The position numbers and the translations under genes are program-made. Of a stretch of 64,000 bases of DNA, positions 1 to 64,000 are shown piece after piece. Under the pieces are notes generated by a model, which was not told the DNA's origin, ran no database searches, and saw nothing but the letters and a program-made list of their open reading frames with translations. Every line of letters starts with the position of its first letter. Positions within the stretch are counted from its first letter, which is position 1. Source of the stretch: a phage; the sequence record PX880099.1, one strand, 5' to 3'.

Positions 1-1
1 G

Positions 2-250
2 ATCGCCCAGGATGTAACAGCCTTTATTAATGCTAATCTTGCCGCTATCTCTGAGGCAATGAGCGACGGCGCAACAGCCAACCAGATCGGGAATGATTTA
101 CATTTTACCCGTAACGGTCACGGCGTAGGATTTTGGGATCGCCCTGAAATATACACCACTAACACGGCGAACCGCCTAACAAATGCAGCTAAGTTTATGC
201 CGAACGTGTCGGCTTACATTGGTGAAGATAATTTGATTTATATTGAATAA
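2..250 (+). CDS. hypothetical protein, 3' fragment (gene starts left of window)
   Basis: Frame open from window edge (codons 2-58, no stop) through ORF 59..250. Confidence 0.4.
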   Translation: MAQDVTAFINANLAAISEAMSDGATANQIGNDLHFTRNGHGVGFWDRPEIYTTNTANRLTNAAKFMPNVSAYIGEDNLIYIE

Positions 251-256
251 AAAGTA

Positions 257-284
257 TTGACACAGATCGCCAGTGTGCTAATAT
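257..284 (+). promoter_or_regulatory. sigma70-like promoter (TTGACA-16-TAATAT) followed by conserved leader CACGTAGGGCGG and hairpin 295-313
   Basis: TTGACA 257-262, TAATAT 279-284; leader hairpin GGGCGGCAATGGTGCCGCC. Confidence 0.6.
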
Positions 285-331
285 TTACCACGTAGGGCGG
301 CAATGGTGCCGCCGATAATGAGGAAAATAAA

Positions 332-631
332 ATGGAAACTATCGCTATTGTTACCGTAGAAAAACTGGTTGTTGGTGATGTGTTCGCGTTAATGGTGCCT
401 AACAGCAGCAAACTGGGCGCTTATGAAGTGATGGACCATAAAAATGAATCATTTGGCGACGGTTGCACAATGGCGGTAAAATCCTTAAAGGATGGAATCA
501 TCCGCCAGGCTAACTGGCACAAAGGGAATCAAGTCGGTTTAATATCAGCTAATTTCTTGCCAGAAGAGCAAACGTTAGACCAACTATCAGGCGGTAAGAC
601 GTTAGCCGAACTACTGGAAACAGCGATCTAA
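332..631 (+). CDS. hypothetical protein (99 aa)
   Basis: ORF with SD GAGGAAAATAAAATG downstream of promoter 257-284. Confidence 0.55.
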   Translation: METIAIVTVEKLVVGDVFALMVPNSSKLGAYEVMDHKNESFGDGCTMAVKSLKDGIIRQANWHKGNQVGLISANFLPEEQTLDQLSGGKTLAELLETAI

Positions 632-639
632 TCAACAAA

Positions 640-655
640 GGGGCGGCAACGCCCC
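640..655 (+). other. GC-rich stem-loop GGGGCGGCAACGCCCC (intergenic; no U-tract)
   Basis: Perfect 6-bp stem with GCAA loop between ORFs; near-identical copy at 922-937. Confidence 0.5.
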
Positions 656-675
656 ACATCAGAAAGGAAAAGATT

Positions 676-912
676 ATGAGTATTGCAACAGTATTAAACG
701 CCGTTAAAACCGCTGAATCATCCGGCTTGCATGTTGAGCTTATAGATCAACCAGGTGGCGATCTCCTTGTCCAGGTTTACCCGCCGAAAGTAGGGGATGA
801 TTATTATTGGGCTTATTCTGATACGTTCGAACAAGTAGACACGAAAGCGATCACGGCTTTTATTTTAAAAGCTATTGAAGAAAATAACTTTCATCATAAC
901 ATCAATCAATAA
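676..912 (+). CDS. hypothetical protein (78 aa)
   Basis: ORF with SD AGGAAAAGATTATG. Confidence 0.5.
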   Translation: MSIATVLNAVKTAESSGLHVELIDQPGGDLLVQVYPPKVGDDYYWAYSDTFEQVDTKAITAFILKAIEENNFHHNINQ

Positions 913-921
913 ACCATAAGC

Positions 922-937
922 GGGGCGGTAACGCCCC
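922..937 (+). other. GC-rich stem-loop GGGGCGGTAACGCCCC
   Basis: Second copy of hairpin family seen at 640-655. Confidence 0.5.
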
Positions 938-966
938 ATTAAACGCAATAGGAAGAGGATAGACGC

Positions 967-1257
967 ATGAAAAACATGATCGCAGTAGTTGCCCTAGTTG
1001 TTGGTATTAACGCGCCTGTACTGGCTAATGAGTTGTCAGAATCCATCACGCTAACCGATATCAACGCAATAAACCGGATCGGCGTTAATTATCGCCTATG
1101 CCTTGCCGCTAAAACTTTCCAGGACGGCACGACAGAATACCACGGATTCGAGGGTATCCGCTGCGGTGAGCTTGCACGCGACCTTAAAGAAGATCCAGAC
1201 CTTGAGGCCATACCGATGACCGTAAACGGTAAAGCTTACGTAAACCGCCAACAATGA
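967..1257 (+). CDS. hypothetical secreted protein (N-terminal signal-peptide-like segment)
   Basis: N-terminus MKNMIAVVALVVGINAPVLA is hydrophobic and signal-like. Confidence 0.5.
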   Translation: MKNMIAVVALVVGINAPVLANELSESITLTDINAINRIGVNYRLCLAAKTFQDGTTEYHGFEGIRCGELARDLKEDPDLEAIPMTVNGKAYVNRQQ

Positions 1258-1388
1258 GAAAGGTAATCATCACAATGGGGATCGTAGTAGCAACGCTGGC
1301 GCTTATCCCCTTCATGGTTGAACATGTGCTGATCAGTGTTGTCCTTGTAGTCAGTGACCTATTGGAAACGGTTGGCACCTGGTTTTAA
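1254..1388 (+). CDS. small hydrophobic membrane peptide (44 aa)
   Basis: ATGA overlap with upstream stop; translation MRKVIITMGIVVATLALIPFMVEHVLISVVLVVSD...; below ORF-track size cutoff. Confidence 0.35.
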   Translation: MRKVIITMGIVVATLALIPFMVEHVLISVVLVVSDLLETVGTWF

Positions 1389-1562
1389 GATAATAAATAG
1401 GGCTTGCAATAGTCCTATTTTTTGTTATACTTATTGAACGGGCGGCACCTGGGAGCAGGTGAAGATAATCACCGGAAGATCCCGCTATATATCGATAGCT
1501 AATACCTATCAAACAACAAAACATCAAAGAGATAAACTATCAAATCTTTACAATCCTACCTA

Positions 1563-1591
1563 TTGACACCGGATCACGCTTACATTATTAT
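1563..1591 (+). promoter_or_regulatory. sigma70-like promoter with CACGTAGGGCGG leader and hairpin
   Basis: TTGACA 1563-1568, TATTAT-like -10, then TCACGTAGGGCGGGAATGTTTCCCGCC. Confidence 0.6.
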
Positions 1592-1639
1592 TTATCACGT
1601 AGGGCGGGAATGTTTCCCGCCTGATTTAGGAGTCATATC

Positions 1640-1873
1640 ATGATCGAACAAATTAAAAGCACTAAACCAAATGTTAACGGTAATGTTTCTCACTTTATCG
1701 GGGATAATGAAAGAGGTACACCGTACGCCGCCGTAACCGTTCAACCGAACGGGGATTATTGGTTTACCGTGTACGGATCTTACTCTTTTGGACGTTCGGC
1801 ACATGATAAGATCTTGCAAGTGGTTAAGCCTACTGGGAAGAATATCACAGCAGAAAAATTTTATAAAAAATAG
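1640..1873 (+). CDS. hypothetical protein (77 aa)
   Basis: ORF with SD AGGAGTCATATCATG after promoter 1563. Confidence 0.55.
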   Translation: MIEQIKSTKPNVNGNVSHFIGDNERGTPYAAVTVQPNGDYWFTVYGSYSFGRSAHDKILQVVKPTGKNITAEKFYKK

Positions 1874-1874
1874 C

Positions 1875-1903
1875 TTGCTTTATATACCCTGTTAACTTAT
1901 AGT
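1875..1903 (+). promoter_or_regulatory. sigma70-like promoter (TTGCTT-17-TATAGT) with GCGTAGGGCG leader
   Basis: -35 1875-1880, -10 1898-1903, leader TATTGCGTAGGGCGAGC. Confidence 0.5.
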
Positions 1904-1951
1904 TATTGCGTAGGGCGAGCAATACAGCAAGCCCACAAAGAGGAAAATAAA

Positions 1952-2320
1952 ATGAGCAAATCAGCAATTAAAGCACTTGAAAAAGCACAAGAAGTGATCG
2001 CAACGTCAACCACTGGCGCAAAGGTTAATCTCGTTTGTTATCTGACAGATGAAACTATCCGTAAAAATTGGCGTAATGCTGATTTACTGGCTTGCTTATT
2101 GATTAATAGTGTCGCTAATGCTTTCCAGTGTGAAACAGCCGAGAGCCTGGAGGAAAACTTGTTTGATAATATGGATCAAGCCATTGAAACCTATATACAA
2201 TCAAACCTGGATAGCTGGAACAGTAAAACATGGCCCGACAATTTACGCGATACAACTGATCAACTGATCCGCCTTGCCCTGATGGTTGAACGCGATAACG
2301 TTTACAACAGCACAAAGTAA
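1952..2320 (+). CDS. hypothetical protein (122 aa)
   Basis: ORF with SD GAGGAAAATAAAATG. Confidence 0.55.
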   Translation: MSKSAIKALEKAQEVIATSTTGAKVNLVCYLTDETIRKNWRNADLLACLLINSVANAFQCETAESLEENLFDNMDQAIETYIQSNLDSWNSKTWPDNLRDTTDQLIRLALMVERDNVYNSTK

Positions 2321-2330
2321 GATTATACAA

Positions 2331-2356
2331 GGGCGCACTAAGCGCCCTTTAACGTA
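2331..2356 (+). terminator. intrinsic terminator-like hairpin GGGCGCACTAAGCGCCC + TTT
   Basis: 7-bp GC stem followed by short T run; sister copy at 2895. Confidence 0.5.
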
Positions 2357-2385
2357 AAGAAATGTAAATAATGCGCTATCCCCTA

Positions 2386-2414
2386 TTGACAGGGGATCGG
2401 CGTTATATTATATT
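2386..2414 (+). promoter_or_regulatory. sigma70-like promoter (TTGACA-17-TATATT)
   Basis: TTGACA 2386-2391; TATATT 2409-2414. Confidence 0.5.
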
Positions 2415-2459
2415 TAACTTACTGGCAGCAAACAACGAAACGAAACAAAGGACAACATC

Positions 2460-2879
2460 ATGAACATTAAATCAAATAATCCAGCTTACTCCTTCGATAA
2501 CGCTTTTTGTCACGGTAGCGCCGCCAAAGGCTTCGAAATCGATGGTAAATTGGTTATCGTGAACGTTGACGGGGAAGAGGTTGCAGTGTATCCGGTAAAC
2601 GATGTTAAAAGCCGTTTACAATGCCGCATGGATGTTACCGCATATCAGCTTGATCCGGTCCGTGTAGTTGCCTTGGTGTTAGAGGAAGAGATCAAAGCAA
2701 TGCATCACAGTAATAAGTTTATTGGTGACGCGCAGGATAATATGAACGTTTGCCGCCATAAAGTTAATGAAGCATTGAAAGAATGCGGTTTTAAGGATCT
2801 GATGATTAAACGTGATGAAAAATTCCGCTTTCGTAATGACCTGGCAAACCGGATCTACTCAATCTATGAAGCGTTATAA
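2460..2879 (+). CDS. hypothetical protein (139 aa)
   Basis: ORF with SD AAAGGACAACATCATG. Confidence 0.55.
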   Translation: MNIKSNNPAYSFDNAFCHGSAAKGFEIDGKLVIVNVDGEEVAVYPVNDVKSRLQCRMDVTAYQLDPVRVVALVLEEEIKAMHHSNKFIGDAQDNMNVCRHKVNEALKECGFKDLMIKRDEKFRFRNDLANRIYSIYEAL

Positions 2880-2894
2880 TTGACAACAAAACAA

Positions 2895-2920
2895 GGGCGC
2901 ACCAAGCGCCCTTTCTTTTT
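2895..2920 (+). terminator. rho-independent terminator GGGCGCACCAAGCGCCC + TTTCTTTTT
   Basis: GC stem followed by T-rich tract; closes the left gene block. Confidence 0.65.
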
Positions 2921-3505
2921 GCCCGAACAATATTGATAGCTTTCGCCTATGAAAAACCGACACAGAACAAAACTGAATAAATCGCGGTATCGAGCTAATC
3001 AACCAGCAAACGAATAACCATACCTCCCAGGGTTACAGGCTGTTAGAGAGCCATTTAGAGCGGTTAAAATCGATCAACAACCAACAACAAACCATCAAAA
3101 ACACCCTTTTACCTCCTTTCTAGTGCAATGATAACCATTATCATCTACCCATGATTATCTATGCAATATAAGCGCATAATTATAATGTTGATAATAGTTC
3201 GCAACAACTAACCAACAAACAACATAAAACAATAAGCAAACTAATCATAATCAAAGGAATAATAGCAAGATGATTGATAACGACAAACAATCAAACCATG
3301 ATGAATACTAAGCAAGATAACGATAACACGACAAAACAACCAACTAACGAACAATAACAAACGAAACCATTAAAATAATAACTATTAGCAAAATAGTGCA
3401 TGAATGAAATCATTACAAAACGAATCATTCATAGAGTCATCATTAGCACGCTATGCCGGACACATAGCGAGCTAATAATAAGCCAACTACACCCCAACAA
3501 TCATA

Positions 3506-3568
3506 ACCATCGGTGATGGTTATTTCTTGTTACTGCGTAGCTTGCAATAATTGCAAGCGTAATGACGC
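3506..3568. repeat. cluster of short inverted repeats inside the ORF-free region
   Basis: ACCATC-GGT-GATGGT (3507-3521); GCTTGCAA-TAA-TTGCAAGC (3540-3558); GCGT-AATG-ACGC (3557-3568). Confidence 0.6.
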
Positions 3569-4200
3569 TTACACTTATTGCGCTGGCTTATTATTAGCAT
3601 TATATGTAATTACCAAGATCATAACATTAGCGCAATAACAATAATCATTGTGGTAATTACGTAAGGAAACAATTAGCATGGCAATAATTATGGGGGCAAT
3701 GGGAGGATGATTATCATCATTCCGATACATTGCACACTATGCACATAATAGAATAAAAAGCAATAATTTTGGGGGCGAAATGTTACCGCCACAGGCGGGA
3801 ATGTTGAGCAAGTTCTCTTAAACGTAAATAAAATCAGAATAATCTTGATTTATTTTAGTTTTTATGTTAATAAACGTTTAAATAATAATCATTCTCATAT
3901 AAATAATAGTCTGCTTGTCATGAGCGGGATTAGTTGACAATGTTCCGTCATATGATGAGGTTGCCAAGCCATTGATAAATAAGTGTTTGTGTGATTTATA
4001 ATCAGGTGGCCCACCTTGTCGCTATGTTGGCATGAGCCTTGCATAAGTCATTGAATACGAATGATAATTATTCTCATTCGCATGATATTTGGGAATTGTC
4101 GCTGCGTGGACCTGACGGCCCGAAAATTCGCGTTAAGCACTTCTTACGTATGCACCATGATTTTTGCCATATCATATTGATTCTATTAGATATTCTTGCC

Positions 4201-4392
4201 ATGATTGCCATGAAACAGGGTGTCCCGAAATAATCTCTCCCCGTAGATATTTTGGGTTACTTTTTATACAAGAGTGGGGTGTCAAAAATAATCGGTATAT
4301 ATGGGATAATTGATAGGAATCCCCTATGATAATTCGATTGTAATTCCCTAAGATTGATCGTATGATGTTGGTGATTAATGATTGCCATGAAA
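4201..4392. repeat. direct repeats upstream of first early gene
   Basis: ATGATTGCCATGAAA at 4201 and 4378; GGGTGTC(CCG/AAA)AAATAATC at 4218 and 4277. Confidence 0.6.
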
Positions 4393-4419
4393 GATGGCTA
4401 ACGATGAGAGGAGATTATC

Positions 4420-4794
4420 ATGCAAGAGAGTAAAAATGTTCCGTTGAGCAGTGCAACATTGCTTCGCTTCTATAAAGCATGGATTGCCAACTATCCTGCA
4501 ATGAATCGCACAACGAGTGGCTTATGTGGTTGTCTGGTAGATTATGTAGATGATTTTGTTGGTGAGACAACTAGAGAAGAAGATAGAAGATGGCGTGATC
4601 ATTTGTTGGACCGTTTGAAATATGAAATGAGGAAACAATTTACATGTGCAGGGTTGGACTACAATCTTCCGTTCAATGCAGATTGCATGGATTACCTTTC
4701 AGAGTGTATAAACTTGGCGTGTCATACCAACACGTTACGTCTTCAATGGGTGAAAGACAGAATTGAAGATGCAAATAATGCTTGCATTGAATAA
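4420..4794 (+). CDS. hypothetical protein, paralog family A (member 1 of 5)
   Basis: SD GAGAGGAGATTATCATG; shares FYKAW..GLCGCL..LPF..WVKDR motifs with 9603, 12928, 16225, 17530. Confidence 0.6.
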   Translation: MQESKNVPLSSATLLRFYKAWIANYPAMNRTTSGLCGCLVDYVDDFVGETTREEDRRWRDHLLDRLKYEMRKQFTCAGLDYNLPFNADCMDYLSECINLACHTNTLRLQWVKDRIEDANNACIE

Positions 4795-4843
4795 AGATGT
4801 TTGTATAATGGATGACATAACAGATAGCCAATGAGGAGATGAA

Positions 4844-5053
4844 ATGAAGAATTTGAAAACTGTCACAATGTTCTTGACTAATCCTACACGTGTGCAAGCA
4901 CTGGCTAAAGCCAGCCGTGTAGCTGTAGAATTCCAAAACTTTAAGCCGTCCGTTGTGACAGGCAGTGAAACGTGTGTTATCGATTTCATTAACGAATACT
5001 TCCGAGGGAATCCGGTTGGTCGTTACTTTATTAAGGGTCTGAAGGATGCATAG
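4844..5053 (+). CDS. hypothetical protein (69 aa)
   Basis: ORF with SD GAGGAGATGAAATG. Confidence 0.5.
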   Translation: MKNLKTVTMFLTNPTRVQALAKASRVAVEFQNFKPSVVTGSETCVIDFINEYFRGNPVGRYFIKGLKDA

Positions 5054-5054
5054 C

Positions 5055-5276
5055 ATGAAACGCATGAAAATTCGTATTGAGAATGATGGTGGTTATAAAG
5101 GACTTACCCGTGCAAAATTCCCACTTGTGTTGGAAGCTACGGTGGAATACAGTGGGCTTGCTCATGTGCGATTCTCGAAGATGATGGAAGTGCAGGAATG
5201 GTTTTGGGACGAGATAGATGCACGAGAAGGGGAAGATTATGTTTTCTTTCCTCACGAATATGAAATTGTTTATTAA
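5055..5276 (+). CDS. hypothetical protein (73 aa)
   Basis: ATG 5055 immediately after upstream stop, SD AAGGA 9 nt upstream; track ORF starts 5046. Confidence 0.45.
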   Translation: MKRMKIRIENDGGYKGLTRAKFPLVLEATVEYSGLAHVRFSKMMEVQEWFWDEIDAREGEDYVFFPHEYEIVY

Positions 5277-5288
5277 AGGTTGTATGCA

Positions 5289-5528
5289 ATGATCACACCA
5301 CAACAAAATGAAGCAGCAATGGATCTTCTTGATAGTTTGTATTTCGATAATTGGTACTCTGAATGTGAATGGATGAATATGCAAACTCTGAAAGAGAAGA
5401 CAAAAGCGTTGATTACAGTAGATCAATTTCTTGCAGAGACGGAAAGAATGAATTATGATATGGCATCTCGCGCACGACGCGTTTCCATTTTCAATAAAAT
5501 GTTAGCATTATGGGGAGGTAGAAAATGA
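5289..5528 (+). CDS. hypothetical protein (79 aa)
   Basis: Track ORF begins at TTG 5280; first ATG at 5289 with SD AAAGG. Confidence 0.45.
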   Translation: MITPQQNEAAMDLLDSLYFDNWYSECEWMNMQTLKEKTKALITVDQFLAETERMNYDMASRARRVSIFNKMLALWGGRK

Positions 5529-5986
5529 GACAATTCACTATACTGGCAGCTTATGTGCAATGTGTTCACGATTATGTTAGTGCTCATACAGGTTTGCTGG
5601 AAGTTACCAGTAAAATTGAAGGTAATATGGGTACTGTCTGTGTGCAACATACTTTATCCAATGTGCCGTTTAAAGTGTTCACTGTTGTAGCTGCCGATTA
5701 CAATCGTGTAGATGTGCGTTTCTTGGATCATAATTTTCGTAACGCACTAGATAATATCGAAGATTATCTTCCCGTGAAACCTTTGTCATTTCCACCAAGT
5801 CGTGCAAATAATGTAGTGACAAATCTTAATGAAAGAAATGTGGCTATGCACAAAAAAGTCCGTCAACTGAAAATGCTGATGGAAATGCAAGAAGAGATTG
5901 AAAAAGAACTGAAAGAAGATTTTGGTATGCTTCCAAAAGACGCTTTGAAATGGTATGATGAACTAGGAGGAGAAAGTTATGAATAA
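5525..5986 (+). CDS. hypothetical protein (153 aa)
   Basis: SD GGGGAGGTAGAAAATG; ATGA overlap with upstream gene. Confidence 0.55.
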   Translation: MRQFTILAAYVQCVHDYVSAHTGLLEVTSKIEGNMGTVCVQHTLSNVPFKVFTVVAADYNRVDVRFLDHNFRNALDNIEDYLPVKPLSFPPSRANNVVTNLNERNVAMHKKVRQLKMLMEMQEEIEKELKEDFGMLPKDALKWYDELGGESYE

Positions 5987-6173
5987 AGGAACTACTGTAT
6001 ATTTAGTGACTAAGAACACCCCAGGTTGGAATCAGTGCACAACGACTCCATATAAGATTTGTGCAACACTGGAACTAGCACAACGTGCAGAAGCGGAAGT
6101 TGATGCTATGCGATACAGCTACGGGGAGATCATTCCTTTCACTCTGGAACAAGAAGGAGCACATAGTGTTTAA
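5979..6173 (+). CDS. hypothetical protein (64 aa)
   Basis: SD AGGAGGAGAAAGTTATG. Confidence 0.5.
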   Translation: MNKGTTVYLVTKNTPGWNQCTTTPYKICATLELAQRAEAEVDAMRYSYGEIIPFTLEQEGAHSV

Positions 6174-6621
6174 GGTAGGGTTTACTTATAAATTCAAAAG
6201 CGTTGCTGACCAAGGAGATATGGCAACACATGACAAAGCAAATATTGCTGTTTGCCAAGCGATTGGAAACGAAGTTTTCAAAGTTATGAATACAGATGAT
6301 AAGTATGGTCATGTTCTTGAGTTTTATATCAATGGTACCCTCTATACAGCAGGTGTTACCCCAGGGTTTAATTCGTATACTTATTTGATTGATAACGAAG
6401 AATTTAAATATTTTGAAGAAGTAAAGGAGGAAACAATGGGTAAAGCAGAACCACAATGGCATGTTGTGATCGTAGGATCAGAGTGTGTAGATGTTTGTTC
6501 TAGTTTTGAAAAAGCTTCTGAAGTCGCTACAAAAGCTAAGAAGGACTATCCGTCGAAGACGGTTGAGATTTACGCTCGTGTTGCAGTAGCAAACGCCACA
6601 ATCACTATTGATAAGGAGTAA
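6166..6621 (+). CDS. hypothetical protein, tandem paralog family B (member 1 of 4)
   Basis: GTG start 6166 after SD GAAGGAG; N-terminus VFKVGFTYKFKS matches the MFKVGF.Y.FKS starts of the next three genes. Confidence 0.5.
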   Translation: MFKVGFTYKFKSVADQGDMATHDKANIAVCQAIGNEVFKVMNTDDKYGHVLEFYINGTLYTAGVTPGFNSYTYLIDNEEFKYFEEVKEETMGKAEPQWHVVIVGSECVDVCSSFEKASEVATKAKKDYPSKTVEIYARVAVANATITIDKE

Positions 6622-6626
6622 AGCCA

Positions 6627-7085
6627 ATGTTCAAAGAAGGTCATGTCTACCGTTTCCAGGATGAGGATTATATGCGACTATATTCTACCTTTGATAACAG
6701 TATTGCGGCTATCATTGGAGAGAATTTTTTCGAGGTGTTGAGCACTGATGCAAATGGTAATATCTTGTCAATGGTTGTAATAGGTATGAGAGATGGTATT
6801 ATCACTGCTGGTGATGGGGATCGTTACATAATCAATTCTGCTCATATAGATTATTTTGTTGACGGTGGTGTTCGTGGTGGTCGTGGAAAACCCCAAGAAG
6901 AACCTGTTGATACGACAAAAGAAGAGTGGTATGTTGTAATGACTGATGACACCTGTATTTCTGGATTTGAAAGTTATGAAGAAGCTTTGAAAGAAGCAGC
7001 AGAGCATAAAATGGCTAATCCTACAGAAGAGGTTGAAGTTTATAAACGTCTGGTTGTTGCTACCATCGGCGTATCTTTTGTTTAA
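6627..7085 (+). CDS. hypothetical protein, paralog family B
   Basis: N-terminus MFKEGHVYRFQD; C-terminal module WYVVM..YEEALKEA..VEVYKRLVV shared with family. Confidence 0.55.
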   Translation: MFKEGHVYRFQDEDYMRLYSTFDNSIAAIIGENFFEVLSTDANGNILSMVVIGMRDGIITAGDGDRYIINSAHIDYFVDGGVRGGRGKPQEEPVDTTKEEWYVVMTDDTCISGFESYEEALKEAAEHKMANPTEEVEVYKRLVVATIGVSFV

Positions 7086-7097
7086 AAGGGGAATGTT

Positions 7098-7883
7098 ATG
7101 TTTAAAGTAGGTTTTGTTTATAATTTCAAATCGGAAGATACCAAAAAGAATTTTGGTAAAGCTAGTATTCGTAACGCTTTCTTTGTAGGTTGCATTCAAG
7201 ATAGCAAGTTTAAAGTTTTAGATGTTGATTTTCTAGGTTCTGTGTCAAAGGTGAAGGTATTAGACACAAATAAGATCATCGAAGGTAGTTCTGGGCTTTT
7301 TCCTGAAGGCTATAAGCTTGTAAGTTGTATAGATTATAGTCGTTTTGAAGAACATCCTCCTGAAGATTATGAGGATTCTCCTACAGGAGGTTGTGTCTTT
7401 GTAGAAGGTGGTGTCTATAAGTTTGCAAGTGAACAAGATCGTAAGCTTTTCGCCAATTATATTGACGGCGGACAAACGACAAACAATGTAAACCGAAAAA
7501 TTTCCGATCTTATTGGAGATGATCCTTTCGTGATCACAAAGATGGTTGGACAAGATGTAACAGCAATCCGTAGGCTTGTATGTAATACAAATCATGTAGC
7601 AGGTGAAGGTTGGTTCAAAGAAGCTTGTGCACTGCTAATCAAAAGCGATAACCCTTACTTTAAAAATATTAAAAATGCTGTTGAGCCTAAACAAGAGGAA
7701 CCCGCAGCGAATTTTAAACACTATGCTATTGTTAAAGGTATGAATGTCCAACTGGTGTCACATTCTTACGAAGAGATCGCCACAGAAGCAAAAAAGATGA
7801 AGGAAGAATACCCAATTTCTACTGTTGAGATCTATGAGCGTATTGGTGTTGTTAGTATTGAGCCTACTGCGGTAATAAAATAA
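7098..7883 (+). CDS. hypothetical protein, paralog family B (261 aa)
   Basis: N-terminus MFKVGFVYNFKS; C-terminal ..YEEIATEAKK..VEIYERIGVV. Confidence 0.55.
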   Translation: MFKVGFVYNFKSEDTKKNFGKASIRNAFFVGCIQDSKFKVLDVDFLGSVSKVKVLDTNKIIEGSSGLFPEGYKLVSCIDYSRFEEHPPEDYEDSPTGGCVFVEGGVYKFASEQDRKLFANYIDGGQTTNNVNRKISDLIGDDPFVITKMVGQDVTAIRRLVCNTNHVAGEGWFKEACALLIKSDNPYFKNIKNAVEPKQEEPAANFKHYAIVKGMNVQLVSHSYEEIATEAKKMKEEYPISTVEIYERIGVVSIEPTAVIK

Positions 7884-7892
7884 GGAGCTATT

Positions 7893-8330
7893 ATGTTCAA
7901 AGCTAATGCTGTTTACTGTTTCAAAAGTAAAGCTGCCTGTGAAGCTTTCTCTGTGATCTCGGATGAAAATTTCAAAATGGCAGCTTTGATTGAAGGGTCT
8001 TGTTTCCGCGTCGAAGATGTTAGTGAATCAGGGTCTGTTTGCTCATTGACTTTATTGGACAGCGGGGATATTATTGAAGCTGGACAGTATCCGTTCAGAA
8101 GTTGGGAGATATTGTTAGCTCGCGGAGAGCGTAACTTTTTTATGTGTGTGTCTGCGGGGGAAGTTGTGAAAGAAACTAATGATGTTTCTGTTTACAATTC
8201 TGAATTTATAAGTTATAGTGAGTATCAACATCTGGAAGGCATTGTTGGTCACTTGTTATCTCTGATTGACGTTGAATGTGACCTGCCTGAATCATTGAAA
8301 GAAGAATTGAAAGCATTAGATCTGTTATAA
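7893..8330 (+). CDS. hypothetical protein, paralog family B (N-terminal domain only)
   Basis: N-terminus MFKANAVYCFKS. Confidence 0.55.
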   Translation: MFKANAVYCFKSKAACEAFSVISDENFKMAALIEGSCFRVEDVSESGSVCSLTLLDSGDIIEAGQYPFRSWEILLARGERNFFMCVSAGEVVKETNDVSVYNSEFISYSEYQHLEGIVGHLLSLIDVECDLPESLKEELKALDLL

Positions 8331-8357
8331 TGTTTCGCACAACGAAAGGAGAATAAG

Positions 8358-8657
8358 ATGAATCTGACCGAACAGTTACGCCGTATTGCAAAAGAAACTT
8401 CCTTCAACTTCCCTGTTGAAGAAGTGATCGAGACATGTTTTGCTGAAGCACGAGCGGGAAACTTTTCAAGGAATTTCACGCCCTCTGATTTTGGTCTGGA
8501 TAATTCCCCTACCCACCCAGGGGAGATCTACAATCAGGTGAAGTGGATGGATGAAGCAGTAGCAATTCTTCGTGAGCGTGGGCTTATTGTTTATAAAGAA
8601 ATGGATCTGAATGGGGCATACGAGTGGATCACTATTGACTGGTCGGAGGTGAAATAA
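8358..8657 (+). CDS. hypothetical protein (99 aa)
   Basis: SD AAAGGAGAATAAGATG. Confidence 0.55.
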   Translation: MNLTEQLRRIAKETSFNFPVEEVIETCFAEARAGNFSRNFTPSDFGLDNSPTHPGEIYNQVKWMDEAVAILRERGLIVYKEMDLNGAYEWITIDWSEVK

Positions 8658-8866
8658 TGGTTACTATCACATTGACAGTTACACAAGAGCAAGCAGAAGA
8701 ATTACGTGATGCAGTAGCATATATGGGGCGCTCTTATTATATGCCTCATAAATCACAAGATGTTTTTGCTACAGCCGTTGAGAAAGCTTTAAACAAATAC
8801 CGAGAAACTCATGCCGTTCCTAAAGTATCAGTAGAAGAGTTTGGCACTTGGCACGAAGTTCACTAA
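8657..8866 (+). CDS. hypothetical protein (69 aa)
   Basis: ATGA-coupled to upstream gene. Confidence 0.5.
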   Translation: MVTITLTVTQEQAEELRDAVAYMGRSYYMPHKSQDVFATAVEKALNKYRETHAVPKVSVEEFGTWHEVH

Positions 8867-8876
8867 GGAGGTTTCG

Positions 8877-9110
8877 ATGAAAGGTAACAAGATGAAAGTT
8901 AATCAGGTACCGAGCGCATACACTCTGTGGCTTGCGCGAGCGTTAAACCAGACGATCAAAAATCCTAAGAAGCCAATGAAGAGTGGGAAGAAGTTTATGT
9001 CTAAGGGCAAAACAACCTTTGGCTTCACTCGTATGTCTGTTAAGATGAAAAGACTGGGGTATAAGCCAAACTACGCTCGTTACCCTTCCGAATACAACTG
9101 GTTTGATTAA
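8877..9110 (+). CDS. hypothetical basic protein (77 aa)
   Basis: ATG 8877 after SD AAGGAGG; Lys/Arg-rich. Confidence 0.5.
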   Translation: MKGNKMKVNQVPSAYTLWLARALNQTIKNPKKPMKSGKKFMSKGKTTFGFTRMSVKMKRLGYKPNYARYPSEYNWFD

Positions 9111-9125
9111 AGAGGAGAACAAAAC

Positions 9126-9410
9126 ATGAAAACATCTATTCGCGTGAAACATGATCCAAACAGCAGTTACCCATACGCGTATGTTGAACGTCATGAAGGA
9201 GACTATTACACCATAAAACGTAAAGTCCCAACTGATACAGGGTTTAACTTCGATGTTATCGCACTGGATGATCAAGGTGTTGATAATCTGGTGAACGCAT
9301 TACTCGCATTGAAGGAAGTACGACATGAAAATCAGACTAAAGGTAAAGTGGCTTTCGATTCTTGTGATCGTTTAGCCGAAGAGATTGCCGAATGGCGTGA
9401 CACTAACTAA
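9126..9410 (+). CDS. hypothetical protein (94 aa)
   Basis: SD AGAGGAGAACAAAACATG. Confidence 0.55.
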   Translation: MKTSIRVKHDPNSSYPYAYVERHEGDYYTIKRKVPTDTGFNFDVIALDDQGVDNLVNALLALKEVRHENQTKGKVAFDSCDRLAEEIAEWRDTN

Positions 9411-9425
9411 AACAGGAGAAAGATT

Positions 9426-9602
9426 ATGGCTACTTTTCAACAACTGAAAGATGTTTCACGTTTAGTAAGAAAAATCCGAGAAGCAGACGCTGCTGTGCGA
9501 AATGCACTAACGCCAGCAGAGCGTGAAGATCTTGAAGAGGAGGTGAAAACAGCCGAGAATGCTTTTGCTGCGTATCTTTCAACACTGTATACAGGAGGTT
9601 AA
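9426..9602 (+). CDS. hypothetical protein (58 aa)
   Basis: SD AGGAGAAAGATTATG; fills gap; below ORF-track cutoff. Confidence 0.45.
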   Translation: MATFQQLKDVSRLVRKIREADAAVRNALTPAEREDLEEEVKTAENAFAAYLSTLYTGG

Positions 9603-9917
9603 ATGTCAGAAGAACTTAAAGAATTTTATCAGGCATATCATAACTGGCTATTAGCTGGTGCTCCAGATAATAATCCTTTCTGGCATGATAAAGGGTTATG
9701 TAGCTGCCTATATCTTTGGTCTGGTGGTTATGATGACCTAAATTATGAAATGCAAATGCAATTCCGCGAAGCAGGTTTGTCTGAAGAATACCCGTTTGAT
9801 GATGGGGATTGGTTTAAATATGATTTTGCACAAAGAAACGGGCTGCTACATTTGAATGCTGCTCGTATAAAATGGGTAAAAGATCATGTCACACAGGAGG
9901 ATGTGCAATGCCTATAG
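9603..9917 (+). CDS. hypothetical protein, paralog family A (member 2)
   Basis: FYQAYHNWLLAGAPDNNPF..GLCSCL..IKWVKDH. Confidence 0.6.
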   Translation: MSEELKEFYQAYHNWLLAGAPDNNPFWHDKGLCSCLYLWSGGYDDLNYEMQMQFREAGLSEEYPFDDGDWFKYDFAQRNGLLHLNAARIKWVKDHVTQEDVQCL

Positions 9918-10108
9918 TGTTTGTTTTCTTGGCAATTGTTATGGTGGTTCTTTTCGCTGTATGGCTTTGGGATTTTGACCCAGGAGCCGCGCAGCAAAGA
10001 GCTACAGACTTGAAAGAACAATGTATTGTGCTCAAACATGAACGAAATGCGGAGAAATTTCTTGACCTGGAGTGTGATCGCCTTGTAAGATACAAGCAAG
10101 ATAAATAA
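9908..10108 (+). CDS. small membrane protein (66 aa)
   Basis: ATG 9908 after SD AGGAGG; TM segment IVFVFLAIVMVVLFAVWLW. Confidence 0.5.
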   Translation: MPIVFVFLAIVMVVLFAVWLWDFDPGAAQQRATDLKEQCIVLKHERNAEKFLDLECDRLVRYKQDK

Positions 10109-10122
10109 CCTTGAGGTGCAAA

Positions 10123-10311
10123 ATGGTAATTGAGATTAAACTTGAATATGCTGGGGCTGTTGCCTTGATCGCACAAATGCTTGGAGCAAAGATTGAAGAA
10201 GTGTATATCAACGCCTGGAGCGTAGAGATTGATGTTCCTATGGACAACATTGCTAATCGCTTGCTGGTGGCAGAGTGTGAACGCACCAACATAATCTACA
10301 AAGGAACATAA
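10123..10311 (+). CDS. hypothetical protein (62 aa)
   Basis: ATG 10123 after SD GAGGTG. Confidence 0.45.
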   Translation: MVIEIKLEYAGAVALIAQMLGAKIEEVYINAWSVEIDVPMDNIANRLLVAECERTNIIYKGT

Positions 10312-10312
10312 T

Positions 10313-10534
10313 ATGAAAATTAGAGTTTGTGATGTATTGGGTTATGTTGGTTTTGAGAATGTTCAGATTCCTTTTGTTGTTGAAGCACATCTTGTTAGTG
10401 AGGATATGACAACATTCTTTGTTACGATAGAAGAAATGTCCAAAGTTGAGGGATGGGAGTGGTTTGAAGAAGATGTTTGGGAAGGTTGTGATTACGTATT
10501 TTTCTCTGACGAAGTGAATGTTCTTGCGGAGTAG
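10313..10534 (+). CDS. hypothetical protein (73 aa)
   Basis: ORF directly abutting upstream stop. Confidence 0.5.
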   Translation: MKIRVCDVLGYVGFENVQIPFVVEAHLVSEDMTTFFVTIEEMSKVEGWEWFEEDVWEGCDYVFFSDEVNVLAE

Positions 10535-10536
10535 GT

Positions 10537-10743
10537 ATGTCTTGTTTTACAAAAGCAGTCTCCATATGTAAGAAACAGTATGAAAGTGATTACGGAATAT
10601 TTAATATTCCAGTAGATCATACAGTGTATTGTTCATGTGGTGGCAGAATGAAGAAAACAGTGATTTATGCGGATAATGGAGATGAACTTGTTCCAGTTAT
10701 GGTTTGCAAAGCTTGTCATTCTGTTAAAACATTAAAAGCGTAA
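10537..10743 (+). CDS. zinc-ribbon protein (68 aa)
   Basis: CSCGG...CKAC cysteine pairs. Confidence 0.5.
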   Translation: MSCFTKAVSICKKQYESDYGIFNIPVDHTVYCSCGGRMKKTVIYADNGDELVPVMVCKACHSVKTLKA

Positions 10744-10839
10744 GGAGTCGGGACACCCGACGATTGGAGCTAAAAATTTTGCGTACAACCCTTTCCGCCC
10801 AACAGGGGGCGCATCGGGTAAACAAAGAGGAGAGTTTAT

Positions 10840-11238
10840 ATGAAAAAGATTATCGTAGGTTTATTGTTACTCATTGCATCTCTTGGAACAGCGAATGCAT
10901 CTCAAGTTTATGAGTGTGTATCAGACGTAGTTGTTAAAAATCTGAAAGGTGAAGTGATTTCTGGTCCTAAGAAAATGGCTTCTGTTGTCATTAATAAAGA
11001 CAACTCCTTTATCCTTAAAAATTCGGGTGGTGCTTTGATGAGCGGTATTCTTCAAAACACAGGAGGAAAGAGTAAAGATGGAAGTTCTATGTACGGTTCA
11101 CAGCAGTTTATTGGCACTACCGAAGTTGTGATGATGCGCACAGAGTATCGAGATACTTTAGCTTGGTTTGCATTTCTAAAAAATGATAAAACAATAACGA
11201 ATGTTCTTACTCTAGAAGCTGATTGTACGCAACGATAA
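10840..11238 (+). CDS. secreted protein with signal peptide (132 aa)
   Basis: MKKIIVGLLLLIASLGTANA signal-like N-terminus; SD AGAGGAGAG. Confidence 0.55.
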   Translation: MKKIIVGLLLLIASLGTANASQVYECVSDVVVKNLKGEVISGPKKMASVVINKDNSFILKNSGGALMSGILQNTGGKSKDGSSMYGSQQFIGTTEVVMMRTEYRDTLAWFAFLKNDKTITNVLTLEADCTQR

Positions 11239-11246
11239 GGGGATTT

Positions 11247-11693
11247 ATGACTAAAGTGAGGCATTACGCTGTAAACTGCAACGATGCTTGGCGTTTGTGT
11301 CCTGATGATCCGACAGAAGGCACATTTGTAAGATATGAGGATTATAAAGAGTTATCGGATGCTGTGATCGCATTGTTAACTGATATCCGTTCACGTTATC
11401 CAGGACAAGATTTCACTTGCCCTCACATCAAACTTCTTGCTTGTCTGGTAGAAGGTGAGAAAGAAGTGGAAGATGGCTTCAAGCGTGTAGAGTATCAAGG
11501 TGAAACTTTAGAGGTTCCTGAATTTGTTAATTATATTGCAACAGATTCGAGTGGCGAGCGTTATGGCTACAGCCATAAGCCAGAGATTCCTGATTGGATT
11601 CCCGCTTGGAGATATTCCGTTAGGACCGGAGACTATATCTTCCTTGGTGTAGGTAGTAGTAAGGATTGGCGTTTCTCTTTGACAGAGGTTTAA
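11247..11693 (+). CDS. hypothetical protein (148 aa)
   Basis: ATG 11247 after SD AAGGGGA; track start is TTG 11223. Confidence 0.5.
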   Translation: MTKVRHYAVNCNDAWRLCPDDPTEGTFVRYEDYKELSDAVIALLTDIRSRYPGQDFTCPHIKLLACLVEGEKEVEDGFKRVEYQGETLEVPEFVNYIATDSSGERYGYSHKPEIPDWIPAWRYSVRTGDYIFLGVGSSKDWRFSLTEV

Positions 11694-11697
11694 TAAT

Positions 11698-11961
11698 ATG
11701 GAAGAAACATTACCAGCAGCATATCGTTTGAATGATGAGCGTATTTGGGAGTGGACCGACGTTTCTTGTTTTTACCCTGAAATAGTTCAGTATTGGCGAG
11801 CGAAAGGGTGTGTTGTAGTTATCAACCCTTGTGGACCAGTGGATGAAGATTGCTTGTATCTCGATGGAAAGTGGCACAGTTATTGTCGCTGGCCTTTTGA
11901 GTGGATGTGTAAAGAAGATCTCCCAGAGGGTTGGGAGTATCCAAAAGCAAATAGGAGATAA
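11698..11961 (+). CDS. hypothetical Cys-rich protein (87 aa)
   Basis: ORF; several Cys/Trp. Confidence 0.5.
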   Translation: MEETLPAAYRLNDERIWEWTDVSCFYPEIVQYWRAKGCVVVINPCGPVDEDCLYLDGKWHSYCRWPFEWMCKEDLPEGWEYPKANRR

Positions 11962-11962
11962 T

Positions 11963-12325
11963 ATGTCTAAAGATTTTGTTGAAGTGTTTGTCAAAGATGA
12001 AGAAACTGGTTTAGGCACGGGTTTCATTTGTGAAGAAACTTTTAAACGTGAACAAGAAAAAGCTATCCTTATGCGAAACTATGATCATGCACTAGAACAA
12101 TGGAAAAATGCAGAACAAAAATGCAAAAACCTTTATGCAGAAAATAGAAAACTACAAGATCAAATGGAGTTGTTAGCTATCAGTTTACGATCTCTCATTT
12201 TGGCTGTAGAAGATGGTTTTAAAAATCCAGATGGTTTTCCTGTGAGCGATATTGAACATGATTTGTATCTTGCTCGTGGTGCTTACTTTTATGTTAAACA
12301 GAAGTCTGTAGAAGGAGAGAAGTGA
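11963..12325 (+). CDS. hypothetical coiled-coil protein (120 aa)
   Basis: ATG 11963 after SD AGGAGATAAT. Confidence 0.5.
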   Translation: MSKDFVEVFVKDEETGLGTGFICEETFKREQEKAILMRNYDHALEQWKNAEQKCKNLYAENRKLQDQMELLAISLRSLILAVEDGFKNPDGFPVSDIEHDLYLARGAYFYVKQKSVEGEK

Positions 12326-12522
12326 TGGAAGAAAAACTGGAACGTATTATCGAGTTAGCCATGTCTATTGGCTACGACGATTGTTTTCTCCAAACTATTG
12401 GAGAAACACAGAACGATTACGACTCTTGGGTGAAAGAGTTGGAAGAACTCAAAACTTCCTTGATTGCTGACTTTGCTGAAGCAGAGGATAAAGCGGATCG
12501 TTACAACTATCTGTGTCGATAA
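12322..12522 (+). CDS. hypothetical protein (66 aa)
   Basis: ATGA-coupled. Confidence 0.5.
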   Translation: MMEEKLERIIELAMSIGYDDCFLQTIGETQNDYDSWVKELEELKTSLIADFAEAEDKADRYNYLCR

Positions 12523-12525
12523 ACC

Positions 12526-12553
12526 TTGACATTTCTTTTATGTATGGTATACA
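12526..12553 (+). promoter_or_regulatory. sigma70-like promoter (TTGACA-16-TATACA)
   Basis: TTGACA 12526-12531; TATACA 12548-12553. Confidence 0.5.
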
Positions 12554-12583
12554 TACATTATCAACACAGATAAGGAGAGAAAA

Positions 12584-12928
12584 ATGATTAAACTCTTATG
12601 TGCAGAGTCTTCTGTCGAGTTCCTTAAAGAGGGTAAGCAGTATCTAGCTTCCCAAGTTATAGATAATCCAGGTTTGTTTTATATTACAGACGAAGAAGGG
12701 GATACCCTGTGTATCTCTTTGATTATGGATTGTGGTCGGTTTCATGTAATTGAGGATGACACTATTCGTCTCTTTGAGGTTTCCTACACAAAAGACAATG
12801 GTCCTGTCCGTAAATATCAAATTCCAGCAAAATCCGCCTTTAACGCATGTGTACGATTAGGTCAAATCTACGGGGACGATAAAGATTGTCGTGAAGATGT
12901 ATTTATCAACGTGATCGAGGTAAAATAA
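12584..12928 (+). CDS. hypothetical protein (114 aa)
   Basis: SD AAGGAGAGAAAAATG. Confidence 0.55.
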   Translation: MIKLLCAESSVEFLKEGKQYLASQVIDNPGLFYITDEEGDTLCISLIMDCGRFHVIEDDTIRLFEVSYTKDNGPVRKYQIPAKSAFNACVRLGQIYGDDKDCREDVFINVIEVK

Positions 12929-13254
12929 TGAAAACAAGTAAAGATTTGATGGAGTTTTATAAAATTTATCTAGCATGGATTGATGTTGGTGCTCCTGATG
13001 GTAAACCTTTTCGGCGGGATTGTGGTTTGTGTGCCAACTTGTTCGATTATGTGCACAGAGGTAATTACAACCCCATTATAACAACCTTGTCAGATGAAAT
13101 GCACGCACAGTTTTACCATAAAGGGTTGAATCAAGGACTCCCTTTCAATGAGAACTACGATGCATATGTCTTAGAGTCAGATGCAGATGCCTGTCACCTG
13201 AACGTGGACAGAATTAATTGGGTAAGAGATCGTATTGCAGAGGAGGATGAATAA
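12928..13254 (+). CDS. hypothetical protein, paralog family A (member 3)
   Basis: FYKIYLAWIDVGAPDGKPF..GLCANL..INWVRDR. Confidence 0.6.
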   Translation: MKTSKDLMEFYKIYLAWIDVGAPDGKPFRRDCGLCANLFDYVHRGNYNPIITTLSDEMHAQFYHKGLNQGLPFNENYDAYVLESDADACHLNVDRINWVRDRIAEEDE

Positions 13255-13481
13255 TGTCGGATTATAACTGGTATGAACTTGAAGCTGTTTGTCAGTTTTA
13301 TGATTCAATAGTTCTACGTGATCCAATCTGTCAAGAATTGAGTCGCCGTGCAAGTGCATTGGCAATCCGTGTTAAAATAAATGGTTGGAACCCAGACTTG
13401 GAAAAAGAGTTGGAATTTCTCTTAGAAACAACACGTGTCTTCCACAAAGTGTTCCCTGAATGGTTTGAGATGGAAGAATGA
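13254..13481 (+). CDS. hypothetical protein (75 aa)
   Basis: Translationally coupled ORF. Confidence 0.5.
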   Translation: MSDYNWYELEAVCQFYDSIVLRDPICQELSRRASALAIRVKINGWNPDLEKELEFLLETTRVFHKVFPEWFEMEE

Positions 13482-13699
13482 TCATGTGGATTGTGCGTCT
13501 TAAGTATGATGGCCCTAATCCTTGGGTGAGAACAGTTTGCGGATGTGATACTAAAGAGTCAGCAGATAAAGCTGGAAGAATGATAAGTGCCTTTTATAAT
13601 AGTAAACCTCTTTGTTTAGAAATGTCTGGTGTGGTTTGTATGAGCATGTTCGAATACTACTCTTATGAGATCAAAGAACACCAAGGAGAATGGAAATAA
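13478..13699 (+). CDS. hypothetical protein (73 aa)
   Basis: Coupled ORF. Confidence 0.45.
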   Translation: MIMWIVRLKYDGPNPWVRTVCGCDTKESADKAGRMISAFYNSKPLCLEMSGVVCMSMFEYYSYEIKEHQGEWK

Positions 13700-13703
13700 A
13701 TCG

Positions 13704-13732
13704 TTGACAGAAGGATCTGTCTTTGTCATAAT
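13704..13732 (+). promoter_or_regulatory. sigma70-like promoter (TTGACA-17-CATAAT)
   Basis: TTGACA 13704-13709; CATAAT 13727-13732. Confidence 0.5.
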
Positions 13733-13761
13733 CATCTCATCGAAACAAAGAGGAGAAAATC

Positions 13762-14175
13762 ATGAAAAAGTTTATTTGCACCCGTTCCACTAACAGTGAT
13801 ATCCTTGTAGGTAAGGTTATCAAAGGAGAACTCTTCCATGCAAACGGTAAGAAATATATTCTGCTGAAAGATTCTTTCAACGGGGAATATCCGCGCTGCA
13901 CTTTCTTCAATTACAACACTCCGTTTGCTTTAGAAGGAGATGCTTGGGAATGGGCTGAACTCAATCCTTGTTGTGAGGAAGAAGAATCTATGTTCTTAGG
14001 TTTAAACGTTTACCGTGTAGATTACACCATGTGCGGAGCGGAACATTCTGTTCGCGTAGAAGCCGAATCCAAACTACAAGCACCTTTCAAGGCAGGATTG
14101 ACTTTGGGTCATTGTTTGGCAAACATTGAAGATGTTGTGATCCAAAGAGTTGTTTTAGAGAAAGAGGCTATTTGA
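13762..14175 (+). CDS. hypothetical protein (137 aa)
   Basis: SD AAAGAGGAGAAAATCATG. Confidence 0.55.
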   Translation: MKKFICTRSTNSDILVGKVIKGELFHANGKKYILLKDSFNGEYPRCTFFNYNTPFALEGDAWEWAELNPCCEEEESMFLGLNVYRVDYTMCGAEHSVRVEAESKLQAPFKAGLTLGHCLANIEDVVIQRVVLEKEAI

Positions 14176-14227
14176 GAGAAGACGGCACAATATTTAAATA
14201 TAAAGATTAACCACAAAGGAGATAGAT

Positions 14228-14527
14228 ATGCAAGTTGAAGACCTGATCAAAATTTTGAATGAAGCCAAAGAGAAAGGTGCTATCAAGGACTGGAAACGTG
14301 AAACAAGTGAAGACCTATCTCACTGTTGCCGAGAATTTTACATCGAAGGTATTGCTAACGATCATTATACTATTGAATGGTATATTAACTTAATGACTCT
14401 TAAACACGGTTCATTTGAGGTTTGGTTTGATGACATTGATGTAAATGGTTTTCATCCTGGCTATAAAATCGCTATGCAGTTATCTTATCGTAGAGAAGTT
14501 GTAGCACATTTGGGTTTACATAACTAA
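14228..14527 (+). CDS. hypothetical protein (99 aa)
   Basis: SD AAAGGAGATAGATATG. Confidence 0.55.
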   Translation: MQVEDLIKILNEAKEKGAIKDWKRETSEDLSHCCREFYIEGIANDHYTIEWYINLMTLKHGSFEVWFDDIDVNGFHPGYKIAMQLSYRREVVAHLGLHN

Positions 14528-14537
14528 GGAGAAAAGA

Positions 14538-14861
14538 ATGCAAGCAGTTGTTAACGAAGCTATTATGAACTTATCCTTCTTGTTAGCTGGTTTAGGAGGT
14601 GTTCTCATAGGTTTGGCTCTTATCTGGTGTATTCGTCGATTAATCGGGTACCGACAAAAAGGTGTTTCATGTTTTGTATCTTACAATTTTACAACTGCTT
14701 ACAGCAATGAGGTTGGATCTGGTAATGCTCAAGCATTTTTACCAACATATCCTCCTACGGTGGAAGATATTCGAAACTTGGAAGTAGAACTTATGGGACT
14801 AAGTGATAACTATACATCTCTCGTTATTCAAAATATTTTTCGACTAAAACAGGAGGCGTGA
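14538..14861 (+). CDS. membrane protein (107 aa)
   Basis: TM segment LSFLLAGLGGVLIGLALIWCI. Confidence 0.5.
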   Translation: MQAVVNEAIMNLSFLLAGLGGVLIGLALIWCIRRLIGYRQKGVSCFVSYNFTTAYSNEVGSGNAQAFLPTYPPTVEDIRNLEVELMGLSDNYTSLVIQNIFRLKQEA

Positions 14862-15074
14862 ATGAAGGCACATTACCCTCATCCCTTTGATCCTAAAAAC
14901 AAAGCCGTAATTCTTCGTCAGTGGCAACGGGTTTGTCGTACTAAATGTCCAATTAATAGCCAACACAATGTGGACAAGGACTATCTTGGGACATTTGTTG
15001 AATACACTTACATAGACAAAAACAAGCGTAAACAACATGTCGAGGAATACTGTTTAAGAGTAGAATGGCTGTAA
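14862..15074 (+). CDS. hypothetical protein (70 aa)
   Basis: Coupled ORF. Confidence 0.5.
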   Translation: MKAHYPHPFDPKNKAVILRQWQRVCRTKCPINSQHNVDKDYLGTFVEYTYIDKNKRKQHVEEYCLRVEWL

Positions 15075-15086
15075 ATAATAAATACC

Positions 15087-15115
15087 TTGACAAGTGTTTA
15101 TTCGTTTTGTAAAGT
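15087..15115 (+). promoter_or_regulatory. sigma70-like promoter (TTGACA-17-TAAAGT)
   Basis: TTGACA 15087-15092; TAAAGT 15110-15115. Confidence 0.5.
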
Positions 15116-15144
15116 GAGAATACAGCAATGGTTTAGGAGTGGTT

Positions 15145-15816
15145 ATGAAAAAGTTTGTTGTTTACAGTCGTCTTTCTAAACAGAAAAAAGGTGAGGCACA
15201 ATATGGTATGGAGAGCCAAGAGAATGATATCCGTTACTTCTTAGACTCTGTGCCTGATGCGGAAGTTATTGGTCAATTTTCTGAATACTATTCTGGTAAG
15301 GGCGATTGGAAGCAACGTAAGGAACTGGTTAAAGCGGTTGAAATGTGTAAAGCTACCGGAGCAACTTTATTGGTAGCTAAAGTTGACCGCTTGGGTCGTA
15401 ACAACGCCTCCGTAGCAACTCTTCTGGAGATGATCGATGTTAAGATAGCCATCATGCCAGACGCAGATAAAATGGTTATACAGCTTCTATCTGTTCTGGC
15501 TGAACAAGAAGTTAGAGGTATTGCTGATCGTATTAAAAAGGGTCTTGCTGTAGCAAAAAGTAAAGGTGTTTTATTAGGTAGTGCTAATCCTAAAACTGCC
15601 GCTGCACGTAGAAAAGGAAAAATGGAATACAACTCTGTTAAAGCAGACGCTTTTGCAGAGACATTCCGTGAACGCTTGGAGATCCTTAGAGATTTAAATA
15701 CACCTTACAAAACTATTGCTGAAAAATTCAATAGTAAGAAAATAGCAACAGCACGTGGTGGTAAATGGGATGCTAAAACTGTTTCTCGTTTGTGTGCCAG
15801 ACTTAACATTAAATAG
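15145..15816 (+). CDS. serine recombinase (resolvase/invertase family)
   Basis: N-terminal catalytic motifs VVYSRLSKQKKGE...G.ESQ and LLVAKVDRLGRN; C-terminal recombinase-like segment GGKWDAKTVSRL. Confidence 0.8.
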   Translation: MKKFVVYSRLSKQKKGEAQYGMESQENDIRYFLDSVPDAEVIGQFSEYYSGKGDWKQRKELVKAVEMCKATGATLLVAKVDRLGRNNASVATLLEMIDVKIAIMPDADKMVIQLLSVLAEQEVRGIADRIKKGLAVAKSKGVLLGSANPKTAAARRKGKMEYNSVKADAFAETFRERLEILRDLNTPYKTIAEKFNSKKIATARGGKWDAKTVSRLCARLNIK

Positions 15817-15824
15817 GAGAGGAT

Positions 15825-16235
15825 ATGAAACAAGAAAATGAATCTGTAGATCACTTAATCATGCTGTCAACCCTTTTTGCCGGATGGGACGTATTTTTTG
15901 AAAATTTGTTCAATTCTGCTACAGATGGTTCCGATTTTATGCGGCAGTTTAAACGACGAACTGTTGAGGACTATGCTTTCTATTCAGGTCGGATTGAAAA
16001 AGGTTACGAAGATACAAATACAACACTCACCATTAAAGTTTTAGATGTGATGTTTAGTGTTATAGATGCTATCGACGAAAGTCTTCCGATCCTGGACAAT
16101 TGTAATACGAAAGCCTATGTTTACAAAATAGCCCGTGCTTATGTGTCTGCAAACAGTTGTCTTCTTTCCACGCAGATTGCCGTGAACAATCTTGCCAACT
16201 TGTTCGACGAAGGAGAAACTTTTTATGACAATTGA
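15825..16235 (+). CDS. hypothetical protein (136 aa)
   Basis: SD AGGAGAGGATATG. Confidence 0.55.
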   Translation: MKQENESVDHLIMLSTLFAGWDVFFENLFNSATDGSDFMRQFKRRTVEDYAFYSGRIEKGYEDTNTTLTIKVLDVMFSVIDAIDESLPILDNCNTKAYVYKIARAYVSANSCLLSTQIAVNNLANLFDEGETFYDN

Positions 16236-16590
16236 TTTGAAGTGTAAAAGGATTCTTTTAGATTTCTATAATAATTGGTTAGAACACCTCCGTCTCTTTC
16301 CAAGAGAAAGTGGTTACGCTGATGTTGGCTTATGCCGAGGTCTACGTATGTATATAAGTGATGAATTTCGGGCCGAGCATTCTTTAGCATATTCTGTTTA
16401 TGGTATGCAATTAGCCAGTTTTGAAAACGCTGGCTTAGATACAACTTTCCCATTTAACACAGCAAAATCTTTTGAGCAAGAGTGTAAGGAAAAACGTTGC
16501 ATGTTTAATGAAAAACGTGTACAGTGGGTTAAGGATCGAGTTAAACAACTGGAACAAGAGTTGGATTTCTTCTATGATGAGGCAGAATAA
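16225..16590 (+). CDS. hypothetical protein, paralog family A (member 4)
   Basis: ATG 16225 after SD AGGAGA; LLDFYNNWL..GLCRGL..FPF..VQWVKDR. Confidence 0.55.
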   Translation: MTIDLKCKRILLDFYNNWLEHLRLFPRESGYADVGLCRGLRMYISDEFRAEHSLAYSVYGMQLASFENAGLDTTFPFNTAKSFEQECKEKRCMFNEKRVQWVKDRVKQLEQELDFFYDEAE

Positions 16591-16862
16591 TGGATAGACA
16601 AACCTTAAAAACAATGGCAGATGCCACTAATTCCCCGTACTTTGAAAAAGTAAGTAAATTGGTAGCTCAAGCCGCAGAGGAAGGATATTATAACATAAAC
16701 ATCCACAACCCAAGTCTTATACTAGAAATGCCAAGTGATAAGAAGATACAAGAAAGTATCTGTGAAGGTATTGTTAGTTACTGGCGCGAGCGTGGGTGTG
16801 GTGCAAACATGGCTTTAGACAGTGCAAACATTGTAAGATATATAAATATTTCTTGGGGGTGA
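16590..16862 (+). CDS. hypothetical protein (90 aa)
   Basis: ATGA-coupled. Confidence 0.5.
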   Translation: MDRQTLKTMADATNSPYFEKVSKLVAQAAEEGYYNINIHNPSLILEMPSDKKIQESICEGIVSYWRERGCGANMALDSANIVRYINISWG

Positions 16863-16866
16863 TTTT

Positions 16867-17478
16867 ATGATTCAATGCACTCATATCCAAATTACTTGGA
16901 GAGATGAACTTTACCATTTGGGACAATTTACTGTAGGGGAAACATACCCTATCATTAAACATAATCCTAACATCGCAAACTTTGACAGGATGGTTCTTGT
17001 TGAGGACGATCTAGGTCAAACTTATTCTTTAGATCTAAAATATCCGTTTTCTTACGGCTACGATTGGATCGTTACTTTTGAAGACGTGGAGGAAAATAAA
17101 ACAATGAACGAAAAAAATTCTTGGTATTATCGTTGTGAACTGCCGCCAGTAGGTGAAAAGGTTATCTTTGTTCCTGATTTGGAAAGATATTCTTGGGACA
17201 GTTCTTATTCTGTTCCTAAAGAAGGCACCGAAGTTGAAGTTATTGCACATCGCACAACTTCGCATGGTAACGATGTAGCAGTTGTTTTCTGGGATGATGA
17301 AGGCGCTGCTTGTGCAGGTGGCTTTGTTGCAGGTAATTTTGAACCCCTGCCAGATCCTTTGAAGGAGGCAATTTTAGGCGTAGCTTCTTTTGGACTCTCT
17401 TACACATCTGCACAGGAGATCGTAGAAGGTATTTTAAACGGTACCGTTCCAAACGAAATTTTCAAACAGATTAAATAA
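16867..17478 (+). CDS. hypothetical protein (203 aa)
   Basis: ORF with no competing frame. Confidence 0.55.
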   Translation: MIQCTHIQITWRDELYHLGQFTVGETYPIIKHNPNIANFDRMVLVEDDLGQTYSLDLKYPFSYGYDWIVTFEDVEENKTMNEKNSWYYRCELPPVGEKVIFVPDLERYSWDSSYSVPKEGTEVEVIAHRTTSHGNDVAVVFWDDEGAACAGGFVAGNFEPLPDPLKEAILGVASFGLSYTSAQEIVEGILNGTVPNEIFKQIK

Positions 17479-17484
17479 CAGTTG

Positions 17485-17510
17485 CACCCCGTTCTTCGGG
17501 GTGTTATTGT
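17485..17510 (+). terminator. hairpin CACCCCGTTCTTCGGGGTG + TTATTGT
   Basis: 7-bp stem with UUCU loop, weak U tract. Confidence 0.45.
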
Positions 17511-17529
17511 ATACGTAAAGGAGGAGATA

Positions 17530-17868
17530 ATGTATTACACTGAAGACTACATACTGTATAACTTTTTTAAAGGCTGGTTGAAATGGGCTGAACAAGCTCC
17601 TGTCGGAGATTGTGTTTTTCCTTGGGATTCTCGTCAAGGTTTGTGTCGTTGTTTGGAAGATTGGCTTATAACCACAAACTACAACTCAGAAACTAAGAAA
17701 TCTACATCACAGAGACTAAAAATGTTATTTGAAGAAGATGGTTTAGATCCGATTTATCCTTTCGGTGAGGAAAGTTTCCACAATGGTCTTTTCCTTGGCA
17801 CTCAACATTATGATAAAGATCGTGTAGATTGGGTAAAAGAAAAGGTAGCACAGTATGAATGGGGTTAA
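17530..17868 (+). CDS. hypothetical protein, paralog family A (member 5)
   Basis: ATG 17530 after SD AAGGAGGAG; FFKGWLKWAEQAP..GLCRCL..YPF..VDWVKEK. Confidence 0.55.
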   Translation: MYYTEDYILYNFFKGWLKWAEQAPVGDCVFPWDSRQGLCRCLEDWLITTNYNSETKKSTSQRLKMLFEEDGLDPIYPFGEESFHNGLFLGTQHYDKDRVDWVKEKVAQYEWG

Positions 17869-18058
17869 GAATTATCACCGCTGGTTAGAAAGCTATCTTA
17901 AGAAATGTGAACTTGGTGTTCCAGGTTATACTTACGACACGGACGAGATTCTTGATGAAATGGAAGTTTGGTTTAAAGAGCCTCGTGAACTATTGGCAAA
18001 TATTCTAATGGCTTGGGATGGTACGGCACAAAGCATCGGAGGAGGTAGAAATGAGTAA
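17855..18058 (+). CDS. hypothetical protein (67 aa)
   Basis: Overlapping coupled ORF. Confidence 0.45.
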   Translation: MNGVKNYHRWLESYLKKCELGVPGYTYDTDEILDEMEVWFKEPRELLANILMAWDGTAQSIGGGRNE

Positions 18059-18185
18059 GAAATTGTTTAATATTCGTGAGAACCGTGATGGATCGTTCTC
18101 TGTAGTCAATGAGTTTAACGTTTCGGTTGGGACTTTTATTACTAAACGTCAAGCAGAACAAGTAAGAGATACTTTAAACAAGTAA
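18051..18185 (+). CDS. hypothetical protein (44 aa)
   Basis: Strong SD GGAGGAGGTAGAAATG; below ORF-track cutoff. Confidence 0.4.
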   Translation: MSKKLFNIRENRDGSFSVVNEFNVSVGTFITKRQAEQVRDTLNK

Positions 18186-18202
18186 GTTTTTAAGGGGGAC
18201 TT

Positions 18203-18622
18203 ATGTTAGGTAACATCAAAGCTTTTTTCAAACGTATTGTTGAAGGAAGTCCAACAGAAGGTGCATTAGGAAGATCTCTAACAGGAGAACCCCTTGCCAT
18301 AATTTCTATCAGTCGGCATGGTGGATATTCCATTCGACAAACACCTTTAGGTATAGAAGGTAGTATGCTTTCTTGGACAATATCTCAAGTTGGTGATAAC
18401 AGACTTGCAGCTATAGCGTTACTTCGTGGGGAGTATGACTATTGTTTATCAGCATCTTGTAAAAAGCACCTCATAGAGCACATTAGAGACAGAGTAGAAA
18501 GAGAAGGCGGATACTTCTTCGAAACTAAGAGAAACGAACAAGGAACTCTTGACTTCACTAAGGTTTACTGGGACAATCATACTCGTCAAACTGTTGAACA
18601 ACTTCTGGAGGAAAGATGTTAA
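18203..18622 (+). CDS. hypothetical protein (139 aa)
   Basis: SD AAGGGGGACTTATG. Confidence 0.55.
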   Translation: MLGNIKAFFKRIVEGSPTEGALGRSLTGEPLAIISISRHGGYSIRQTPLGIEGSMLSWTISQVGDNRLAAIALLRGEYDYCLSASCKKHLIEHIRDRVEREGGYFFETKRNEQGTLDFTKVYWDNHTRQTVEQLLEERC

Positions 18623-18825
18623 AAGCTTTTGCTGTATACTCTACTGTAGGATTCTTTTATTGGATTATAGTTATTGTCGGATGTTGGTTAGGTTCTTGTG
18701 TTGTGATGGGAGAATGGTTAACATACAATGTATTCGAATGGGATGTAGTTTGTAGATCATTACTTGTTATATGGACTGCTATTGTTTGTTGGATAACTGT
18801 TAGTCTAACATTAGATCTATATTGA
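18616..18825 (+). CDS. small membrane protein (69 aa, 2 TM)
   Basis: Hydrophobic stretches FFYWIIVIVGCWLGSCVV and LLVIWTAIVCWITV. Confidence 0.5.
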   Translation: MLKAFAVYSTVGFFYWIIVIVGCWLGSCVVMGEWLTYNVFEWDVVCRSLLVIWTAIVCWITVSLTLDLY

Positions 18826-19118
18826 TTAATAGATGGTAGATAGATGATCATAGTTTATCTACCTTCACTTACGTTTCATACCTCACTATCGTGAGTAACA
18901 TGAAACATTATTATATAGAAATCTACTACTCGCTATCGCTCGTAAACATATGTTTAGGGTACCATACTTTTTTGAAAAAGTCAATGGTGACTCACCTATC
19001 AATTATCTGTTTAAGATAAGTCTTACCTATCAATCTAACTCTTAACTAGTATTGCACCTATAGTAAGACTATTCCTATAGTTATTAACCCTCTTCTTCTG
19101 TAGAATGTAATTAGATCC

Positions 19119-19147
19119 TTGACAAACTCACAAAACTTGTGTTACAT
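19119..19147 (+). promoter_or_regulatory. sigma70-like promoter (TTGACA-17-TTACAT)
   Basis: TTGACA 19119-19124; TTACAT 19142-19147; in AT-rich gap 18830-19185. Confidence 0.5.
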
Positions 19148-19185
19148 TGTGTCTCACAGGTGAATAATACCGAACAGGAGGAAGA

Positions 19186-19401
19186 ATGAGTTCCAATTTT
19201 CTATACAAAGCAAAAGATTCACGAGATGGAGAGAACCATTGGTGGTTGATCACAGAAGATGGTGTTATCATCCTACCGTGGGACGGAGAGACGAAAGTTC
19301 AAATATTAGAGAAAGTAAAAGGTGTTAGTTTTAATGTTAGTCATGACATAACAACTTTCAAAGCTTTTGCTGTGAATCCTAGTCTTGTTGCTGAATGGTA
19401 A
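19186..19401 (+). CDS. hypothetical protein (71 aa)
   Basis: SD CAGGAGGAAGAATG. Confidence 0.55.
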   Translation: MSSNFLYKAKDSRDGENHWWLITEDGVIILPWDGETKVQILEKVKGVSFNVSHDITTFKAFAVNPSLVAEW

Positions 19402-19414
19402 TCCAGGAGAAAAT

Positions 19415-19633
19415 ATGACTAAAATGTATGCAGCCGTTGATAAGCTGGATGGGTCTGATTCTGTTTTTATTTTGAATAAAATGGGTGTCTTAGTTTATGC
19501 CCGAACTTCTCAAAACATAGAACACCAAGTGGAAGCAGCACAAATTTTAGAGCAAATAACCCCTCCATACCTATACTCAAATGTTGAGCGTTTTAACGAT
19601 GCACTTGGTTTGACGTTAATAGCGGAATGGTAA
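19415..19633 (+). CDS. hypothetical protein (72 aa)
   Basis: ATG 19415 after SD CAGGAGAAAAT. Confidence 0.5.
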   Translation: MTKMYAAVDKLDGSDSVFILNKMGVLVYARTSQNIEHQVEAAQILEQITPPYLYSNVERFNDALGLTLIAEW

Positions 19634-19635
19634 TA

Positions 19636-19821
19636 ATGGCGAAAATGTTGGAAATTGATAATGTCGTAACAATCAACTTTACGTCCATACCTTGCCCCTA
19701 TTGTGGTGGTGCAGGATATGTTATGGCGGATGTAGGTCAAATTTACGAGTGTAACCCGTGCAAAACCACAGGCTATATCGAAATAGAATCAGAGGAGAAA
19801 CACTATGAGCCAAAACGCTAA
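19636..19821 (+). CDS. zinc-ribbon protein (61 aa)
   Basis: CPYCGG...CNPC. Confidence 0.5.
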   Translation: MAKMLEIDNVVTINFTSIPCPYCGGAGYVMADVGQIYECNPCKTTGYIEIESEEKHYEPKR

Positions 19822-20254
19822 AGAAAAAGAAGTAATCACGGTAATCCGTCAGATGGAAGGTGCCGAAAACAACGCTTTTGTTACTAAGATTCTTCTTAAT
19901 ATCTTTGAAGATATTATTTTAAACAATCCTGGTCATAAAGATTATCAGTATGATGTTATGATGGGTGCTTTGCTTGAGATTAACAAAAACACTTTTGCTG
20001 AATATGAGCAACACATGCTTTTACCAGAGGAAGATCAGGATTATTTGTTATCTGGTGCTTTAAGTGCACAAGAAAATTTCTACCACGTTCTTAATATGGC
20101 TTATGCAGATGAACTTGCTGTTTCCCTTGAAGAGCGTATTCAAATGGTTCGTGATGTGATGAATGAACAAATCCAAGAAGTTGAAGACTTGGTAGCAGAA
20201 CCTTTAGCAGAAATTCGTGCAGCTATTGAAAAACAAAAAGGAACTCAATCATGA
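19805..20254 (+). CDS. hypothetical protein (149 aa)
   Basis: SD GAGGAGAAACACTATG. Confidence 0.55.
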   Translation: MSQNAKEKEVITVIRQMEGAENNAFVTKILLNIFEDIILNNPGHKDYQYDVMMGALLEINKNTFAEYEQHMLLPEEDQDYLLSGALSAQENFYHVLNMAYADELAVSLEERIQMVRDVMNEQIQEVEDLVAEPLAEIRAAIEKQKGTQS

Positions 20255-20418
20255 TGCAAGTAGGTGATGTGGTTTGCCTTAAAGGTGCAAACAAACAAAT
20301 GACAGTAATAGAAAGTTATGGTGAATCTTGTAAAGTAACTTGGTTCGATGAAAACGGGGAATTGCAACACGCCATATTCGATCAAAAAGCTTTGAGGAAG
20401 GTTGAAGAAAAAGAATGA
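20251..20418 (+). CDS. hypothetical protein (55 aa)
   Basis: ATGA overlap at both ends; fills coding gap; below ORF-track cutoff. Confidence 0.45.
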   Translation: MMQVGDVVCLKGANKQMTVIESYGESCKVTWFDENGELQHAIFDQKALRKVEEKE

Positions 20419-20678
20419 GCCATCCGTCAATATTTTTCTGTTTTGTAGATCTTGAAAACGAGTCTTTAATCGTTGATAGTGAGGGTTACTTCACTTATTG
20501 GGAATCCGAGCACGAAACTATAAGTGTAGTGAAAGAAATTATGCAAACCAATCCAAGCCTACCAGCGCATAAGTACGGTATTGCAAAAGTGTTTGTTACT
20601 AAAACAGAGTACACAAAAGAGCGAAGCACTTTGTACCATAATATTGAAGTGATTCACTATTTCAAAGATGTTATTTAG
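20415..20678 (+). CDS. hypothetical protein (87 aa)
   Basis: ATGA-coupled. Confidence 0.5.
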   Translation: MSHPSIFFCFVDLENESLIVDSEGYFTYWESEHETISVVKEIMQTNPSLPAHKYGIAKVFVTKTEYTKERSTLYHNIEVIHYFKDVI

Positions 20679-20686
20679 GAGGTTAT

Positions 20687-21295
20687 ATGGAAGAGAAGAT
20701 TTGGGATGGTAAAGATCCTTTAGAAGTTGGACACGTAGCGCGTGTCAAAAAATCTACTACGGGTCCTGGTTTTTCTGGTTTGTATCATATACCAGAAGAA
20801 GGTCAGCACGTTACAATTTTGGCTCGTGACAAACAAAACGGAGCAACGCCTGTGTGGATTGTTCGTTGGTATGACAAAGATCTTAACATTTGCTTGTCAC
20901 CTATTATGGCTCATTTGCTGGAAGCCCCTTGCTCTGAAGAAGCTCTCATTTTTGTTTCTGCTTTTCAGAAAGCCACAGGTTTAACATTAGATGCAAAAGA
21001 TGTGCAAAAAGCACTTGACATTATTGAGGAAGACAACGATACTACATCTAACGACGAACTGGTTGAAGTTACAATATTATCTTCAGCAGATATCCGAGAG
21101 ATTGAGAATTGTGATTTTCCAATCACATTTAAAATGTCGCAGAAAGACGTGCAGTCATCTGGAAGTTGTTTTGGCATACCTCGTTGGTTTTTTGATTCTA
21201 TCAAAAATTCTACTACAGAGGGATCAGACTATGATCAAGATGACATGCTTTGGTTCTTAAAAAACCGAGAGATTGTTCTCTCACCACTTAAGTAA
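20687..21295 (+). CDS. hypothetical protein (202 aa)
   Basis: SD AGGAGGTTATATG. Confidence 0.55.
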   Translation: MEEKIWDGKDPLEVGHVARVKKSTTGPGFSGLYHIPEEGQHVTILARDKQNGATPVWIVRWYDKDLNICLSPIMAHLLEAPCSEEALIFVSAFQKATGLTLDAKDVQKALDIIEEDNDTTSNDELVEVTILSSADIREIENCDFPITFKMSQKDVQSSGSCFGIPRWFFDSIKNSTTEGSDYDQDDMLWFLKNREIVLSPLK

Positions 21296-21304
21296 GGAGA
21301 AATA

Positions 21305-21406
21305 ATGGTTTCATTTATCGTAGGTGTAGTTGTAGGCTATCTTATTAACAAATATCAAGACGTTATCACGGCAAAAGTAAAAGACATTTTAGACTCATCT
21401 AAATAA
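21305..21406 (+). CDS. small membrane peptide (33 aa)
   Basis: SD AAGGAGAAATAATG; MVSFIVGVVVGYLI hydrophobic. Confidence 0.3.
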   Translation: MVSFIVGVVVGYLINKYQDVITAKVKDILDSSK

Positions 21407-21458
21407 TCTATCAAAGCTGCATCTTCAATAGGTGCAGCCTTTTAAAAGGAGATATGGC

Positions 21459-21632
21459 ATGACTAAACGCACTGATTTTAAATGTATGCATTGTGGGAAA
21501 TCTTTTGGGGATCATCAAGCTCGCACATTCAACTGTCCACGTAAAGGTCGCGGAAATTTTAAAGGTTTTAATCCCGCACATGTTTATTCTCCAGATTACG
21601 ATAAGCCAGAAGAAGAAAAATTTGTTATTTAA
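21459..21632 (+). CDS. zinc-binding protein (57 aa)
   Basis: ATG 21459 after SD AAAAGGAGA; CMHCGK...NCPRKG. Confidence 0.5.
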   Translation: MTKRTDFKCMHCGKSFGDHQARTFNCPRKGRGNFKGFNPAHVYSPDYDKPEEEKFVI

Positions 21633-21644
21633 TAAGGAGGTCAT

Positions 21645-21926
21645 ATGGAACTCGTTCAAGAATTGTATAATGCTTTAGGAGCAAAAGGAAAAGATTGGCC
21701 CGAACATGCGCTTATTGCTATAAGAGACTCCGATGGTGAGATTAAGTTTTCAAGCGTAAGTAAAGAGCACATCGTAGAAACAAAACTGGGTATTTACATG
21801 CGTGGAACTTATTGCTTATTCAACACCAGAATGGTAGAAGCCCCTGTTATCGAGGATGGAACAAAAGGTTGCCCCACAATCGTAACAAAATCTGAATATG
21901 AGAAGTTTTTCTACGCTAAGGCTTGA
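21645..21926 (+). CDS. hypothetical protein (93 aa)
   Basis: SD AAGGAGGTCATATG. Confidence 0.55.
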   Translation: MELVQELYNALGAKGKDWPEHALIAIRDSDGEIKFSSVSKEHIVETKLGIYMRGTYCLFNTRMVEAPVIEDGTKGCPTIVTKSEYEKFFYAKA

Positions 21927-21951
21927 CACAGAAACAATACTATAGGATAGT
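21923..21951 (+). promoter_or_regulatory. sigma70-like promoter (TTGACA-17-GATAGT) just upstream of a terminator hairpin
   Basis: TTGACA 21923-21928; GTAGCAATAG repeated at 21961 and 21999. Confidence 0.4.
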
Positions 21952-21970
21952 GATCCTATCGTAGCAATAG

Positions 21971-21992
21971 AACCCGCTTCGGCGGGTTTTTT
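21971..21992 (+). terminator. rho-independent terminator AACCCGCTTCGGCGGGTT + TTTTT
   Basis: UUCG tetraloop hairpin followed by T6. Confidence 0.7.
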
Positions 21993-22017
21993 CATATCTG
22001 TAGCAATAGGAGGTCGT

Positions 22018-22248
22018 GTGTTAAATAAAATCGAAGAAGGTTGTATGGCATTTTTGGTAGATAACCCGTTTCCCTTTATGGTTAAGGTCCATGTAGGAGA
22101 GTATTTAGGTTATGACGAATGGGATTGTAGTATCAATAGTGAAATGCACCACTACCAACCAACAATACTTAAGACGGATCAAATGGCGCGTATTACAGTA
22201 GAGGATGAATTGATCATTGAGTTATACGAGAGAGCACTACACAAGTAA
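22018..22248 (+). CDS. hypothetical protein (76 aa, GTG start)
   Basis: SD AGGAGG then GTG 22018. Confidence 0.45.
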   Translation: MLNKIEEGCMAFLVDNPFPFMVKVHVGEYLGYDEWDCSINSEMHHYQPTILKTDQMARITVEDELIIELYERALHK

Positions 22249-22293
22249 GCTAGAACCCACCTAAATCGAACAGAGACGCTCTAAAATAGAAAA

Positions 22294-22319
22294 GGCACCC
22301 ACTTGGGTGCCTTTGTTTT
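22294..22319 (+). terminator. terminator GGCACCCACTTGGGTGCC + TTTGTTTTA at the rightward/leftward block boundary
   Basis: 7-bp stem, T-rich tail; convergent transcription point. Confidence 0.7.
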
Positions 22320-22590
22320 ATTCTTCGTTAGATTGCGTCTCAGACGCGTTAAATTCGGTTTCAGTACAACTTGCTAGGTAACTTATATTTTGCATCACTA
22401 CGACTACAGGTGTTTGAAGTTTATCTTCTAGCCCCGCAGCCACTTGAGCCAAGGCATTATCAATATTTGATTTCCTAACGCCTGTTCCATGTCCTGTTGC
22501 CAAGTAAAGATTACCTTCCCCTTTTTGTGTAGCATTAGCAAAGTAGTAAACGTAATGTGCAAGGTAGTAATCACGGATTTCTTCAGTCAT
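22318..22590 (-). CDS. hypothetical protein (90 aa)
   Basis: ORF with SD AGGAG (reverse strand). Confidence 0.5.
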   Translation of the reverse strand: MTEEIRDYYLAHYVYYFANATQKGEGNLYLATGHGTGVRKSNIDNALAQVAAGLEDKLQTPVVVVMQNISYLASCTETEFNASETQSNEE

Positions 22591-22609
22591 TTTATTCTCC
22601 TAATAAGAA

Positions 22610-22625
22610 AGGGGCCGAAGCCCCT
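22610..22625 (-). other. conserved hairpin AGGGGCCGAAGCCCCT (copy 1 of 3)
   Basis: Identical 16-mer at 34715 and 40883; gives a UUCG-loop hairpin in leftward RNA. Confidence 0.6.
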
Positions 22626-22633
22626 TGAGTGGT

Positions 22634-23449
22634 TTATTTGTTTAAGTGGTCTTCGACCATTTTAATGAAACCTTCATTGCTGAAGGCTGTTGCAGCTTTT
22701 TCTCGGTAAACAAAAACTCCACGATCTTCATAGAGAAGTGTTTCTTCGTAATTAACTCCAGGGTTAACTACAACCATTTTTGTACCCATACTAAGCGCAG
22801 GGAATAATTCCCAATTAAAATTGATAACTTGGTTTGAACATCCTACTACTACAACCAAATCTTGCATGGTCAAAGTATCGAACAAGTGAGCCATATCTGC
22901 ATACAAAGGTGCAGCCTCACCAAAAAATACAACATTAGGCTTCACCCAGTTATAATCATCTATGTTTATACTATTGTAACCAATATCTACCAGTGTTTTG
23001 TAATCTCCAGGATGCATACGGTAAACTACTTCAGGAAGATATCCGTGCACGTGAATAACAGAATCTCTGTCTACACCTGCTCGCTCTAATAGATCATCAA
23101 CGTTTGTCGTCAAGTTTACTACTTGGTTAGGATATTCCTTAAACCACTTTGCTATTTGAATATGTGCAGCATTAGGTTGTACATCTTTAAGCTCAACACG
23201 TCTTTTGTTATAAAATTCGTGTGTTTTGGCATACAAATCCATACCGTTCTCGTCTACACCACCGACCACTGGAAGATCTGGAGATGTTCTAACACGATAA
23301 CCTGCTTGGAAAGCTCCAATATCGCAGACCTCTTCTAAATCATATTCTTCCCATAAGGCACGACCACTATCGGTGTCTGTTCGGAATGTTCTAATCCCAC
23401 TATCTGCACTTAAACCTGCACCGCTTACAAAAATCACTCGTCTTGGCAT
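22634..23449 (-). CDS. Sir2-family (sirtuin-like) protein
   Basis: VIFVSGAGLSADSGIRTFR (GAG..SGI.TFR), TTNVDDLLERAG (TQN.D.LHERAG-like), VIHVHG; no internal Zn-ribbon cysteines seen. Confidence 0.65.
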   Translation of the reverse strand: MPRRVIFVSGAGLSADSGIRTFRTDTDSGRALWEEYDLEEVCDIGAFQAGYRVRTSPDLPVVGGVDENGMDLYAKTHEFYNKRRVELKDVQPNAAHIQIAKWFKEYPNQVVNLTTNVDDLLERAGVDRDSVIHVHGYLPEVVYRMHPGDYKTLVDIGYNSINIDDYNWVKPNVVFFGEAAPLYADMAHLFDTLTMQDLVVVVGCSNQVINFNWELFPALSMGTKMVVVNPGVNYEETLLYEDRGVFVYREKAATAFSNEGFIKMVEDHLNK

Positions 23450-23925
23450 TCTTCCTCCTCATAATCATCATAATCTTCGTCATCCAAATCGTACACTTCG
23501 TCTTGAGAATAACTCACTTCAAAGTAAATATCAAACTCCGCAAACAAACGTAGAATGTTGGACATGCTATAATAATTATCGTAGGCAGATTCAGCTTCAT
23601 AGTAAACATAAAGCAAATGGTTAGCCTTATCATCTTCCAAATATTTCCCGTCTGCATACGCATAGTCTGCATATGCTTTACCTGCATCTTCCACAAGAGA
23701 ACGATCAAGCAGAGTAGGAAATGGTTTCTCTTTTTCTTTTAGTTTGCTCACCAACCAGTGTGCAATATCATGCCAATCTGCATCCTCTCCGCTGAAGCAG
23801 CTTGCGATTTCGCCAAACTTGGCATCTCCTAAGTCTCCGCTAATAGTGATCATGGTTGAACTATTGTAACCACAAGTTTCGCAATTTGAACAACTGTTGT
23901 GCACATGAATTTCTACTTGAAACAT
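23434..23925 (-). CDS. hypothetical protein with N-terminal Cys cluster and acidic C-terminal tail
   Basis: HNSCSNCETCGY near N-terminus; C-terminus DLDDEDYDDYEEEECQDE; stop overlaps Sir2-like start. Confidence 0.5.
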   Translation of the reverse strand: MFQVEIHVHNSCSNCETCGYNSSTMITISGDLGDAKFGEIASCFSGEDADWHDIAHWLVSKLKEKEKPFPTLLDRSLVEDAGKAYADYAYADGKYLEDDKANHLLYVYYEAESAYDNYYSMSNILRLFAEFDIYFEVSYSQDEVYDLDDEDYDDYEEEECQDE

Positions 23926-23936
23926 ATTCCCTCCTA

Positions 23937-23965
23937 TAAAAGAAAAGCCCCCTGAAACAGGAGGC
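23937..23965 (-). terminator. hairpin + U-tract on leftward strand
   Basis: Stem GCCCCCTG/CAGGAGGC (1 mismatch), followed on reverse strand by TTTTCTTTTA. Confidence 0.45.
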
Positions 23966-23983
23966 TTTGTTCAGATATCGGCA

Positions 23984-24637
23984 CTATACCAGACTTTCAA
24001 GGTATTTGTCAAGGGCTTCTTGATCACCTTGACAAACATAGCAACGGAAGTCTTGAGCCGAAGGTTGTTTATTTTCATCCCAGTCCCAATAAACATTACC
24101 CTTATAACGTGAACCAGGAAACTCAAAAGAGGCTGTATGTGTAATGTATCCTGGGCCACCAGTGAAATCACAGAATGAGAATTGGGGGTATGCCGCCTTT
24201 ACTGCCTCAATAAACCAAGCTTTACGATCTAAAGCTTCATTGATGCTATACGCATGTCTCTCCATTTCTTCCCACGTTTTCCAGACACTTCTTTCATCAG
24301 GAGAAAAGACAAGCCATTCTGGAAGGTAGAGAGTGTCATAGTAATCATCATATTCGATCTCGGAGGCGCACGAGGCTGACTCCTCCAGTCTTGAGTAATC
24401 AAAAGCAGAATATACCCACCAACCATCTTCCAGTAAGGCTTTGATAGGGACGAAGCCTTTATCAGCATATTGATCGAATTGTTTGACACGGTGGCTTGTG
24501 CAGTCTTCAAACTCACATTCTAAACGATATGACCCTTTTCGACGAGCCTCAAGACCGTGTGTACTGAAAATAACAACACTTCCTTCACCATCATTACGAT
24601 CTACTTGATAAGCAACTACTGGTTTTGAATTTGACAT
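23984..24637 (-). CDS. hypothetical protein (217 aa)
   Basis: ORF, last gene of leftward operon 23984-26651. Confidence 0.55.
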   Translation of the reverse strand: MSNSKPVVAYQVDRNDGEGSVVIFSTHGLEARRKGSYRLECEFEDCTSHRVKQFDQYADKGFVPIKALLEDGWWVYSAFDYSRLEESASCASEIEYDDYYDTLYLPEWLVFSPDERSVWKTWEEMERHAYSINEALDRKAWFIEAVKAAYPQFSFCDFTGGPGYITHTASFEFPGSRYKGNVYWDWDENKQPSAQDFRCYVCQGDQEALDKYLESLV

Positions 24638-25320
24638 TATTTCTCCTTATCTAGAAGATTATTAGACAAAAACACTGCACGGGCAAAACCACGTGCTGTT
24701 AGTGATCTAAGTTGTTTTGTTTTTGCACTAGCTCCACCTAAGCTTTTCCAACCCCAGAAGCAGCCTATATGATCTACTGGTTTCTTCACTGGTTGAACAA
24801 AACCATTGCCGTGCCAAATACAAGTTTTCTTTGTATACCCATCACGGGTAGGCATTTTAGGATGAAAGCTTCCTTCCTCTTCAAACAAATACCCACCATA
24901 CTCATAAGGATCAAAGTAAAAATCGGGTTTACGCCATAAGGTTGAAAGTTTACCTACTGGGTTCTCAATCATCCAAGGAACATTATATTTGTTACCCAAA
25001 GCTTCCACTACACGAATATTAGCTAAAGCTTCATCTAATTCCTCTGTGCTACGTTCGTGTTTGCTACCACTACCTGCTAACATAGTGCAAGGTGGAAATC
25101 CAAAAATAATATCGGGTTTAGGTATCCCATAATCTTCAGGGTTGAATGTAGAATCTATCCAGGCATTCACATAGGTTATGTTTGGGTGCTCCATCCTAAC
25201 CTCGTATTTACCGTGATCCCCTTCATCAGCGTTTACACAAAAACACTTGTGACCTGCTTCGGCATAACGTAACACCATGATCCCAGATCCGTCAAACATA
25301 GACAAAACTGTTTTACTCAT
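24637..25320 (-). CDS. C5-cytosine methyltransferase-like protein (short, about 228 aa)
   Basis: Motif I-like LSMFDGSG, motif IV-like FGFPPC, motif VI-like ENPVG; start moved to ATG 25320 (SD GGAGG). Confidence 0.45.
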   Translation of the reverse strand: MSKTVLSMFDGSGIMVLRYAEAGHKCFCVNADEGDHGKYEVRMEHPNITYVNAWIDSTFNPEDYGIPKPDIIFGFPPCTMLAGSGSKHERSTEELDEALANIRVVEALGNKYNVPWMIENPVGKLSTLWRKPDFYFDPYEYGGYLFEEEGSFHPKMPTRDGYTKKTCIWHGNGFVQPVKKPVDHIGCFWGWKSLGGASAKTKQLRSLTARGFARAVFLSNNLLDKEK

Positions 25321-25708
25321 TACCCCTCCATTCAAGACAAGCCATAACTTTACGCCAATCACTTTCTGTAAGAAAAATCTCGTTTGCTTTCTTCCACAAA
25401 TCTAAATCGTGAAGGGTTGGAATACGATATGTTAGTTCACAGAATCTATGCTCTTCTTCTGTAATATAACCAAAATGCAGAGCCACATCGTGAAACCAAC
25501 ACCAACCATGCATCTCTCGAACAACATGGTCATGTTGAGACATTGTTTTATGCCGTAAACCTAACCAACAAGGAACGGATACTTTAGTAGTCTTTAATCT
25601 GTGATCAACAGTATTAGAGTATTCAATAATAGCTGTCAGTTTCAATCGTGCTTTTTCTAAATCCTCATGCGTCACTTTGAAATAACTTTCTGAAAGATAT
25701 CCACACAT
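25313..25708 (-). CDS. hypothetical protein (131 aa)
   Basis: ATG 25708 with SD AAGGAGG 8 nt upstream; track start is TTG 25726. Confidence 0.5.
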   Translation of the reverse strand: MCGYLSESYFKVTHEDLEKARLKLTAIIEYSNTVDHRLKTTKVSVPCWLGLRHKTMSQHDHVVREMHGWCWFHDVALHFGYITEEEHRFCELTYRIPTLHDLDLWKKANEIFLTESDWRKVMACLEWRGNE

Positions 25709-25709
25709 A

Positions 25710-26651
25710 TTAATAACCTCCTTCAAAAGGCTTTACTACATGTTGATTAGCTTTAAAACGTTCAACATAGTCGTTTTCACCCATGTTTTCATATAGTTTA
25801 GTAACAACATAAAAGTTTTCCCAAGCATATTCCCTAAACCAACCACTAGTGATGGATGTGCAGACTTTAGATAAAGCCATTATAAAACTTTGCTTAGGGG
25901 TTGGACCTCCGATCTCTTCACCGAAAGGAATTTGTGAACGTTCCAAAGCCAAAACACACGCTTCTTCATAAACACCTAACAGGCGCACATGTTTTGGTTG
26001 AGCAAAAAACTTTTCTTTGCTGGTCATAACTTCACTTCCATCTTTCATATAAGATTTATATGCTGGAGCATCCATTACCGCGATTGCTTCATGGATAGAA
26101 TCATGATCATAAACATACGGAACCTCATCACCTTTAAAGAAGTCTTTACTTTTTACGTTTAAGTTTGGATGAGAGTAAGTGTATGTTTCTTTCTCACGCA
26201 ACTCATAAATACTCTTAAGATTTTCTGGGATCTTTGCGCCCAGTGATCGCATGAAATGAATATCTTTCATAGTTTTAAAGAAGTGAGGACTATCCTTTTT
26301 AAAACGATGACTCATTTTAAGAAGGTAGAGCACATCTAAAGGAGCAACAACGTGTCCAGCGTAAGTTCGACGAATATCATCAGAGTCTTCACAATAACTA
26401 ATCAAAGCTTCTGTGCTATCTCCTTGAGAAGCAATATCGTATTCCAAATGTGCACCAGCTATCATTTTGACATGGCCTTTGTTCCCTTTACGTTCTACAA
26501 GTTCAACAAACTCATCTTGAGAGAACATTTTTGATAATTCTTCCCACTCTTGTTCTGTACACAGGTAATCTAGATCTACACAAGGGCGATACAAGTCTTT
26601 TCCCATGTCCATAGCATGAATTTGTAATGCACGGCTACCAATTAACACCAT
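25710..26651 (-). CDS. hypothetical protein, possible nucleotidyltransferase-like N-terminus
   Basis: LIGSRAL...VDLD resembles GS...DxD; weak. Confidence 0.5.
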   Translation of the reverse strand: MVLIGSRALQIHAMDMGKDLYRPCVDLDYLCTEQEWEELSKMFSQDEFVELVERKGNKGHVKMIAGAHLEYDIASQGDSTEALISYCEDSDDIRRTYAGHVVAPLDVLYLLKMSHRFKKDSPHFFKTMKDIHFMRSLGAKIPENLKSIYELREKETYTYSHPNLNVKSKDFFKGDEVPYVYDHDSIHEAIAVMDAPAYKSYMKDGSEVMTSKEKFFAQPKHVRLLGVYEEACVLALERSQIPFGEEIGGPTPKQSFIMALSKVCTSITSGWFREYAWENFYVVTKLYENMGENDYVERFKANQHVVKPFEGGY

Positions 26652-26681
26652 AATATTTCTCCTCTATTGGTTGATAGGTTA

Positions 26682-26710
26682 AGTTTATCAAGCTTCCAGA
26701 TTCCTGTCAA
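26682..26710 (-). promoter_or_regulatory. leftward sigma70-like promoter (TTGACA-17-TAAACT)
   Basis: Reverse complement of 26705-26710 is TTGACA; of 26682-26687 is TAAACT. Confidence 0.5.
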
Positions 26711-26715
26711 TAAAA

Positions 26716-26733
26716 AACCCGCCGAAGCGGGTT
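26716..26733 (-). terminator. leftward terminator AACCCGC-UUCG-GCGGGUU + U5
   Basis: Hairpin with T-run on reverse strand (plus-strand AAAAA 26712-26716). Confidence 0.65.
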
Positions 26734-26741
26734 ATTATTTA

Positions 26742-27014
26742 CTAACACATTGAGGAAGAAGAGATCCAAACACCTCTTGTGGTTAAACCATTTTCATCCA
26801 ACTCTACACCATAATCTTCACAAATGAAATCAATATAGTGATCTGCGGCTGGCGTTCCTGTAGGGTAATAAGTTTCTCCGTTACCGTAGTCACCTATCCA
26901 AGCTTGTTCCTGGAACTGTTCACAAAGTTCTTCAATTTCCTTACGAAACTTTCTTTGTGCTTGTTCCATCTCTTTAACTTTCTTTTTTATCAGCAGTTCG
27001 CCTTCAGATTCCAC
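26742..27014 (-). CDS. small protein with C-terminal W-x-SSSS-x-C tail (family C, member 1)
   Basis: C-terminus TRGVWISSSSMC. Confidence 0.5.
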   Translation of the reverse strand: MESEGELLIKKKVKEMEQAQRKFRKEIEELCEQFQEQAWIGDYGNGETYYPTGTPAADHYIDFICEDYGVELDENGLTTRGVWISSSSMC

Positions 27015-27023
27015 AATCTCTCC

Positions 27024-27284
27024 TTAACAGCTACTACTGTGCCAAACGCCTTGAGAATTAACGACGAAACCATCATCACCTTCACCATAACAAGAAGAGG
27101 ATTGCCAATCTTCAAAACAGATTGCGTCATTTTCTAAACTAAGACCAAAACCAGCATCTTCAGCTTCTTTTGTAAGTTCGTCCACTAAAGCCATAATAGC
27201 TTGGGCTTTTTCAGTTAATTCTTCAACATTACGATCACTCATTAGTATTTCTCCTCCGGTTGGAAAACTGAACGACAAGCCCAC
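27024..27284 (-). CDS. small protein with C-terminal WHSSSC tail (family C, member 2)
   Basis: C-terminus SQGVWHSSSC plus internal EDWQSSSCYGEGDDGF. Confidence 0.5.
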   Translation of the reverse strand: MGLSFSFPTGGEILMSDRNVEELTEKAQAIMALVDELTKEAEDAGFGLSLENDAICFEDWQSSSCYGEGDDGFVVNSQGVWHSSSC

Positions 27285-27556
27285 ATACTAGCTTCTTTTA
27301 AATGTTTAATAGCACAACGGATTTGATCAATACGTTCGTATGCAAGATCTAATTCTTTTTCTGTGCCGTCAAAAGACCCATGATATGCTTCACAATACTC
27401 TTCCTCTAAAGCTTTGAAGATTAAACCTAAACGCTCTTCTGCATCTTTAATAGCGTTAACCTTGCCAATCTTATCGTCAGTATGCGCCTTATAACCTTTG
27501 ATATCTTCGATTCCCACTTTACCTCCTATTAACAACTTAAAGAAGATGGATGCCAA
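27242..27556 (-). CDS. hypothetical protein (104 aa)
   Basis: ORF. Confidence 0.45.
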   Translation of the reverse strand: MASIFFKLLIGGKVGIEDIKGYKAHTDDKIGKVNAIKDAEERLGLIFKALEEEYCEAYHGSFDGTEKELDLAYERIDQIRCAIKHLKEASMWACRSVFQPEEKY

Positions 27557-27726
27557 TTTGTTCCAGTATTCTCATTTTCATCTTCTGGATCATAATAACC
27601 ACCCATCCCATATTCAGGGGAGAAACGGAAACCTTTACCAGTCTCATCTGCTAACTGCTCTGCTTCCGCTAAAGCCTCATAAGCTGCTTTTACGGCTTCT
27701 TCTACTGTTTTAAACTTGGTCGTCAT
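27529..27726 (-). CDS. small protein with C-terminal WHPSSLSC tail (family C, member 3)
   Basis: C-terminus TGTNWHPSSLSC. Confidence 0.5.
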   Translation of the reverse strand: MTTKFKTVEEAVKAAYEALAEAEQLADETGKGFRFSPEYGMGGYYDPEDENENTGTNWHPSSLSC

Positions 27727-28000
27727 AAAATTTCTCCTCTCCTAAAGACATGTTGACATGAAATGCACGATATGTAAATTCGTTGTCCGTTGTGTTTGAA
27801 TAAAACTCAAATTGAACAACACCGTCTTGAGAAGACAGATACATGCCAATTTGAACTGTTCCTTCTGGTACCAGGTAAGCATACTCTGGACGTAGTGTTA
27901 CATTGTAAAAATAAAGTTCCCCAACACCCATTTCATCCCAAGCTTCCCAAGCGGTAACGAAGTTACTTTCAAAACTTGTTACTGATCCGAACTCTGCCAT
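27710..28000 (-). CDS. hypothetical protein (96 aa)
   Basis: ORF. Confidence 0.5.
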   Translation of the reverse strand: MAEFGSVTSFESNFVTAWEAWDEMGVGELYFYNVTLRPEYAYLVPEGTVQIGMYLSSQDGVVQFEFYSNTTDNEFTYRAFHVNMSLGEEKFYDDQV

Positions 28001-28491
28001 AAAACCTCCTCAATCTTGTAGTTTGACTCCATCTCCAACACATTTCCACGAACGTCTCTCCGAAGAAAGGCATAAGCTTTATTAGGTATTGTAGACTCAT
28101 ATTTAACCATATCTGGCACAGCAAAAGATACTACTACTCCTGCTGGGCTTCTGTCAAGAGCCTTATTAATATTTCTAAGGATATCGTTAGCCAAGATTTC
28201 TGCCAATTCTCCAAGAACAGTTTCGGTTATATCTTTATATCCCATTAAGTATTTGTTGATATCTTTCATCTCTGTATTGTTCAGAGTATAGTCCAAAGGA
28301 TAGAAATTCAAAGCGGAGTCACTTTTATGTGTCCACATGAAATGCACCCGATCCGAGCAGAATCGTAACCCTCTGTGAAGAATATCTTCTACAACAGGGA
28401 GAATTTCTTTTGTCACATCATTAACCATGTTGTAATCTAAGATTTCTGCCAAGTTTGTTCTTTGTTCACCACGTTTACGTTTAGGAATCAC
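27979..28491 (-). CDS. hypothetical protein (170 aa)
   Basis: ORF. Confidence 0.5.
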   Translation of the reverse strand: MIPKRKRGEQRTNLAEILDYNMVNDVTKEILPVVEDILHRGLRFCSDRVHFMWTHKSDSALNFYPLDYTLNNTEMKDINKYLMGYKDITETVLGELAEILANDILRNINKALDRSPAGVVVSFAVPDMVKYESTIPNKAYAFLRRDVRGNVLEMESNYKIEEVLWQSSDQ

Positions 28492-29062
28492 TTGTTATTG
28501 CCCTCATTACCAAAGGTCGTAGAAAATCGTAAATCTCTTGTTTTGTTTTCCCACGAATGTTTAAACAAGGAACATTATTGGCTTTAGCTATCTTCCAAGC
28601 CGTAGCTGTTCCACCTTTTGCATCTCCATGTTTATCAGTATTAGCACAAGCCAACAAGAAACATGATGGAGCAGGATTCTCCAAATCTCTACCTAACACT
28701 TGATGCACATTACGTTGGTGCAATTTTCTAGCACCCTGCTTAAGCTTTTCATAGGCTGGGTGAACATCTTTGATCCATTGCACAGAGATAGCATAGTTCA
28801 TTGTATCTGGTTTTGCAAGAACAATAACATCCCCTGGAATCTGATTACCTTTGAAATTTTCCCAAGGAACATAAATCTCCTTGTTAGTAGGATTTTCAGA
28901 CTCTTGGACACCTGTTTCAAAAGCAGAATCACTACCCTCTGCCTTCCCAGACCTTAATTTAAACCCAAGGTTTGAAAGCCATTTCCCTATGCCTACCATC
29001 AAAGCCCACTCTTCTTCGGATATGTCTCTACTTCCAACTCCCGTATAGAACAGTTCTGCCAT
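28481..29062 (-). CDS. DprA/Smf-like (SLOG-type Rossmann fold) protein
   Basis: FYTGVGSRD ... RSGKAEGSDSAFETG resembles the GxR ... SGGAxGxDxxA pattern; start at ATG 29062 (SD GAGGTG). Confidence 0.4.
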   Translation of the reverse strand: MAELFYTGVGSRDISEEEWALMVGIGKWLSNLGFKLRSGKAEGSDSAFETGVQESENPTNKEIYVPWENFKGNQIPGDVIVLAKPDTMNYAISVQWIKDVHPAYEKLKQGARKLHQRNVHQVLGRDLENPAPSCFLLACANTDKHGDAKGGTATAWKIAKANNVPCLNIRGKTKQEIYDFLRPLVMRAITSDS

Positions 29063-29069
29063 AATCACC

Positions 29070-29378
29070 TCAACAAGTAATTTCAAAAGGTGTATAGGGT
29101 TCCGTATTTCTCATGATCCAAGGACTGCTAGGATTGCTCGGATCATAAGGACCGAAAGGTTTTATGGTAGGTTGTGTTTCTTTCTTCTGAATCTCTTCAA
29201 AAATACGACGAAGTTCAGAATATTCTTGATCCACCATAAGATTCGGTGCATCTGATTCTACAGCTTGCAGGTTATTTTCCTTAAAAACAACCTCACGAAC
29301 AAGATTAACATCCTCTGTTTCTAAGATAACTTCTTTACGGATATTACCTACACTTTGAATAATTGTAATCTTATACAT
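29070..29378 (-). CDS. hypothetical protein (102 aa)
   Basis: ORF. Confidence 0.5.
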   Translation of the reverse strand: MYKITIIQSVGNIRKEVILETEDVNLVREVVFKENNLQAVESDAPNLMVDQEYSELRRIFEEIQKKETQPTIKPFGPYDPSNPSSPWIMRNTEPYTPFEITC

Positions 29379-30121
29379 TAATCCTCCTCAAGAGTTGAAT
29401 AAAATTGAAGACCACCGTCCATATCGAAATAAGCAAATGTTAAGTTATTATTGAACACAGATCCAGTATCCATATAAACACGATTCGCATTGATAATAGG
29501 TGTTTTTACATAAGAGTGTCCATGAAACACATAATCCACACCCATCACAACAGGAAGTTTCATTCCCTCTTTAGCACAGTCTACCATGTCTCTGTCCCAC
29601 ATAAGTGCTTCAGCAAAACGGTTTTCCTGTGTTTTTGTCATCTTCAAAATGTATTCTGGAATATCTGTTACAGGGAGATATTCCAAAGAAGATGGATACC
29701 CACCATGAATAAACGCAAGTTTCATGCCTCTGTAGTTAACAATGAGAACAACAGGTAAATCTTCTGTCATCATTGCTAAGGCTGTAGCTCCTTCTTCACC
29801 ACATTCTTCAAGGACCGTATATCCTCCATTTTGATACCAACACTCGAAGTAGCTACGATCTCCTTCCAGCATACCTTTAATCATCATATCTTCATGATTT
29901 CCACGAACAGCGTAGCGATTGTGTTTACGAGTAAATTCTAAAACACAACGAAAGTTTTGCTTTCCACGGTCAGTAAGATCTCCTAAAGATACAACTACAT
30001 CTGTATCTCGGATACCTAACTTTGCCTTTCCTTTTTCATACAAATTATAACAACCGTGTAGATCTCCAATTATAAAAAGATCTTGATCGCTTTTAACAGT
30101 AATTTCTCTGTGTATGATCAC
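29378..30121 (-). CDS. Ser/Thr protein phosphatase (calcineurin-like metallophosphoesterase)
   Basis: GDLHG, GDLTDRG, GNHE motifs. Confidence 0.85.
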   Translation of the reverse strand: MIIHREITVKSDQDLFIIGDLHGCYNLYEKGKAKLGIRDTDVVVSLGDLTDRGKQNFRCVLEFTRKHNRYAVRGNHEDMMIKGMLEGDRSYFECWYQNGGYTVLEECGEEGATALAMMTEDLPVVLIVNYRGMKLAFIHGGYPSSLEYLPVTDIPEYILKMTKTQENRFAEALMWDRDMVDCAKEGMKLPVVMGVDYVFHGHSYVKTPIINANRVYMDTGSVFNNNLTFAYFDMDGGLQFYSTLEED

Positions 30122-30447
30122 TTATCCTCCTCAAAATCTAAGAAAATAAAAATATTTACCTTTCCTTCAATCTCTTGTTCTAAAACAAGATCGGCAAATT
30201 CTGCATAAGCTTTCTCTTCAACTTTTTCAATATGTTCTGCGGCATCTTTAAAAGGTGTATCCCCATCCACCTTTACTAATAAGAAAAGAGATCGCATTTC
30301 GACGCTTTTACTGTTACGAGGAAGGAAATCTACAGCTTCAACAATTCTCCAACCCAAATAGCCAGGGGTTTTATGAATCTCCCCTAAATACTTTTCTAAG
30401 ATTTTACGACCCTCGTCGATAAGGGCTTGTTCTGTAGTAATTTCCAT
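30118..30447 (-). CDS. hypothetical protein (109 aa)
   Basis: ATGA-coupled ORF. Confidence 0.5.
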   Translation of the reverse strand: MEITTEQALIDEGRKILEKYLGEIHKTPGYLGWRIVEAVDFLPRNSKSVEMRSLFLLVKVDGDTPFKDAAEHIEKVEEKAYAEFADLVLEQEIEGKVNIFIFLDFEEDK

Positions 30448-30457
30448 TCCTTCCTCC

Positions 30458-31048
30458 TCAAATTATTAACGAAACCGCATGACTAAATCTTGGTTCAGAT
30501 ATAACCTCTGCTACAGTCACATATGTATCGTGCAGCCAAAAAGATTCTACTCTACAAACACAAATACCGTTGATAATGAAATCTACACAGGATTTATTAT
30601 TTTCGCACACCTGTTGACTATAAACAACCCCTAAAGAGTCATAAAGTGATCTCACTGTTGCTATCATTTCATCTGTTTCGTCTTCCTGTGAAACAAAGAA
30701 AACGAATACAGACAAGTTATTAGCGAAAGTATTGCTATTCTCTACTTCAACCGACTTACAAGGTAAAAAGGAGTAATATTTACCGCTAGGTATCAATTTC
30801 GCCTCAACCTGGTTAAGTATGCTTTGAGATGGTTTTGTTACATAAAAAAGATTTTCTGTTGGGTTTTCAACATTACTCCTTACTATGCAACGAGTGGGGT
30901 TCGAAGGATCAAAAACATGATCGAAATCGACACACACAGGTAAGTTAACAACTTTAAACTTTTTGCTAAGAATGCTTACTGCTGTAAAAATCAAACCAGC
31001 ATTTATTTTGCCAGTGAAAGTTGAACGCATAACTACTCCTCGGATCAT
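30458..31048 (-). CDS. hypothetical protein (196 aa)
   Basis: ORF. Confidence 0.5.
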   Translation of the reverse strand: MIRGVVMRSTFTGKINAGLIFTAVSILSKKFKVVNLPVCVDFDHVFDPSNPTRCIVRSNVENPTENLFYVTKPSQSILNQVEAKLIPSGKYYSFLPCKSVEVENSNTFANNLSVFVFFVSQEDETDEMIATVRSLYDSLGVVYSQQVCENNKSCVDFIINGICVCRVESFWLHDTYVTVAEVISEPRFSHAVSLII

Positions 31049-31239
31049 TCTACCAAAGAGAATTCCGCCTCTTCCAGGTAGATTACAGACCTTGTTGCAT
31101 GATATTTAACGCTCCAGAAATTACCTTCGCGCCGTAAAAGTATCTCATTCACATCAAGATTGCTTAGAAAAACCATATAACTTAAAGCTTGTTGACGCGT
31201 TGAGAATTGTTTCTCTAAAAGTTCTTCTCCGCTCTGCAT
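31045..31239 (-). CDS. hypothetical protein (64 aa)
   Basis: Coupled ORF. Confidence 0.45.
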   Translation of the reverse strand: MQSGEELLEKQFSTRQQALSYMVFLSNLDVNEILLRREGNFWSVKYHATRSVIYLEEAEFSLVE

Positions 31240-31284
31240 AATCCCTCCTTAAAATACTCCCTCCGAAAAGGGAGTATAAGTATA

Positions 31285-31488
31285 TCACGTAGTTGTTATG
31301 TTGTCTTCTTGGATACTAGAATCCACTTCTGCAAACATATCTTCTGCACTGTAATTATTTCCAGTCCAGCGTGATAAAAGGACAGCACCAATCTCTTTTG
31401 CATGAGATTCGGACTCCGCATAAACGTTAGTCCCAGTGTCACCTTTTTTCTTTTCATGTGCATAAATGCAGTAATAATTGTAAGCCAT
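31285..31488 (-). CDS. hypothetical protein (67 aa)
   Basis: ORF. Confidence 0.45.
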   Translation of the reverse strand: MAYNYYCIYAHEKKKGDTGTNVYAESESHAKEIGAVLLSRWTGNNYSAEDMFAEVDSSIQEDNITTT

Positions 31489-31724
31489 TAGTCTTCCCAG
31501 TCATTGTCCTCGGTAGAGTGAACCAAAGCTCGCACGATACCACCGTAATCTACTGCCTGATTTGCAGCATGTTCGGCATAAACTTCAATGGCTTTTTTGA
31601 AGAAAAGAGCAGTAGCTGCTTCAATATTATCCATTTCGCCATCTACATCAGTAGAAAGTGAAAGGTTGAGGCTTTCATCTACTTCATCAAAATCAATAGC
31701 CACTGTCATAATTAGTTTACCCAT
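31488..31724 (-). CDS. hypothetical acidic protein (78 aa)
   Basis: ORF. Confidence 0.45.
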   Translation of the reverse strand: MGKLIMTVAIDFDEVDESLNLSLSTDVDGEMDNIEAATALFFKKAIEVYAEHAANQAVDYGGIVRALVHSTEDNDWED

Positions 31725-31736
31725 AGTTCACACTCC

Positions 31737-32246
31737 TTAAACAAAATAAAATGGTTGAGAGAGGCCCAAACGATTCTTTGGGTCGTATACATACCAAGCG
31801 TATGCTGTCTTATCTGTTCCACCTGCAACAAACGAAGGCCGTTCTGAAAGGACTATAAGGTTCGTTGGTGGATTCTTTTGATGGAACTCTCGTCGTTTCT
31901 TTGACTCCAAGAAGCCCAACCGAAGAAGATAAATACAAACATCCGCCTCTTTTAAGCTCTTTTCCAAGAACTCCATTGCTAACTTGAATGGAGGATTTGT
32001 GATTATAATGTCGGGACGATTTTCCCATTCATGACTAAAATAATCTTTACCTTCTTCAAGTTCACAATATTCTGAACCTTCAGGAAAATGGCGATAAATC
32101 GCTTCAGCTTCACCTCTACAAGGTTCTGCAAAAACCCAACCTTCTTCCTTTAGATTTTTGAAATCTATAACACTAAACAAACTATTGATTGCTTTTTGCG
32201 GTGTCGGATAATAATCGCTCGTTGGGCGATCATAATCTAATGCCAT
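31737..32246 (-). CDS. putative DNA methyltransferase (NPPF motif, N6A/N4C class)
   Basis: DIIITNPPF (motif IV-like). Confidence 0.4.
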   Translation of the reverse strand: MALDYDRPTSDYYPTPQKAINSLFSVIDFKNLKEEGWVFAEPCRGEAEAIYRHFPEGSEYCELEEGKDYFSHEWENRPDIIITNPPFKLAMEFLEKSLKEADVCIYLLRLGFLESKKRREFHQKNPPTNLIVLSERPSFVAGGTDKTAYAWYVYDPKNRLGLSQPFYFV

Positions 32247-32664
32247 CTAAAATCTCCTCTTTTGTAATATTATCCAACTCTTTAAAGGATGAAATCTCAT
32301 TTAATAATCCTATTTGATCAGCCTCTAGAGGATAAGTGTTTTTATCTGTTTTTCTAGACAGAATATCTTCAACAAACTTATCAATAGCCAAAGAAGAATC
32401 ATAAAATTTTAAAAGTTGGTAATCCATAGGAGATATTTTGTCATCTCTTAGAAATATTTCTAACATGTTTTCAGGAGTATCGTGGTTTAGTTTATGTTCA
32501 CCAAAAATATTAACTTCGTAAACATCTTTGCCAAACCAACGTTTTTTCTTTTCAACAGTATAGGTTTTTGCCACCAGACCATCTAAACAGTTTCTTGCCC
32601 TCTTACATGTTTGACGGTAAGAGTGGATAGCGCCTTCAACAAACTTAGCAGGAACTTGTAACAT
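32230..32664 (-). CDS. hypothetical protein (144 aa)
   Basis: ORF. Confidence 0.5.
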   Translation of the reverse strand: MLQVPAKFVEGAIHSYRQTCKRARNCLDGLVAKTYTVEKKKRWFGKDVYEVNIFGEHKLNHDTPENMLEIFLRDDKISPMDYQLLKFYDSSLAIDKFVEDILSRKTDKNTYPLEADQIGLLNEISSFKELDNITKEEILDGIRL

Positions 32665-32709
32665 TATTAATCTCCTATGTTTAAGAAATGCCCCCGAAGG
32701 GGCAGTTTG

Positions 32710-33402
32710 TTAAATAGCGGTTCCTTCGAAATCCGCCACATTTACGAGATTAATATTTTCAGATTTAGAAGTCAAGTTGTTTTCTGCAACAGATTTTTCT
32801 TCAGTATCCGCCTCGTTACCTGCCACGTTACGAGGTTCTTCTTCACCGTAGGGATTACCGAATTTCAAAAGATTGATTAATTCTTCTTTGGAGAAGTTTT
32901 CTAAATCATCGTCTGTTAATTCAATAATCTCGTCTTGTTCTTCAATAAATGTTTCACCACCAGAAAAAGCATCTCGCTTTTTAGCTACTTCCATAGCCTG
33001 TTCTGGTGTTGCCCCTGCATCAAGAGCAGCTAAAGCAAAGTCTGACCCACTCCCCACTGCATAATATTCTTCATCAATCGGATATGCACGTGTTGGGTTG
33101 TTACCTTCGTGCAGGAAAATACGTCCGTCTGGATGAACAACAAGTGCAATAAACTCTTCATCTTCTTTGTCTGGATCAGAATGAATCATCAAACCAGGGA
33201 CAGCATCGCGTGCTGCTTCGCACTGTAGATTTTGTTCAAACCATTGAAAGAAAGAAAGCACGGAGGTCAGACGACCAGCACCACCTACAAGGTAATCTCC
33301 AATTTTTCGGACCTTTTTGAAATTAATAGAATCTACACGTCCACCAAAAGTTACCTTACCATCACTCAAAATCTTATTTTTGGTTGCAATAATTGTCGTC
33401 AC
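32710..33402 (-). CDS. HslV-like Ntn-hydrolase peptidase (proteasome beta-type) with acidic C-terminal extension
   Basis: MTTIIATKN (Thr right after Met), GGAG, AVGSGSDFALAAL resemble HslV TTIV...GFAGG...AIGSGG..A.AAA. Confidence 0.6.
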   Translation of the reverse strand: MTTIIATKNKILSDGKVTFGGRVDSINFKKVRKIGDYLVGGAGRLTSVLSFFQWFEQNLQCEAARDAVPGLMIHSDPDKEDEEFIALVVHPDGRIFLHEGNNPTRAYPIDEEYYAVGSGSDFALAALDAGATPEQAMEVAKKRDAFSGGETFIEEQDEIIELTDDDLENFSKEELINLLKFGNPYGEEEPRNVAGNEADTEEKSVAENNLTSKSENINLVNVADFEGTAI

Positions 33403-33905
33403 TATTCTTCCTCCTCTGTTAATGTTTTAAGAACCGCTTTCCCGCCATTCACATATTTGCAGATGTATTCTATCGCACGTAGTGTCTCTTTGTCAACAAA
33501 AATTTGATCAGACGTTGCGAGCGGGTTATTAAGAAGATCACTGCAATCACGAACAAGCAGTGCTTTCTTATTAAACAAATTACTTAAGAACAGTAACTTC
33601 GCCTCTTCTTCTGTTATATGCAGAAGGCTAGGATCGGAGCCAGCTATTCCTATTATACAATCAAACAAGCTTTCTTTACTATCAGAAAGTTCTTGAAAAT
33701 GGTTTAAAAGCCAATCTTCTCCTAGACACCAACATTTAAACATTTCCAGTTTATCTCGGAGGGTCATATTCTCTAAAGTAAGAGCAATCTCTTTTTCAAT
33801 ATGGTTTACACAAATTTGACGAAATTCGTTAGGTTTTACGAGTCCCGTTTGATAGCACTCATCTATACCGCTTCTTCCGATAGCTATTGTTGCTACACCC
33901 ATCAA
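33402..33905 (-). CDS. hypothetical protein (167 aa) upstream of HslV-like gene
   Basis: ATGA-coupled to HslV-like ORF. Confidence 0.5.
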   Translation of the reverse strand: MMGVATIAIGRSGIDECYQTGLVKPNEFRQICVNHIEKEIALTLENMTLRDKLEMFKCWCLGEDWLLNHFQELSDSKESLFDCIIGIAGSDPSLLHITEEEAKLLFLSNLFNKKALLVRDCSDLLNNPLATSDQIFVDKETLRAIEYICKYVNGGKAVLKTLTEEEE

Positions 33906-33937
33906 TCCTCCTTATAAATGGCTTCCCTGCCATGTTA

Positions 33938-34696
33938 TTAAATAAACACTTCAGTAATCAGTTTAGACAAACGTCCACGTTTATTATCGTCCGTTGTCAG
34001 TTCAACGTATCCAATAAAATCTACAATTGGCTCACGAACACCTTCTTCATTTTCTGGATACAAAAGTTCCAAAATTTGATGCAGACCATTGCTACGTTTT
34101 TTAATTGCATATGTCTGGCGAACATCGCCTAATACAATAACATGCGTATTAATACCTGCACGTTCAATAAGAAGTTTAAGTGTTTCTGTTGACATAAGTT
34201 GTGCTTCGTCAATAATGACGATTGTATTATCCAGGGTAGCCCCCAACAAATAGTTAGGAATATTCAATTCGATCTTACCTGATCCAATATCGTTTTCCAA
34301 TTTGTTGGCTGTCATGAATTGCTGGAAAATACGTTTTGTAGATTCATAGTGTGCTGCTAGTTTATCTGTTTTATCCCCAGACAAGAAACCAATCTGGTCA
34401 TCTCCGACTTCAGTAGGGTTCTTAATAAAAAGTAGTTTACGGAAGTCTCCTGAACGAAGCATCTGCAAAGCTTTCCATAAAGCAACAGAGGTTTTACCAG
34501 TCCCTGCCGGAGCATTTACAACAGTCAGATCATTCCAAATCATACTTTGAACAATCTTATTTTGGTCCCCTTCAGGCATAAATTCATCTAAACGGTAATC
34601 GTCATTACCTACCGCTTTTGCTGCATAACGGCTTTCAATCTTTGCTGAATTAGCCAGTTTCTGCCGTTGTGTTTTAGCTGCGGTTTTATTTCCCAT
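33938..34696 (-). CDS. phoH: PhoH-like ATPase
   Basis: Walker A NAPAGTGKT; Walker B IIDEAQ; start taken at ATG 34696 (MGNKTAAK). Confidence 0.85.
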   Translation of the reverse strand: MGNKTAAKTQRQKLANSAKIESRYAAKAVGNDDYRLDEFMPEGDQNKIVQSMIWNDLTVVNAPAGTGKTSVALWKALQMLRSGDFRKLLFIKNPTEVGDDQIGFLSGDKTDKLAAHYESTKRIFQQFMTANKLENDIGSGKIELNIPNYLLGATLDNTIVIIDEAQLMSTETLKLLIERAGINTHVIVLGDVRQTYAIKKRSNGLHQILELLYPENEEGVREPIVDFIGYVELTTDDNKRGRLSKLITEVFI

Positions 34697-34714
34697 AGTA
34701 GCACTCCTTTTAGA

Positions 34715-34730
34715 AGGGGCCGAAGCCCCT
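34715..34730 (-). other. conserved hairpin AGGGGCCGAAGCCCCT (copy 2 of 3)
   Basis: Between lysozyme stop and phoH start. Confidence 0.6.
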
Positions 34731-34733
34731 TTA

Positions 34734-35234
34734 TTAGTTGTAAGCATCTAAAGTTCCAGAAGTCAGAACTTTAATTACTCGTTCAGCACGGTTTGGCGTC
34801 TGGCTATACCATCGGCTTTTACGCATGTTTTTACCTGCTTGAGTATAATATGCATTGCTGATTAAAGTCAAGCTATTTTGAAACCCTTCAGCACCTTTTA
34901 ACCCCAACTGGAAAACCATGTTGATTATTCCCAATTTACGAGTATCACTAACCTTATCATAGATTGGTGATAAGATAGTACTGTTTTTTATGTCTCTCTT
35001 CACTTTTGCAACATCGTCAGCAAAGATTTGACGGGCTTCTTTTTCTGTGATAACTCCATTAGTCTTACGACCAAGAAGATTATCTAAGATTTGAATAGCC
35101 TTTGCTTTATCTTTTATTTTAGTCAGAAGGTGTCCTATGCCGACTGTCCAATAACCAAGATGGTCTTGATAAACAGTAAGCTTCAGTCCTTCATCGACTC
35201 GTAGCATATCAAACTCATCTACTACTTTAGCCAT
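34734..35234 (-). CDS. T4-type lysozyme (endolysin, GH24)
   Basis: LRVDEGLKLTVYQDHLGYWTVGIGHLLTK and C-terminal RWYSQTPNRAERVI closely match T4 lysozyme. Confidence 0.95.
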   Translation of the reverse strand: MAKVVDEFDMLRVDEGLKLTVYQDHLGYWTVGIGHLLTKIKDKAKAIQILDNLLGRKTNGVITEKEARQIFADDVAKVKRDIKNSTILSPIYDKVSDTRKLGIINMVFQLGLKGAEGFQNSLTLISNAYYTQAGKNMRKSRWYSQTPNRAERVIKVLTSGTLDAYN

Positions 35235-35241
35235 TTACTTC

Positions 35242-35391
35242 CTATTCGTCGTCTCCTACTCCGTGATCCAACTCGTTAAACAACAGATGTTCTGGAGAAG
35301 TTTCACGTTTTGGTTTCGTTTTCTTTATGTTGGACTTCAGCTCATTTGCCAAAGCACGAGAAAAGATCTTACGTTTCTGTTTACTTTTCAT
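35242..35391 (-). CDS. small basic protein (49 aa)
   Basis: MKSKQKRKIFSRALANELKSNIKKTKPKRE...; below ORF-track cutoff. Confidence 0.3.
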   Translation of the reverse strand: MKSKQKRKIFSRALANELKSNIKKTKPKRETSPEHLLFNELDHGVGDDE

Positions 35392-35396
35392 AATTG

Positions 35397-35657
35397 TTAC
35401 TCCGCAATTTGAGCCATGAGATCACGCAGTTCGGTAAAACCGCCTACGTATGTTACCTCCCCGTTCACTTCAGACAGAATTTGTGGAAATGTGCGTGGAG
35501 GAACTCCGGTAAGATCAACAACTGTTTTAGTCATTGATTCTAAATCATAGTCTTGGTCAAGACTTAAATATTCAAACTGTTTATTGCGCATAGTCAATAG
35601 TTGTTTTGACATTTCACAAAATTGACAGTTAGGTTTACCAAAAATTACAAATTCCAT
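35397..35657 (-). CDS. glutaredoxin (thioredoxin-fold)
   Basis: FGKPNCQFCEMSK CxxC active-site-like; 86 aa; adjacent to rml and nrd genes. Confidence 0.7.
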   Translation of the reverse strand: MEFVIFGKPNCQFCEMSKQLLTMRNKQFEYLSLDQDYDLESMTKTVVDLTGVPPRTFPQILSEVNGEVTYVGGFTELRDLMAQIAE

Positions 35658-36499
35658 TACCTCTCCTTATTAAGTAATACTGCTAAAGACTGTTCAATAC
35701 CTTTATTTAAATCTGATTTTGTAAGATAGTGACTGGTTACTAGTTGTGACTTCACCGGACGTGCTGCTGGAGCATTATAGGTTGAAGCTGATACCGCCGA
35801 TATCTTAACAGGTTCTGGCATCTGTGTCAAGATCTTTTCCGCAAACTCCGCCCAAGAAATAAGATGGCTTCCTGCAAAATGGTAAGTCTTAACAGACCTT
35901 GACCAACCTGTTTTTAATACTTCAAAAATAGCTTCTGCTAAATCTGGAGCATATGTTGGACAAGAGAACTGATCAGCAACAATAATAAAATCACGTTGTC
36001 CATCATTATAGCGAGACAACATGGTTTTTAGAAAGTTATTTCCAAATTCGCTATATACCGAGGCTGTTCGAATAATATATGCATTTGGGTTAACTCCTCG
36101 CACCATTTTTTCACCAAGTTCTTTCGTATACCCATAATTGTTTATTGGGTTAGGTGTAGTATCTTCAAAAATAGGATGAGAATAATTAAAAATATAGTCT
36201 GTGGAAATATGCACAAAATCAATTTTAAGTTTGCTGCACACTGCCGCAATATTTGCAGGGCCATAAGCATTAACAGCCAAAGCAGTAGCAAAATCTTGTT
36301 CGGCTTTATCTACAGCCGTATAAGCGGCGCAATTAATAACACCATCTACATAATCTTCAATAATAGCGTTTCGCACAGCTTCAAAATTTGTAATATCTAC
36401 ACGTTCTTTAGGATAAATTAAAGATACATTTGCAGGGGCAACTTTACGTAAAGCTTGTCCCAGTTGTCCATTACCACCCAATACCAAATATGTTAGCAT
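35657..36499 (-). CDS. rmlD: dTDP-4-dehydrorhamnose reductase
   Basis: N-terminal YLVLGGNGQLG Rossmann motif; 280 aa; ATGA-coupled to rmlC. Confidence 0.8.
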   Translation of the reverse strand: MLTYLVLGGNGQLGQALRKVAPANVSLIYPKERVDITNFEAVRNAIIEDYVDGVINCAAYTAVDKAEQDFATALAVNAYGPANIAAVCSKLKIDFVHISTDYIFNYSHPIFEDTTPNPINNYGYTKELGEKMVRGVNPNAYIIRTASVYSEFGNNFLKTMLSRYNDGQRDFIIVADQFSCPTYAPDLAEAIFEVLKTGWSRSVKTYHFAGSHLISWAEFAEKILTQMPEPVKISAVSASTYNAPAARPVKSQLVTSHYLTKSDLNKGIEQSLAVLLNKER

Positions 36500-37059
36500 A
36501 CACCCTCGCTACGTAACTGTTGAAAAGATTTAGCCATTGCATCTTTTGTTGATAGGATAGGTTTAAAACCTTCATCAAAAATCATATCGAAGCCCCAATC
36601 GATCCCTATATCAGGATCATCCCAACGTAAACTTTGTTCACTAGAAGGGTCGTATGGAGTTGTGCATTTGTATTCAAAGATAGCATCCATACTCAAAACT
36701 ATAAAACCATGTGCCAAACCAGGTGGAAGCCAAAACTGCGTATGGTGTCGTGCACGAAGAACAACACCGTCCCAAGCACCGTAAGTAGGACTATCTTTAC
36801 GTAAGTCTACAGCGAAATCCAATACTTCACCACTTACACAACGAACAAGCTTACCTTGCGGATTATTTGTTTGAAAGTGCATTCCTCGCAAAACACCGAA
36901 GTTTGATTTAGACATGTTATCTTGAACGAAAGTTTGTCTACCAATAATATCTTCGTATTTTTGTTCATTATATGTTTCTAAAAAGAAACCACGGTCATCT
37001 TTATAAACGTCTGGTTTGATAATTACCGCACCTTCAATTTTTGTTTTTTCTACTTTCAT
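36493..37059 (-). CDS. rmlC: dTDP-4-dehydrorhamnose 3,5-epimerase
   Basis: [25 protein letters not shown]; start at ATG 37059 overlapping rmlA stop. Confidence 0.85.
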
Positions 37060-37934
37060 TTTCCCTCCGCTAATTTGAGTAGGTATTGCCCGTACTCTGT
37101 TTTCTTCAGTGAGTTTCCATGATAGACCAAAGTCTCTAAAGAAATCCACCCTTTTTTGAAAGCAATTTCTTCCAGGCACGCAATCTTCAATCCTTGACAG
37201 TTCTCAATAGTCTGCACGAATTGACCAGCTTCCATCAGACTGGCGTGTGTTCCTGTGTCAAGCCAAGTAAATCCTCGTCCGAGAACTTCTACTTGTAACT
37301 TCCTGTCTTCGAGGTAGCTGCGATTGATATCGGTGATCTCCAGTTCTCCACGCGCGGAAGGGGTTACTTCTAATGCACGTTGAATAACAGAGTTATCATA
37401 GAAATACAAACCTGTGACAGCATAATCTGATTTAGGATTTTCAGGTTTCTCTTCAATAGAAATAACTTGACGATTACTCCCAAATTCAACCACACCGAAT
37501 CGTTCAGGATCTTTCACCAAACACCCGAAGATACAAGCTCCGCCCCAAACATCTACCATCTCACTAGCGTTAATCAGTAGTTTACCAAAGCTTTGTCCGA
37601 AGAACAGGTTGTCACCTAAAATAAGAGCAACAGAGTCTTCTCCGATAAAATCTTTACCGATGATGAAAGCGTCCGCAAGACCTCGTGGCTCGGATTGGAT
37701 TGCGTAAGTGAGTTTTATCCCAAACATAGACCCATCTCCAAGAAGATGCTCAAAGTCTTCCTGATCGCCTGGTGTGGTGATGATTAAGATATCCTTAATG
37801 TCAGCCAACATCAATACCGATAAAGGGTAGTAGATCATGGGTTTGTCATACACAGGGAGCAATTGCTTGCTCACACTGCGTGTTACCGGATGAAGGCGGG
37901 TTCCACTTCCTCCCGCCAAAATAATACCTTTCAT
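37056..37934 (-). CDS. rmlA: glucose-1-phosphate thymidylyltransferase
   Basis: [39 protein letters not shown]. Confidence 0.9.
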
Positions 37935-37942
37935 AACCCTCC

Positions 37943-38935
37943 TTAAATCTTCTCACTCCACCATTGAGGGTTGTTTAAGTACCATTCAATCGTTGAGTAG
38001 AGATCTTGTTCAAATGTAGAGTTTGCACTCCAACCCAGTTCAGACTCTATTTTAGAAGGATTGATTTCATAACGCAAGTCATGTCCTTTACGATCTTCAA
38101 CAAAAGTTATCAAGTTGGAAGAAGGGTAGGTTCCTGCTTCTGGATGTACAGCATCCATGTAGTCACAAACCATATAGATGATCTCCATATTGGTTTTGGG
38201 ATTACGTGTTCCAACATTATACGTTTGACCTGGTTCTCCACCTGTTGCCACTTGAAGAATAGCTCGCGCATGATCCTCAACAAAAAGCCAGTCTCGCACC
38301 TGATCGCCTTTACCATACACCGGAATCTCTTTATTCGTCAAGATACTTGTGATGATTTTTGGGATCAGCTTTTCTGGATGTTGATAAGGTCCAAAGTTAT
38401 TGGAGCAGTTGGTTATCACAACAGGTAAACCGTAGGTACGGTACCAAGCTTTCACAAGATGGTCAGATGCTGCCTTAGACGCACTGTACGGGCTTGAAGG
38501 GGCATAAGCTGTCTCTTCGGTAAAGGGAACGCCAGAGTCTGCCATATCGCCGTACACTTCGTCTGTGGAGACGTGTACGAACATCTTCAGTTTATTTTTT
38601 GGGAGGAGCCTTGCAGCTTCCAATAAATTGTATGTGCCAATAATATTGGAGTCGATGAAAACTCGTGGATTCTTGATAGAATTATCCACATGACTCTCTG
38701 CCGCTAAGTGAATGATGAAATCGGGATTGCACTCTACTACTAAACTTTTGACCTGGGTTTCGTTTGCCAAATCTGTTATGCTTAGTTTAACGTGAGTGAT
38801 ATCGCCTACATTCTCAATATCTGCTGCATAGCCCATCTTATCAACGACAAAAACTTCGTTATTGGGATCTTGACAAAGAGAGCGCACCACGGCACTCCCA
38901 ATAAAACCAAGACCACCTGTTACCAGATAGCGCAT
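37943..38935 (-). CDS. rmlB: dTDP-glucose 4,6-dehydratase
   Basis: [30 protein letters not shown] (YxxxK), HVSTDEVYG. Confidence 0.9.
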
Positions 38936-38944
38936 CAGTTCTCC

Positions 38945-39271
38945 TTACCAGACATGTTGAGAAATAATAGTTTCCGTTTTAATGTTATATTTTTCAAGTA
39001 GCTTTGCATAGGCTTCTTTTGCATTCTCATTCAATTGCTCAAGATCTACAGCTATGCTTCCTTCTCCGCCTTCTAAATCAAGGCCATATATGCAATAAGA
39101 CTCATCCGCATCGTAGAAAGGAGAGATGCGGCTTAAGTCAAGACCTTCTTGTAAGAACCAGTTAAAATCTCCGTCAAATTCTTCTTCAATTCTAGGATCT
39201 TCTCCTACAGCCTCTTCCCACTTATTAAAAGGTGCACCCTGTAACATACGCCATTCGATATCAATACCCAT
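38945..39271 (-). CDS. hypothetical acidic protein (108 aa)
   Basis: ORF. Confidence 0.5.
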   Translation of the reverse strand: MGIDIEWRMLQGAPFNKWEEAVGEDPRIEEEFDGDFNWFLQEGLDLSRISPFYDADESYCIYGLDLEGGEGSIAVDLEQLNENAKEAYAKLLEKYNIKTETIISQHVW

Positions 39272-39425
39272 TTTTCATCTCCTCCTCTTCTTGAGCAGCT
39301 TTAATAATTGCTTCATAAATATCGTAAGCAATGCCTCCACAACATCTAGCTTCGAAAGCTATTGCTTCTGCAATGTGATCTGTTAATTCTCGTGGAATGC
39401 GAACATACTCTTTTTCACTCTCCAT
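39261..39425 (-). CDS. small hypothetical protein (54 aa)
   Basis: MESEKEYVRIPRELTDHIAEAIAFEARCCGG...; below ORF-track cutoff. Confidence 0.3.
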   Translation of the reverse strand: MESEKEYVRIPRELTDHIAEAIAFEARCCGGIAYDIYEAIIKAAQEEEEMKNGY

Positions 39426-39567
39426 CTTCTACCTCCAACCCTTCTTTTTCAAAGACTACTACTCGTCCCTCACCATGACAATTCAGGCAAGGAAATGTTA
39501 CCATAATTTCCACTTCCATCTGTCCCGTCCCACCGCACACAGGACAAAAAATAAGTTTTTCAGCCAC
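39415..39567 (-). CDS. small zinc-ribbon protein (50 aa, GTG start)
   Basis: SD AGGAGG then GTG; CPVCGG...CLNCHG. Confidence 0.35.
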   Translation of the reverse strand: MAEKLIFCPVCGGTGQMEVEIMVTFPCLNCHGEGRVVVFEKEGLEVEDGE

Positions 39568-39776
39568 TATTCCTCCTTAATTATTTCAAATTTGGCAACA
39601 CCATTTACAATAATATGACCACAAGACATAACTCCTAGCCAAGGATCGCCGTTTTTCTTCAGGCGTTTACCGAATACATCACAAAAACCATTCTTCATTT
39701 CAGAGGCTTCATAAGAAGCCCCTTTATCAAAAACGTCTTTGAATGTGTCAATTATACCAACACATTTCAAAATCAT
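39567..39776 (-). CDS. hypothetical protein (69 aa)
   Basis: ATGA-coupled to nrdB. Confidence 0.5.
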   Translation of the reverse strand: MILKCVGIIDTFKDVFDKGASYEASEMKNGFCDVFGKRLKKNGDPWLGVMSCGHIIVNGVAKFEIIKEE

Positions 39777-40861
39777 TCGAAGTCAAGCTCCTCATCATCA
39801 GAGAGATCTTTGTTAGCTGAATTCAATTTGTAGTTAGTTAACTGAATCTCTTGGGCTGCTGACTGAATCAAATCAGGATTCAACCATTTTTCCATCCAAG
39901 CTAAAGGGCTATGTTTAGGTGCTTTAAACTTGGCTTTCATTTTCAATCGACGATAAATAGGAGCAGCATTGAAATAAACCCACTGTTTAGACAATTCGGC
40001 GTTAAGACCTACAATAAAACGACCTTCACTAAACAGGTAGTCACACCACTGTTCCTCTTGTTCAACAACAGTGTCGAGGATCAAAGTCAACTCTTCAATA
40101 TTGTCTTCGTAAATTTTACGCCAAATTGGGTCATGCATCAATGCATCAATTACAGCATAATCCATCTTAACATGCAAGATTTCATCTAGCATAATTTTCT
40201 GGATCAGTTTACAAGCCCCAACAAACAGTTGTTGTTCTGCCATAGCAAAAGTAGCAGAGAAGGAAGATATAAACTGAATACCTTCTAATCCAATTAGGGC
40301 TACCATCCCTTTAAGAATCAGCAATCGAAGTTCATCGTTAGCTTCAATCAATCCTAGAGCATACTTATGACCAGCTTCTTCCAACTGACCCATGATATCA
40401 GCAATGATACCCATACGATTGAAAATTTTATCATTAATCATAATCTGATTGATGACTTCGATTGGATCTGGAGTACATTGACGGATTATTTCAGAATACG
40501 TTAACGCATGGAGAACTTCCATTTCACTCTGCTTCATCATCATAGCACAGGCTTCATTGTTACTCAAGAATGGAGAGAACAAAGTGATGATTGATTTTGC
40601 AAGAGAATCATTTTCCCATTGGAACGATAAGTTTTTAATCATAACATCATAGTTGTTTTTAGAACAAGCTACGAAATCTTTACGTGTCTGATCCAGATTG
40701 ACTTCATTCTCATCCCAATCTTGTGCTTTTTGAAGTTTGTAGAGTTTGTGCATCTCTGGATAAGTTACGTTAACAGAATCAAAGATCCCTAATTGTTCCC
40801 CTAAAAATACTGGATATTTTCCTGTTTTGTAAACTTCATTGTGTAAATTAATTGCTGCCAT
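39773..40861 (-). CDS. nrdB: ribonucleotide reductase small (beta) subunit, class I
   Basis: LIGLEGIQFISSFSATFAMAE, acidic C-terminal tail DDEELDFE. Confidence 0.85.
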   Translation of the reverse strand: MAAINLHNEVYKTGKYPVFLGEQLGIFDSVNVTYPEMHKLYKLQKAQDWDENEVNLDQTRKDFVACSKNNYDVMIKNLSFQWENDSLAKSIITLFSPFLSNNEACAMMMKQSEMEVLHALTYSEIIRQCTPDPIEVINQIMINDKIFNRMGIIADIMGQLEEAGHKYALGLIEANDELRLLILKGMVALIGLEGIQFISSFSATFAMAEQQLFVGACKLIQKIMLDEILHVKMDYAVIDALMHDPIWRKIYEDNIEELTLILDTVVEQEEQWCDYLFSEGRFIVGLNAELSKQWVYFNAAPIYRRLKMKAKFKAPKHSPLAWMEKWLNPDLIQSAAQEIQLTNYKLNSANKDLSDDEELDFE

Positions 40862-40882
40862 TTAAAATTCTCCTCAATAAAA

Positions 40883-40898
40883 AGGGGCCGAAGCCCCT
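40883..40898 (-). other. conserved hairpin AGGGGCCGAAGCCCCT (copy 3 of 3)
   Basis: Between nrdA stop and nrdB start. Confidence 0.6.
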
Positions 40899-40905
40899 AG
40901 TTTCA

Positions 40906-43146
40906 TCACATCTTGCAAGCTTCACAACCACCATCAGAATCTTCTTGTGCTAAAGAGTCTGCTGATTTTGTTCTACTATTAAGGTAATACAATGATTTGC
41001 CACCCAGTCTAGCAAAATTCAGAATAAACTGCATCTCAGCTTTCACGGATAAACGTCCACCTACCAATTTAGAATAATCTAGCCAAGAATCACAAGAAAT
41101 TCCTTGGTCAGTAAACTTGGTAAAGATACCATACATTTCTGCAAGATCTTTAGCCGGAGTATCCCAGGCGGATTGGTAGAACATTTTCAGTTTTTCGTAG
41201 TCTGGAACAATAAATAATACACTACCTTTCTGACTCTGTTTATACATAATAGTATCACGAACAGGATACAAAGAGTTAGTAGTATTGCTTACCAAACTGC
41301 TGGACTCATTAGGTGCAATAGCAGCCAATACACTGTTACGGATACCACCTTGTTCAATGATTTCAGCACGTAAGCCTTCCCAGTCCATTTTAAGATCAAA
41401 ATTACCGATACTATCTACTGTTTTAGCATAGGTGTCAATTGGTAGCCAACCTTGAGGCCATTTGGTCTTATCGATCCATTCCGCATTACCTTTTTCCTTA
41501 GCCAGACGCAGAGAGGCTTTTGCCAACCAAAAGTAATGACGTTCTGCAAGTTCATGCATTAATTTTTTAGCATAAGCATCTGAATAATTTACAAAATTAC
41601 TTGCCAAGTAATGCGCTAAGTTTGTAATACCTACACCAATAGATCTACGTGCTTTAGCAGTTATTTCGTTATGTTTAAATGGATAATCCATTGTTTCAAT
41701 AACGTTGTCAATTGTCAATACAGTGTAGTATGCAACATCCTCATATTCTTCAGGTAATACACGACCAGCAACAATAGAAGATAAGAAGCATAAAGCCAAT
41801 TCTTGATCTTCTGTATTCTCACCAGTAAAGAGATCCGGCATACTGTGGAAAGCTTTAGTTGGCAAGAAGATCTCTTGACACAGGTTTGATTGATACACCG
41901 TATCCAGGAAAGGTGTATGGTTGTTAACGTTGTCAGCAAAGAACATGTAAATACGTCCTGTTTCTGCACGTTGAACAATAATCTCTGTCAGAAGATCACG
42001 AGCCTTAACAAATTTTTTCTTAATGCGTCGTCTACTTACTTTGTCATAAACTGCATCAAACTCTTCTTCACTTTTATATAAAGCTTCATAAAGTTCAGGA
42101 GCATCATCACAACTAACTAACATCCAGTCTTCGTTTTTTGCTGCTCGACGCAAGAACGAACGGTTAACAACAATAGAATAATCTAGTTTATCCACTCGTT
42201 TATCTATAGGTGTTGTTGGATTCTTCAGTCGAATCAGATCGTCGAAGTCTGGTTCAAGTATGGTAAAGGTAACTGTAGCACTACCTCCACGGCTTGCTTG
42301 CTTTGAAGCTCCAACACTATCTTCCATCCATTTCAGATACGGAAGAAGACCACCGTGAATAATACGATTATTCTTAACACCTTGACCTGTGGCACGAGTT
42401 TGAAGATTAACACCAATACCTGCGTTATTCAACGTATACTCATGAGCTAAGTAATTAGCAATGGCTAAAGATTCTGCCGTATCGTCTGCACGGAATAAAC
42501 AACAAGACGCACTTCCTTTGATTGGAGTTCGTAGAGTTGTCAGATACGGCGATGGCAGATTAATCTTAAGATCGCTAACATAAGTATAAAGTTTTTTAAT
42601 ATCTTCTATACGGCGTTCTTTTGGTTGGATCTCCATAACCTTCATTGCGACACCAATGAAAAGAAACTGTGGAGACTCATGCACCACATCGTTTACTGCA
42701 TCTCGAATAAGATATTTATCCACCATTTGACGTAAAACAGAATAACCATAAGTTAGATTTTTATTATGCTTTACAATCTTACCGATTTCTTTGATCTCTT
42801 CATCAGTATAATCCATTTTAGCCCAATGACCACGTTCTACCATATCATGATAAAAGGTATTCAGTGAAGGGATACTGTGGTATCCCCCATGAGCCTGTTT
42901 GTAAATCATACCTAGAAGAAGTCTTCCTGCCATATCACTGTAAGCTTGTGTTTTCTTGTCAATACACGCTGCAATCATTGCTTTATGCAGATCACGTGTA
43001 GACACACCGTCATAACACCGCTTCACAGCTTCTAATTCAATTTCAGACCAGTTTAGTTTACCTGCTGCAAATTCCGACCACTTGCGAAGTTTTTCTGGGT
43101 TAAACTCCTCTGTCTTACCATTAGATTTAGTTACAAAACGAATCAA
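40906..43146 (-). CDS. nrdA: ribonucleoside-diphosphate reductase large (alpha) subunit
   Basis: 746 aa; SNLCQEIFLPT active-site region; C-terminal CEACKM. Confidence 0.9.
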   Translation of the reverse strand: MIRFVTKSNGKTEEFNPEKLRKWSEFAAGKLNWSEIELEAVKRCYDGVSTRDLHKAMIAACIDKKTQAYSDMAGRLLLGMIYKQAHGGYHSIPSLNTFYHDMVERGHWAKMDYTDEEIKEIGKIVKHNKNLTYGYSVLRQMVDKYLIRDAVNDVVHESPQFLFIGVAMKVMEIQPKERRIEDIKKLYTYVSDLKINLPSPYLTTLRTPIKGSASCCLFRADDTAESLAIANYLAHEYTLNNAGIGVNLQTRATGQGVKNNRIIHGGLLPYLKWMEDSVGASKQASRGGSATVTFTILEPDFDDLIRLKNPTTPIDKRVDKLDYSIVVNRSFLRRAAKNEDWMLVSCDDAPELYEALYKSEEEFDAVYDKVSRRRIKKKFVKARDLLTEIIVQRAETGRIYMFFADNVNNHTPFLDTVYQSNLCQEIFLPTKAFHSMPDLFTGENTEDQELALCFLSSIVAGRVLPEEYEDVAYYTVLTIDNVIETMDYPFKHNEITAKARRSIGVGITNLAHYLASNFVNYSDAYAKKLMHELAERHYFWLAKASLRLAKEKGNAEWIDKTKWPQGWLPIDTYAKTVDSIGNFDLKMDWEGLRAEIIEQGGIRNSVLAAIAPNESSSLVSNTTNSLYPVRDTIMYKQSQKGSVLFIVPDYEKLKMFYQSAWDTPAKDLAEMYGIFTKFTDQGISCDSWLDYSKLVGGRLSVKAEMQFILNFARLGGKSLYYLNSRTKSADSLAQEDSDGGCEACKM

Positions 43147-43162
43147 CTTCTCCTCCCTATTA

Positions 43163-43417
43163 TTAATGCATATTCAAAACATCTACATCATAACCGAACT
43201 TCATTTCATTAAAAAGTCCATTAGCATATAGAAAACCTTCAAAATGAGTTATGTCATCAAACCCTTTTGCTTTTGCTCGACGATCTGCTTCTTGTCTTTT
43301 AGGAGATAAACGTTTTGAAGTGTCTAGAATTACAGTTACATTACAACCAATAGTTTCATCAAAATAGACTTCGATTTCACAGCCTTCATATTTATTATCA
43401 GTCATTGTCCCTCTCAT
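43163..43417 (-). CDS. hypothetical protein (84 aa)
   Basis: ORF. Confidence 0.5.
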   Translation of the reverse strand: MRGTMTDNKYEGCEIEVYFDETIGCNVTVILDTSKRLSPKRQEADRRAKAKGFDDITHFEGFLYANGLFNEMKFGYDVDVLNMH

Positions 43418-43857
43418 TGATTAGTATCATCTGCTTTCGCAGGATCATAAGAGTTACCGAAATCATCCATCTTAATATGTGACGCACCCCAACCTGTAAA
43501 TTCTTCATCACCAAAATGAAAAATATCATTTTCTTGATAGATTCGTTTAAAACCACAATTAGGTGAAACAGGGAAAGTGAAAAGCGTTGTATTTGCAAAC
43601 ACTACTCGCTTATCGTTATTGCTTCGGATATTCACATTACGCTCAACAGAGTAGTGTGAATCTTCAGCCATACCCAGCATTACAAGCGACGCTCTAATAA
43701 CAGCATTTTGTTTCTCGTGTGGGATATTGCCATTGTGTTTATTTGATTCTAGTTTCCAGATAGGGGTAGACATTACAGTAGACATGCTTACGGTAGCCCA
43801 AGTTGTAGTATTTACTAATGACATATTTTCTCCTTCGTTTTGAATGGGAGGACTCAC
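43414..43857 (-). CDS. hypothetical protein (147 aa)
   Basis: ORF. Confidence 0.5.
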   Translation of the reverse strand: MSPPIQNEGENMSLVNTTTWATVSMSTVMSTPIWKLESNKHNGNIPHEKQNAVIRASLVMLGMAEDSHYSVERNVNIRSNNDKRVVFANTTLFTFPVSPNCGFKRIYQENDIFHFGDEEFTGWGASHIKMDDFGNSYDPAKADDTNQ

Positions 43858-43922
43858 CTCCTCCCAGTATTGTGCTATATTATACTAAAACTAATACTAA
43901 AGTCAATAACTATTTAAACAGA

Positions 43923-44921
43923 TCACCATTTAGTATGATTTGTTAAAAGTTGACGATGTTGAATCCAACCTTTGAAATTGCCAGACCAAAACTTACCATT
44001 ACGATCTACATGGGTAATACCTGGTTCCCAAGAGTTAAAATCCCAAGGAGCATTGATAAACAAATCTTCAAAACAGTTCTCTCCGTATTGTTCGCATGTT
44101 TCTTGCATTGGGGTGGCTTGATGTTCAAACGGAGAAGCATGAACCTTGCGCCCAGTCAGCAAACGACCATAGATATCTAAAGCTTTATCTTTAGTTGCAT
44201 TTAAACGACGATAGCTAACCTGTGCACAACACGAAGCTGAAATAGCTTTGGCTTCTTCCAAAGTAAGCACGACAACTTCTCCAGATTCATCTTGAACGTA
44301 GTATCCACCAAAAACAAAATGATCGTCACCTTCTGTGCCAATATTATCATAGAAATGGTCTACATAAGGTGTGTGCCATTGCCCTGGTTTCAGCACTTCT
44401 GGTGTAGATTCTTCATACTCTTTGTGCATCTCTTTAGCCAAAGCTTCGATAGTAGGATCGGCTTCTTTGTCATCACGTAGCCACCAGAAATTTTCATATT
44501 CTGTTGCTGTCAGAACTGTTTTAATTCGTTGGAAAGGTTCCAGAAGACGGTTTGCAACTTGTTTGTGGTACCCTGCCAAAGAGAATTCTTCTGCAAAACG
44601 TGCTGCACTAAGCGCGGCAAGATCCCACCACTCTTGAGCAGTATAACCTGCATCAATAAGAGCGTCATGATCAACACCTTTATCCTGCATACCAGGTTGG
44701 TTAGCCCCAAAACGATAAGGACGAGCAGGCTGATTTCGCACCATTTCGATCAGTGTTTTAACAGGTATAGCACGGCTAGAAGCAGCGTTACGACTGAATA
44801 GGCGGTGAGTCATCAGTTCTGAATGAATAATACGTGGATATTCAAGTTCGAAAGTTACAATCTCTTTTCCGTCTTCAGTGATGGAATGTGCAATAATACT
44901 AGCCGAAATCTGTTTTGTCAT
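43923..44921 (-). CDS. thyX: flavin-dependent thymidylate synthase
   Basis: ThyX motif THRLFSRNAASSRA (RHR...S...S.R). Confidence 0.8.
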   Translation of the reverse strand: MTKQISASIIAHSITEDGKEIVTFELEYPRIIHSELMTHRLFSRNAASSRAIPVKTLIEMVRNQPARPYRFGANQPGMQDKGVDHDALIDAGYTAQEWWDLAALSAARFAEEFSLAGYHKQVANRLLEPFQRIKTVLTATEYENFWWLRDDKEADPTIEALAKEMHKEYEESTPEVLKPGQWHTPYVDHFYDNIGTEGDDHFVFGGYYVQDESGEVVVLTLEEAKAISASCCAQVSYRRLNATKDKALDIYGRLLTGRKVHASPFEHQATPMQETCEQYGENCFEDLFINAPWDFNSWEPGITHVDRNGKFWSGNFKGWIQHRQLLTNHTKW

Positions 44922-44930
44922 TTTTTCTCC

Positions 44931-45539
44931 TTAGTTTTTAAAATTGTTCAAAGTGTTAAAAACATCCAAACATGTTAGCCACTGATCTTCTAAACCTGTG
45001 ATCACAACATTTGGTTTTTTCTTTAGTTCTTCTAGATGGTTATCTTTATAAGGCGTATTAAAATATATTTTAACCACTTCATCTGGAAAATATAGTAGGT
45101 TATCAGCCCTGTCATCTATTGCTATATCACAAGGCAATAAATATTTTTCTTTCGTAGCAAAAAAGCCGTTACCAGATCCTTTGCTAAAATCAATCGTATC
45201 TAATGTTCTTAAAACATGCTTATGTTTAGAACTTAAGTGACCACCTTTTGTCACACTTGCGATCAAAAGATTGCTACCTTTCCTTGAAACATACTTTAAG
45301 AAATCTGGCATACCTGGAACAAAACCCATTGTATCATAGAGATGAGGATTATCCAGAAATCCGTAAGGATCTATATTGAACTCCTCCCTGAAACCAGGAA
45401 AGTAGTTGGTAAGATCATAGTCTGCATTTTTTGTGAATGTGTCTATCTTAACACCAAGTCCACTAATCTTATTCAACCATTCTAACCAAGCAACATCTAA
45501 TGGAGCCACAACTAAATCCCAATCACATACTATCTGCAT
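44931..45539 (-). CDS. HAD-like 5'(3')-deoxyribonucleotidase (putative)
   Basis: N-terminal IVCDWDLVVAPLD resembles the D-x-D-x-V-[LV]-A HAD motif I; about 200 aa. Confidence 0.4.
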   Translation of the reverse strand: MQIVCDWDLVVAPLDVAWLEWLNKISGLGVKIDTFTKNADYDLTNYFPGFREEFNIDPYGFLDNPHLYDTMGFVPGMPDFLKYVSRKGSNLLIASVTKGGHLSSKHKHVLRTLDTIDFSKGSGNGFFATKEKYLLPCDIAIDDRADNLLYFPDEVVKIYFNTPYKDNHLEELKKKPNVVITGLEDQWLTCLDVFNTLNNFKN

Positions 45540-45575
45540 AAAACCTCCTCTCTCTTTTAGTATAGTTATCTTATA

Positions 45576-46151
45576 CTAACTTTCAATTTCCTGCAATAGG
45601 ATTTTGACTATTTGTTTGCGGCGTTTTGCTACTGTGCTTTCAGGTTCTATTTTACGCTTCTTCAACCAAGCTTTATCTTTCTTAGCTCTACACAAAGCTA
45701 TCGCTTCTTTTTCAGCTTTTGCTTCTTCAAAAGATATGCCTTGCTTGTCTGCATAAGCAAGAATAGAGTTGCACAATTTACAAACCATTCGCAAATCTTC
45801 TTCTTTCACATAGATTAAACGGAAAACAAAAAGAGGAATATCATCAAAACATTGAAGTTGTTTTGCTGCGTGAATATGATCCACTTGGAAGTCTTTCATT
45901 CCTCCTCTATGTCCACATATTTCGCACTCACAATTCCAAACTTGTTTTGGTTTTCCAGTTTTCTTATCTATCATTACATTGCCGTCTTTATCTACACGAT
46001 CAACTTTAAAACGCCTTGCATTGATAACCTTAATTTTATTAGGGTGTCTCATCCATGCTTTTCTAAAGCATCCCCTAAGATAAGTATAAAATTCAGCTTG
46101 TGTTTTCCAGGGTGTTCCTTCACCCCACATTATTTTTGGTTCACCTGCCAA
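45576..46151 (-). CDS. HNH-endonuclease-like protein (putative)
   Basis: CECEICGH...VDHIHA...KLCN; basic C-terminus. Confidence 0.4.
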   Translation of the reverse strand: MAGEPKIMWGEGTPWKTQAEFYTYLRGCFRKAWMRHPNKIKVINARRFKVDRVDKDGNVMIDKKTGKPKQVWNCECEICGHRGGMKDFQVDHIHAAKQLQCFDDIPLFVFRLIYVKEEDLRMVCKLCNSILAYADKQGISFEEAKAEKEAIALCRAKKDKAWLKKRKIEPESTVAKRRKQIVKILLQEIES

Positions 46152-46318
46152 TATTGCTCACCTTTTTAGCTGTATATTCCCCTGGTGGGATATTATGTTT
46201 AAAAAACAAAAGGCGGTCTAACCCCGCCTTGCACATTGTTTCTGGAATAGTCAAAGTTAGTAAAAGTTTATCACCTTTTCGGTTGAATATTTTATAAACT
46301 TCTCCTGCTCCATATTGT

Positions 46319-46720
46319 TTAGTATTGCTCGCCACTAATACGTTCCTTAAGTTGTTTAATAGCTTCGATTGCATCTACATAAGAAGAGTTATACATGTGT
46401 TTCAGTGCCACTCGTATTAAAGGATCTTTTGTGAAGAAATCAATAAGAAGCATAGCTTGATCATGTTTAGCTGCATTTGTCATAGATGGATAATTTTCAC
46501 GAACCATATACGTGTTATTTTGCATAAGGGTTCTTTCTAGTTCAATACAATGGATAGCTTTATCTAGGTTAATCTGACGTTCACCTTTAATACGTGTTGC
46601 GTATTTTGCCAATTTGCAAAAACAAGGTGTGCCACCAACCAAATAAGCTAGTTCAATAGGTTGCATTGCCATTTTTGTGTAGTGATCACCGTCAACCTGA
46701 TTATCAAAAGCATTAGACAT
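46319..46720 (-). CDS. hypothetical protein (133 aa)
   Basis: ORF. Confidence 0.5.
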   Translation of the reverse strand: MSNAFDNQVDGDHYTKMAMQPIELAYLVGGTPCFCKLAKYATRIKGERQINLDKAIHCIELERTLMQNNTYMVRENYPSMTNAAKHDQAMLLIDFFTKDPLIRVALKHMYNSSYVDAIEAIKQLKERISGEQY

Positions 46721-46976
46721 AATTTTCCTCCTGAATTCCTACTGCGCCTTCTTCTGGGTAGTCTGTATAATAAGCTACCCTACCTTGATAGATAACATCA
46801 CCATCATTATTGTAGATTGCTGTATCTTCTTGAATTGTTATTTCAACATCAAGTAAATCTGGGTCTTTCTCGATGGTATAGTTCAAACCTAACATTTCAA
46901 ACAGTTCGAAAATTTCGTTACCTGTTAATGTAATGCTCATATTTCCTCCTTTTATTGTGGTTAGCAGAGTATACAC
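46713..46976 (-). CDS. hypothetical protein (87 aa)
   Basis: ORF. Confidence 0.5.
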   Translation of the reverse strand: MYTLLTTIKGGNMSITLTGNEIFELFEMLGLNYTIEKDPDLLDVEITIQEDTAIYNNDGDVIYQGRVAYYTDYPEEGAVGIQEENYV

Positions 46977-47026
46977 TAATATAAAATTTTTGTCAATAAA
47001 AAAGGGAGCAATAAGCTCCCTGATTA

Positions 47027-47986
47027 TTAGATTCCAATAATAGTTGCTGCTCGTTTATCCTTGGATCTGGTGTTTGCTCTACTACGTGACAAACCTCCGC
47101 AAGATTCACAACGAATGATATCGAAAGAACTTACCGCAGTGTGGTATTGTTTACCAGTAACAACGTGAACGTGATCACTGCCACAACGAGAACAACGGAC
47201 CTTCTCATCTGGGTAATAAGCGGATAAGTTAGGATGCTGTGGAATCCACGGAAGGATTTTCATATACAAATCACGGAGTGAAACAACATCGCCATCATTG
47301 TAAATCTGCATACGTTCAAAAGCATCACGATCACCTTCACAACATGCTTTCCATAAAGGGAACCCCTCGTTATCCAGTTTTTCACTTTCTGTTTCGAAAT
47401 ATGCTCCCATTTCTTTAAGGGAGTTGGAAGGAAGTGCAAATTGTTTCTTAGCTGCCTTCAATGTATCAACAACTACATAATTAGAAGGAGGAGCCATATC
47501 GTGATATGCAAATCGTTGGTTAATGTATGCACGGTCAAACTTATACCCGTTGTGTGCCACAACTACATCTGCCTCATTCAGAAGGTTCCAAAGATCTTGG
47601 CAAAGCTCCCAATCATCTGTATGATCGATATCGAAAAGAGGATAAGAAGATAAGTTCTTACCTTCTACTTCACCTGTATACAAATCAGCAGAAGAGTAAG
47701 ATAACAAATAACCCCTACGAATTACCTGGTCTGGAGAAATGAAGGCTTTGAATCGACGGAAAGTATATGCAATCTCTGGTGCAGTTTCAACATCAATAAT
47801 TTTAATAACTGGTTGTTTCTTTTTAACTGGCTCTTGTTTACTTGCACCGAAACGTGCAAGGAAATCATTTACTGTGCTTTTTCTTGTTGGACTACCTAAA
47901 ACAATTGCTGCAATATTGCGAGAAGACATACCCTCTGCACTCATACTAAGGATATCTGCTTTCTGCTCTTCTGTTAATCTGCTCAC
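47027..47986 (-). CDS. DEDD-type 3'-5' exonuclease with N-terminal HTH-like region and C-terminal Cys cluster
   Basis: IIDVETAP (Exo I), VVAHNGYKFD (Exo II); RCSRCGS...CESCGG. Confidence 0.55.
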   Translation of the reverse strand: MSRLTEEQKADILSMSAEGMSSRNIAAIVLGSPTRKSTVNDFLARFGASKQEPVKKKQPVIKIIDVETAPEIAYTFRRFKAFISPDQVIRRGYLLSYSSADLYTGEVEGKNLSSYPLFDIDHTDDWELCQDLWNLLNEADVVVAHNGYKFDRAYINQRFAYHDMAPPSNYVVVDTLKAAKKQFALPSNSLKEMGAYFETESEKLDNEGFPLWKACCEGDRDAFERMQIYNDGDVVSLRDLYMKILPWIPQHPNLSAYYPDEKVRCSRCGSDHVHVVTGKQYHTAVSSFDIIRCESCGGLSRSRANTRSKDKRAATIIGI

Positions 47987-49101
47987 TCTGCCTCCTGTTG
48001 TGAGATGTATGACTGAAGCATACTCTCAAATGTTGTATCGTCATTATCCCAGCGTTTCATATATACCAACTGGAAAATTGTTTCTATCCATTCATCTGTT
48101 GTCATATGGACTTCTTCTCCATCCCAAGAAGTAAAATTAACACCATCTGGGAACCACGAGTAGTAAGTATCTTTAACTGTTTGGAAAAGCTCTGCTTGAG
48201 TTTTACAAGCTGAAAGAAGATTAAAACAAGTAATATCTCCAAACTTAATATCAAAATCTTGATAAGGTCGGATACTATCTGTTTTATCTCCCATTAGCAT
48301 CTGATAGGCTAACCAATAACTTCCCCAACCTTTAACTTCTTTCTTTTTACCTTTATCTACGATCCATATGTCGCCAATAGACTCGTCAATAAGAATTATA
48401 TCTGGATTTTTAAATACTCCATCCTCTTTGTAGAAATTAAAAAGGATACTAGGAGTATGTAAACTATCTTTATCTATAGACACTACGATATAAGAAAATT
48501 TACCCGTCCTTTTATAATCTTTATAACCTTGGAAACCATACTTCTCTAACTCATCGTCAGCCTCTATTACAGTAACAACATCACCATTGTGGAACTCCAC
48601 AAGATAATCTTTGGTTTCTGAAAGCTGAAGTGGTTTGATATCTAATCGTTCAGATTTATATTCTACAGGCATTTTGAAGGCGTGTCTGAAAGTTTTTCCT
48701 ACGCCAATAACTCCGCAATATTTTTCTAAACGTAGATGTTTTAGAATACCTAAGACTTTTGTTTTAGCTGCTTGGAAGGTGTGTCCGATATCTTCTGGCG
48801 GGTATTGCTTATCAATGATTTCGAACTCTTCCTTTGTGAAGGGACGTTTGTTTTTGGAGGCTCTTTCTGCATTTGTATCTCCTAGCCAACCTCCAATTTT
48901 AGTCTTGCTTTTACCCCAAAACTCTGTCTTATTTTTAAATTCCTTTTGAGCACCTGAAGGGATGTGCTTCGCAATGATTGTTCTTTTCTCTAATGCAGAC
49001 GCTGCTTGGAAAGCAATCTGATCATAATCAATTGCAGCTATTGTTTCTTCGTTGACATATAAATGAAGATCTTCAGGTTTAATTAAAATATAACCGCTAA
49101 T
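47983..49101 (-). CDS. T4 RNase H-like 5'-3' exonuclease / flap endonuclease (putative); start codon uncertain (possibly AUU)
   Basis: IAAIDYDQIAF, IEADDE, LIDESIGD and MLMGDKTDS resemble T4 RNase H acidic motifs; frame is open 143 codons upstream of the first ATG (48672) with no ATG/GTG/TTG; ATT at 49101 sits 5 nt after AGGGGGG. Confidence 0.45.
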   Translation of the reverse strand: MSGYILIKPEDLHLYVNEETIAAIDYDQIAFQAASALEKRTIIAKHIPSGAQKEFKNKTEFWGKSKTKIGGWLGDTNAERASKNKRPFTKEEFEIIDKQYPPEDIGHTFQAAKTKVLGILKHLRLEKYCGVIGVGKTFRHAFKMPVEYKSERLDIKPLQLSETKDYLVEFHNGDVVTVIEADDELEKYGFQGYKDYKRTGKFSYIVVSIDKDSLHTPSILFNFYKEDGVFKNPDIILIDESIGDIWIVDKGKKKEVKGWGSYWLAYQMLMGDKTDSIRPYQDFDIKFGDITCFNLLSACKTQAELFQTVKDTYYSWFPDGVNFTSWDGEEVHMTTDEWIETIFQLVYMKRWDNDDTTFESMLQSYISQQEAE

Positions 49102-49114
49102 ATTTCCCCCCTAA

Positions 49115-49324
49115 TTATTCATCGTCATCCTCTGTTGAGAATGTTTTAGTATACGGACATTGACGACTTTTCGGGATTGCTATAACTTCATCTTGGTTAG
49201 CGTTAGAATAGTAGCAATATTTTGTGTTGCCATTAACTTCAGAATCAGACAAGATTAAAGTAATTTGACCTGCTGCTACTGTGAAACTAAAAGCTAAAAG
49301 AACGACTGTCAGAATCTTTTTCAT
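49115..49324 (-). CDS. small secreted protein (signal peptide)
   Basis: MKKILTVVLLAFSFTVAAGQ. Confidence 0.5.
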   Translation of the reverse strand: MKKILTVVLLAFSFTVAAGQITLILSDSEVNGNTKYCYYSNANQDEVIAIPKSRQCPYTKTFSTEDDDE

Positions 49325-49396
49325 AACGCCTCCTAAAAAGCCTACCTCATTAAGTAGGTAGGCATAATATCATAACTAATCCCGCAAGTCAAGAAC

Positions 49397-50275
49397 TTAT
49401 TTAAGGATTGTTGCTTTGGTTAAATCTTCCATCAGACCTCGAATCTCATTGAAGCACAGAAGGACTGAAGCTTCAATACTACCTTCTTCGTCTGCAAAAT
49501 ATTTCGGAAAACGTAGTTTAGAAAGTTTAAACTCTTTATCCACTACAAAATCTACAACACCGTCATATTCAAGACCGATTGCAACCACATCTTTACCATC
49601 TTCTTTTAGTTCGACAGCTTTAGACTCGTATAGGGATTCTTTACTCCAAACAACAACGCCCTCGCTATCCTCCATTTTGATATAATTTCCGAGAGTAATA
49701 CGATCTGCTTCGTGATTCTCCAGCAATTCACCAAAACCTTTTACAATAGCTTCTTCGTGCACACTAAAACCTACCGAAGGGAAAGTCCCCAGAACGGAAC
49801 GGAGGAAAGAAGTAATCTCTTCTGCAACCTTTTTACTTCCATTAAGAACATAAAGAAGATTCGTAGTTTTATCCAAGACAACATAGTTAAAGAAATCTTC
49901 AGGTTCTGTTTCAGGCAATAGTGCAAATTCAATATCTTCCTTCATTGCTTTGACTACTTCTTTATCAACATAAAACTCTTTACCTTCGCTCTCCATGTCC
50001 TGACGCATTTCTTCTAGACGTTCATTCAGAATACGTTTAACTTTCTTTTTATCTACCTTCTTCACAGATTGACCTACATTAAGCAGTTCAAGATCTGAAA
50101 ACTCTTTTACAAATTTAGAGTCATCTTCGAAACGAACAAGACCGATAGTGTGTGACTGGGAGCCTTCTGCTGTTACAAACTCCAGAGGAATATCTGTAAT
50201 GCTGTTAAGGGATGCTACAGAAGCATTGTCACCAACAACCATAGGCAGAGCGGATTTAAAAGATTTTACAAACAT
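49397..50275 (-). CDS. RdgC-like recombination-associated protein
   Basis: Central segment KEVVKAMKEDIEFALLPE...LLYVLNGSKKVAEEITSFLRSVLGTFPSVGF aligns by eye with E. coli RdgC; about 300 aa. Confidence 0.5.
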   Translation of the reverse strand: MFVKSFKSALPMVVGDNASVASLNSITDIPLEFVTAEGSQSHTIGLVRFEDDSKFVKEFSDLELLNVGQSVKKVDKKKVKRILNERLEEMRQDMESEGKEFYVDKEVVKAMKEDIEFALLPETEPEDFFNYVVLDKTTNLLYVLNGSKKVAEEITSFLRSVLGTFPSVGFSVHEEAIVKGFGELLENHEADRITLGNYIKMEDSEGVVVWSKESLYESKAVELKEDGKDVVAIGLEYDGVVDFVVDKEFKLSKLRFPKYFADEEGSIEASVLLCFNEIRGLMEDLTKATILK

Positions 50276-50331
50276 GTTTCCTCCTATTTAATACATCTCA
50301 CATTACCGCCCATAAGGGGCGGCTTACAACA

Positions 50332-51057
50332 TTACTTATTAATAATACCTGCAATATTAGGTTTGACAAAGGTCGATGGTTTCATGATCTTACCTTTATC
50401 ATCAAAGAACACATACACTTTCTGTTTTTCATTATAAACAGCATGAACACCAGTGTATGCTCCTTCTGGACGATTGGCATTTCGTTCTTCAATTGCAGTG
50501 CATTCTTGTGCAATGGCTGAATCGATATCTGAAGTTTTCCAAGTTTTCAGCAACTGTTGTTTAGTTGGATACTTGGAATCATTACTTTTCAATACCTCTT
50601 TAATAATTTTCTTTTCTGGATATTTTGAACGGATTAGAGTGTCACGAGACATACGCATAATACCAGCAGCCATTAGTGCCATTTGAACTGGTTCTGTAAA
50701 TGTTTGTTCCAAAGCATCAAAATCAGTATACACAGTTGGAGTAAAAACATCGCCTACAGCATAGTCCAAGAAATTCATCGTATGTTCTTCACCAAAGAAC
50801 ATGTAAGTCAGATAACTGGATACTACAAAAATATCCGCTGCTGCATCCAAGAGTTCTACATGATCGTTTACTTTCGCGGCTGTTTCATACTCTTTAAGCT
50901 CTTCACGAACGAACCCGATTTGGGACATAAATAGCTCTTGAGTGAATTCAGGTTGTTCACCACCTCGTGCTTTGGCATTCCAATCAATCACGTGCTTTGC
51001 TGCATTTTTGAAAAATTCAGTATCGAATTTAATATCTTTAAAAAAATTCTCGATCAT
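50332..51057 (-). CDS. hypothetical protein, possible MazG-like nucleotide pyrophosphohydrolase
   Basis: VREELKEYETAAK...VELLDAAADI resembles the EExxE...D all-alpha pattern; weak. Confidence 0.35.
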   Translation of the reverse strand: MIENFFKDIKFDTEFFKNAAKHVIDWNAKARGGEQPEFTQELFMSQIGFVREELKEYETAAKVNDHVELLDAAADIFVVSSYLTYMFFGEEHTMNFLDYAVGDVFTPTVYTDFDALEQTFTEPVQMALMAAGIMRMSRDTLIRSKYPEKKIIKEVLKSNDSKYPTKQQLLKTWKTSDIDSAIAQECTAIEERNANRPEGAYTGVHAVYNEKQKVYVFFDDKGKIMKPSTFVKPNIAGIINK

Positions 51058-51066
51058 TATAACTCC

Positions 51067-51249
51067 TTATTTAAAATAGCTTTCTAGAAAGTTGCTAATA
51101 TTTACTACAGTCTCACCCATGTAAATTCCTGCGAAACCGAAAACAAGCATACGTGGAATATTGAAATACCATTTATCCGCCGGAAAAGATGCCAGAATTA
51201 CAATAGCAATTGCTATCAACATCATAAGAATTGTTGCTAAAATTATCAT
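51067..51249 (-). CDS. small membrane protein (60 aa)
   Basis: ATG 51249 overlaps upstream stop (ATGA); MIILATILMMLIAIAIVILASF. Confidence 0.45.
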   Translation of the reverse strand: MIILATILMMLIAIAIVILASFPADKWYFNIPRMLVFGFAGIYMGETVVNISNFLESYFK

Positions 51250-51440
51250 AAAAATGCCTCCAGGTATTTTGCACAATGATAAGCTAAGAAACAAGAAACT
51301 ACCGCATACCCAACTCCAGACATACATGAATCAATCGCAACACATATGGTTCTTTTCTTTGAATTCTTAGGAAAGTTTTCAGAAGCATTCATACAATAAA
51401 AAGAAAGCACACTGAAAACGATTAAAATGGCTAAGAACAT
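51246..51440 (-). CDS. small membrane protein (64 aa)
   Basis: MFLAILIVFSVLSFY hydrophobic N-terminus. Confidence 0.45.
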   Translation of the reverse strand: MFLAILIVFSVLSFYCMNASENFPKNSKKRTICVAIDSCMSGVGYAVVSCFLAYHCAKYLEAFL

Positions 51441-51449
51441 TTTTCCTCC

Positions 51450-52577
51450 TTATTCTGCTGGTTCCCAAGTGCCTGGGATCATTTCTCGGATACGAACACC
51501 AACAGGTTTTGTTGGAATACCTTCATCTGAAAATTCTTCATACTCTATTTCAACGAACTGATTAATCAAGGTAGAAGCATTCTCTGCTTTACGATAATTG
51601 ATAGTCTCATGAGCATCTTTACGCATTAAGAATTCGACTACTTTACCATTTTCCATCTCACCTGTCAACACTCCATCGCCATTTTTATCACTTTTTGAAT
51701 TTGTTACTTTAACTTCAAGGGTGTGGCGAGGCTTACGTTTAATAACGTCATAAGAACGTTTATCAAATTCGTAAACTCCGTGAGCATTACGATATACTAC
51801 ACCTTCAGCTTTCTCAAGTAAAGCTTTTTCATAGAAAGCATCAAACTGTTCTTGGTTTTCAATATACTCTGTATGAACTACACAAATAAGCTCATCAAGA
51901 CCATAATCCTCCACTACTGCCTTAAGAGCAGTAAGAACATCAACACGTTTTTCAAACGGTAGATCTGGAACTGGAATATCGTATACGTAATAATTCAGCA
52001 AAGGCGTATTTGCATTATGCTTCTTCCAGGCACTGTTAATTTGTTGCAGACTAAGGACACCTAACCCAGCAAACACTTCACCATCAAGAGGATGACCAAC
52101 AACTTCACTAATAAAGTTTGGAATACCTTTCCAATGAGGTGGCAGGTTATACACTTCTCCAGCTTTTGATAAACACTCCCCTTTCATGTTAATCATAGAA
52201 CGTAACCCGTTCAGTTTGTATTGTGCATAACCAGGGAACACAACCCTTTCAGGATAATCTTTATAATCCTGGCATTTCATTGGTGTAGAAGGAACATGGT
52301 TTTCAGCTTCTTCTTTTGTTTTATAATAGCCATTCTTTAACTGTTTTGTCCATTTGGCAAAAGCTTCAAGTTCAGCTTGTTCTTCCGGTGTTGTTTCATT
52401 GGAACGACCAATGTTTTTTGCTTCTGCTGTATAAGATTTTTCTGTGATTTTTCCACCTACCCTTCCATGAGCTACAGTAACAACTGCACCATCTGTATAC
52501 ACTGTCCACTGTTTAAGTTTTCCTTTTGAATCTTTACCGTACAGCGTTTGATTTGTTTGTTGCATTAGTCCTCCCAT
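51450..52577 (-). CDS. ATP-dependent DNA ligase (nucleotidyltransferase superfamily)
   Basis: Motif I YKLNGLR (KxDG-like), motif III HPLDGEVF, motif IV EGVVYR, motif V VIKRK. Confidence 0.55.
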   Translation of the reverse strand: MGGLMQQTNQTLYGKDSKGKLKQWTVYTDGAVVTVAHGRVGGKITEKSYTAEAKNIGRSNETTPEEQAELEAFAKWTKQLKNGYYKTKEEAENHVPSTPMKCQDYKDYPERVVFPGYAQYKLNGLRSMINMKGECLSKAGEVYNLPPHWKGIPNFISEVVGHPLDGEVFAGLGVLSLQQINSAWKKHNANTPLLNYYVYDIPVPDLPFEKRVDVLTALKAVVEDYGLDELICVVHTEYIENQEQFDAFYEKALLEKAEGVVYRNAHGVYEFDKRSYDVIKRKPRHTLEVKVTNSKSDKNGDGVLTGEMENGKVVEFLMRKDAHETINYRKAENASTLINQFVEIEYEEFSDEGIPTKPVGVRIREMIPGTWEPAE

Positions 52578-52786
52578 TTAAAAACTGAAATTTTCAATCT
52601 GTTACACACTTCATCCAAATCTGCGTCGAGTAACGTTGTAGATGTTGCCAACATATAATCAATGCTTGTGAAACCTTGCCCTTTGGCATAGTCAAGCATA
52701 TCTTCATACATATCTTCAAGATCACCGTCATCAAAAGTAGCTAGAAAATCCTCGTCCCCGCTACGAACATAAAATGCAGTACTCAT
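52565..52786 (-). CDS. hypothetical acidic protein (73 aa)
   Basis: ORF. Confidence 0.45.
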   Translation of the reverse strand: MSTAFYVRSGDEDFLATFDDGDLEDMYEDMLDYAKGQGFTSIDYMLATSTTLLDADLDEVCNRLKISVFKWED

Positions 52787-52974
52787 TCTTCTTCATCCCA
52801 AGATTCAAAAGCACAACAATCATCGGTTTCTATAATACCAACACGTCCGCAGGTATTGCAAGTGATTTTATCCCCGTAGAATAAATAATTTTTATCACCC
52901 TTTGTGTTTACAGTTATGTCATTACTACCACAAGGGCAAGTCAGCCAACCAACAACAACGATATCTTTTTTCAT
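52783..52974 (-). CDS. zinc-ribbon protein (63 aa)
   Basis: CPCGS...CNTCGR...CC. Confidence 0.5.
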   Translation of the reverse strand: MKKDIVVVGWLTCPCGSNDITVNTKGDKNYLFYGDKITCNTCGRVGIIETDDCCAFESWDEEE

Positions 52975-52983
52975 AATCCCTCC

Positions 52984-53310
52984 TTAAGCGTTCAGTTCGT
53001 TGTTGAGTTCGTAAATCTCTTCTTGAAGAGCATCAATCTCTTCCTCCAAACGGGAGATCTCTTCTTTTAGATATACCATTTCGGATTCTTTCTCTTCTAA
53101 TTCATTTTCAAATTTTACTTTATTAGCCTCATTTTCATAATGCAGTTCAGCGTAATCATCACGCATTTGTTCAATAAGATGAATCAGAGACAAGATATAA
53201 TTGTCTCCCGTTTCATCACGCCACTCTTCACCGTGACGGAGAACGGTAATTCGTCCAGTATCTTCATCTAAAATTGTCTCATATTTACGATCATCTGTAT
53301 AAATCTGCAT
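52984..53310 (-). CDS. coiled-coil protein (108 aa)
   Basis: Heptad-like LEEKESEMVYLKEEISRLEEEIDALQEEIYELNNEL. Confidence 0.5.
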   Translation of the reverse strand: MQIYTDDRKYETILDEDTGRITVLRHGEEWRDETGDNYILSLIHLIEQMRDDYAELHYENEANKVKFENELEEKESEMVYLKEEISRLEEEIDALQEEIYELNNELNA

Positions 53311-53319
53311 TATTTCTCC

Positions 53320-53724
53320 TTATTGAAGTTTAAGTGAACCACGAAGACGTTTCTCTTGCTGATCACGGATATATTGTGGAACATCGTGAATTGAATCATT
53401 ACCGTGCCTATTTTCAACAACTAAAGAGATAACTTGATAACCAAACTCTTCAGCAAGAGCTAGATAAGGTTTAAGTTCTTTCTCTGTGGTTGAAGTATTA
53501 GAAACAATAATCTTGTTAAGATTAGATGCCATAGCATCACGAACAATACCCTGACACCATGCGTGTGCTTTACCTACATTTTCTGGCTTCCAGTCGTAAA
53601 CACCACTTTCTGTGTAATGATATTGATCTGCCTCACAGATAGGCCAATAACCTTCAGAAATAATTTCTGCTACTGTAGATTTACCAGCACCTGAAACGCC
53701 ACGTAAAATGATAAGTTGTTTCAT
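53320..53724 (-). CDS. P-loop kinase (polynucleotide/nucleotide kinase-like)
   Basis: Walker A ILRGVSGAGKST; 134 aa; abuts RNA ligase gene. Confidence 0.55.
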   Translation of the reverse strand: MKQLIILRGVSGAGKSTVAEIISEGYWPICEADQYHYTESGVYDWKPENVGKAHAWCQGIVRDAMASNLNKIIVSNTSTTEKELKPYLALAEEFGYQVISLVVENRHGNDSIHDVPQYIRDQQEKRLRGSLKLQ

Positions 53725-54657
53725 TTATCCTCCAAAAAAGTTTTCGATTTTTTCACGTCGCTCTTGCTGATTTAAAGCAGCCCATTGAGTCTTCGTAAAA
53801 TTATTTCGAATCCATTCTAACAAAGCGTAATATTCTTCGTCAACCATTTGTTTGGCATTTTTTGGATTATCCCAAATCAGATCCCACTTTTTATCTCCAC
53901 CGCGCATAAGAAACTTCTTAGTAAGATAGTGTGGTGATTTAATTTTTAAAAGTAAGTTGAACGGATAGTTTGTTTCACGAACTACAAACCCTTCGTGTTT
54001 ACAATGTTTAGACATTTCAACAACATCTGAAAACTTAACCATTGGATGAACTTCAGGACGCTTAAATTTGGTGACAGAAGCAATTCCATCAAGAGCACCT
54101 TCAGGTAACATAAAACTTGTCCCATCAGGATTTTGAATTCTGGCACCAATTAAGTATGCACCTGGTTCTTCTTCGACAATATGCGGATCAGAAGGATCAC
54201 AGATTTCAAAAAGAAAAGTTGCTTTTGCACTCTCTGTCCATTTAATGAAATGTTCTATGTCATCACACTCTGAAACAATATGATTCTTTGCAATACTTGC
54301 AAAATCTGATTCAAGGCTTCCTGTTGTCGATACAATAAGTTGACCTTTATATACACCTACAGAGGCCATAAAACCATTTACTTTACGAACCACATCTACA
54401 AGTTCATCCGCTGGTAGATCTGTGCCATTCTCAAAACGATTAAAAATCTTAGTGAAAGGCCAAATAACAACATTGTCATCAGCATCAACAACAATTCCGC
54501 GACATTCTAGAAGACGAGAATCAATGCTCCATAAGTTATCCCAGAAAACTTTGTTCTTATACTTAAGAACAGATAGACCAGAATACTCTCCTTCTCTATA
54601 TGTTTTCTTATGAACTAAACCTTTTTCAACCAAATCGTCGCAATTAAATTTAGCCAC
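53725..54657 (-). CDS. RNA ligase, T4 Rnl1-like
   Basis: LLECRGIVV (T4 Rnl1 LECRGIMF), motif I RKVNGFM, motif IV EGFVVR, motif V LLKIKSPHY. Confidence 0.6.
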   Translation of the reverse strand: MAKFNCDDLVEKGLVHKKTYREGEYSGLSVLKYKNKVFWDNLWSIDSRLLECRGIVVDADDNVVIWPFTKIFNRFENGTDLPADELVDVVRKVNGFMASVGVYKGQLIVSTTGSLESDFASIAKNHIVSECDDIEHFIKWTESAKATFLFEICDPSDPHIVEEEPGAYLIGARIQNPDGTSFMLPEGALDGIASVTKFKRPEVHPMVKFSDVVEMSKHCKHEGFVVRETNYPFNLLLKIKSPHYLTKKFLMRGGDKKWDLIWDNPKNAKQMVDEEYYALLEWIRNNFTKTQWAALNQQERREKIENFFGG

Positions 54658-54658
54658 A

Positions 54659-55210
54659 TTACTCTCCTTTGATTATTTTGTGATGGTCTACAGTCACGAT
54701 ATCTCGTTTACTCATCATAGAAATTATCTCATCAAAATGCAAGATTTTTCCGTGTGCATCCCAACCCACATCTAACATTTTACCATAAGCTTCATCAGGG
54801 AAAGATCCGTGGGAATGCCCGTGTAGCATGATTGATCCACGACCTTGTTTATTCCAGGAGGCCATAGGGTAATGGCTTAAGACGAAGAACAGCTTCTGAT
54901 ATTTCACTTCGTCATAATACACCACTTCTCCATACTCTGCAAGCACTTCTCGGTGTTTGCTGTAGTCATGGTTCCCAACACAGTAGGTGATATCTCCTTG
55001 GAGACGGGAAGCAATTTTACGGGTATCTTCTTCTGTCCCAAAACAGAAATCGCCTAAATGCCACATCTTGACACCAGGACTCGTAGCACATTTATTCCAT
55101 GCTTCGATCAGTGCTTCTGTCATGTGGTCCATATCCTCCCACGGTCGATATTCAGGAGCAAACTCTCGTATACGTTTGTGCATAAAATGCAAATCACTTG
55201 TAATAAACAT
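54659..55210 (-). CDS. calcineurin-like metallophosphoesterase
   Basis: SDLHFMH, LGDFCFG, VGNHD, LHGHSH. Confidence 0.7.
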   Translation of the reverse strand: MFITSDLHFMHKRIREFAPEYRPWEDMDHMTEALIEAWNKCATSPGVKMWHLGDFCFGTEEDTRKIASRLQGDITYCVGNHDYSKHREVLAEYGEVVYYDEVKYQKLFFVLSHYPMASWNKQGRGSIMLHGHSHGSFPDEAYGKMLDVGWDAHGKILHFDEIISMMSKRDIVTVDHHKIIKGE

Positions 55211-55566
55211 TAGTATAATCCCTCGCTAAATAGGTCACGATCATGACCATTACGTTCGTAGTCAATCTGGTCTGCGTGTTTTGCAATGATGTATGCATCT
55301 TCACGACTCCACCAATTGTAATACTGATCAATAAAACCTTGATTGTTTGGAAGACAGTGTATTTTATCAAGCACACCTGCTTCTTTCAATACATTCAATT
55401 GTGCAGATAATACAGGATTTGCATGTCGAACACAAGGAATAATTAACTCTTCACCATTATTCAAAATATACTTATTCGCAGCACAAACAATAACACGTTG
55501 CGCATAATGTCCCTCACCGATCCAAGTGAGAGGTTGGTAACAAATGTTCTGACCAATACTGCTCAT
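55210..55566 (-). CDS. hypothetical protein (118 aa)
   Basis: ATGA-coupled to phosphoesterase. Confidence 0.5.
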   Translation of the reverse strand: MSSIGQNICYQPLTWIGEGHYAQRVIVCAANKYILNNGEELIIPCVRHANPVLSAQLNVLKEAGVLDKIHCLPNNQGFIDQYYNWWSREDAYIIAKHADQIDYERNGHDRDLFSEGLY

Positions 55567-55577
55567 TAAGTTTCTCC

Positions 55578-55922
55578 TTAATAGTGAACACGCTTCATTT
55601 GAATACCATAACGCAGCATGGATTCTTTTGCAAGCATGAATTTATCCCCAGCGGCGGGATTAGAAGTATGCACGAAAATGGTAGGTGAACCAAAACAAGG
55701 TTTACCAAACGCCAGAAGTTCTTCCAGGTGCAGGAAAACATCATACCCATCTTGGTCTGACTCCATACCTAAATCATTGTCAAAAGACCACTCGGTTACT
55801 CTTCGATACAGTTTAGCAGGATCATTGAGAAAGGCCATAGCTTCTTGTGACGTTTTAAACCAAATTGCATCTTCCTGTCCATAGTCGGCTGGGTTCCGCA
55901 TATCATCTATCCAAACTTTCAT
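55578..55922 (-). CDS. hypothetical protein (114 aa), receiver-like N-terminus
   Basis: MKVWIDDMRNP...WSFDNDLG pattern; family not confidently recognised. Confidence 0.45.
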   Translation of the reverse strand: MKVWIDDMRNPADYGQEDAIWFKTSQEAMAFLNDPAKLYRRVTEWSFDNDLGMESDQDGYDVFLHLEELLAFGKPCFGSPTIFVHTSNPAAGDKFMLAKESMLRYGIQMKRVHY

Positions 55923-55932
55923 ATAACCTCCT

Positions 55933-56403
55933 TTAAGCTGGCATGATTAAAAAAGAACTTTCCACTTCAAAATGCCAATCATCAACAAGCCCTGATTCCC
56001 AATCCTTCTCTTCATGGAAAGAGCAAATCCAACGATACATACCTGGCGGTGTATTCTCAACATCTTCTGGCAACCCATAATCCAAAGCTGTCTTACCGTT
56101 CTCTGTAAAACTAGGATGGAGATTAGGAGCTTTCAATACAGAAACCCTGCCTCCAACATCTACAGCCACAATCCACTCTGTCATGTATGGGCTGTCATAT
56201 TGAGGCTCATCAGAACCTACCTCAACAGCCTCTGTGCGTAAGATGATAATAGCCTGCTCTGTGATTGGGGCTTTGACAATATAACCGTGGTCCTCAAAAA
56301 GATCGATAACCTCGAACTCATCGCCGTTTTCGACACCATAACTCTTATTCAAAGAGATAAACTTCGGGTTATCATCGTAAGCTTTAGTTACTTTAATTCT
56401 CAT
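55933..56403 (-). CDS. hypothetical protein (156 aa)
   Basis: ORF. Confidence 0.5.
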   Translation of the reverse strand: MRIKVTKAYDDNPKFISLNKSYGVENGDEFEVIDLFEDHGYIVKAPITEQAIIILRTEAVEVGSDEPQYDSPYMTEWIVAVDVGGRVSVLKAPNLHPSFTENGKTALDYGLPEDVENTPPGMYRWICSFHEEKDWESGLVDDWHFEVESSFLIMPA

Positions 56404-56624
56404 TTTTCCTCCTTCACTTTAACCTCAAATTCTACAGGCTTACCCTCAATGTAAAAACACTGATACTCTGCCTTATCATCCTCGTCACGAGGCCAAGTTA
56501 CCAAGGAGTTATAGCAATCTTCTGGTGCTTTGAAGATGGTTTTAGTCTCCACAGTAACATTCCCATTAAGTGTTGCCAATACCACCCACCCAGCTACAGT
56601 GATCATAGTGCCTCCACTTTCCAA
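56400..56624 (-). CDS. hypothetical protein (74 aa)
   Basis: ATGA-coupled. Confidence 0.45.
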   Translation of the reverse strand: MESGGTMITVAGWVVLATLNGNVTVETKTIFKAPEDCYNSLVTWPRDEDDKAEYQCFYIEGKPVEFEVKVKEEK

Positions 56625-56785
56625 GTTTTACCATTATCAACCAAGGTCTTTGCTACAGCATACTCCTTCCCATTAACAAAGAAACAATAAACGATAAAAG
56701 ATTTCCCTATTGTTACTGTCCTAGTAACCTCTACGCGTTTAACACCTTGCATGTATTTTGCCTTACCGGAATAGAGCAAAATCAT
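56603..56785 (-). CDS. hypothetical protein (60 aa)
   Basis: ORF. Confidence 0.4.
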   Translation of the reverse strand: MILLYSGKAKYMQGVKRVEVTRTVTIGKSFIVYCFFVNGKEYAVAKTLVDNGKTWKVEAL

Positions 56786-57063
56786 TTTGCATTCCTCTTG
56801 TTGTTGATAACATCCATAGCAGTATATGGTTTATTAGTGCCATGATACTCCAGAATCATTGGAGAGCCTTCTTGCACCACTTCAAAGATACCATAGACAG
56901 AGCTTTCAGCAAATACCATTTGCTTCGTGCCTTCATCGTTTACAACGAGAGAAAACTTCTTGCCTGTCCCGTTGAGGATCTCATATTTCTTGCCAACAGT
57001 GAATAATCCAGAGTACCACTCACTATCTGTTGCTTTTACACACTTCAGGAAAGTCTTGATCAT
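56782..57063 (-). CDS. hypothetical protein (93 aa)
   Basis: ATGA-coupled. Confidence 0.5.
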   Translation of the reverse strand: MIKTFLKCVKATDSEWYSGLFTVGKKYEILNGTGKKFSLVVNDEGTKQMVFAESSVYGIFEVVQEGSPMILEYHGTNKPYTAMDVINNKRNAK

Positions 57064-57413
57064 TTCTTTTTGCTCCTCTTCTTAGATTTATCATACAAAC
57101 CTAACACAGCAGCCTCTTTTGCACAAGTAGGGACTGAAGTCATTCCTCTTCGCTTTGCATCGGGCAGGTTGAGCGTCCACCATCCGAACCAGTAGATTTG
57201 GTCTTCCGTGAGTGGTTCAGCCATTGGATCTGCCTCCTGCTCCTCAAGACGTTGCAACGCTTCTTCAATCTTCTCAATTGGTGTGTCAAAGACGAATGCC
57301 TCCGTATCAAACTTATCTTTCTTAGGAACTGATTTGGCTACTTTGAGAACCTCGTTTTTCGGTTTCTTAGTAACGTTCTTTGGCTTTGATAACTTCTTCG
57401 GTGTTTTCGCCAC
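57060..57413 (-). CDS. lysine-rich basic protein (117 aa)
   Basis: N-terminus AKTPKKLSKPKNVTKKPK; C-terminus KSKKRSKKK. Confidence 0.5.
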   Translation of the reverse strand: MAKTPKKLSKPKNVTKKPKNEVLKVAKSVPKKDKFDTEAFVFDTPIEKIEEALQRLEEQEADPMAEPLTEDQIYWFGWWTLNLPDAKRRGMTSVPTCAKEAAVLGLYDKSKKRSKKK

Positions 57414-57606
57414 TTACTACCTCCATGCGATCTAAAAAGTCATTCACAAATCTCCAATAACGTTGACCTGTTCTAAGATCTTCATAGATAACAACAGGAT
57501 CAAACACTTTAGATATTCCGGCAGGTTTTGGAAATTCCACGACCGTATATAAGCCACCTTTCGATACACAAGAATAGGTTACACCTGTAATTGGATATTT
57601 GCTCAT
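57367..57606 (-). CDS. hypothetical protein (79 aa)
   Basis: ORF. Confidence 0.45.
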   Translation of the reverse strand: MSKYPITGVTYSCVSKGGLYTVVEFPKPAGISKVFDPVVIYEDLRTGQRYWRFVNDFLDRMEVVSGENTEEVIKAKERY

Positions 57607-57797
57607 TTCTTTACGTACTCCATGATTGGGGTATGGTCGCCAGTGAGCGTCACACGGTTGTAGGAAACGTTTTGTGTCTTCAACGTCTCAACCCATTCCA
57701 GGAAATGTTCTTTCGCTTCTGTGTAGTTCTGGGTGCCTTTAACAACATGAATATCATCCAGGGTGACACGGAATACCATTTGAATAACGTCTTTCAT
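57603..57797 (-). CDS. hypothetical protein (64 aa)
   Basis: ATGA-coupled. Confidence 0.45.
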   Translation of the reverse strand: MKDVIQMVFRVTLDDIHVVKGTQNYTEAKEHFLEWVETLKTQNVSYNRVTLTGDHTPIMEYVKK

Positions 57798-57893
57798 TTC
57801 TTACCTCCTTTGTTGTCAAAATAGCTTACCAGAACATCGTGAACCACACAAATGGCGAAAATCAGAACAATTGTTGCCAGGACTGGGTGCTCA

Positions 57894-58217
57894 CTAATTA
57901 GTGCTATCATCTTTAACTACCTCCAGTTGCCTTTCGAGTTTAACTTTGTTTGAGAACTGATAATGACACAGCTTACAATCAATGTCAACAATCTGATCGT
58001 GATTTAACCCTACAATTTTAACTTCCTTTGCACCATCCCACTCTAAGTATTCGAAGTCTGATAAACAACTACTCTTACTTAAAATAAAATCCACCTGTTT
58101 CCACTCCACCTGCATATCATCGATATGATAAGCTGCACAGAATACATCATGGTAGTAAAATGCTATCATAACCATCTTTTCATCAACAGCAACTACTTCC
58201 CGCCTTGTAAATCTCAT
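57894..58217 (-). CDS. hypothetical protein (107 aa), first gene of leftward block
   Basis: SD AGGAGG before ATG on reverse strand. Confidence 0.55.
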   Translation of the reverse strand: MRFTRREVVAVDEKMVMIAFYYHDVFCAAYHIDDMQVEWKQVDFILSKSSCLSDFEYLEWDGAKEVKIVGLNHDQIVDIDCKLCHYQFSNKVKLERQLEVVKDDSTN

Positions 58218-58470
58218 TCTAGCCTCCTAAACGCGTCTCTGACGCACTTTTTATATATAAGATGATAAATCACCTTACCTCATAAGTAAACTTGCTCCAC
58301 GAGCCTCTTATGAAGCTTACGTCATAGGTTATACTATTGCTACCTATTTAAGCAAGTTTTTGCACACAGAAAATAATTTTTAATAAAACTCTTGACTTTT
58401 GTGTTCGAAGTATGCTACCCTAGAAATCTATTAACGAGCGCAGCGAGTTAAGGTTTTAGGTTGTTGATGT

Positions 58471-58505
58471 AGTACTCTGTACTCAAGTACTGTACTCCGT
58501 ACTAG
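58471..58505. repeat. tandem GTACT-containing iterons
   Basis: AGTACTCTGTACTCAAGTACTGTACTCCGTACTAG; further GTACAG copies at 58562-58585 and 58659-58668. Confidence 0.6.
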
Positions 58506-58506
58506 A

Positions 58507-58546
58507 TTAATAATTATTAAATATTCATAATAAATAATTATTAGAT
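58507..58546. repeat. AT-rich block with AATAATTATT direct repeats
   Basis: AATAATTATT at 58509 and 58535. Confidence 0.5.
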
Positions 58547-58636
58547 CTAACAAATAGGTACAGTGTATCAGAACTGGTATGTACAGATCAACTTCTATCA
58601 ATTAAAAATAAAATAATAAATTATTATAAATAATAC

Positions 58637-58665
58637 TTGATTTATAGATTAGTATGAAGTACAGT
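58637..58665 (+). promoter_or_regulatory. rightward sigma70-like promoter (TTGATT-17-TACAGT)
   Basis: TTGATT 58637-58642; TACAGT 58660-58665; 33 nt before ATG 58698. Confidence 0.4.
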
Positions 58666-58697
58666 ACGAAACATCTTAACAAGAATGGAGGTGTGCA

Positions 58698-58883
58698 ATG
58701 ATTAGTGAGAATCCGTGCAAATGGCATCATGTGCCTATTAAAGATTGTATGTCTTGTAATCCACGTTCTATTTATAACATTGCATCTTATGACGATGACA
58801 ATGTGTTAGACGATGATGAAGGCTGGGAGGATTTAGATTGGACTGGTTATGAAACCAAAAAGGATAAAATTATTCCTAGTTGA
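58698..58883 (+). CDS. hypothetical Cys-containing acidic protein (61 aa)
   Basis: SD GGAGGTGTGCAATG. Confidence 0.5.
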   Translation: MISENPCKWHHVPIKDCMSCNPRSIYNIASYDDDNVLDDDEGWEDLDWTGYETKKDKIIPS

Positions 58884-58920
58884 CTTAAGATATCCTTCGT
58901 GCTAAACTAGAAGTGAGGAG

Positions 58921-59172
58921 ATGCCGATCACTCCCCATTTGGGGTTCGAAGGATATATGCAAAATAGCTTTTATTTTAGGTGCCGTGCTTGTAATAGGCA
59001 TTTGACAAACCACTCCAGACGTGATAAAAATGGAGTCATCAAGGAATCAGACCTCTGTTCTATTTGCACAGGTTTGGCTTTTGATGATAGTCCCGAAAGG
59101 GTTTATCAGCATCAATGTATAACAGACGTTCTCGTGTCAAACTTGGTAGAGGACGAACAACTAACAGATTAG
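58921..59172 (+). CDS. zinc-finger protein (83 aa)
   Basis: CRACNRH...CSICTG; SD GAGGAGATG. Confidence 0.5.
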   Translation: MPITPHLGFEGYMQNSFYFRCRACNRHLTNHSRRDKNGVIKESDLCSICTGLAFDDSPERVYQHQCITDVLVSNLVEDEQLTD

Positions 59173-59180
59173 GAGGAACA

Positions 59181-59429
59181 ATGTCTCTATTAGAAAAACA
59201 CGTGTTTGAAGATGGTAACGGCAATGCAGTTTTTCTTTTCCATCCAGAAAAATACACATCTGAAAACAATGGTACAACTTCTATTGTAATCACTAAAGAT
59301 GTTAAAGTTATTGATTTCTTGGCTCTGATGCGAGAGATGGATCTTGAAATTAATACTTTTAACGCAGAAGCTTTGGTTGTTGCTCTTCTGGAAAAGAAAG
59401 ATAGTGAAGAAGTAGCAGAATATGCTTAA
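59181..59429 (+). CDS. hypothetical protein (82 aa)
   Basis: ATG 59181 after SD AGGAGG. Confidence 0.5.
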   Translation: MSLLEKHVFEDGNGNAVFLFHPEKYTSENNGTTSIVITKDVKVIDFLALMREMDLEINTFNAEALVVALLEKKDSEEVAEYA

Positions 59430-59436
59430 ATAACTA

Positions 59437-59466
59437 TTGACAAACGTATCCTTCATATGTTAGGAT
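59437..59466 (+). promoter_or_regulatory. promoter, tRNA-cluster type (TTGACA-N11-ATGTTAGGAT)
   Basis: TTGACA 59437-59442; shares ATGTTAG(R) downstream element with promoters at 60025 and 61189. Confidence 0.5.
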
Positions 59467-59479
59467 ACGTTCATCAAGT

Positions 59480-59670
59480 GTGGTAACAGGGTCGTTGACT
59501 TTTGTTAAGAGGGGCTTGCACTGCGGATAGTGTTAGAGACTACTTCTTCAGAGGTTAGCTACCAAAGAGGAAAAGGAATAGTCTCGGCTCAAGAACTTTT
59601 ACGCTGAAAGTTGGGCTTGGTCTTAGAGAATGTAGCGGTTCTCTACAATCGTCAGCGTCTCTGTTACCAC
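59480..59670 (+). ncRNA. candidate structured small RNA / tRNA precursor leader
   Basis: GTGGTAACAG (59480-59489) is the exact reverse complement of CTGTTACCAC (59661-59670); internal stem GAGACTA/TAGTCTC (59536/59579); no ORF; sits between promoter 59437 and tRNA-Met. Confidence 0.35.
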
Positions 59671-59676
59671 ATTTAT

Positions 59677-59751
59677 GGCCCTGTAGCTCAATGGGAGAGC
59701 TGTCGGCTCATAACCGATAGGTAGCTGGATCGAAACCAGCCAGGGCCACCA
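59677..59751 (+). tRNA. tRNA-Met (CAT), elongator type or Ile-lysidine
   Basis: Hand-folded cloverleaf: acceptor GGCCCTG/CAGGGCC, anticodon loop CTCATAA, T-arm GCTGG-ATCGAAA-CCAGC, CCA encoded. Confidence 0.75.
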
Positions 59752-59753
59752 AC

Positions 59754-59828
59754 GTCTTTATGGTGTAATGGATAGCACAGGAGTCTTCTAAACTCTTAGT
59801 CAAGGTTCGATTCCTTGTAAAGACACCA
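59754..59828 (+). tRNA. tRNA-Arg (TCT)
   Basis: Acceptor GTCTTTA/TAAAGAC, anticodon loop CTTCTAA, T-arm CAAGG-TTCGATT-CCTTG, CCA encoded. Confidence 0.75.
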
Positions 59829-60024
59829 GAACATTTTAACATGAATTAGCTCAAGTGATTTGAACCCACTACTGATCATGGTGGCAGAGAATGAGGCAAG
59901 TATGTCAGAAATTATAAACAAAGGCCACGGTTATATTAGAAGACATAAATGCTCGAAGAGCACCGTTCGTGGAGAACGGGGGTTGGTGGAGTCACCATTC
60001 ATGGTAAAATGTTTTAAAAAACTA

Positions 60025-60059
60025 TTGACAACAAACATTATTTTATGTTAGATTATAAG
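60025..60059 (+). promoter_or_regulatory. promoter, tRNA-cluster type (TTGACA-N11-ATGTTAGATT)
   Basis: TTGACA 60025-60030; ATGTTAGAT 60045-60053. Confidence 0.5.
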
Positions 60060-60062
60060 TAT

Positions 60063-60153
60063 GGAAGGGCAAATCGACGTGGCGACGAAAACGGTCTTGA
60101 AAACCGCCGAGCTTGAAAGAGCCTTGGGAGTTCGACTCTCCCTCCTTCCGCCA
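60063..60153 (+). tRNA. tRNA-Ser (TGA), long variable arm, atypical D-arm
   Basis: Acceptor GGAAGGG/TCCTTCC, discriminator G, anticodon arm ACGGT-CTTGAAA-ACCGC like E. coli Ser-UGA, T-arm GGGAG-TTCGACT-CTCCC; D-stem could not be paired by hand. Confidence 0.55.
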
Positions 60154-60158
60154 GATTA

Positions 60159-60244
60159 GGTAGATTGGTGAAATGGTAGCCACAACAGTTTGCTAAACTG
60201 TAGTCGGAAACGGCGTGTAGGTTCGAGTCCTACATCTACCGCCA
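60159..60244 (+). tRNA. tRNA-Ser (GCT), type II
   Basis: Acceptor GGTAGAT/ATCTACC, anticodon loop TTGCTAA, long variable arm, T-arm GTAGG-TTCGAGT-CCTAC. Confidence 0.75.
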
Positions 60245-60415
60245 AGTTATCTTTAATGTAGCTTGTTGCTCTTAGTTGCTTGGTGTAACTTTTTGGAAGG
60301 ATGGCTGCAACCATCTTACTTTAATAGAGTAAACTTTCGGCAGATGGCCCCCACCATCTTACCGATACCTCATAGTCAGTGGTGCGAACACTGGCTATTT
60401 TAAAGATAATTTTAT

Positions 60416-60490
60416 ACATCGTTAGCCAAGCGGTAAGGCACTTGACTTTTAATCAAGGGAGCGAAGGTTCGAATCCTTCACGATGTACCA
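60416..60490 (+). tRNA. tRNA-Lys (TTT)
   Basis: Acceptor ACATCGT/ACGATGT, anticodon arm CTTGA-CTTTTAA-TCAAG, T-arm GAAGG-TTCGAAT-CCTTC. Confidence 0.7.
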
Positions 60491-60495
60491 AACAC

Positions 60496-60582
60496 GTAGG
60501 TATCGCATAGCGGCAATTGCTGGAGACTGTAAATCTCCTGCCCTTCGGGGCTTCGTTGGTTCGAGTCCAACTACCTGCACCA
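60496..60582 (+). tRNA. tRNA-Tyr (GTA), type II
   Basis: Acceptor GTAGGTA/TACCTGC, anticodon arm GGAGA-CTGTAAA-TCTCC, long variable arm, T-arm GTTGG-TTCGAGT-CCAAC. Confidence 0.75.
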
Positions 60583-60589
60583 AATTAAA

Positions 60590-60674
60590 GATGGATTGGC
60601 CTAGTGGTTGGGCGACGGACTGTTAATCCGTGAACGAAAGTTCTAGCAAGGTTCAAATCCTTGATCCATCGCCA
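60590..60674 (+). tRNA. unusual type II tRNA with anticodon GTT (Asn codons) on a Ser/Tyr-like scaffold
   Basis: Perfect acceptor GATGGAT/ATCCATC, discriminator G, 3-bp D-stem GCC/GGC, anticodon arm ACGGA-CTGTTAA-TCCGT, 15-nt extra arm GAACGAAAGTTCTAG, T-arm CAAGG-TTCAAAT-CCTTG. Confidence 0.6.
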
Positions 60675-60753
60675 AATAGTGCTTGTAGAGTTAATAGAAA
60701 CCTCTAGAATTTTCTAGAATTGTAGATATCAAATCCTACCAAGCAAATATTTT

Positions 60754-60828
60754 GCTCCTATCGTATAACGGCTATTACGGTTGCCTTGTAAGCAACTTAT
60801 CAGGGTTCGAGTCCTTGTGGGAGCACCA
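60754..60828 (+). tRNA. tRNA-Thr (TGT)
   Basis: Acceptor GCTCCTA/TGGGAGC, anticodon arm GTTGC-CTTGTAA-GCAAC, T-loop TTCGAGT. Confidence 0.7.
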
Positions 60829-60850
60829 ATTTAACTCTAAAGGAGTGTAT

Positions 60851-61174
60851 GTGACAGAAAAAGAGTTAGAGAAATATTTTAATATCAATGTTTTCGATGG
60901 TTTTGATGATATTGAAGATGTTGAAAGATATTATGAAGTAGAGTTAGATAAGGATAACATTGTAATTCTTTCTGCCACTTATGATTGTGCATATTATGAA
61001 GGTGAATCTCACGTTTATTTCTATGATATGAAAACATCTTTGTTTTATGAAGTACACGCATATCATTGTTCTTGTTATGGCTTAGAAGGTCAGTGGGAAC
61101 CTGAAGAAATAGGTGATTTGAGCTTTACGGTTGCATATCTAAACAGACGTGGTGCATCTACTATTTTAAAATAA
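60851..61174 (+). CDS. hypothetical protein inside tRNA cluster (107 aa, GTG start)
   Basis: SD TAAAGGAG then GTG 60851; track ORF (from TTG 60752) trimmed because it overlaps tRNA-Thr. Confidence 0.5.
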   Translation: MTEKELEKYFNINVFDGFDDIEDVERYYEVELDKDNIVILSATYDCAYYEGESHVYFYDMKTSLFYEVHAYHCSCYGLEGQWEPEEIGDLSFTVAYLNRRGASTILK

Positions 61175-61188
61175 ATATTAAAAGCCTC

Positions 61189-61218
61189 TTGACAAAGGGG
61201 CTAATAATATGTTAGAGT
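61189..61218 (+). promoter_or_regulatory. promoter, tRNA-cluster type (TTGACA-N11-ATGTTAGAGT)
   Basis: TTGACA 61189-61194; ATGTTAGAG 61209-61217. Confidence 0.5.
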
Positions 61219-61229
61219 AATATTGTTAA

Positions 61230-61304
61230 GCGGGTATAGTGTTAATGGTAGCATATGAGGTTTCCACCCTCCAGGTGCAGGTTCAAGTCCTGTTACTCGC
61301 TCCA
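61230..61304 (+). tRNA. tRNA-Gly (TCC)
   Basis: Acceptor GCGGGTA/TACTCGC, discriminator T, anticodon loop TTTCCAC, T-loop TTCAAGT. Confidence 0.7.
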
Positions 61305-61404
61305 AGATTATTTAAATGGAATCGCTAGAGAAAATTTCTCTTTTCGCTCATGGTTTTCTCCTTCAAACTCTAGCGGTTCTTTTTAAGTGATTTTTTAGTT
61401 TTAT

Positions 61405-61479
61405 TGGAGATTAGCCTAGTGGGAAGGCAACGGCCTTTGAAGTCGTGATGACTAGGTTCGATTCCTAGATCTCCAGCCA
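61405..61479 (+). tRNA. tRNA-Gln (TTG)
   Basis: Acceptor TGGAGAT/ATCTCCA (U1-A72 as in E. coli Gln), discriminator G, anticodon loop CTTTGAA, T-arm CTAGG-TTCGATT-CCTAG. Confidence 0.7.
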
Positions 61480-61486
61480 ATATTTA

Positions 61487-61562
61487 CAGTGCGTAGCGCA
61501 GTTGGTAGCGTGGGAGCTTTGGACGCTTCAGGTCGCAGGTTCGAGTCCTGCCGCACTGACCA
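61487..61562 (+). tRNA. tRNA-Pro (TGG)
   Basis: Acceptor CAGTGCG/CGCACTG (C1-G72), anticodon arm GGAGC-TTTGGAC-GCTTC, T-arm GCAGG-TTCGAGT-CCTGC. Confidence 0.75.
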
Positions 61563-61567
61563 AATTT

Positions 61568-61642
61568 GCAGAGATAGCTGAGACGGATTAGTGCTACCCT
61601 GAAAAGGTAGAAAGGATGGATCGTTACCATCTCTCTGCACCA
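61568..61642 (+). tRNA. tRNA-Phe (GAA), non-canonical T-loop
   Basis: Acceptor GCAGAGA/TCTCTGC, anticodon arm CTACC-CTGAAAA-GGTAG, T-arm GATGG-ATCGTTA-CCATC. Confidence 0.6.
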
Positions 61643-61719
61643 AATAACACCATCCAAGGAGTAGACTTGGTTAACTGTCAATAGCACATTGAGGCTTCTT
61701 ACAGTGGTGTACTTATTAT

Positions 61720-61804
61720 GGCTAAGTGGTGGAATGGTATACACGATACGCTTAGAACGTATTGCCCCAAGGGATTGTGAGTTCGAGTCTCACCTTAGCT
61801 ACCA
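61720..61804 (+). tRNA. tRNA-Leu (TAG), type II
   Basis: Acceptor GGCTAAG/CTTAGCT, discriminator A, anticodon arm ATACG-CTTAGAA-CGTAT, long variable arm, T-arm GTGAG-TTCGAGT-CTCAC. Confidence 0.7.
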
Positions 61805-61819
61805 AATTATTAGATGTTT

Positions 61820-61898
61820 CGCGGGATAGAGGAGTCTGGTCGTCCTCGCCAGTTTCATATGCTGGAGATCGTTGGTTCAAATCCAACTCCCGTTACCA
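61820..61898 (+). tRNA. initiator-like tRNA-fMet (CAT)
   Basis: 5' CGCGGGA like E. coli initiator CGCGGGG; 1:72 mismatch (C/U); A11:U24 in D-stem; anticodon loop TTCATAT; T-arm GTTGG-TTCAAAT-CCAAC. Confidence 0.55.
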
Positions 61899-61917
61899 AA
61901 TTTTGCAAGGAGATAAA

Positions 61918-62331
61918 GTGACAGCCAAGAAATCAGCCCAGTTGGGAATGAACGTAAGTACCGCTACGGGCAGGTTAACAAAAGATATAATGTGGCGACT
62001 GATCGTTCAGACAAATCAGAACATGTGCTTTCATTGCGGTAAAGAAATGACGAGAGAAGACTTCTCCATCGAGCACAAAGTTCCTTGGTTGGATAGTGAA
62101 AACCCACAAGACTTATTTTTTGACTTGGACAATATTGCTTTCAGTCACTTATCCTGTAATGTTGCCGCAGCACGTAAGCCGAACAAAGGTATTATTCCTC
62201 ATGGAACATCATCAGGATATGATACTCACAAATGTAGGTGTGATGCATGCAAAGCAGCAAAAGCTGCAAGACGTAAAAAAGAATACACACCAGAAAAGCG
62301 CAGAGCAACTTACGAGCGTACTGGTAAATAG
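61918..62331 (+). CDS. HNH homing-endonuclease-like protein inside tRNA cluster
   Basis: CFHCGKEM...IEHKVPW...NIAFSHLSCN; GTG 61918 after SD AGGAG; track ORF (from 61762) trimmed because it overlaps tRNA genes. Confidence 0.65.
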   Translation: MTAKKSAQLGMNVSTATGRLTKDIMWRLIVQTNQNMCFHCGKEMTREDFSIEHKVPWLDSENPQDLFFDLDNIAFSHLSCNVAAARKPNKGIIPHGTSSGYDTHKCRCDACKAAKAARRKKEYTPEKRRATYERTGK

Positions 62332-62336
62332 ATAAT

Positions 62337-62419
62337 AGCCGGGTAGATTTAAAAGAGTATGGTACTCAATATGGCTCCAAACCATAGATCAGGGGGTTCG
62401 ATTCCTCACCTTGCTGCCA
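62337..62419 (+). tRNA. tRNA-Trp (CCA)-like, irregular (possible pseudo-tRNA)
   Basis: Anticodon arm TATGG-CTCCAAA-CCATA matches E. coli Trp loop; T-arm GGGGG-TTCGATT-CCTCA; acceptor AGCCGGG/CCTTGCT has 1 mismatch; extra nt between acceptor and D-stem. Confidence 0.35.
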
Positions 62420-62424
62420 ATTAT

Positions 62425-62500
62425 TGTGGTATCGTACAGATGGTTAGTACACTCGACCGATAATCGAGAAACAACGGTTCGACTCCGTTTACCACGACCA
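62425..62500 (+). tRNA. tRNA-Ile (GAT), C33 in anticodon loop
   Basis: Acceptor TGTGGTA/TACCACG, D-arm GTAC-AGATGGTTA-GTAC, anticodon arm CTCGA-CCGATAA-TCGAG, T-arm AACGG-TTCGACT-CCGTT. Confidence 0.55.
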
Positions 62501-62614
62501 AACTCCGTGCCAGCGGTGTCTTCGAAGAACAAGCCTAGTTCCTTCTAAGATGGAGGGGTGCGACTCCTTAACGCACAATCATAATAAAGCATTTCAAATT
62601 AACAGTATTTATTG

Positions 62615-62636
62615 GCCTCCTTATTGGAGGCTTTTT
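62615..62636 (+). terminator. rho-independent terminator GCCTCC-TTATTG-GAGGC + TTTTT
   Basis: Hairpin plus T5 immediately after tRNA cluster. Confidence 0.7.
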
Positions 62637-62705
62637 GCTATCTATTGAATAAAACTTGACTTATTATTTTTTATATGTTAAGATAAAGTTTAGGAGGATT
62701 TTATT

Positions 62706-63002
62706 ATGCCTAAACTAAAACGTGGTCGTGGAAGACCAACAGCCGAAATGCAACAGATTTACGCAATGGATGCGGCGCAAGCAAGTGTAAAAGAATTATT
62801 TGCAGAGCATTATTTAGAAGCTATGCGGTATATTGTTGAACTTGTTAATGATAAGGATGCAGCAAAACCTCTCCGCTTCCAAGCAGCTAAAGCTATTAAA
62901 GAGCAAGTAGAAGAATGGTTAGAAGAACATTATGAAGCTATGGAAGAAGAAACCCCTGCCGTGCAGAATACAGATGACGTTCCTAAAAAGATCGTAATCT
63001 AA
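62706..63002 (+). CDS. hypothetical protein with N-terminal AT-hook-like KRGRGRP
   Basis: SD TAGGAGGATTTTATTATG. Confidence 0.55.
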   Translation: MPKLKRGRGRPTAEMQQIYAMDAAQASVKELFAEHYLEAMRYIVELVNDKDAAKPLRFQAAKAIKEQVEEWLEEHYEAMEEETPAVQNTDDVPKKIVI

Positions 63003-63017
63003 TCCCTCTCCTCTCTT

Positions 63018-63086
63018 GGGGCTTTGCCCCCTCCTCCTTGTTATTTTTAACACCCCTCTCCGAAAGGTTAGGGGCTTTTTATTTTT
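63018..63086 (+). terminator. tandem terminators (GGGGCTTTGCCCC...; CCCCT...AGGGGC + TTTTTATTTTT)
   Basis: Two GC hairpins each followed by T-rich tract. Confidence 0.65.
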
Positions 63087-63091
63087 AATGC

Positions 63092-63121
63092 TTGCAATTG
63101 TATATCCTTTTGTGATAAGAT
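63092..63121 (+). promoter_or_regulatory. sigma70-like promoter (TTGCAA-17/18-TAAGAT)
   Basis: TTGCAA 63092-63097; GATAAGAT 63114-63121. Confidence 0.4.
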
Positions 63122-63142
63122 CAGATATGAGGAGGATAAAAT

Positions 63143-63313
63143 ATGCGCAATTTTGTAGTTAAAAATGATTTTAACCGTTCTTCTTATCATAAAGATAAAA
63201 AGAATGATTACACACGGGCTTGGAACTTGGAGGAAGAACTTTATGATGACAGAGAAGACGTGGGAAGAGATCCTAGCGGAGGCTCAACCAATGGAAGTGA
63301 AGAAGATAGTTAA
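63143..63313 (+). CDS. hypothetical acidic protein (56 aa)
   Basis: Strong SD GAGGAGG 6-7 nt before ATG 63143; below ORF-track cutoff. Confidence 0.4.
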   Translation: MRNFVVKNDFNRSSYHKDKKNDYTRAWNLEEELYDDREDVGRDPSGGSTNGSEEDS

Positions 63314-63380
63314 TAATGCCCCTTCTCTTCCTAAAATAAAATTTTATGAGGAAGCAGAAGATAATGAATCTAAAGACTAA
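63243..63380 (+). CDS. hypothetical protein (45 aa), alternative/overlapping frame
   Basis: SD GGAGGAAG 9 nt before ATGATG 63243; part of track ORF 63165..63380; overlaps 63143-63313. Confidence 0.3.
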   Translation: MMTEKTWEEILAEAQPMEVKKIVNNAPSLPKIKFYEEAEDNESKD

Positions 63381-63756
63381 AACTGTATTAGGTTTTGTTT
63401 TAATTGTTGTTCTTATTCTTACCGGAATGTTTGCTTATAACAAGATACGTGAGTCTGGCTACAAAGATGGTGTTGCCTATCAAACGCAATTATATCAAGC
63501 AGCCCAAGCAAAAGCAAAACAGGATTTTGATGTTCTTCAAAAAAGAGCCGATGAAGAAAGAGCATTATTAAATACTCAAATAAACAACTTGTCTAAAAAC
63601 AATGCACAATTAAAAGCAGATTTAGAGAAGAAGAAACAAACGATCAATGAGGATACAACGAATTATGCAAAAACTAATTCTGGCAGTATGTCTTGCTTTG
63701 CCCCTAATGATGACGGGTTGTTCATCATCAACAAAAGTTTCCCCAGTTCTTATTGA
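63346..63756 (+). CDS. i-spanin (Rz-like: N-terminal TM anchor + coiled coil)
   Basis: TM segment TVLGFVLIVVLILTGMFAY then charged coiled-coil region; the o-spanin gene is embedded in its 3' part; alternative start ATG 63364. Confidence 0.6.
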   Translation: MRKQKIMNLKTKTVLGFVLIVVLILTGMFAYNKIRESGYKDGVAYQTQLYQAAQAKAKQDFDVLQKRADEERALLNTQINNLSKNNAQLKADLEKKKQTINEDTTNYAKTNSGSMSCFAPNDDGLFIINKSFPSSY

Positions 63757-63991
63757 TGAGTGTAAGGCCGTAGCAATAGAAAAGGTTAGAGGTCCAGATT
63801 CTGATCTGATGGATAAAGTATCGACACCTGTGCCATACACTAAAAATCAAATTGCAAAAGGGGTTAGTAGATCTGAAGTTGTTAACAACCAAACTCAAAA
63901 CAATGCTCTTTGGGAGCAAGATAGACGAAAGGTTTTAGGTTTACAAACATATATTAAAACACTGCAAGAAAAAGGTATTATTGCTGAATAA
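63647..63991 (+). CDS. o-spanin (Rz1-like outer-membrane lipoprotein)
   Basis: Lipobox LAVCLALPLMMTGC; overlaps i-spanin 3' end in another frame; alternative start ATG 63665. Confidence 0.6.
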   Translation: MRIQRIMQKLILAVCLALPLMMTGCSSSTKVSPVLIDECKAVAIEKVRGPDSDLMDKVSTPVPYTKNQIAKGVSRSEVVNNQTQNNALWEQDRRKVLGLQTYIKTLQEKGIIAE

Positions 63992-64000
63992 GGAGGGAAT

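Follow-up and report, generated by a model that had tools for sequence, protein, structure and literature searches.

Stabilising stem-loops at the 5' ends of E. coli mRNAs, of which that in the ompA 5' UTR was reportedly described by Emory, Bouvet and Belasco in 1992, and the morons of lambdoid phages, said by Juhala et al. in 2000 to be lone genes, added to a phage genome together with a promoter and a terminator, each share part of their layout with the locus described here. The closest known system is that of the promoter-early stem-loop (PeSL) cassettes in the T4-type phages RB49/phi1, PST and nt-1 (Arbiol et al. 2010, PMC2839356; Comeau et al. 2014, PMC4122927), and lambdoid morons are discussed in the first of these papers. 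By analogy of layout, the cassettes we found at one end of a 64-kb stretch of phage DNA (the window) are a variant of the PeSL kind. In both systems, an intergenic composite includes a strong sigma-70-like early promoter (TTGACA-N16/17-TAnnnT in most cassettes here) and a GC-rich stem-loop (GGGC...GCCC-type in PeSLs; -11 to -16 kcal/mol here), copies are clustered among small orphan genes (∼23 in 11.4 kb here), terminators are also present, and gene content differs between close relatives by entire units, the crossovers lying within the composite. The cassettes differ from PeSLs in belonging to Stephanstirmvirinae/Vequintavirinae rather than T4-type phages, the two being likened by layout and not by sequence alignment. 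PeSL stem-loops vary in placement (five variants, most of them within or over the promoter), whereas the hairpins here occupy a single fixed place, 10–13 nt past the -10 and inside the transcript, matching one PeSL subclass only, and they are accompanied by an additional conserved start-region motif, YR-TAGGGCGG. Terminator activity and mini-circles have been demonstrated for PeSLs, while the present cassettes are described from sequence. As in ompA-type leaders, a stable hairpin without a U-run lies within a few bases of the predicted 5' end and before the ribosome-binding site, but here the 5' end is a prediction and the element is multi-copy, common to ∼25 phage genes. Units 1875–2349 and 2386–2921 have the moron layout, but morons occur scattered and without conserved repeats at their flanks, whereas these units are arrayed and have flanking elements in common.

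Judged by similarity, the window is from a phAPEC8-like coliphage, Phapecoctavirus (Stephanstirmvirinae), with phAPEC8_ev052 97.9% identical to it over 4.2 kb. Comparison with relatives' genomes, in which the array extends leftward beyond the window, places positions 1–2930 as the right-hand end, or final quarter, of an ∼11.4 kb array of ∼30 small genes, just inside the right end of the phAPEC8-like genome. The complete genome of a 98%-identical relative holds ∼23 cassettes in a single 11.4 kb block, plus one elsewhere. Proteins of the block match only PHROGs of unknown function, and no known domains were found in them; the 96 aa product of gene 967–1257 has a signal-peptide-like N-terminus, and the 44 aa product of gene 1254–1388 is hydrophobic. 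The cassette was absent from the 5,426 complete E. coli genomes searched, and Rfam covariance models gave no relevant match (E ≤ 1) in window positions 1–4500.

The repeated cassette (∼90 nt) stands upstream of most genes or short gene groups in the array and consists, in order, of TTGACA-N16/17-TAnnnT, YR-TAGGGCGG, the hairpin and a purine-rich ribosome-binding site. Exact copies of CGTAGGGCG occur at 291, 1598 and 1909, three in 64 kb, all on the + strand and within 1–2930, compared with a chance expectation of 0.05 from shuffled sequences (0 of 100 shuffles reached three); copies with one mismatch (5 found, 2.3 expected) were not significantly enriched. Each exact copy begins 7–8 nt past a sigma-70 -10 hexamer and leads into a stable GC hairpin. 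The preliminary description had noted three promoters followed at a fixed distance by a motif and a hairpin, and this was borne out, with TAG starting 9, 9 and 8 nt past the hexamers at 279–284, 1586–1591 and 1898–1903. In the relative's genome, TAG lies 9 nt past the -10 in 16 of 21 cassette copies and 8 nt past it in 4 of 21, and TAGGGCG is found 17 times, always on the + strand and 16 times inside the 11.4 kb block. Covariance model R1 matched the window only at the three leaders, and the relative's genome at ∼23 block sites plus one elsewhere. Coordinates of the features are collected in the table.

Features of the promoter–hairpin array and its right flank in the window
Feature	Position	Strand	Remarks
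Gene, 3' part	1–250	+	387 nt in relatives; closes preceding unit; PHROG of unknown function
Cassette 1 promoter	257–284	+	-35 TTGACA 257–262, 16-nt spacer, -10 TAATAT 279–284
Cassette 1 leader	289–313	+	CACGTAGGGCGG motif; R1 match 285–323, E = 1.4e-10
Small gene, 99 aa	332–631	+
GC hairpin GGGGCGGCAACGCCCC	640–655	+	No U-run, no promoter; left edge of phi92-like segment
Small gene, 78 aa	676–912	+	Near-identical hairpin pair on its two sides
GC hairpin GGGGCGGTAACGCCCC	922–937	+	No U-run; right edge of phi92-like segment
Two overlapping small genes	967–1388	+	967–1257 and 1254–1388
Intrinsic terminator	1395–1426	+	Stem 1395–1420, then T-run; promoter embedded
Non-coding stretch, 126 nt	1437–1562	+	3' of embedded promoter; folding z = -2.1
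Cassette 2 promoter	1563–1591	+	TTGACA-17-TATTAT, -10 at 1586–1591
Cassette 2 leader	1595–1622	+	TCACGTAGGGCGG motif; R1 match 1592–1631, E = 6.5e-10
Small gene, 77 aa	1640–1873	+
Cassette 3 promoter	1875–1903	+	Weak -35 TTGCTT, 17-nt spacer, -10 TATAGT 1898–1903; below consensus-scan threshold, read from the sequence
Cassette 3 leader	1907–1936	+	TGCGTAGGGCG motif; R1 match 1903–1943, E = 4e-5
Small gene, 122 aa	1952–2320	+
GC hairpin AAGGGCGCACTAAGCGCCCTT	2329–2349	+	Weak T-run; terminator-like
Promoter without leader motif or hairpin	2386–2414	+	TTGACA-17-TATATT
Small gene, 139 aa	2460–2879	+	Final gene in array
Intrinsic terminator	2893–2921	+	Stem 2893–2913, then TCTTTTTG; edge of phi92 homology
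Predicted short direct terminal repeat, physical genome end	3807–4135		Outside the 1–2930 finding

The motif has been recorded before under another name. The phAPEC8 record (JX561091) lists at 3202–3221, corresponding to window ∼292–311, the same 20-nt element as a 'putative promoter determined with PHIRE', and the element's repetition upstream of genes would fit a phage-specific promoter. We consider this highly improbable, since PHIRE finds repeated 20-mers and nothing more, and 7–8 nt upstream of every copy there is a near-perfect sigma-70 -35/-10 pair. To our knowledge, a GC hairpin is part of no known promoter architecture. The annotation of the relative's genome lists neither a phage RNA polymerase nor a phage sigma factor, and a study of phage rV5 reported only sigma-70-like promoters and a T4-late-like motif. 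The cassette 1 promoter is itself annotated in phAPEC8 as a 'host dependent promoter'. Where that record calls the element a promoter, we read it as the probable transcribed leader of the sigma-70 promoter immediately 5' of it.

The leader hairpins of cassettes 1 (296–313, arms 296–302/307–313), 2 (1602–1622, arms 1602–1610/1614–1622) and 3 (1913–1934) have predicted stabilities of -14.2, -15.7 and -11.3 kcal/mol, with z-scores from -2.8 to -5.3. The first paired base falls 10–13 nt past the -10 in 55 of the 66 unique cassettes collected from 11 genomes and the window (12 sequence sets). Of the promoter-like sites in the block, 68% have a hairpin at least as stable as -8 kcal/mol behind them, versus 7% elsewhere. 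The same architecture, built on other stems, recurs in phi92, Erwinia phage Hena1, Cronobacter phage PBES02, a Salmonella phage and a Vequintavirus, the position of the cassettes being conserved across two phage subfamilies. RNAalifold returned no consensus structure for the cassette hairpins, and column-wise covariation across them was weak because the stem base, GCGG/CCGC, hardly varies; differences in the inner stem trace to a few sequence classes and not to many independent events.

Such hairpins might act mainly as attenuators or terminators that limit read-through from upstream, so that units are expressed singly, as has been proposed for PeSL stem-loops. In the PeSL work, an RB49/phi1 stem-loop was cloned and its terminator function assayed, and PeSL stem-loops are described there as effective terminators; one PeSL subclass has its stem-loop downstream of the -10, strong promoters are dense in the array, and the copies at 640–655 and 922–937 stand between genes without a promoter. 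We nevertheless regard attenuation as an unlikely main role. Directly 3' of the leader hairpins, where a U-run was looked for, CTCACAAC or GATAATG was found instead, which argues against efficient intrinsic termination, and genuine T-run terminators exist separately at 1395–1426 and 2893–2921. Termination 3–5 nt past the start would also halt the cassette's own transcripts, and blocking of upstream transcription needs no tight spacing to the -10.

The two near-identical pairs of GC hairpins seen in the preliminary description are indeed present, as GGGGCGGYAACGCCCC at 640–655 and 922–937 and as AAGGGCGCACYAAGCGCCCTT at 2329–2349 and 2893–2913, and in relatives the terminator ending the array has a 94%-identical copy at a distance of 3.1 kb to the left of the window. 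The preliminary proposal of one-gene transcription units holds for genes 1640–1873, 1952–2320 and 2460–2879, which have their own promoters, but not for genes 332–631, 676–912, 967–1257 and 1254–1388, for which there is one convincing promoter, at 257, with hairpins lacking a U-run in between and the terminator 1395–1426 at the end. Genes 676 and 967 lack a promoter upstream and retain the hairpin and ribosome-binding region; that 3' of hairpin 640–655 is as found after a full cassette in phi92. The promoter embedded in the terminator at 1395–1431 has its -35 (TTGCAA, 1404–1409) in the loop and its -10 (TATACT) at 1426–1431, and the 126-nt stretch beyond it, which had no match in Rfam, is possibly a small RNA or a long leader.

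The left 2.9 kb had been called GC-richer than the rest, and a windowed comparison confirmed this: GC is 42.9% in 1–2930 versus 38.4% in the remaining window, ranking first among 611 sliding 2930-nt windows (∼3.3 SD over the mean). The excess is modest, with equally GC-rich stretches in the tRNA and tail-fibre regions of the relative's genome, and is the same in coding (42.9%) and intergenic (42.7%) DNA. GC3 is 0.44 in the block and 0.315 elsewhere (Mann-Whitney p = 6e-5), whereas GC1 and GC2 equal those of the rest of the genome. Codon use in the block looks distinct and host-like, with shares of CGC (44% vs 8%), CCG (39% vs 9%) and ATC (52% vs 27%) raised and codons read by phage tRNAs (AGA, GGA, CCA) rarer, and its GC is higher because of these host-like, GC-ending codons. 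Such codons would fit immediate-early expression, before phage tRNAs are available; early timing is deduced here from promoter type, position and codon usage. The suggestion of a separately regulated module accords with the near-consensus sigma-70 promoters, the common leader and the distinct host-like codons.

The elevated GC and the location beside the genome end might instead mark a terminal repeat or a recent foreign island in which the motif is incidental. This is the most improbable of the alternatives, considering that the block occurs once in complete genomes, that GC1 and GC2 match the rest, and that the array keeps its synteny across many Phapecoctavirus genomes, with counterparts in further genera. 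No second copy of the block was found in the complete relative genome, where only cassettes of ∼40–70 nt and one terminator recur. Terminal repeats of relatives (343–519 bp) map to the right of the block; the annotated 343-bp repeat of phi92 maps to window ∼3807–4136, ∼0.9 kb to the right, the predicted site of the terminal repeat and genome end (PMC12695924), and several relatives' records start or end at 3806 and 4134/4135. As far as these comparisons predict, the block adjoins the right genome end and is distinct from the terminal repeat, and the idea of a terminal-repeat region was discarded. Horizontal acquisition, also raised in the preliminary description, applies to single gene units, which were gained, lost and reordered with junctions in cassettes, and not to the block as a whole.

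On the evidence of alignments, relatives differ by whole gene units at cassettes. Neither phAPEC8 nor UP17 has the unit 1607–1899 (gene 1640–1873); the crossover, in TTATYRCGTAGGGCG, falls inside CGTAGGGCG and leaves chimeric cassettes. An additional gene of 192 nt is present in Schickermooser and UP17 between cassettes with common CGTAGGGCGGCAATGGTGCCGC, and insertions in tuntematon and Schickermooser lie at the terminator/promoter 1395–1431. Gene 676–912 is 96% identical to a phi92 gene in a different position, and 5 of 6 internal boundaries of phi92 homology fall in hairpins (307, 645, 925, 1923, 2906). Left breakpoints lie in cassette cores in 9 of 12 cases, the cores making up 24% of the block. 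Since alignment tends, for trivial reasons, to place homology breakpoints inside shared repeats, this enrichment shows the repeats in use as homology and is no proof of a dedicated mechanism.

Crossovers exactly in motif and hairpin would also be expected if TAGGGCGG and the inverted repeat formed a DNA site, either an integron-like recombination or nicking target or an operator at +1 where a protein of the phage or the host silences the early promoters. The motif and the loop (AATGG/AATAG) are conserved beyond the needs of pairing, which would fit protein recognition on DNA, the site extends over the start point, so that a protein bound to it would prevent initiation, and comparable GGGC/GCCC-associated T4 deletions are cited in the PeSL paper. 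A DNA site of this sort seems to us decidedly unlikely, given that distant relatives keep the hairpin's place with unrelated stems, unexpected for one sequence-specific protein, and that identical stretches of 18–22 nt suffice for ordinary homologous recombination. The analysis turned up no candidate recombinase or repressor, and the block's proteins are without known domains. The 26 G.U cells at the stem base favour the transcribed strand, and the sense hairpin is the stabler in 27 cases versus 13 for the antisense (p = 0.04), a small asymmetry among mutually related copies.

We therefore favour, as fairly probable, the reading that these are early promoter–hairpin leader cassettes whose hairpin acts in RNA and which double as homology for the shuffling of units. 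Host RNA polymerase would start at the purine just before TAG; the predicted start is a purine 8 nt past the -10 and preceded by a pyrimidine (G292 or A290 in cassette 1), with 3–5 free bases to the hairpin, a position deduced from the customary distance between -10 and +1. Given such a start, 3–5 unpaired bases would precede a stable stem-loop at the head of each early mRNA. This structure most likely works at the RNA level, where it may shield the transcript's start from 5'-end-dependent decay (RNase E/RppH) and may insulate the ribosome-binding site from upstream RNA. The genes would be expressed immediate-early, ahead of the phage tRNAs, and the repeated cassette sequence could provide homology for deleting, inserting and exchanging units, as in PeSL-type modular shuffling.

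A more speculative and rather unlikely extension is that YR-TAGGGCGG and the hairpin form a dedicated tag, read in RNA by a factor or in DNA by a specific activity. If so, the tag would be conserved across Stephanstirmvirinae and Vequintavirinae. As an RNA tag, it would let a phage or host factor switch ∼25 immediate-early orphan genes on or off together; as a DNA tag, it would make the array work in an integron-like manner in a strictly lytic phage.

The preliminary description had proposed that three promoters in the first 2.9 kb are each followed at a fixed distance by a conserved sequence and a hairpin. We found CGTAGGGCG exactly at all three sites (see table), always on the + strand, compared with 0.05 copies expected, and in each the TAG starts 8-9 nt past the -10 hexamer. 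Every copy leads into a hairpin (-11 to -16 kcal/mol), and the two near-identical pairs of GC hairpins in the block were also confirmed. The motif search was not significant when one mismatch was allowed; exact and model-based searches were. The suggestion that genes here form one-gene transcription units held for three of the eight genes and failed for those at 332-1388, which have a common promoter at 257 and a terminator at 1395-1426.

The first 4.2 kb of the window is 97.9% identical to Escherichia phage phAPEC8_ev052, and matches were obtained to 230 phage records, most of them from Phapecoctavirus (subfamily Stephanstirmvirinae). Using the complete phAPEC8_ev052 genome (150,152 bp) as reference, window position 1 was placed at position 3307 of the record, and an array of small genes was seen to begin at ~145,000, pass over the record junction and end at ~6,185 (window 2,880), so that the window covers only the end of the array. 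The array genes are all on the + strand, 100-560 nt each, with gaps of ~80-90 nt. TAGGGCG occurs 17 times in this genome, always on the + strand, and 16 copies lie inside the 11.4-kb array. Among the promoter-like sites listed, the order of elements in a cassette is TTGACA, 16-17 nt, TAnnnT, 7-8 nt ending in Y-R, TAGGGCGG and a hairpin (frequently GCGGCAATGGTGCCGC or GCGGGAATAGTTCCCGC), which leads through a purine-rich stretch to ATG. Hairpins of -8 kcal/mol or lower stand behind 68% of promoter-like sites in the array vs 7% elsewhere. A covariance model made from 54 leaders matched only the three cassettes in the window, and in the relative's genome ~23 array sites and one other, upstream of a TerC-like gene. 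Near window position 43906, on the - strand, a strong promoter-like TTGACT ... TATAAT is followed 13 nt on by a different GC hairpin, CTGGGAGGAGGTGAGTCCTCCCAT (-14.9 kcal/mol), indicating that the layout of promoter and leader hairpin is not limited to the array, whereas the TAGGGCGG motif is.

Coordinates of cassettes and other features in the window and in the genome of its relative phAPEC8_ev052 (LR597654.1)
Feature	Sequence	Position	Strand	Details
Cassette 1	window	promoter 257; motif 291	+	
Cassette 2	window	promoter 1563; motif 1598	+	
Cassette 3	window	promoter 1875; motif 1909	+	
Imperfect palindromes	window	3128, 3882, 4061		related to ATGAGAATCATTCTCAT
tRNA cluster (14)	window	59677-62500		Met x2, Arg-TCT, Ser, Lys, Tyr, Asn, Thr, Gly-TCC, Gln, Pro-TGG, Phe, Leu-TAG, Ile
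Sole cassette outside the array	LR597654.1	123119-123188	-	TTGACA...TAAGAT atatcacATGAAGCGGGGAATAGTTCCCCGC, upstream of integral membrane protein TerC gene

Each of these elements is very probably an early promoter of host type whose transcripts carry a conserved leader. The phAPEC8 GenBank record labels the motif as a 'putative promoter determined with PHIRE', directly behind a 'host dependent promoter', and the reading that follows this annotation, a phage-specific promoter, remains as an unlikely alternative. A host origin of the cassette was ruled out, since it had zero matches among complete E. coli genomes. An exact 20-mer scan of IMG/VR located TAGGGCGGCAATGGTGCCGC in three unrelated contigs of 36-61 kb, in a GC-richer context, where its TAG seems to act as a stop codon ahead of the hairpin; the contigs had no match in the phage collection, and these copies may be due to chance given the database size, or represent a widespread terminator-like hairpin. 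An Rfam scan of window 1-4500 returned nothing relevant, leaving the leader without an Rfam family. At 1395-1562, a -35 sequence (TTGCAA) lies in the loop of the terminator hairpin and is followed by a -10 sequence (TATACT), and this element is a composite terminator/promoter of the type seen in the promoter-early stem-loop (PeSL) cassettes of T4-type phages. Its promoter would drive a 126-nt non-coding transcript, a candidate small RNA or long leader; the predicted transcript has a fold z of -2.1, is conserved in phAPEC8, and had no match in Rfam.

The cassette layout is also present in phi92 (Justusliebigvirus), Erwinia phage Hena1, Cronobacter phage PBES02, a Salmonella phage and a Vequintavirus, with stems that often differ (e.g., GGGCGACACAACGCCGCCC, GGCCGGGAATGGTTCCCGGTC, GGGGGCAAGACGTTTGCCCCC) and a hairpin that keeps its position, the first paired base lying 10-13 nt past the -10 in 55 of 66 unique cassettes. 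The usual distance from a -10 and the preference for Y(-1)R(+1) put the expected start of transcription at the purine ahead of TAG, and transcripts would then open with RUAG followed by the stem-loop. The sense hairpin is slightly more stable than the antisense (27 vs 13, p = 0.04), because G.U pairs sit at the base of the stem, an asymmetry that weakly favors a role in RNA. RNAalifold gave no consensus structure for the 54-leader alignment because stem lengths vary, and in a count of outer-stem pairs the near-invariant stem base left little column-wise covariation; covariation was therefore not taken as proof. In PBES02 (3878-6400), several promoters carry a CCGGGA-NNNN-TCCCGG hairpin within the -35/-10 spacer, which is the commonest PeSL placement, beside cassettes with leader hairpins, so both placements coexist within the Vequintavirinae.

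In the transcript, the hairpin could protect the 5' end and keep the ribosome-binding site isolated, a role to which we give slightly less than an even chance. It is favored by the tightly fixed distance from start to hairpin, by the G.U pairs on the sense strand, and by the persistence of the hairpin ahead of genes 676 and 967, which have lost the promoter. The absence of a U-run also favors it, and attenuation, as proposed for PeSLs, remains as a rival, as does a DNA site for a regulator or for recombination activity. Readings as a CsrA site, a boxB/nut-like element, a discriminator or a sigma-dependent pause were rejected, having no consistent sequence match across copies. Downstream of the array, at window 9,000-11,500 (LR597654.1 9615-11319), the relative's annotation places genes for a 'goF mRNA metabolism modulator' and an 'RNA metabolism moderator'; if these annotations hold, host RNA decay is a target of the phage, a point relevant to the idea of protection by a 5' hairpin.

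Comparison of related genomes located gene gain and loss at the cassettes. One gene unit (window 1607-1899) is absent from phAPEC8 and UP17, where one chimeric cassette has the cassette 2 promoter in front of the hairpin and ribosome-binding region from cassette 3, with the crossover in TTATYRCGTAGGGCG. Schickermooser and UP17 have an extra 192-nt gene at window ~278-343, flanked by cassettes with CGTAGGGCGGCAATGGTGCCGC in common, and insertions of 200 and 525 nt occupy the terminator hairpin at 1395 in tuntematon and Schickermooser. Cassette cores make up 24% of the array sequence and contain 9 of the 12 left breakpoints found across it. Homology to phi92 is piecewise (7-307, 645-925, 1547-1923, 2906-3000), and five of its six internal edges lie within hairpins. 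The segment 645-925, bounded by a near-identical hairpin pair, is 96% identical to phi92 vs 80-89% for its neighbors, and its phi92 counterpart is located upstream, not downstream, of the homologue of gene 1-250, which makes the near-identical hairpin pairs of the preliminary description the flanks of exchangeable units. The repeats probably mediate gain and loss of genes unit by unit. Alignment breakpoints are drawn trivially to shared repeats, and the junctions show use of the repeats as homology, not a dedicated mechanism.

The block was also described as GC-richer, and in the windowed comparison 1-2930 (42.9% GC vs 38.4% in the rest of the window) ranked first among 611 sliding windows, a modest excess with similar values elsewhere in the relative's genome. 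Coding and intergenic DNA of the block are equally GC-rich. Codon usage differed as well, with GC3 of 0.44 in the block vs 0.315 (p = 6e-5; p = 3e-11 when all 34 array genes are taken together). First and second positions (GC1, GC2) show no change, which places the excess in block genes at third positions. Enriched codons include Arg CGC (44% vs 8%), Pro CCG (39% vs 9%), Ile ATC (52% vs 27%) and Gly GGC (31% vs 11%), which are codons preferred by E. coli. AGA, GGA and CCA are rarer in array genes, and their cognate tRNAs are phage-encoded (59.7-62.5 kb). Host-like codon use fits translation that precedes accumulation of phage tRNAs; recombination-associated GC bias and foreign origin of the units are possible alternatives. 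The relative's annotation places the tRNA cluster on the opposite strand, apparently in error.

A terminal-repeat region had also been suggested, and this was not upheld: when 1-4400 was compared by BLAST with the relative's complete genome, there was no large duplicate, and nothing beyond cassette size recurred. According to a 2025 paper, genomes of Stephanstirmvirinae end in direct terminal repeats (PMC12695924), and such repeats are annotated immediately right of the arrays in phi92 (343 bp) and Hena1 (519 bp). The phi92 repeat aligns at window ~3807-4136, and several relatives' records end at window 3806 or 4134/4135. This makes the array the coding region at the right end of the genome rather than a repeat. 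The 1.5 kb at 2930-4400, which separates the array from the next block of genes, is AT-rich (35.6% GC) and lacks convincing genes. CAACAA-rich runs and the predicted terminal repeat (~3807-4135) both lie in it, as do imperfect palindromes related to ATGAGAATCATTCTCAT, with 5 matches where 0.43 were expected. Similar palindromes were seen in phi92 and Hena1, again in non-coding DNA; they are candidate sites for packaging or replication, or candidate operators.

The closest known system is the PeSL cassette, found in clusters among the orphan genes of T4-type phages; it pairs a sigma-70-like early promoter with a GC stem-loop and mediates modular shuffling and the formation of mini-circles (PMC2839356, PMC4122927). 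Four defining PeSL features were looked for and found in these cassettes. This phage group lies outside the T4-type lineage, and, unlike in PeSLs, the hairpin occupies a single fixed place within the predicted transcript and an extra conserved start-region motif is present. Within the searchable literature library, no account of this leader was found. Phages like phAPEC8, phi92 and rV5 are widely isolated for therapy and biocontrol, and each has ~30 early orphan genes, for which one conserved promoter-leader cassette predicts an immediate-early regulon and its transcript starts. The cassettes are also compact strong promoter/5'-UTR parts for engineering, and they account for the sites of gene gain and loss in these genomes. 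The idea of regulatory cassettes doubling as recombination linkers is thereby extended past T4-type phages, suggesting that cassette linkers are a general route for accessory-gene shuffling in large lytic phages.

Follow-up and report, generated by a model that had tools for sequence, protein, structure and literature searches.

The gene-free gap of a phAPEC8-like phage: chromosome ends, a conserved structured element and a probable terminal control region

Why does a phage keep about 1.5 kb without genes just ahead of its early genes? The phage of record PX880099.1 is a Phapecoctavirus, a phAPEC8-like myovirus of E. coli. In the stretch that we analysed (64,000 nucleotides, here called the window), the upstream gene stops at 2879, the first early gene starts at 4420, and the intervening 2880-4420 is without a credible gene. 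The original prediction, made from the letters alone, proposed a replication origin, a packaging or injection-control site, or a non-coding RNA locus. Its packaging and termini part held, a non-coding RNA is possible, and neither the origin nor a T5-like injection stop found support. With a probability of about 0.7, we consider the gap to be the terminal control region, or concatemer junction, of a myovirus with a short direct terminal repeat (DTR).

Gap and chromosome ends

The region is indeed free of credible ORFs on both strands. The longest ORF between 2879 and 4420 has 64 aa, none of seven small ORFs matched a PHROG (0/7), and most of these are disrupted in three divergent relatives. The homologous DNA of about 1.5 kb is unannotated in phAPEC8, ESCO13, DE16, Schickermooser, ukendt, nepoznato, AV125, EcG1, Ro121 and ZCKP1, and no relative has a conserved gene here. 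A plus-strand A+C bias had been described for the whole region; it is present in 2880-3480 (A+C 0.59-0.78, maximum at 3280-3379) and absent from 3480 onward (0.42-0.54). The bias is better termed G depletion, G amounting to 10% in 3060-3440 vs 19% in the whole window. This G-poor (A/C-rich) spacer (3060-3440, plus strand) is the part of the gap with the highest sequence conservation within the genus: identity is 92-100%, including relatives only about 77% identical overall. G depletion also occurs in VEcB (4.5%), KP2025 (11%) and Tr1 (9%), where the sequence is not alignable. Tandem Repeats Finder returned only short low-score arrays, and a 128-bp periodicity proposed by a repeat finder was rejected as not significant (66/200 shuffles).

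A bidirectional intrinsic-terminator hairpin (2893-2913; 8-bp stem, 6 GC pairs, T-runs on both strands) closes the right-end gene cluster; the records of phAPEC8 and Schickermooser list it as a terminator, and VEcB conserves it. Next comes a conserved block, ATTGATAGC..CCTATGA ... ATCGCGGTATCGAGCTAATCA (2930-3003), which is 88-99% identical in most relatives and recognisable in the Justusliebigvirus VEcB. The ESCO13 record starts within this block, and its ATAGN7-8CTAT motif occurs a second time at 4309-4337 (repeat family D4). A search of IMG/VR with the upstream protein gave 3 loci only.

The termini of two independently end-mapped relatives correspond to window positions 3807 and 4134/4135. 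Exact repeats stand at both ends of the Schickermooser (329 bp) and Mt1B1_P17 (328 bp) records; both map to 3807-4135, with 96-97% identity to the window. At least six further records terminate at 4134/4135, and the VEcB record starts at the base homologous to 3807. According to the reports, the 328 bp terminal repeat of Schickermooser comes from PacBio read ends (PMC6563267), the termini of Mt1B1_P17 were determined with PhageTerm (PMC10470868), and the Justusliebigvirus BME3 has a 342-bp DTR, also from PhageTerm. The 459-bp repeat of the Vequintavirus Gotham is a record annotation only. Ends and terminal repeat are already known for the genus, and they bear out the candidate packaging site of the original prediction. 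Judged by these homologous record ends, the gap is the concatemer junction at which the linear chromosome of close relatives starts and ends; the termini of the PX880099.1 phage itself are predicted from relatives 96-97% identical across the repeat. The layout is right-end non-coding DNA (2880-3806, about 930 bp), a DTR of 328/329 bp (3807-4135), single-copy in this circularly joined assembly, and a left-end leader (4136-4419, about 280 bp). Constraint differs along it: the right-end block is 90-100% conserved vs about 50% in the DTR interior, and the genes flanking the gap on both sides are exchanged among relatives, an observation that we count for terminal control.

At the left DTR boundary, AATGTTG|AGCAAGTTCTCTTAAACGTA (3800-3826, plus strand), the cut, marked by the bar, lies between 3806 and 3807, where the Schickermooser and Mt1B1_P17 records begin or end. 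TGTTG|AGC is conserved in 13/13 relatives, including those about 77% identical, and in VEcB, and a similar sequence is found at the Gotham repeat boundary. The right boundary, GAAAATTCGCGTT(A)|AGCACTTCTTACGTA (4120-4150, plus strand), is placed by record ends. There AAAATTCGCGTT-N-AGCA forms a conservation island in the relatives of about 77% identity, CGCGTT-N-AGCA is kept in 13/13 relatives and VEcB, and the VEcB homologue reads GAAAATCGCGTTA|AGCACC at about 346. Both cut sites are conserved across genera, in relatives diverged elsewhere. An in-register GTTR|AGCA common to both boundaries is suggestive; by unconstrained local alignment their likeness was not significant (p = 0.40 in this window; 0.026 with the commoner variant), and short-pattern counts at the two boundaries were underpowered.

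Two tandem units of about 79 bp, GGGGGC(G) - hairpin - (C)ATTG/ATGTTGAGCA (3681-3812, plus strand; direct repeat D11), lead to the left cut site, at which the second unit terminates. They form the most variable part of the gap (about 55% identity). Copy number ranges from 1 to 3 across relatives, and the hairpin segment exists in three unrelated sequence variants, all of which fold; nepoznato has all three, within a 139-bp insertion between the structured element described below and the cut. The GC hairpin that had been noticed in the sequence, CCGCCACAGGCGG, is present as CCGCC-ACA-GGCGG at 3786-3798, 8 nt short of the left terminus; folded as DNA it reaches -5.6 kcal/mol (z about -3). Its counterparts in relatives read ATCGC-GTA-GCGAT or GGATTGCC-AAC-GGCGATCC, and Gotham has a hairpin in the equivalent position. 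This modular arrangement, 'GGGGGCG - variable GC hairpin - ATGTTG|AGCA' with its end at the left cut, appears to be new.

The leader ahead of the first early gene (4136-4419, plus strand) carries repeats and sigma-70-like sites; the early genes begin 285 bp past the repeat. Both direct repeats claimed for this region were recovered, ATGATTGCCATGAAA at 4201-4215 and 4378-4392 (family D8) and GGGTGTC..AAATAATC at 4218-4235 and 4277-4293. VEcB, from the other genus, conserves both copies of the latter, the GGGGTGTG..AAATAA(T) pair, and GGGTGT-N4-AAATAAT is not enriched elsewhere in the window. A 24-bp tandem repeat occupies 4305-4354. The sigma-70-like sites found by consensus scan at 4205-4234, 4263-4292 and 4338-4366 (plus strand) are putative promoters; the scan for sigma-70 sites and terminators performed at chance level, with 11 sigma-70-like sites found vs 10.3 expected.

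Palindromes resembling the Fur box

The junction also holds a cluster of palindromes, apparently new, that resemble the E. coli Fur box (GATAATGATAATCATTATC; 7-1-7 core TGATAAT-N-ATTATCA). Six distinct sites lie in the gap vs 0.22 expected (0/300 shuffles), and 8/11 matches of the window fall within 2.4% of its length. TGATAAC-C-ATTATCA (3124-3148) matches the consensus at 15/19 positions; phiWec188 has a palindrome at the homologous place, and VEcB has similar ones upstream of its G-poor tract. Two more are located in the DTR. One, at 3878-3898, about 75 nt from the left end, matches at 14/19 (17/19 in its VEcB homologue). The other, GAATGATAAT-T-ATTCTCATTC (4057-4081), lies about 55-75 nt from the right end of the DTR and comprises two overlapping matches of 14-15/19; it is conserved in VEcB, PaulScherrer and phiWec188 (17/19), and the Gotham DTR contains the similar AATGATAGGTATTCTCATT.

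These palindromes could be genuine host Fur operators, by which early transcription or end handling would be coupled to iron, or Fur titrated as genome copies accumulate. Besides their excess in the gap, 3-5 sites occur in each Stephanstirmvirinae junction tested (5 related regions), with up to 17/19 matches to the E. coli consensus, and at 14-17/19 they are palindromic, clustered and often overlapping, as real Fur operators are. However, most phage copies read ATTCTCA for the ATTATCA that Fur prefers, the predicted sites include some within a phage terminal repeat, and a similar palindrome is found in the rV5-like DTR. The ATTCTCA variant and the rV5-like palindrome suggest that the site is specific to phages and only looks like a Fur box. 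Moreover, there is no overlap between these sites and the best promoter-like sequences of the leader, and our literature search on Fur boxes in virulent phages found no precedent. We regard binding by Fur itself as possible, though the odds are against it. Comparison of the neighbouring early proteins with Pfam found no DNA-binding domain, an outcome that speaks neither for nor against a phage-encoded binder.

A covarying structure beside the repeat

The right-end DNA contains a conserved structured element of about 170 nt (3436-3607, probably on the minus strand), identified by covariation, RNAalifold and z-scores. The palindromes reported earlier at 3506-3568 are real: they are the hairpin 3503-3523 and the perfect palindrome 3540-3558, both helices of this covarying structure. 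In plus-strand coordinates it consists of hairpin H1 (3449-3469), a 15-bp closing stem (3471-3485/3584-3598), a junction helix (3488-3491/3537-3540), hairpin H2 (3503-3523), the invariant palindrome H3 (3540-3558) and a variable arm (3555-3582). Over 18 distinct sequences, pairing holds in 98% of cells, and both sides have changed in 13 pairs, a result that 0/500 shuffles reach; slid controls are 27-50% paired. RNAalifold gave a consensus structure on both strands. The MFE z-scores are -8.8 for the minus strand and -6.9 for the plus strand, and the non-Watson-Crick pairs of H1 and H2 are all A.C on the plus strand, that is G.U on the minus, an asymmetry that points to the minus strand as the folding strand. 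Covariation argues for a putative single-stranded state, since recognition of dsDNA by a small terminase subunit needs no compensatory changes.

The element, which appears to be previously undescribed, is present as a single copy in the window and conserved across Stephanstirmvirinae, and had no match in 5,426 E. coli genomes. At the Rfam gathering threshold, tRNAs alone passed in the window and no family covered the element; a permissive search of 2700-4600 gave eukaryotic snoRNA/miRNA noise as best sub-threshold matches. Three metagenome matches to the anchor palindrome were excluded as chance. A BLAST comparison of the gap with the non-coding box of rV5 found no DNA similarity. A covariance model alone placed a copy at the equivalent place and strand in all rV5-like loci (weak matches of 18-29 bits, E-values rough), and rV5-like phages probably carry a distant copy. 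Element and DTR are separated by 200 nt in the window as in Schickermooser, by about 250 nt in VEcB and by 196 nt in Gotham; the 139 extra bp of nepoznato show that spacing is not strictly fixed. Element and terminus are linked by this near-constant distance and by the place and strand of the rV5-like copies.

A free-standing non-coding RNA gene at 3436-3607, read leftward from the minus strand and acting in trans (on host factors, in defence or as a packaging cofactor) instead of as a cis end signal, would account for RNA-type covariation, for G.U wobbles on the minus strand only and for the strong minus-strand z-score. Size and multi-helix architecture are typical of structured RNAs. Rut sites are C-rich and G-poor, and a minus-strand transcript downstream of the element would contain little C and so serve Rho poorly as a substrate. 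Against such a gene, we found no convincing promoter or terminator on the minus strand, neither a conserved promoter upstream nor a clear terminator downstream, and searching the literature for transcriptomes or RNA-seq of these phages gave nothing usable. Furthermore, no sequence change is seen across genera in the palindrome 3540-3558 or in 10 bp of the closing stem, which suggests that the sequence itself is recognised in addition to the pairing, and an RNA acting in trans leaves the near-constant DTR distance in two subfamilies unexplained. From the non-coding RNA locus of the original prediction, the fold is thus supported by covariation and an RNA locus as such may exist; a trans-acting gene seems to us rather unlikely.

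Could the right-end block serve replication, as a single-strand initiation (priming) signal or origin with hairpins on the displaced minus strand? A strand-specific, multi-hairpin structure of about 170 nt beside an AT-rich, strand-skewed tract near the chromosome end would suit this, and the general architecture resembles that of single-strand initiation signals. However, there are no iterons, near-matches to DnaA boxes occur at background rate, and no primase or PriA site is identifiable in the sequence. The GC skew switches at large scale at 22-24 kb and has no inflection here other than that of the local A/C tract. An origin, as first proposed, is not borne out, and we hold a replication element to be improbable. 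The comparison with the T5 injection stop fails as well: the repeat has 328 bp, not about 10 kb, and is gene-free, and the end is not separated from the non-coding DNA by a block of pre-early genes. That the gap is a decayed protein-coding gene or a set of unrecognised small genes is hardly credible. ORFs of 30-80 aa are called there by some automatic annotations (PsgM04F, Tr1, Nernie, ETEC-TG), yet none here exceeds 64 aa or matches a PHROG, the frames are disrupted in divergent relatives in which non-ORF DNA is 90-100% conserved, and stem substitutions are compensatory, with no sign of protein-coding constraint.

End formation and known systems

We think that the structured element beside the terminal repeat probably helps to define or process the ends. 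In a terminal control region of this kind, virion DNA would start at 3807 and end at 4134/4135, carrying 3807-4135 at both ends, and replicating concatemers, like this assembly, would hold it once. Terminase would recognise signals in the right-end non-coding DNA and cut or nick at GTTG|AGCA and GTT(A)|AGCA, the 328 bp between the cuts being duplicated by DNA synthesis, as in T7/T3, to give a repeat on both genome ends. The most likely recognition or assembly signal would be the structured element in single-stranded form, read from the minus strand, whether transcribed into RNA or uncovered as DNA while the region is replicated or transcribed, and the small GC hairpin would position the left cut. 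After injection, the leader promoters at the left end would be offered to host RNA polymerase. A dimeric protein, be it Fur of the host or a factor of the phage, may bind the palindromes and organise or regulate the ends. Against this reading we count the single-stranded state that the covariation demands, the search for a convincing minus-strand promoter that found none, the non-significant likeness of the two cut sites, the looser spacing in nepoznato and the weakness of the rV5-like matches. It is tempting to go further and propose that terminase or prohead uses a minus-strand structured RNA to find and cut the junction, and that the Fur-box-like sites connect a host regulator with end processing or early transcription. 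This bolder version is unlikely; if true, end formation in a terminase-driven myovirus would involve an RNA cofactor, one common to Stephanstirmvirinae and Vequintavirinae.

The closest known arrangement is the short DTR of T7/T3 (PhageTerm 'DTR short'), with an exact repeat of a few hundred bp, fixed ends, one junction copy, flanking non-coding DNA with repeat arrays, and early promoters just inside the left end. In that type, right-end DNA adjoining the repeat should hold the recognition signal (PMC3276506, PMC13236587), and packaging of T7 phagemids needs the pac site together with the terminal repeat (PMC13236587). Unlike T7/T3, the phage here is a myovirus of about 150 kb, its putative flanking signal is a 170-nt covarying multi-helix element and not a polymerase pause site, and the inferred folding strand runs leftward, opposite to T7 transcription. 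Neither from reports nor from annotations is this group of myoviruses known to have a phage RNA polymerase. The element also recalls the phi29 pRNA, a packaging RNA encoded beside the genome end, in its length of about 170 nt, its place a few hundred bp from the chromosome end and a structure conserved more than sequence; phi29 differs in its protein-primed replication and its motor, and we claim a resemblance, not membership.

The relatives with reported terminal repeats share sequence (96-97% identity for Schickermooser, with 328 bp, and Mt1B1_P17), boundaries and genome organisation with the window. For Phapecoctavirus, Justusliebigvirus and Vequintavirus, the accessible parts of the reports (Schickermooser, Mt1B1_P17, BME3 with 342 bp) and the Gotham record annotation (459 bp) state the existence of the repeat; structured element, hairpin/cut-site modules and palindrome cluster go unmentioned in them. 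On the genome map of rV5 (Kropinski et al. 2013, PMC3606486), the box marked 'non-coding' likewise follows the homologous gene, ORF164 (92% amino-acid identity in rV5, 89-92% across rV5-like phages), and the box holds, in the corresponding position, what is probably a distant copy of the element; it differs in its 2.6 kb, in lacking BLAST-detectable DNA similarity and in its place between gene blocks that converge. A circularly permuted genome has been described for rV5, whereas the related Gotham has a terminal repeat of 459 bp in its record annotation.

Isolates of Phapecoctavirus, Justusliebigvirus and rV5-like phages are widespread and go into phage-therapy cocktails against E. coli. Many database records nevertheless present these genomes as if they were permuted, with an arbitrary first base, and spurious small ORFs are at times placed in the gap region by automatic annotation. 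Mapped ends, cut sites and a conserved neighbouring signal allow a rational orientation and annotation of these genomes, and about 3436-4135 is a candidate minimal packaging cassette for transduction or phagemid engineering. End recognition in short-DTR phages has so far been worked out for T7/T3 only. The element could provide a concrete, mutable handle on this process in short-DTR myoviruses without their own RNA polymerase, and the palindrome cluster a testable link between the host iron regulator and a virulent phage.

Genome ends in a gene-free region

The region from 2400 to 5000 is 95-98% identical to many Phapecoctavirus records in a sequence search, and on this similarity we assign the phage to Phapecoctavirus, as a phAPEC8-like E. 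coli myovirus (subfamily Stephanstirmvirinae). E. coli Phapecoctavirus/Vequintavirus sequences share 80-99% identity in this region with records labelled as Campylobacter phage (MG0656xx series), Pseudomonas phage PsgM04F and Acinetobacter phage ABPW7; the hosts given in these names seem doubtful. In the gap, which runs from the end of a 139-aa gene (stop at 2879) to the first early gene (4420), the longest ORF on either strand is at most 64 aa, in agreement with the ORF-free gap of the original prediction, and the hairpins and repeats described there were all found at the positions given. The A+C bias it reported holds for about 2880-3480 but not for the rest of the gap, and is more aptly called G depletion (G is 10% at 3060-3440 against 19% overall).

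Many linear records end at one base, gap-query position 1255/1256, that is, window 4134/4135. Both ends were fetched for two records. Schickermooser starts at 3807 and ends at 4135, with an exact 329-bp repeat at both ends, while Mt1B1_P17 (P17), from another laboratory, has a 328-bp repeat and its ends at 3807 and 4134. For Schickermooser, Korf et al. give a 328-bp terminal repeat, and they describe genomes linearised at the abrupt end of most reads (PMC6563267). The P17 termini are reported as determined by PhageTerm (PMC10470868), a direct terminal repeat (DTR) of 342 bp is given for Justusliebigvirus BME3 (PMC12210895), and DTRs are stated as general across the subfamily (PMC12695924). Because the record ends and repeats of these relatives map to 3807 and 4134/4135, we read the gap, by sequence comparison, as the concatemer junction, consisting of right-end non-coding DNA (2880-3806), the DTR (3807-4135) and a left-end leader (4136-4419). 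Of the suggested roles, the packaging or terminus site is thus supported. The region falls within the short-DTR class. For this genus, genome ends that carry a short terminal repeat have already been documented.

Three other readings were rejected. A T5-like injection stop does not fit a 328-bp repeat that is gene-free. A replication origin was also proposed; iterons and DnaA-box enrichment are absent from the gap, and the skew switch lies at 22-24 kb. The sign of the GC skew switches at about 20-24 kb and again near 60 kb, which probably reflects changes in gene orientation; at the gap, the A/C tract produces no more than a local dip. The weakest reading is a decayed gene: PHROG gave no hits, divergent relatives have broken frames, stem substitutions are compensatory, and the homologous ~1.5 kb is left unannotated, with no conserved coding gene, in all relatives with careful annotation.

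A folded element in the right-end DNA

The right-end DNA contains a structured element of ~170 nt (3436-3607). In a sensitive search with 3040-3620, only 3439-3562 was recognisable (~80%) in Justusliebigvirus and in unclassified Klebsiella/Citrobacter relatives. Compensatory changes were seen once the sister-genus and Klebsiella/Citrobacter copies were aligned. Four versions are seen at the inner end of the 15-bp long-range stem (3471-3485/3584-3598), namely AAGCCA/TGGCTT, AACGCA/TGCGTT, AACACA/TGTGTT and ACCGCA/TGCGGT, and hairpins H1 (3449-3469) and H2 (3503-3523) vary in sequence but remain paired. At one shared point, VEcB and KP2025 each carry an inserted perfect hairpin, different in the two. 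With further copies from IMG/VR and metagenomes, anchored on an invariant palindrome (3540-3558), we obtained 18 distinct sequences in total, in which 98% of the cells are paired and 13 pairs are changed on both sides (0/500 shuffles). Sliding the partners by 1-3 columns as a control gave 27-50% pairing and 1-4 double-changed pairs. Matches to the element were found neither in Rfam nor in E. coli genomes, and the window holds no second copy. It lies outside any described family and is a well-supported, apparently undescribed structure.

Regarding the strand, all non-Watson-Crick pairs in H1 and H2 are A.C on the plus strand, i.e. G.U on the minus strand; in H2 the wobbles occupy about four independent positions and plus-strand G.T is absent. 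The junction helix, read on the minus strand, alternates (G.U, C-G) with (A-U, U.G). These wobbles and the junction-helix pattern favour the minus strand, which probably folds single-stranded, as RNA or DNA. The call is only probable, since the variable arm is poorly defined and its strand signals are mixed. Single-sequence z-scores are -8.8 (minus) and -6.9 (plus).

An alignment of 13 relatives gives 92-100% identity for the A/C-rich spacer (3060-3400) and 90-99% for the palindrome cluster (3461-3610), even with three relatives whose overall identity is ~77%. In those three, identity drops to ~50% in the DTR interior, and in 10 of the 13 it drops to ~55% in the 126 bp immediately left of the DTR (3681-3806). 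This divergence, which spares the spacer and palindromes, places the strongest constraint on the right-end unique DNA rather than on the terminal repeat. In several phages the flanking genes on both sides have been swapped, yet the non-coding block is kept.

The neighbouring genes vary in their own right. The first early gene is one 124-aa gene in the window (4420-4794; compared with 614-1316 of L004, a relative sequence), and its place is taken by two genes (345 + 369 nt) in Schickermooser, phAPEC8, AV125 and Ro121, with only the first ~33 nt shared. The 139-aa gene (2454-2881) has ~84% DNA and ~90% protein identity to rV5-like ORF164 of another subfamily, with similarity ending exactly at the gene edges, and an unrelated 369-384-nt gene replaces it in the Phapecoctavirus phages ukendt, nepoznato, AV125, ZCKP1 and EcG1. 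By this comparison it looks like a cassette exchanged beside the genome end. Elsewhere in the window, 14 tRNA genes are clustered at 59677-62500, all on the plus strand.

The rV5 homologue of the 139-aa gene has 92% amino-acid identity (89-92% in rV5-like phages overall) and is followed by a 2.6-kb 'non-coding' box (PMC3606486). This box has no BLAST similarity to the gap. However, a covariance model trained on the 18 sequences matched full-length in four of four rV5-like loci, on the same strand and in the same relative position (18-29 bits, E from 8e-6 to 4e-3), and these matches share the helix order, the UCCG loop and the GGGGGUG motif. In Vequintavirus Gotham, whose record annotates a terminal repeat_region of 459 bp, the model places the element at 656-840, 196 nt from the repeat; in the window and in Schickermooser it lies 200 nt from the DTR, and in VEcB about 250 nt. 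Mainly because this spacing is near-constant in two subfamilies, we favour a role in cis, in recognition of the ends. The spacing can vary, as nepoznato has 139 extra bp. As for published termini, rV5 (box at 3921-6524 of its locus) was described as circularly permuted, unlike the Gotham annotation (1-900 of its locus), and two further records, bov22_2 and Pr121LW, stop within the homologous box. Vequintavirus in general may have short DTRs there.

Cut sites, hairpin modules and palindromes

The left cut (3806/3807) reads AATGTTG|AGCAAGTTCTCTTAAACGTA and the right cut (4134/4135) CGCGTT(A)|AGCACTTCTTACGTA; TGTTG|AGC and CGCGTT-N-AGCA are retained in all relatives aligned. The VEcB record, which comes from another genus and another laboratory, begins at the homologous base, and its right-cut counterpart is GAAAATCGCGTTA|AGCACC at about 346. 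The likeness between both cut sites is suggestive, and not significant in an unconstrained test. Directly left of the left cut stand units of the form GGGGGCG - hairpin - ATGTTGAGCA, in 1-3 tandem copies across relatives, with three unrelated hairpins: CCGCC-ACA-GGCGG, ATCGC-GTA-GCGAT and GGATTGCC-AAC-GGCGATCC. DE16 has two units; in nepoznato, a 139-bp insertion after 3800 yields three, each with a different hairpin. As a further example of hairpin-module duplication, an 18-nt insertion after 3399 in four relatives copies the small hairpin CTATT-N5/6-AATAG (3382-3396) with a different loop. In Gotham, a GTGTAAAC repeat array precedes a hairpin, TGTGAC-AGTTAG-GTCACA, located 7-8 nt ahead of the repeat boundary ...TTATGTC(A)|GACAAGTT.

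Scanning with up to 5 mismatches to the E. coli Fur-box consensus placed 8 of the 11 window hits in the gap, at 6 distinct sites against 0.22 expected (0/300 shuffles). Five related junction regions have the same enrichment, with matches up to 17/19; by the same consensus test the rV5 box has no such concentration. As most copies have ATTCTCA in place of the Fur-preferred ATTATCA, and a similar palindrome is present in the Gotham DTR, the binder could be Fur or a phage protein. A Pfam search of the early proteins nearby detected no DNA-binding domain. Three early proteins in a row (6085-6618, 6627-7082, 7098-7880) match phrog_3710 and form a small paralogous family; the longest (7098-7880) also has weak goF-like N-terminal matches. 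A separate motif, ATT(A/G)TTGCCATG, occurs in four copies, one inverted (3677-3690), a tandem pair (4192-4213) and one at 4376-4392, immediately before the first early gene's ribosome-binding site; an early regulator may use the motif as its operator.

A model for end recognition

The records and alignments of relatives show the termini and the fold; the roles given here are inferred. We hypothesize that terminase recognises the right-end block, the structured element being the signal, and that the small hairpin sets the position of the left cut. Terminase would cut at both conserved sites, and the 328 bp between them would then be duplicated. After injection, leader promoters would serve early transcription. 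With the structured element and its associated motifs, the way these phages recognise their ends becomes accessible to experiment.

Follow-up and report, generated by a model that had tools for sequence, protein, structure and literature searches.

The 64 kb stretch of phage DNA analysed here (the window) comes from a Phapecoctavirus, a phAPEC8-like E. coli phage, and carries on its plus strand five mutually homologous genes, A1 to A5, set in a long series of small, closely packed ORFs that all run in the same direction. The genes are A1 (4420..4794; 124 amino acids, pI 5.2), A2 (9603..9917; 104 amino acids, pI 4.5), A3 (12928..13254; 108 amino acids, pI 4.8), A4 (16225..16590; 121 amino acids, pI 5.3) and A5 (17530..17868; 112 amino acids, pI 4.7). 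Each opens with an ATG that is preceded, 5-9 nt upstream, by a Shine-Dalgarno site, namely GAGAGGAG for A1, CAGGAGG for A2, GAAGGAG for A4 and AAGGAGGAG for A5. A2 abuts its upstream gene and shares a 10 nt overlap with the next gene, while A3 overlaps each of its neighbors by one base. A3 is the copy nearest the family consensus and A5 is the most divergent.

The five starts agree with those annotated publicly for phages of 97% identity. A terminator-like hairpin on the plus strand (17484..17504), comprised of the G+C-rich stem GCACCCCG-TTCTT-CGGGGTGT and a following T-rich stretch, lies between the preceding gene and A5, and the annotation of phage Schickermooser places a terminator at the equivalent position. 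As this hairpin falls within the 5' extension of a longer, TTG-initiated reading of A5, we place the A5 start at the ATG at 17530. TTG starts for A4 (16192) and A5 (17482) are unlikely, given that public annotation and the Shine-Dalgarno sites also favor the ATGs.

One protein family with conserved motifs

An initial annotation made from the DNA letters had proposed that the five ORFs form one family, and both the grouping and the coordinates hold. Pairwise BLASTP relates the products at 23-39% identity (E 2e-4 to 1e-21), paralogue identity over the trimmed alignment is 21-38%, and the profile HMM of PHROG 2510 is matched full-length by all five (profile positions about 4-113), with E-values of 2.3e-25, 4e-29, 3.4e-32, 2.2e-26 and 4.1e-27 for A1 to A5, respectively. 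Matches to PHROGs 6418, 27059 and 2176 are weaker. PHROG 2510 is annotated as function unknown, so that membership explains nothing functionally, and A1-A5 are ordinary members with no distinguishing feature. A search of the six-frame translation with an HMM of the five copies found no sixth copy in the 64 kb window (next match E 0.11). None of the five reaches a gathering score in Pfam or NCBIfam, where the best matches are at chance level (E 0.014-0.066), and none matches a PADLOC defense profile above threshold, the PifA match of A1 being likewise at chance level (E 0.02). Sequence-profile searches of the PDB with narrow and broad alignments gave chance matches only, and a word-indexed protein search turned up few further relatives and no named ones, also when a 126-sequence profile was used. 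A profile scan of viral contigs returned two loci.

The initial annotation had also listed an ordered set of shared motifs, and the alignment of A1-A5, with its 16 invariant columns, confirms that the motif residues are positionally conserved while amending the set itself. G-L-C-x-x-L and [LYF]-P-F are present in all five copies, but GAPD-x-x-PF is confined to A2 and A3. At the termini, the proposed F-Y-x-x-W is better written F-[YF]-x-x-[WY], and the C-terminal motif deviates in A5, where it reads V-D-W-V-K-E-K. Two additional motifs, E-M-x-x-Q-F-x-x-A-G-L and H-x-N-x-x-R, are equally conserved across the wider family, for which we find the ordered set F-Y, W, G-L-C-x-N-L, E-M-x-x-Q-F-x-x-A-G-L, P-F-N and H-x-N-x-x-R-x-x-W-V.

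That the motifs are shared by chance, or that the ORFs are not genes, has next to no probability, as nothing we found speaks for it and the independent profile matches (E down to 1e-32) and 1,719 related clusters refute it; purifying selection, the Shine-Dalgarno sites and confident structure models argue the same way. A1-A5 are real genes of one ancient protein family (PHROG 2510, pVOG VOG7392) that includes gp3 of coliphage N4.

Predicted fold and a conserved polar cluster

The products of A1-A5 are small (about 105-125 amino acids), acidic, cytoplasmic proteins of five helices, without membrane or secretion features. The AF2 models of A3 (pLDDT 91.9) and A5 (pLDDT 94.0), two copies that are about 26% identical, predict a common five-helix fold with the same helix order, in which H1 is followed by a short β-hairpin and then by H2-H5. 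A search of solved structures found no match to this fold, while in BFVD uncharacterized phage proteins match at TM 0.75-0.86. In the models, the conserved motifs map to helix starts and to the H3-H4 loop, and the invariant cysteine would sit at the start of helix 2.

Conservation was counted over 118-126 diverse members, with residue numbers taken from A3. Among 126 sequences including A1-A5, no variation is seen at F10, C35, P72, F73 and R95, and eleven more positions are conserved at 90% or above. Of the polar residues, the cysteine and the arginine are conserved at 100%, Asn92 at 94% and Gln61 at 93%, against a mean column identity across the family of only 17%. Individual copies depart from this pattern, as A4 is without the histidine preceding the N-x-x-R motif and A5 carries Asp in place of Asn92 and Phe in place of Tyr11. 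We also weighed a metal site built from Cys35, Cys89 and His90 and rejected it, as conservation is only 47% for Cys89 and 77% for His90, and A4 has no His90.

Judged from the alignment, the strongly conserved polar residues would fit a fixed ligand-binding or catalytic site no less well than a structural role. It is conceivable, if on balance unlikely, that the family consists of enzymes or small-molecule binders, for example nucleotide-immune-signal sponges or thiol-dependent enzymes, in which the invariant Cys and Arg95, joined by Asn92 and Gln61 as near-invariant residues, make up one fixed site and the paralogues vary the ligand or substrate. The strength of polar conservation in so divergent a family, and the position of the motifs at helix starts and the H3-H4 loop, are in keeping with such a site. 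Nucleotide pockets typically combine aromatic residues with an arginine, and oligomeric sponges would be compatible with the tandem fusions seen in relatives. Against this, the searches found no solved sponge or enzyme that resembles the family in sequence or fold, a result that extends to anti-defense proteins with solved structures. The histidine beside the polar cluster gives way to other residues in A4 and in roughly one member in four, and helical periodicity suggests that Cys35, Leu38 and residue 41 share one helix face and may belong to the core. The phage, moreover, already has a Vs.4-like gene at 27245-27517.

Age, selection and turnover of the copies

The initial annotation had taken the expansion to five copies as a sign of diversifying selection, and the data support neither a lineage-specific burst nor gene-wide positive selection. 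Gene-wide dN/dS (NG86; 11 Phapecoctavirus genomes, whose orthologue sequences are few and very similar) is 0.21, 0.017, 0.41, 0.052 and 0.074 for A1 to A5, all below 1, with a regional median of about 0.11; A2 is the most constrained copy. Each copy is closer to dozens of outside family members than to its co-resident paralogues, which rank 11th to 117th in similarity among 117 comparators, and the common ancestor of A1-A5 spans the entire sampled family tree. Identity among the window paralogues equals the divergence between phage families.

A recent expansion in this lineage, with the copies diverging by positive selection, would draw on the dN/dS of A3, which is the highest in the block and whose changes cluster in loop 44-51 and at 86-88, and on the strong difference in repertoire between sub-lineages. 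We regard it as very unlikely, and at the gene level as largely refuted, because no gene-wide ratio exceeds 1 and three of the five reach 0.074 at most, because every copy has closer relatives outside the window than its paralogues and because they are as diverged as members from different phage families. A1-A5 are old lineages under purifying selection and not the product of a recent burst.

Escherichia phage ukendt (MN850565) carries five orthologues (ukendt_83, 96, 107, 116 and 119) that are 97-100% identical to the window copies, all annotated as hypothetical proteins and all labeled pVOG VOG7392, the label from which we infer the VOG7392 membership of A1-A5. A multi-copy family is therefore already implicit in the public annotation of ukendt, although a literature search found no mention of the VOG7392 identifier. 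Five is not the usual copy number of this phage group, since six or seven occur in close relatives and ten in one that is more distant. One loss can be traced at A1, whose upstream DNA and first ~10 codons come from A0, an extra upstream copy that is intact in relatives, and whose remainder is A1. Up to the shared P-L-S-S codons, the window matches the A0 promoter and 5' end in phage REC letter for letter, and from there on it continues as A1. A deletion has fused two tandem paralogues into the chimeric A1, and the window lost A0 by recombination between them. Against phage PsgM04F, identity to the window copies falls from 82% (A3) to 35% or less (A4 and A5), and in a related contig (L004) some flanking genes remain 93-98% identical. 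The repertoire thus turns over between sub-lineages through gain, loss and recombination.

Early-region placement and possible function

The wider family comprises 1,719 clusters at 50% identity, and all of its hosts in everything sampled are phages or phage-like elements, which include many virulent groups (N4-like, phiKMV-like, T1-like and large myoviruses). Tandem fusions, with two- and three-domain forms, account for about 20 of the 150 best-matching cluster representatives, and longer and tandem relatives match the same PHROG profiles as A1-A5; Pfam and PHROG scans of the longer relatives found no informative fused domain. Coliphage N4 gp3 belongs to the same family (tblastn E 3e-7, 32% identity), and an N4-type gene matches the family HMM at E 1.6e-24. 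N4 gp3, Ralstonia phage RSB1 ORF5 and Burkholderia phage JG068 gp5 are close in size to A1-A5 and occur as one copy per podophage, in contrast to 5-10 in the phAPEC8-like group, and none of the three has a described function. No source searched assigns a function to the family, and a literature search by PHROG and pVOG identifiers, Phapecoctavirus and N4 gp3 found no transcriptome or functional study. The outline of a phage Tn-seq preprint had no bearing on the family.

The initial annotation's view that the genes sit in an early region is supported by their surroundings, which resemble an early or host-takeover block, and by those of their homologues. In the complete genome of ukendt every copy lies in a long same-strand block of small ORFs and none elsewhere. 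N4 gp3 is located in the early region (for N4 early genes, see PMC4496689), next to gp1 and gp2 and ahead of the RNAPII genes, and in an N4-like contig the family gene has the Gp1/Gp2 genes on one side and an RNA polymerase gene on the other. RSB1 ORF5 and JG068 gp5 lie in the phiKMV-like left-end block, downstream of annotated host promoters. Within the window, high-scoring sigma-70-like sites are mostly on the plus strand, their total count not being above that of shuffled sequence. Gene position suggests that A1-A5 are expressed early, and gene position is likewise what suggests an anti-defense role. An anti-signaling hotspot described in N4-like phages (bioRxiv 10.64898/2026.06.04.730250) was considered as an explanation and rejected, as it is sited between the virion RNAP and primase-polymerase genes and not at the left end.

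The reading we tentatively prefer, at somewhat short of even confidence, is that A1-A5 serve as early accessory proteins which the phage can do without and which bind factors of the host or its defenses. Each copy would probably be expressed early in infection as a non-essential protein, acting by binding rather than catalysis. Dispensability is suggested by the presence of 5, 6, 7 or 10 copies in related genomes and by the loss of A0 from the window. The helical core would hold a fixed polar cluster (Cys35, Glu57, Gln61, Asn92 and Arg95 in A3 numbering), while the variable H2-H3 loop and H4 region may give each copy a separate partner, either a takeover target or an anti-phage defense protein. 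Given that some other phages encode two or three such domains in tandem, the domains may act side by side or as oligomers. It counts against a binder that the searches found no characterized homologue, informative fusion or structural neighbor, that the polar conservation fits a fixed ligand or active site no less well, and that purifying selection as strong as that on A2, A4 and A5 is atypical of arms-race binders.

The same conservation of A2, A4 and A5, together with the spread of the family over many virulent phage groups and the place of N4 gp3 directly after gp1 and gp2, the N4 RNAPII cofactors (PMC4496689), would be expected if the proteins were cofactors or regulators of the phage's own transcription, replication or early-to-middle switch and not anti-defense factors. 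This is rather doubtful, as copy number ranges from 1 to 10 and a copy can be lost without loss of viability, as the phage groups listed above differ greatly in how they organize transcription, and as the proteins are acidic and match no DNA-binding fold.

Ocr, Acb2/Vs.4, Tad1/Tad2 and anti-CRISPRs offer a likeness to A1-A5 in life-style only, being small, acidic and accessory, encoded in early or accessory regions and variable in presence among close relatives; in the searches no solved protein resembled A1-A5 in sequence or structure. To our knowledge, these inhibitors are not usually found as 5-10 diverged copies per genome. In a bolder form, which we consider unlikely, the domain typified by N4 gp3 would serve many virulent Proteobacteria phages as a modular immune-antagonist scaffold of new fold, with each of the 5-10 copies in phAPEC8-like phages neutralizing a different defense, whether by binding a defense protein or by sequestering a different signaling nucleotide at the Cys/Arg/Asn/Gln site. 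If so, it would rank among the largest uncharacterized anti-defense families.

The family is large and is met with again and again in early or left-end regions across several unrelated groups of virulent phages, N4 among them, with no Pfam entry or structural relative, and its 5-10 diverged, individually conserved copies make a natural variant set for probing what the domain binds. Even if the proteins prove not to be takeover or anti-defense factors, the block is a multigene family of the usual kind, kept by purifying selection, and not a positive-selection hotspot. If they are host-takeover or anti-defense factors, thousands of hypothetical phage proteins would become annotatable, and the repertoire may shed light on the host range of phAPEC8-like therapeutic phages.

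A divergent paralogue family with a shared fold

Five related genes had been proposed to start at 4420, 9603, 12928, 16225 and 17530, and these starts were confirmed: A1–A5 occupy 4420–4794, 9603–9917, 12928–13254, 16225–16590 and 17530–17868 on the plus strand, each ATG preceded by a good Shine-Dalgarno sequence and each gene abutting its neighbours or overlapping them by 1–14 nt. A terminator-like hairpin (17484–17504) lies inside an alternative longer reading of A5. Pairwise BLASTP relates the copies at E 2e-4 to 1e-21 and 23–39% identity, each matches PHROG 2510 over its whole length (E 2e-25 to 3e-32), and when all ORFs of the window are compared with one another by BLASTP, these five form a single cluster. 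An HMM built from the five, run against the window (64 kb) translated in all six frames, gave no sixth copy (next match E 0.11). Alignment of the five copies yields 16 invariant columns, establishing that the shared residues are positionally conserved. The motifs listed in the initial annotation hold in essence, but three need correction: only A2 and A3 have GAPD-x-x-PF, the N-terminal motif reads F-[YF]-x-x-[WY], and the C-terminal motif of A5 is V-D-W-V-K-E-K. All five proteins are acidic (pI 4.5–5.3; family median 5.2).

AlphaFold2 models of A3 (pLDDT 91.9, pTM 0.84) and of A5, the most divergent copy (pLDDT 94.0, pTM 0.88), share one order of elements, namely helix 1, a short beta-hairpin and helices 2–5 (H1–H5). 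Against the PDB, the best Foldseek match to the family model reached only E 2.5, and sequence-profile searches were empty. Matches to the model in a library of predicted viral structures were all uncharacterised phage proteins (TM 0.75–0.86), and phiW-14, BcepSaruman, CHA_P1 and PAO1_Ab04 each supplied two. When 1.84 billion cluster representatives were searched exhaustively with a profile, 1,719 relatives were recovered at E ≤ 1e-3, 750 of them at E ≤ 1e-10; scanning the longer relatives for extra domains gave none that was informative. The phage family is real, ancient and widespread, and its fold lacks a solved relative.

The family is already catalogued, without function or fold, in GenBank, PHROG and pVOG. 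Public records annotate all five copies as hypothetical proteins, and Pfam, NCBIfam and PADLOC return no match; in the record of phage ukendt all five orthologues bear the pVOG label VOG7392, so a multi-copy family was already implicit in GenBank. A search for literature on PHROG 2510/VOG7392 found none.

Copy turnover and purifying selection

Window bases 4000–18000 match about 180 phage records. Across more than 90% of this stretch they share 96–98% identity with Phapecoctavirus genomes such as vB_EcoM_REC (REC), vB_Ec-G1 (G1), phAPEC8_ev052 and ukendt; these relatives are E. coli myoviruses of ~150 kb (Stephanstirmvirinae). Five copies are present in the window, G1 and ukendt, six in phAPEC8_ev052, REC, Schickermooser, Ro121lw, KKP 3954 and ESCO25, seven in ECO340P1 and Mt1B1_P17, and ten, including a tandem triplet, in the more distant PsgM04F. 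The complete ukendt genome has no family copy outside the small-ORF block.

Comparison with REC, in which A0, an additional copy upstream of A1, is intact, identifies window A1 as a deletion chimera, in which A0-type upstream DNA and the first ~10 codons are followed by A1. The switch falls at the common codons CCGTTGAG(C/T)AGT (P-L-S-S). A0 is absent from the window, G1, ukendt and Ro121lw through recombination between tandem paralogues at 12-nt microhomology (window 4300–4460; L006 420–1242). Judged by the alignment, database protein P0016 appears to be a second, independent chimera of the same kind, with a later breakpoint near codon 75. Best identities to PsgM04F are 82% for A3, 95% for A3b (an extra copy), 64% for A1, 51% for A2 and at most 35% for A4 and A5. 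These uneven values, together with flanking genes of which some stay 93–98% identical in related contig L004, indicate that the repertoire turns over between sub-lineages.

Across the window and ten Phapecoctavirus genomes, A1–A5 are 88–100% identical to their orthologues, much like neighbouring genes. Pooled Nei-Gojobori dN/dS is 0.21 for A1, 0.017 for A2, 0.41 for A3, 0.052 for A4 and 0.074 for A5 (regional median ~0.11), and purifying selection acts on all five copies. Each is closer to many outside family members than to its co-resident paralogues (ranks 11–117 of 117), and in a neighbour-joining tree the common ancestor of the five spans all 118 sampled sequences. The earlier suggestion that the family expanded recently under diversifying selection therefore lacks support at gene level, as every dN/dS is below 1 and the copies are no recent burst. 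Of the genes in the block, A3 is under the least constraint. Substitutions in it affect the N-terminus, the H2–H3 loop (residues 44–51), scattered positions within 60–70 and residues 86–88, never the conserved motifs. With this loop-focused variation and a repertoire that turns over, local or episodic selection could still be at work.

Genomic surroundings in the window and in other phages

GC skew divides the window into a plus-strand block to ~22 kb, a minus-strand block to ~58 kb and a plus-strand cluster of 14 tRNA genes (59677–62500) preceding the structural module; just 10 tRNAs are annotated in the corresponding part of the ukendt record. Upstream of the studied region, a perfect 8-bp, G+C-rich hairpin (2893–2913) with T-runs flanking it on both strands resembles a bidirectional terminator. 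Four plus-strand tandem paralogues beginning MFK-x-G-x-VY-F (6085/6166–6621, 6627–7085, 7098–7883 and 7893–8330), termed 'goF mRNA metabolism modulator' in some records, also vary in number between relatives. A second two-copy plus-strand family (5046–5276 and 10313–10534; 37% identity, E 2e-10), labelled VOG6032 in ukendt, occurs two genes after A1 and again three genes after A2, an arrangement that hints at an old segmental duplication of a family copy plus VOG6032. The small-ORF block also contains a plus-strand serine recombinase (15139–15816), labelled DNA invertase, resolvase or, wrongly, ABC transporter ATP-binding protein in different records; it is among the block's most constrained genes (dN/dS 0.009) and is truncated in Schickermooser. 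In metagenomic contig L017, a resolvase lies alongside an eight-domain family cluster.

The adjoining minus-strand block encodes a SIR2-family protein (22637–23449; only 67% identical to its ukendt counterpart), a Dcm methyltransferase (24640–25320) and a protein (27245–27517) 100% identical to ukendt_144, whose pVOG label names the vs.4 gene product. T4 Vs.4 is a member of the Acb2 anti-CBASS sponge family.

A tblastn search with A3 places the family in 262 phage records, with hosts including Escherichia, Klebsiella, Rhizobium, Achromobacter, Salmonella, Erwinia, Ralstonia, Pseudomonas and Delftia. Three A3 orthologues come from records naming hosts outside Enterobacteriaceae, MG065650 (Campylobacter phage B15, 98% identity), OP562383 (Acinetobacter phage ABPW7, 88%) and OR584014 (Pseudomonas phage PsgM04F, 82%), which may reflect wrong host labels, contamination or an unexpectedly broad host range. 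One match falls on a gene annotated 'gp3 [Escherichia phage N4]'. N4-type genomes have the family gene after gp2, in the early region at the left end (for N4 early genes see PMC4496689). The phiKMV-like phages RSB1 and JG068 have it in a left-end block, as ORF5/gp5; in JG068, annotated host promoters and a terminator bound this block. DUF4326 possibly recurs near the family gene, which in one N4-like metagenomic contig (L016 7112–8327) overlaps the end of a DUF4326 gene; N4-type genomes have DUF4326 ~2 kb downstream of gp3 (L003 2892–3260). A member 40% identical to A3 (NZ_CP148392.1 49153–49632) sits in the accessory region of a 92.8 kb P1-like phage-plasmid, near Phd/Doc, a PAPS-reductase-family gene and a DUF2829 gene, so the family is not strictly limited to virulent phages.

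Conserved residues and possible function

Over 126 diverse family sequences, F10, C35, P72, F73 and R95 (A3 numbering) are invariant, and L7, Y11, W17, G33, L34, Q61, F62, L67, N92, W98 and V99 are at least 90% conserved. We tentatively propose that the copies are expressed early and act in an accessory role by binding host or defence factors, with a fixed core carrying variable loops; because about 20 of the best 150 profile-search relatives are tandem fusions of two or three domain copies, the domains may function as oligomers. In the main rival explanation, which we consider unlikely, a fixed ligand or catalytic site is built from Cys and Arg, both invariant, together with Asn and Gln, both nearly so. 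A second rival, a role in the phage's own programme, seems to us quite improbable. The copies are kept by purifying selection yet appear individually dispensable, and they are confined to the small-ORF block. The finding concerns an accessory family with several copies among the small ORFs of a lytic phage, and the family itself is an attractive uncharacterised target.
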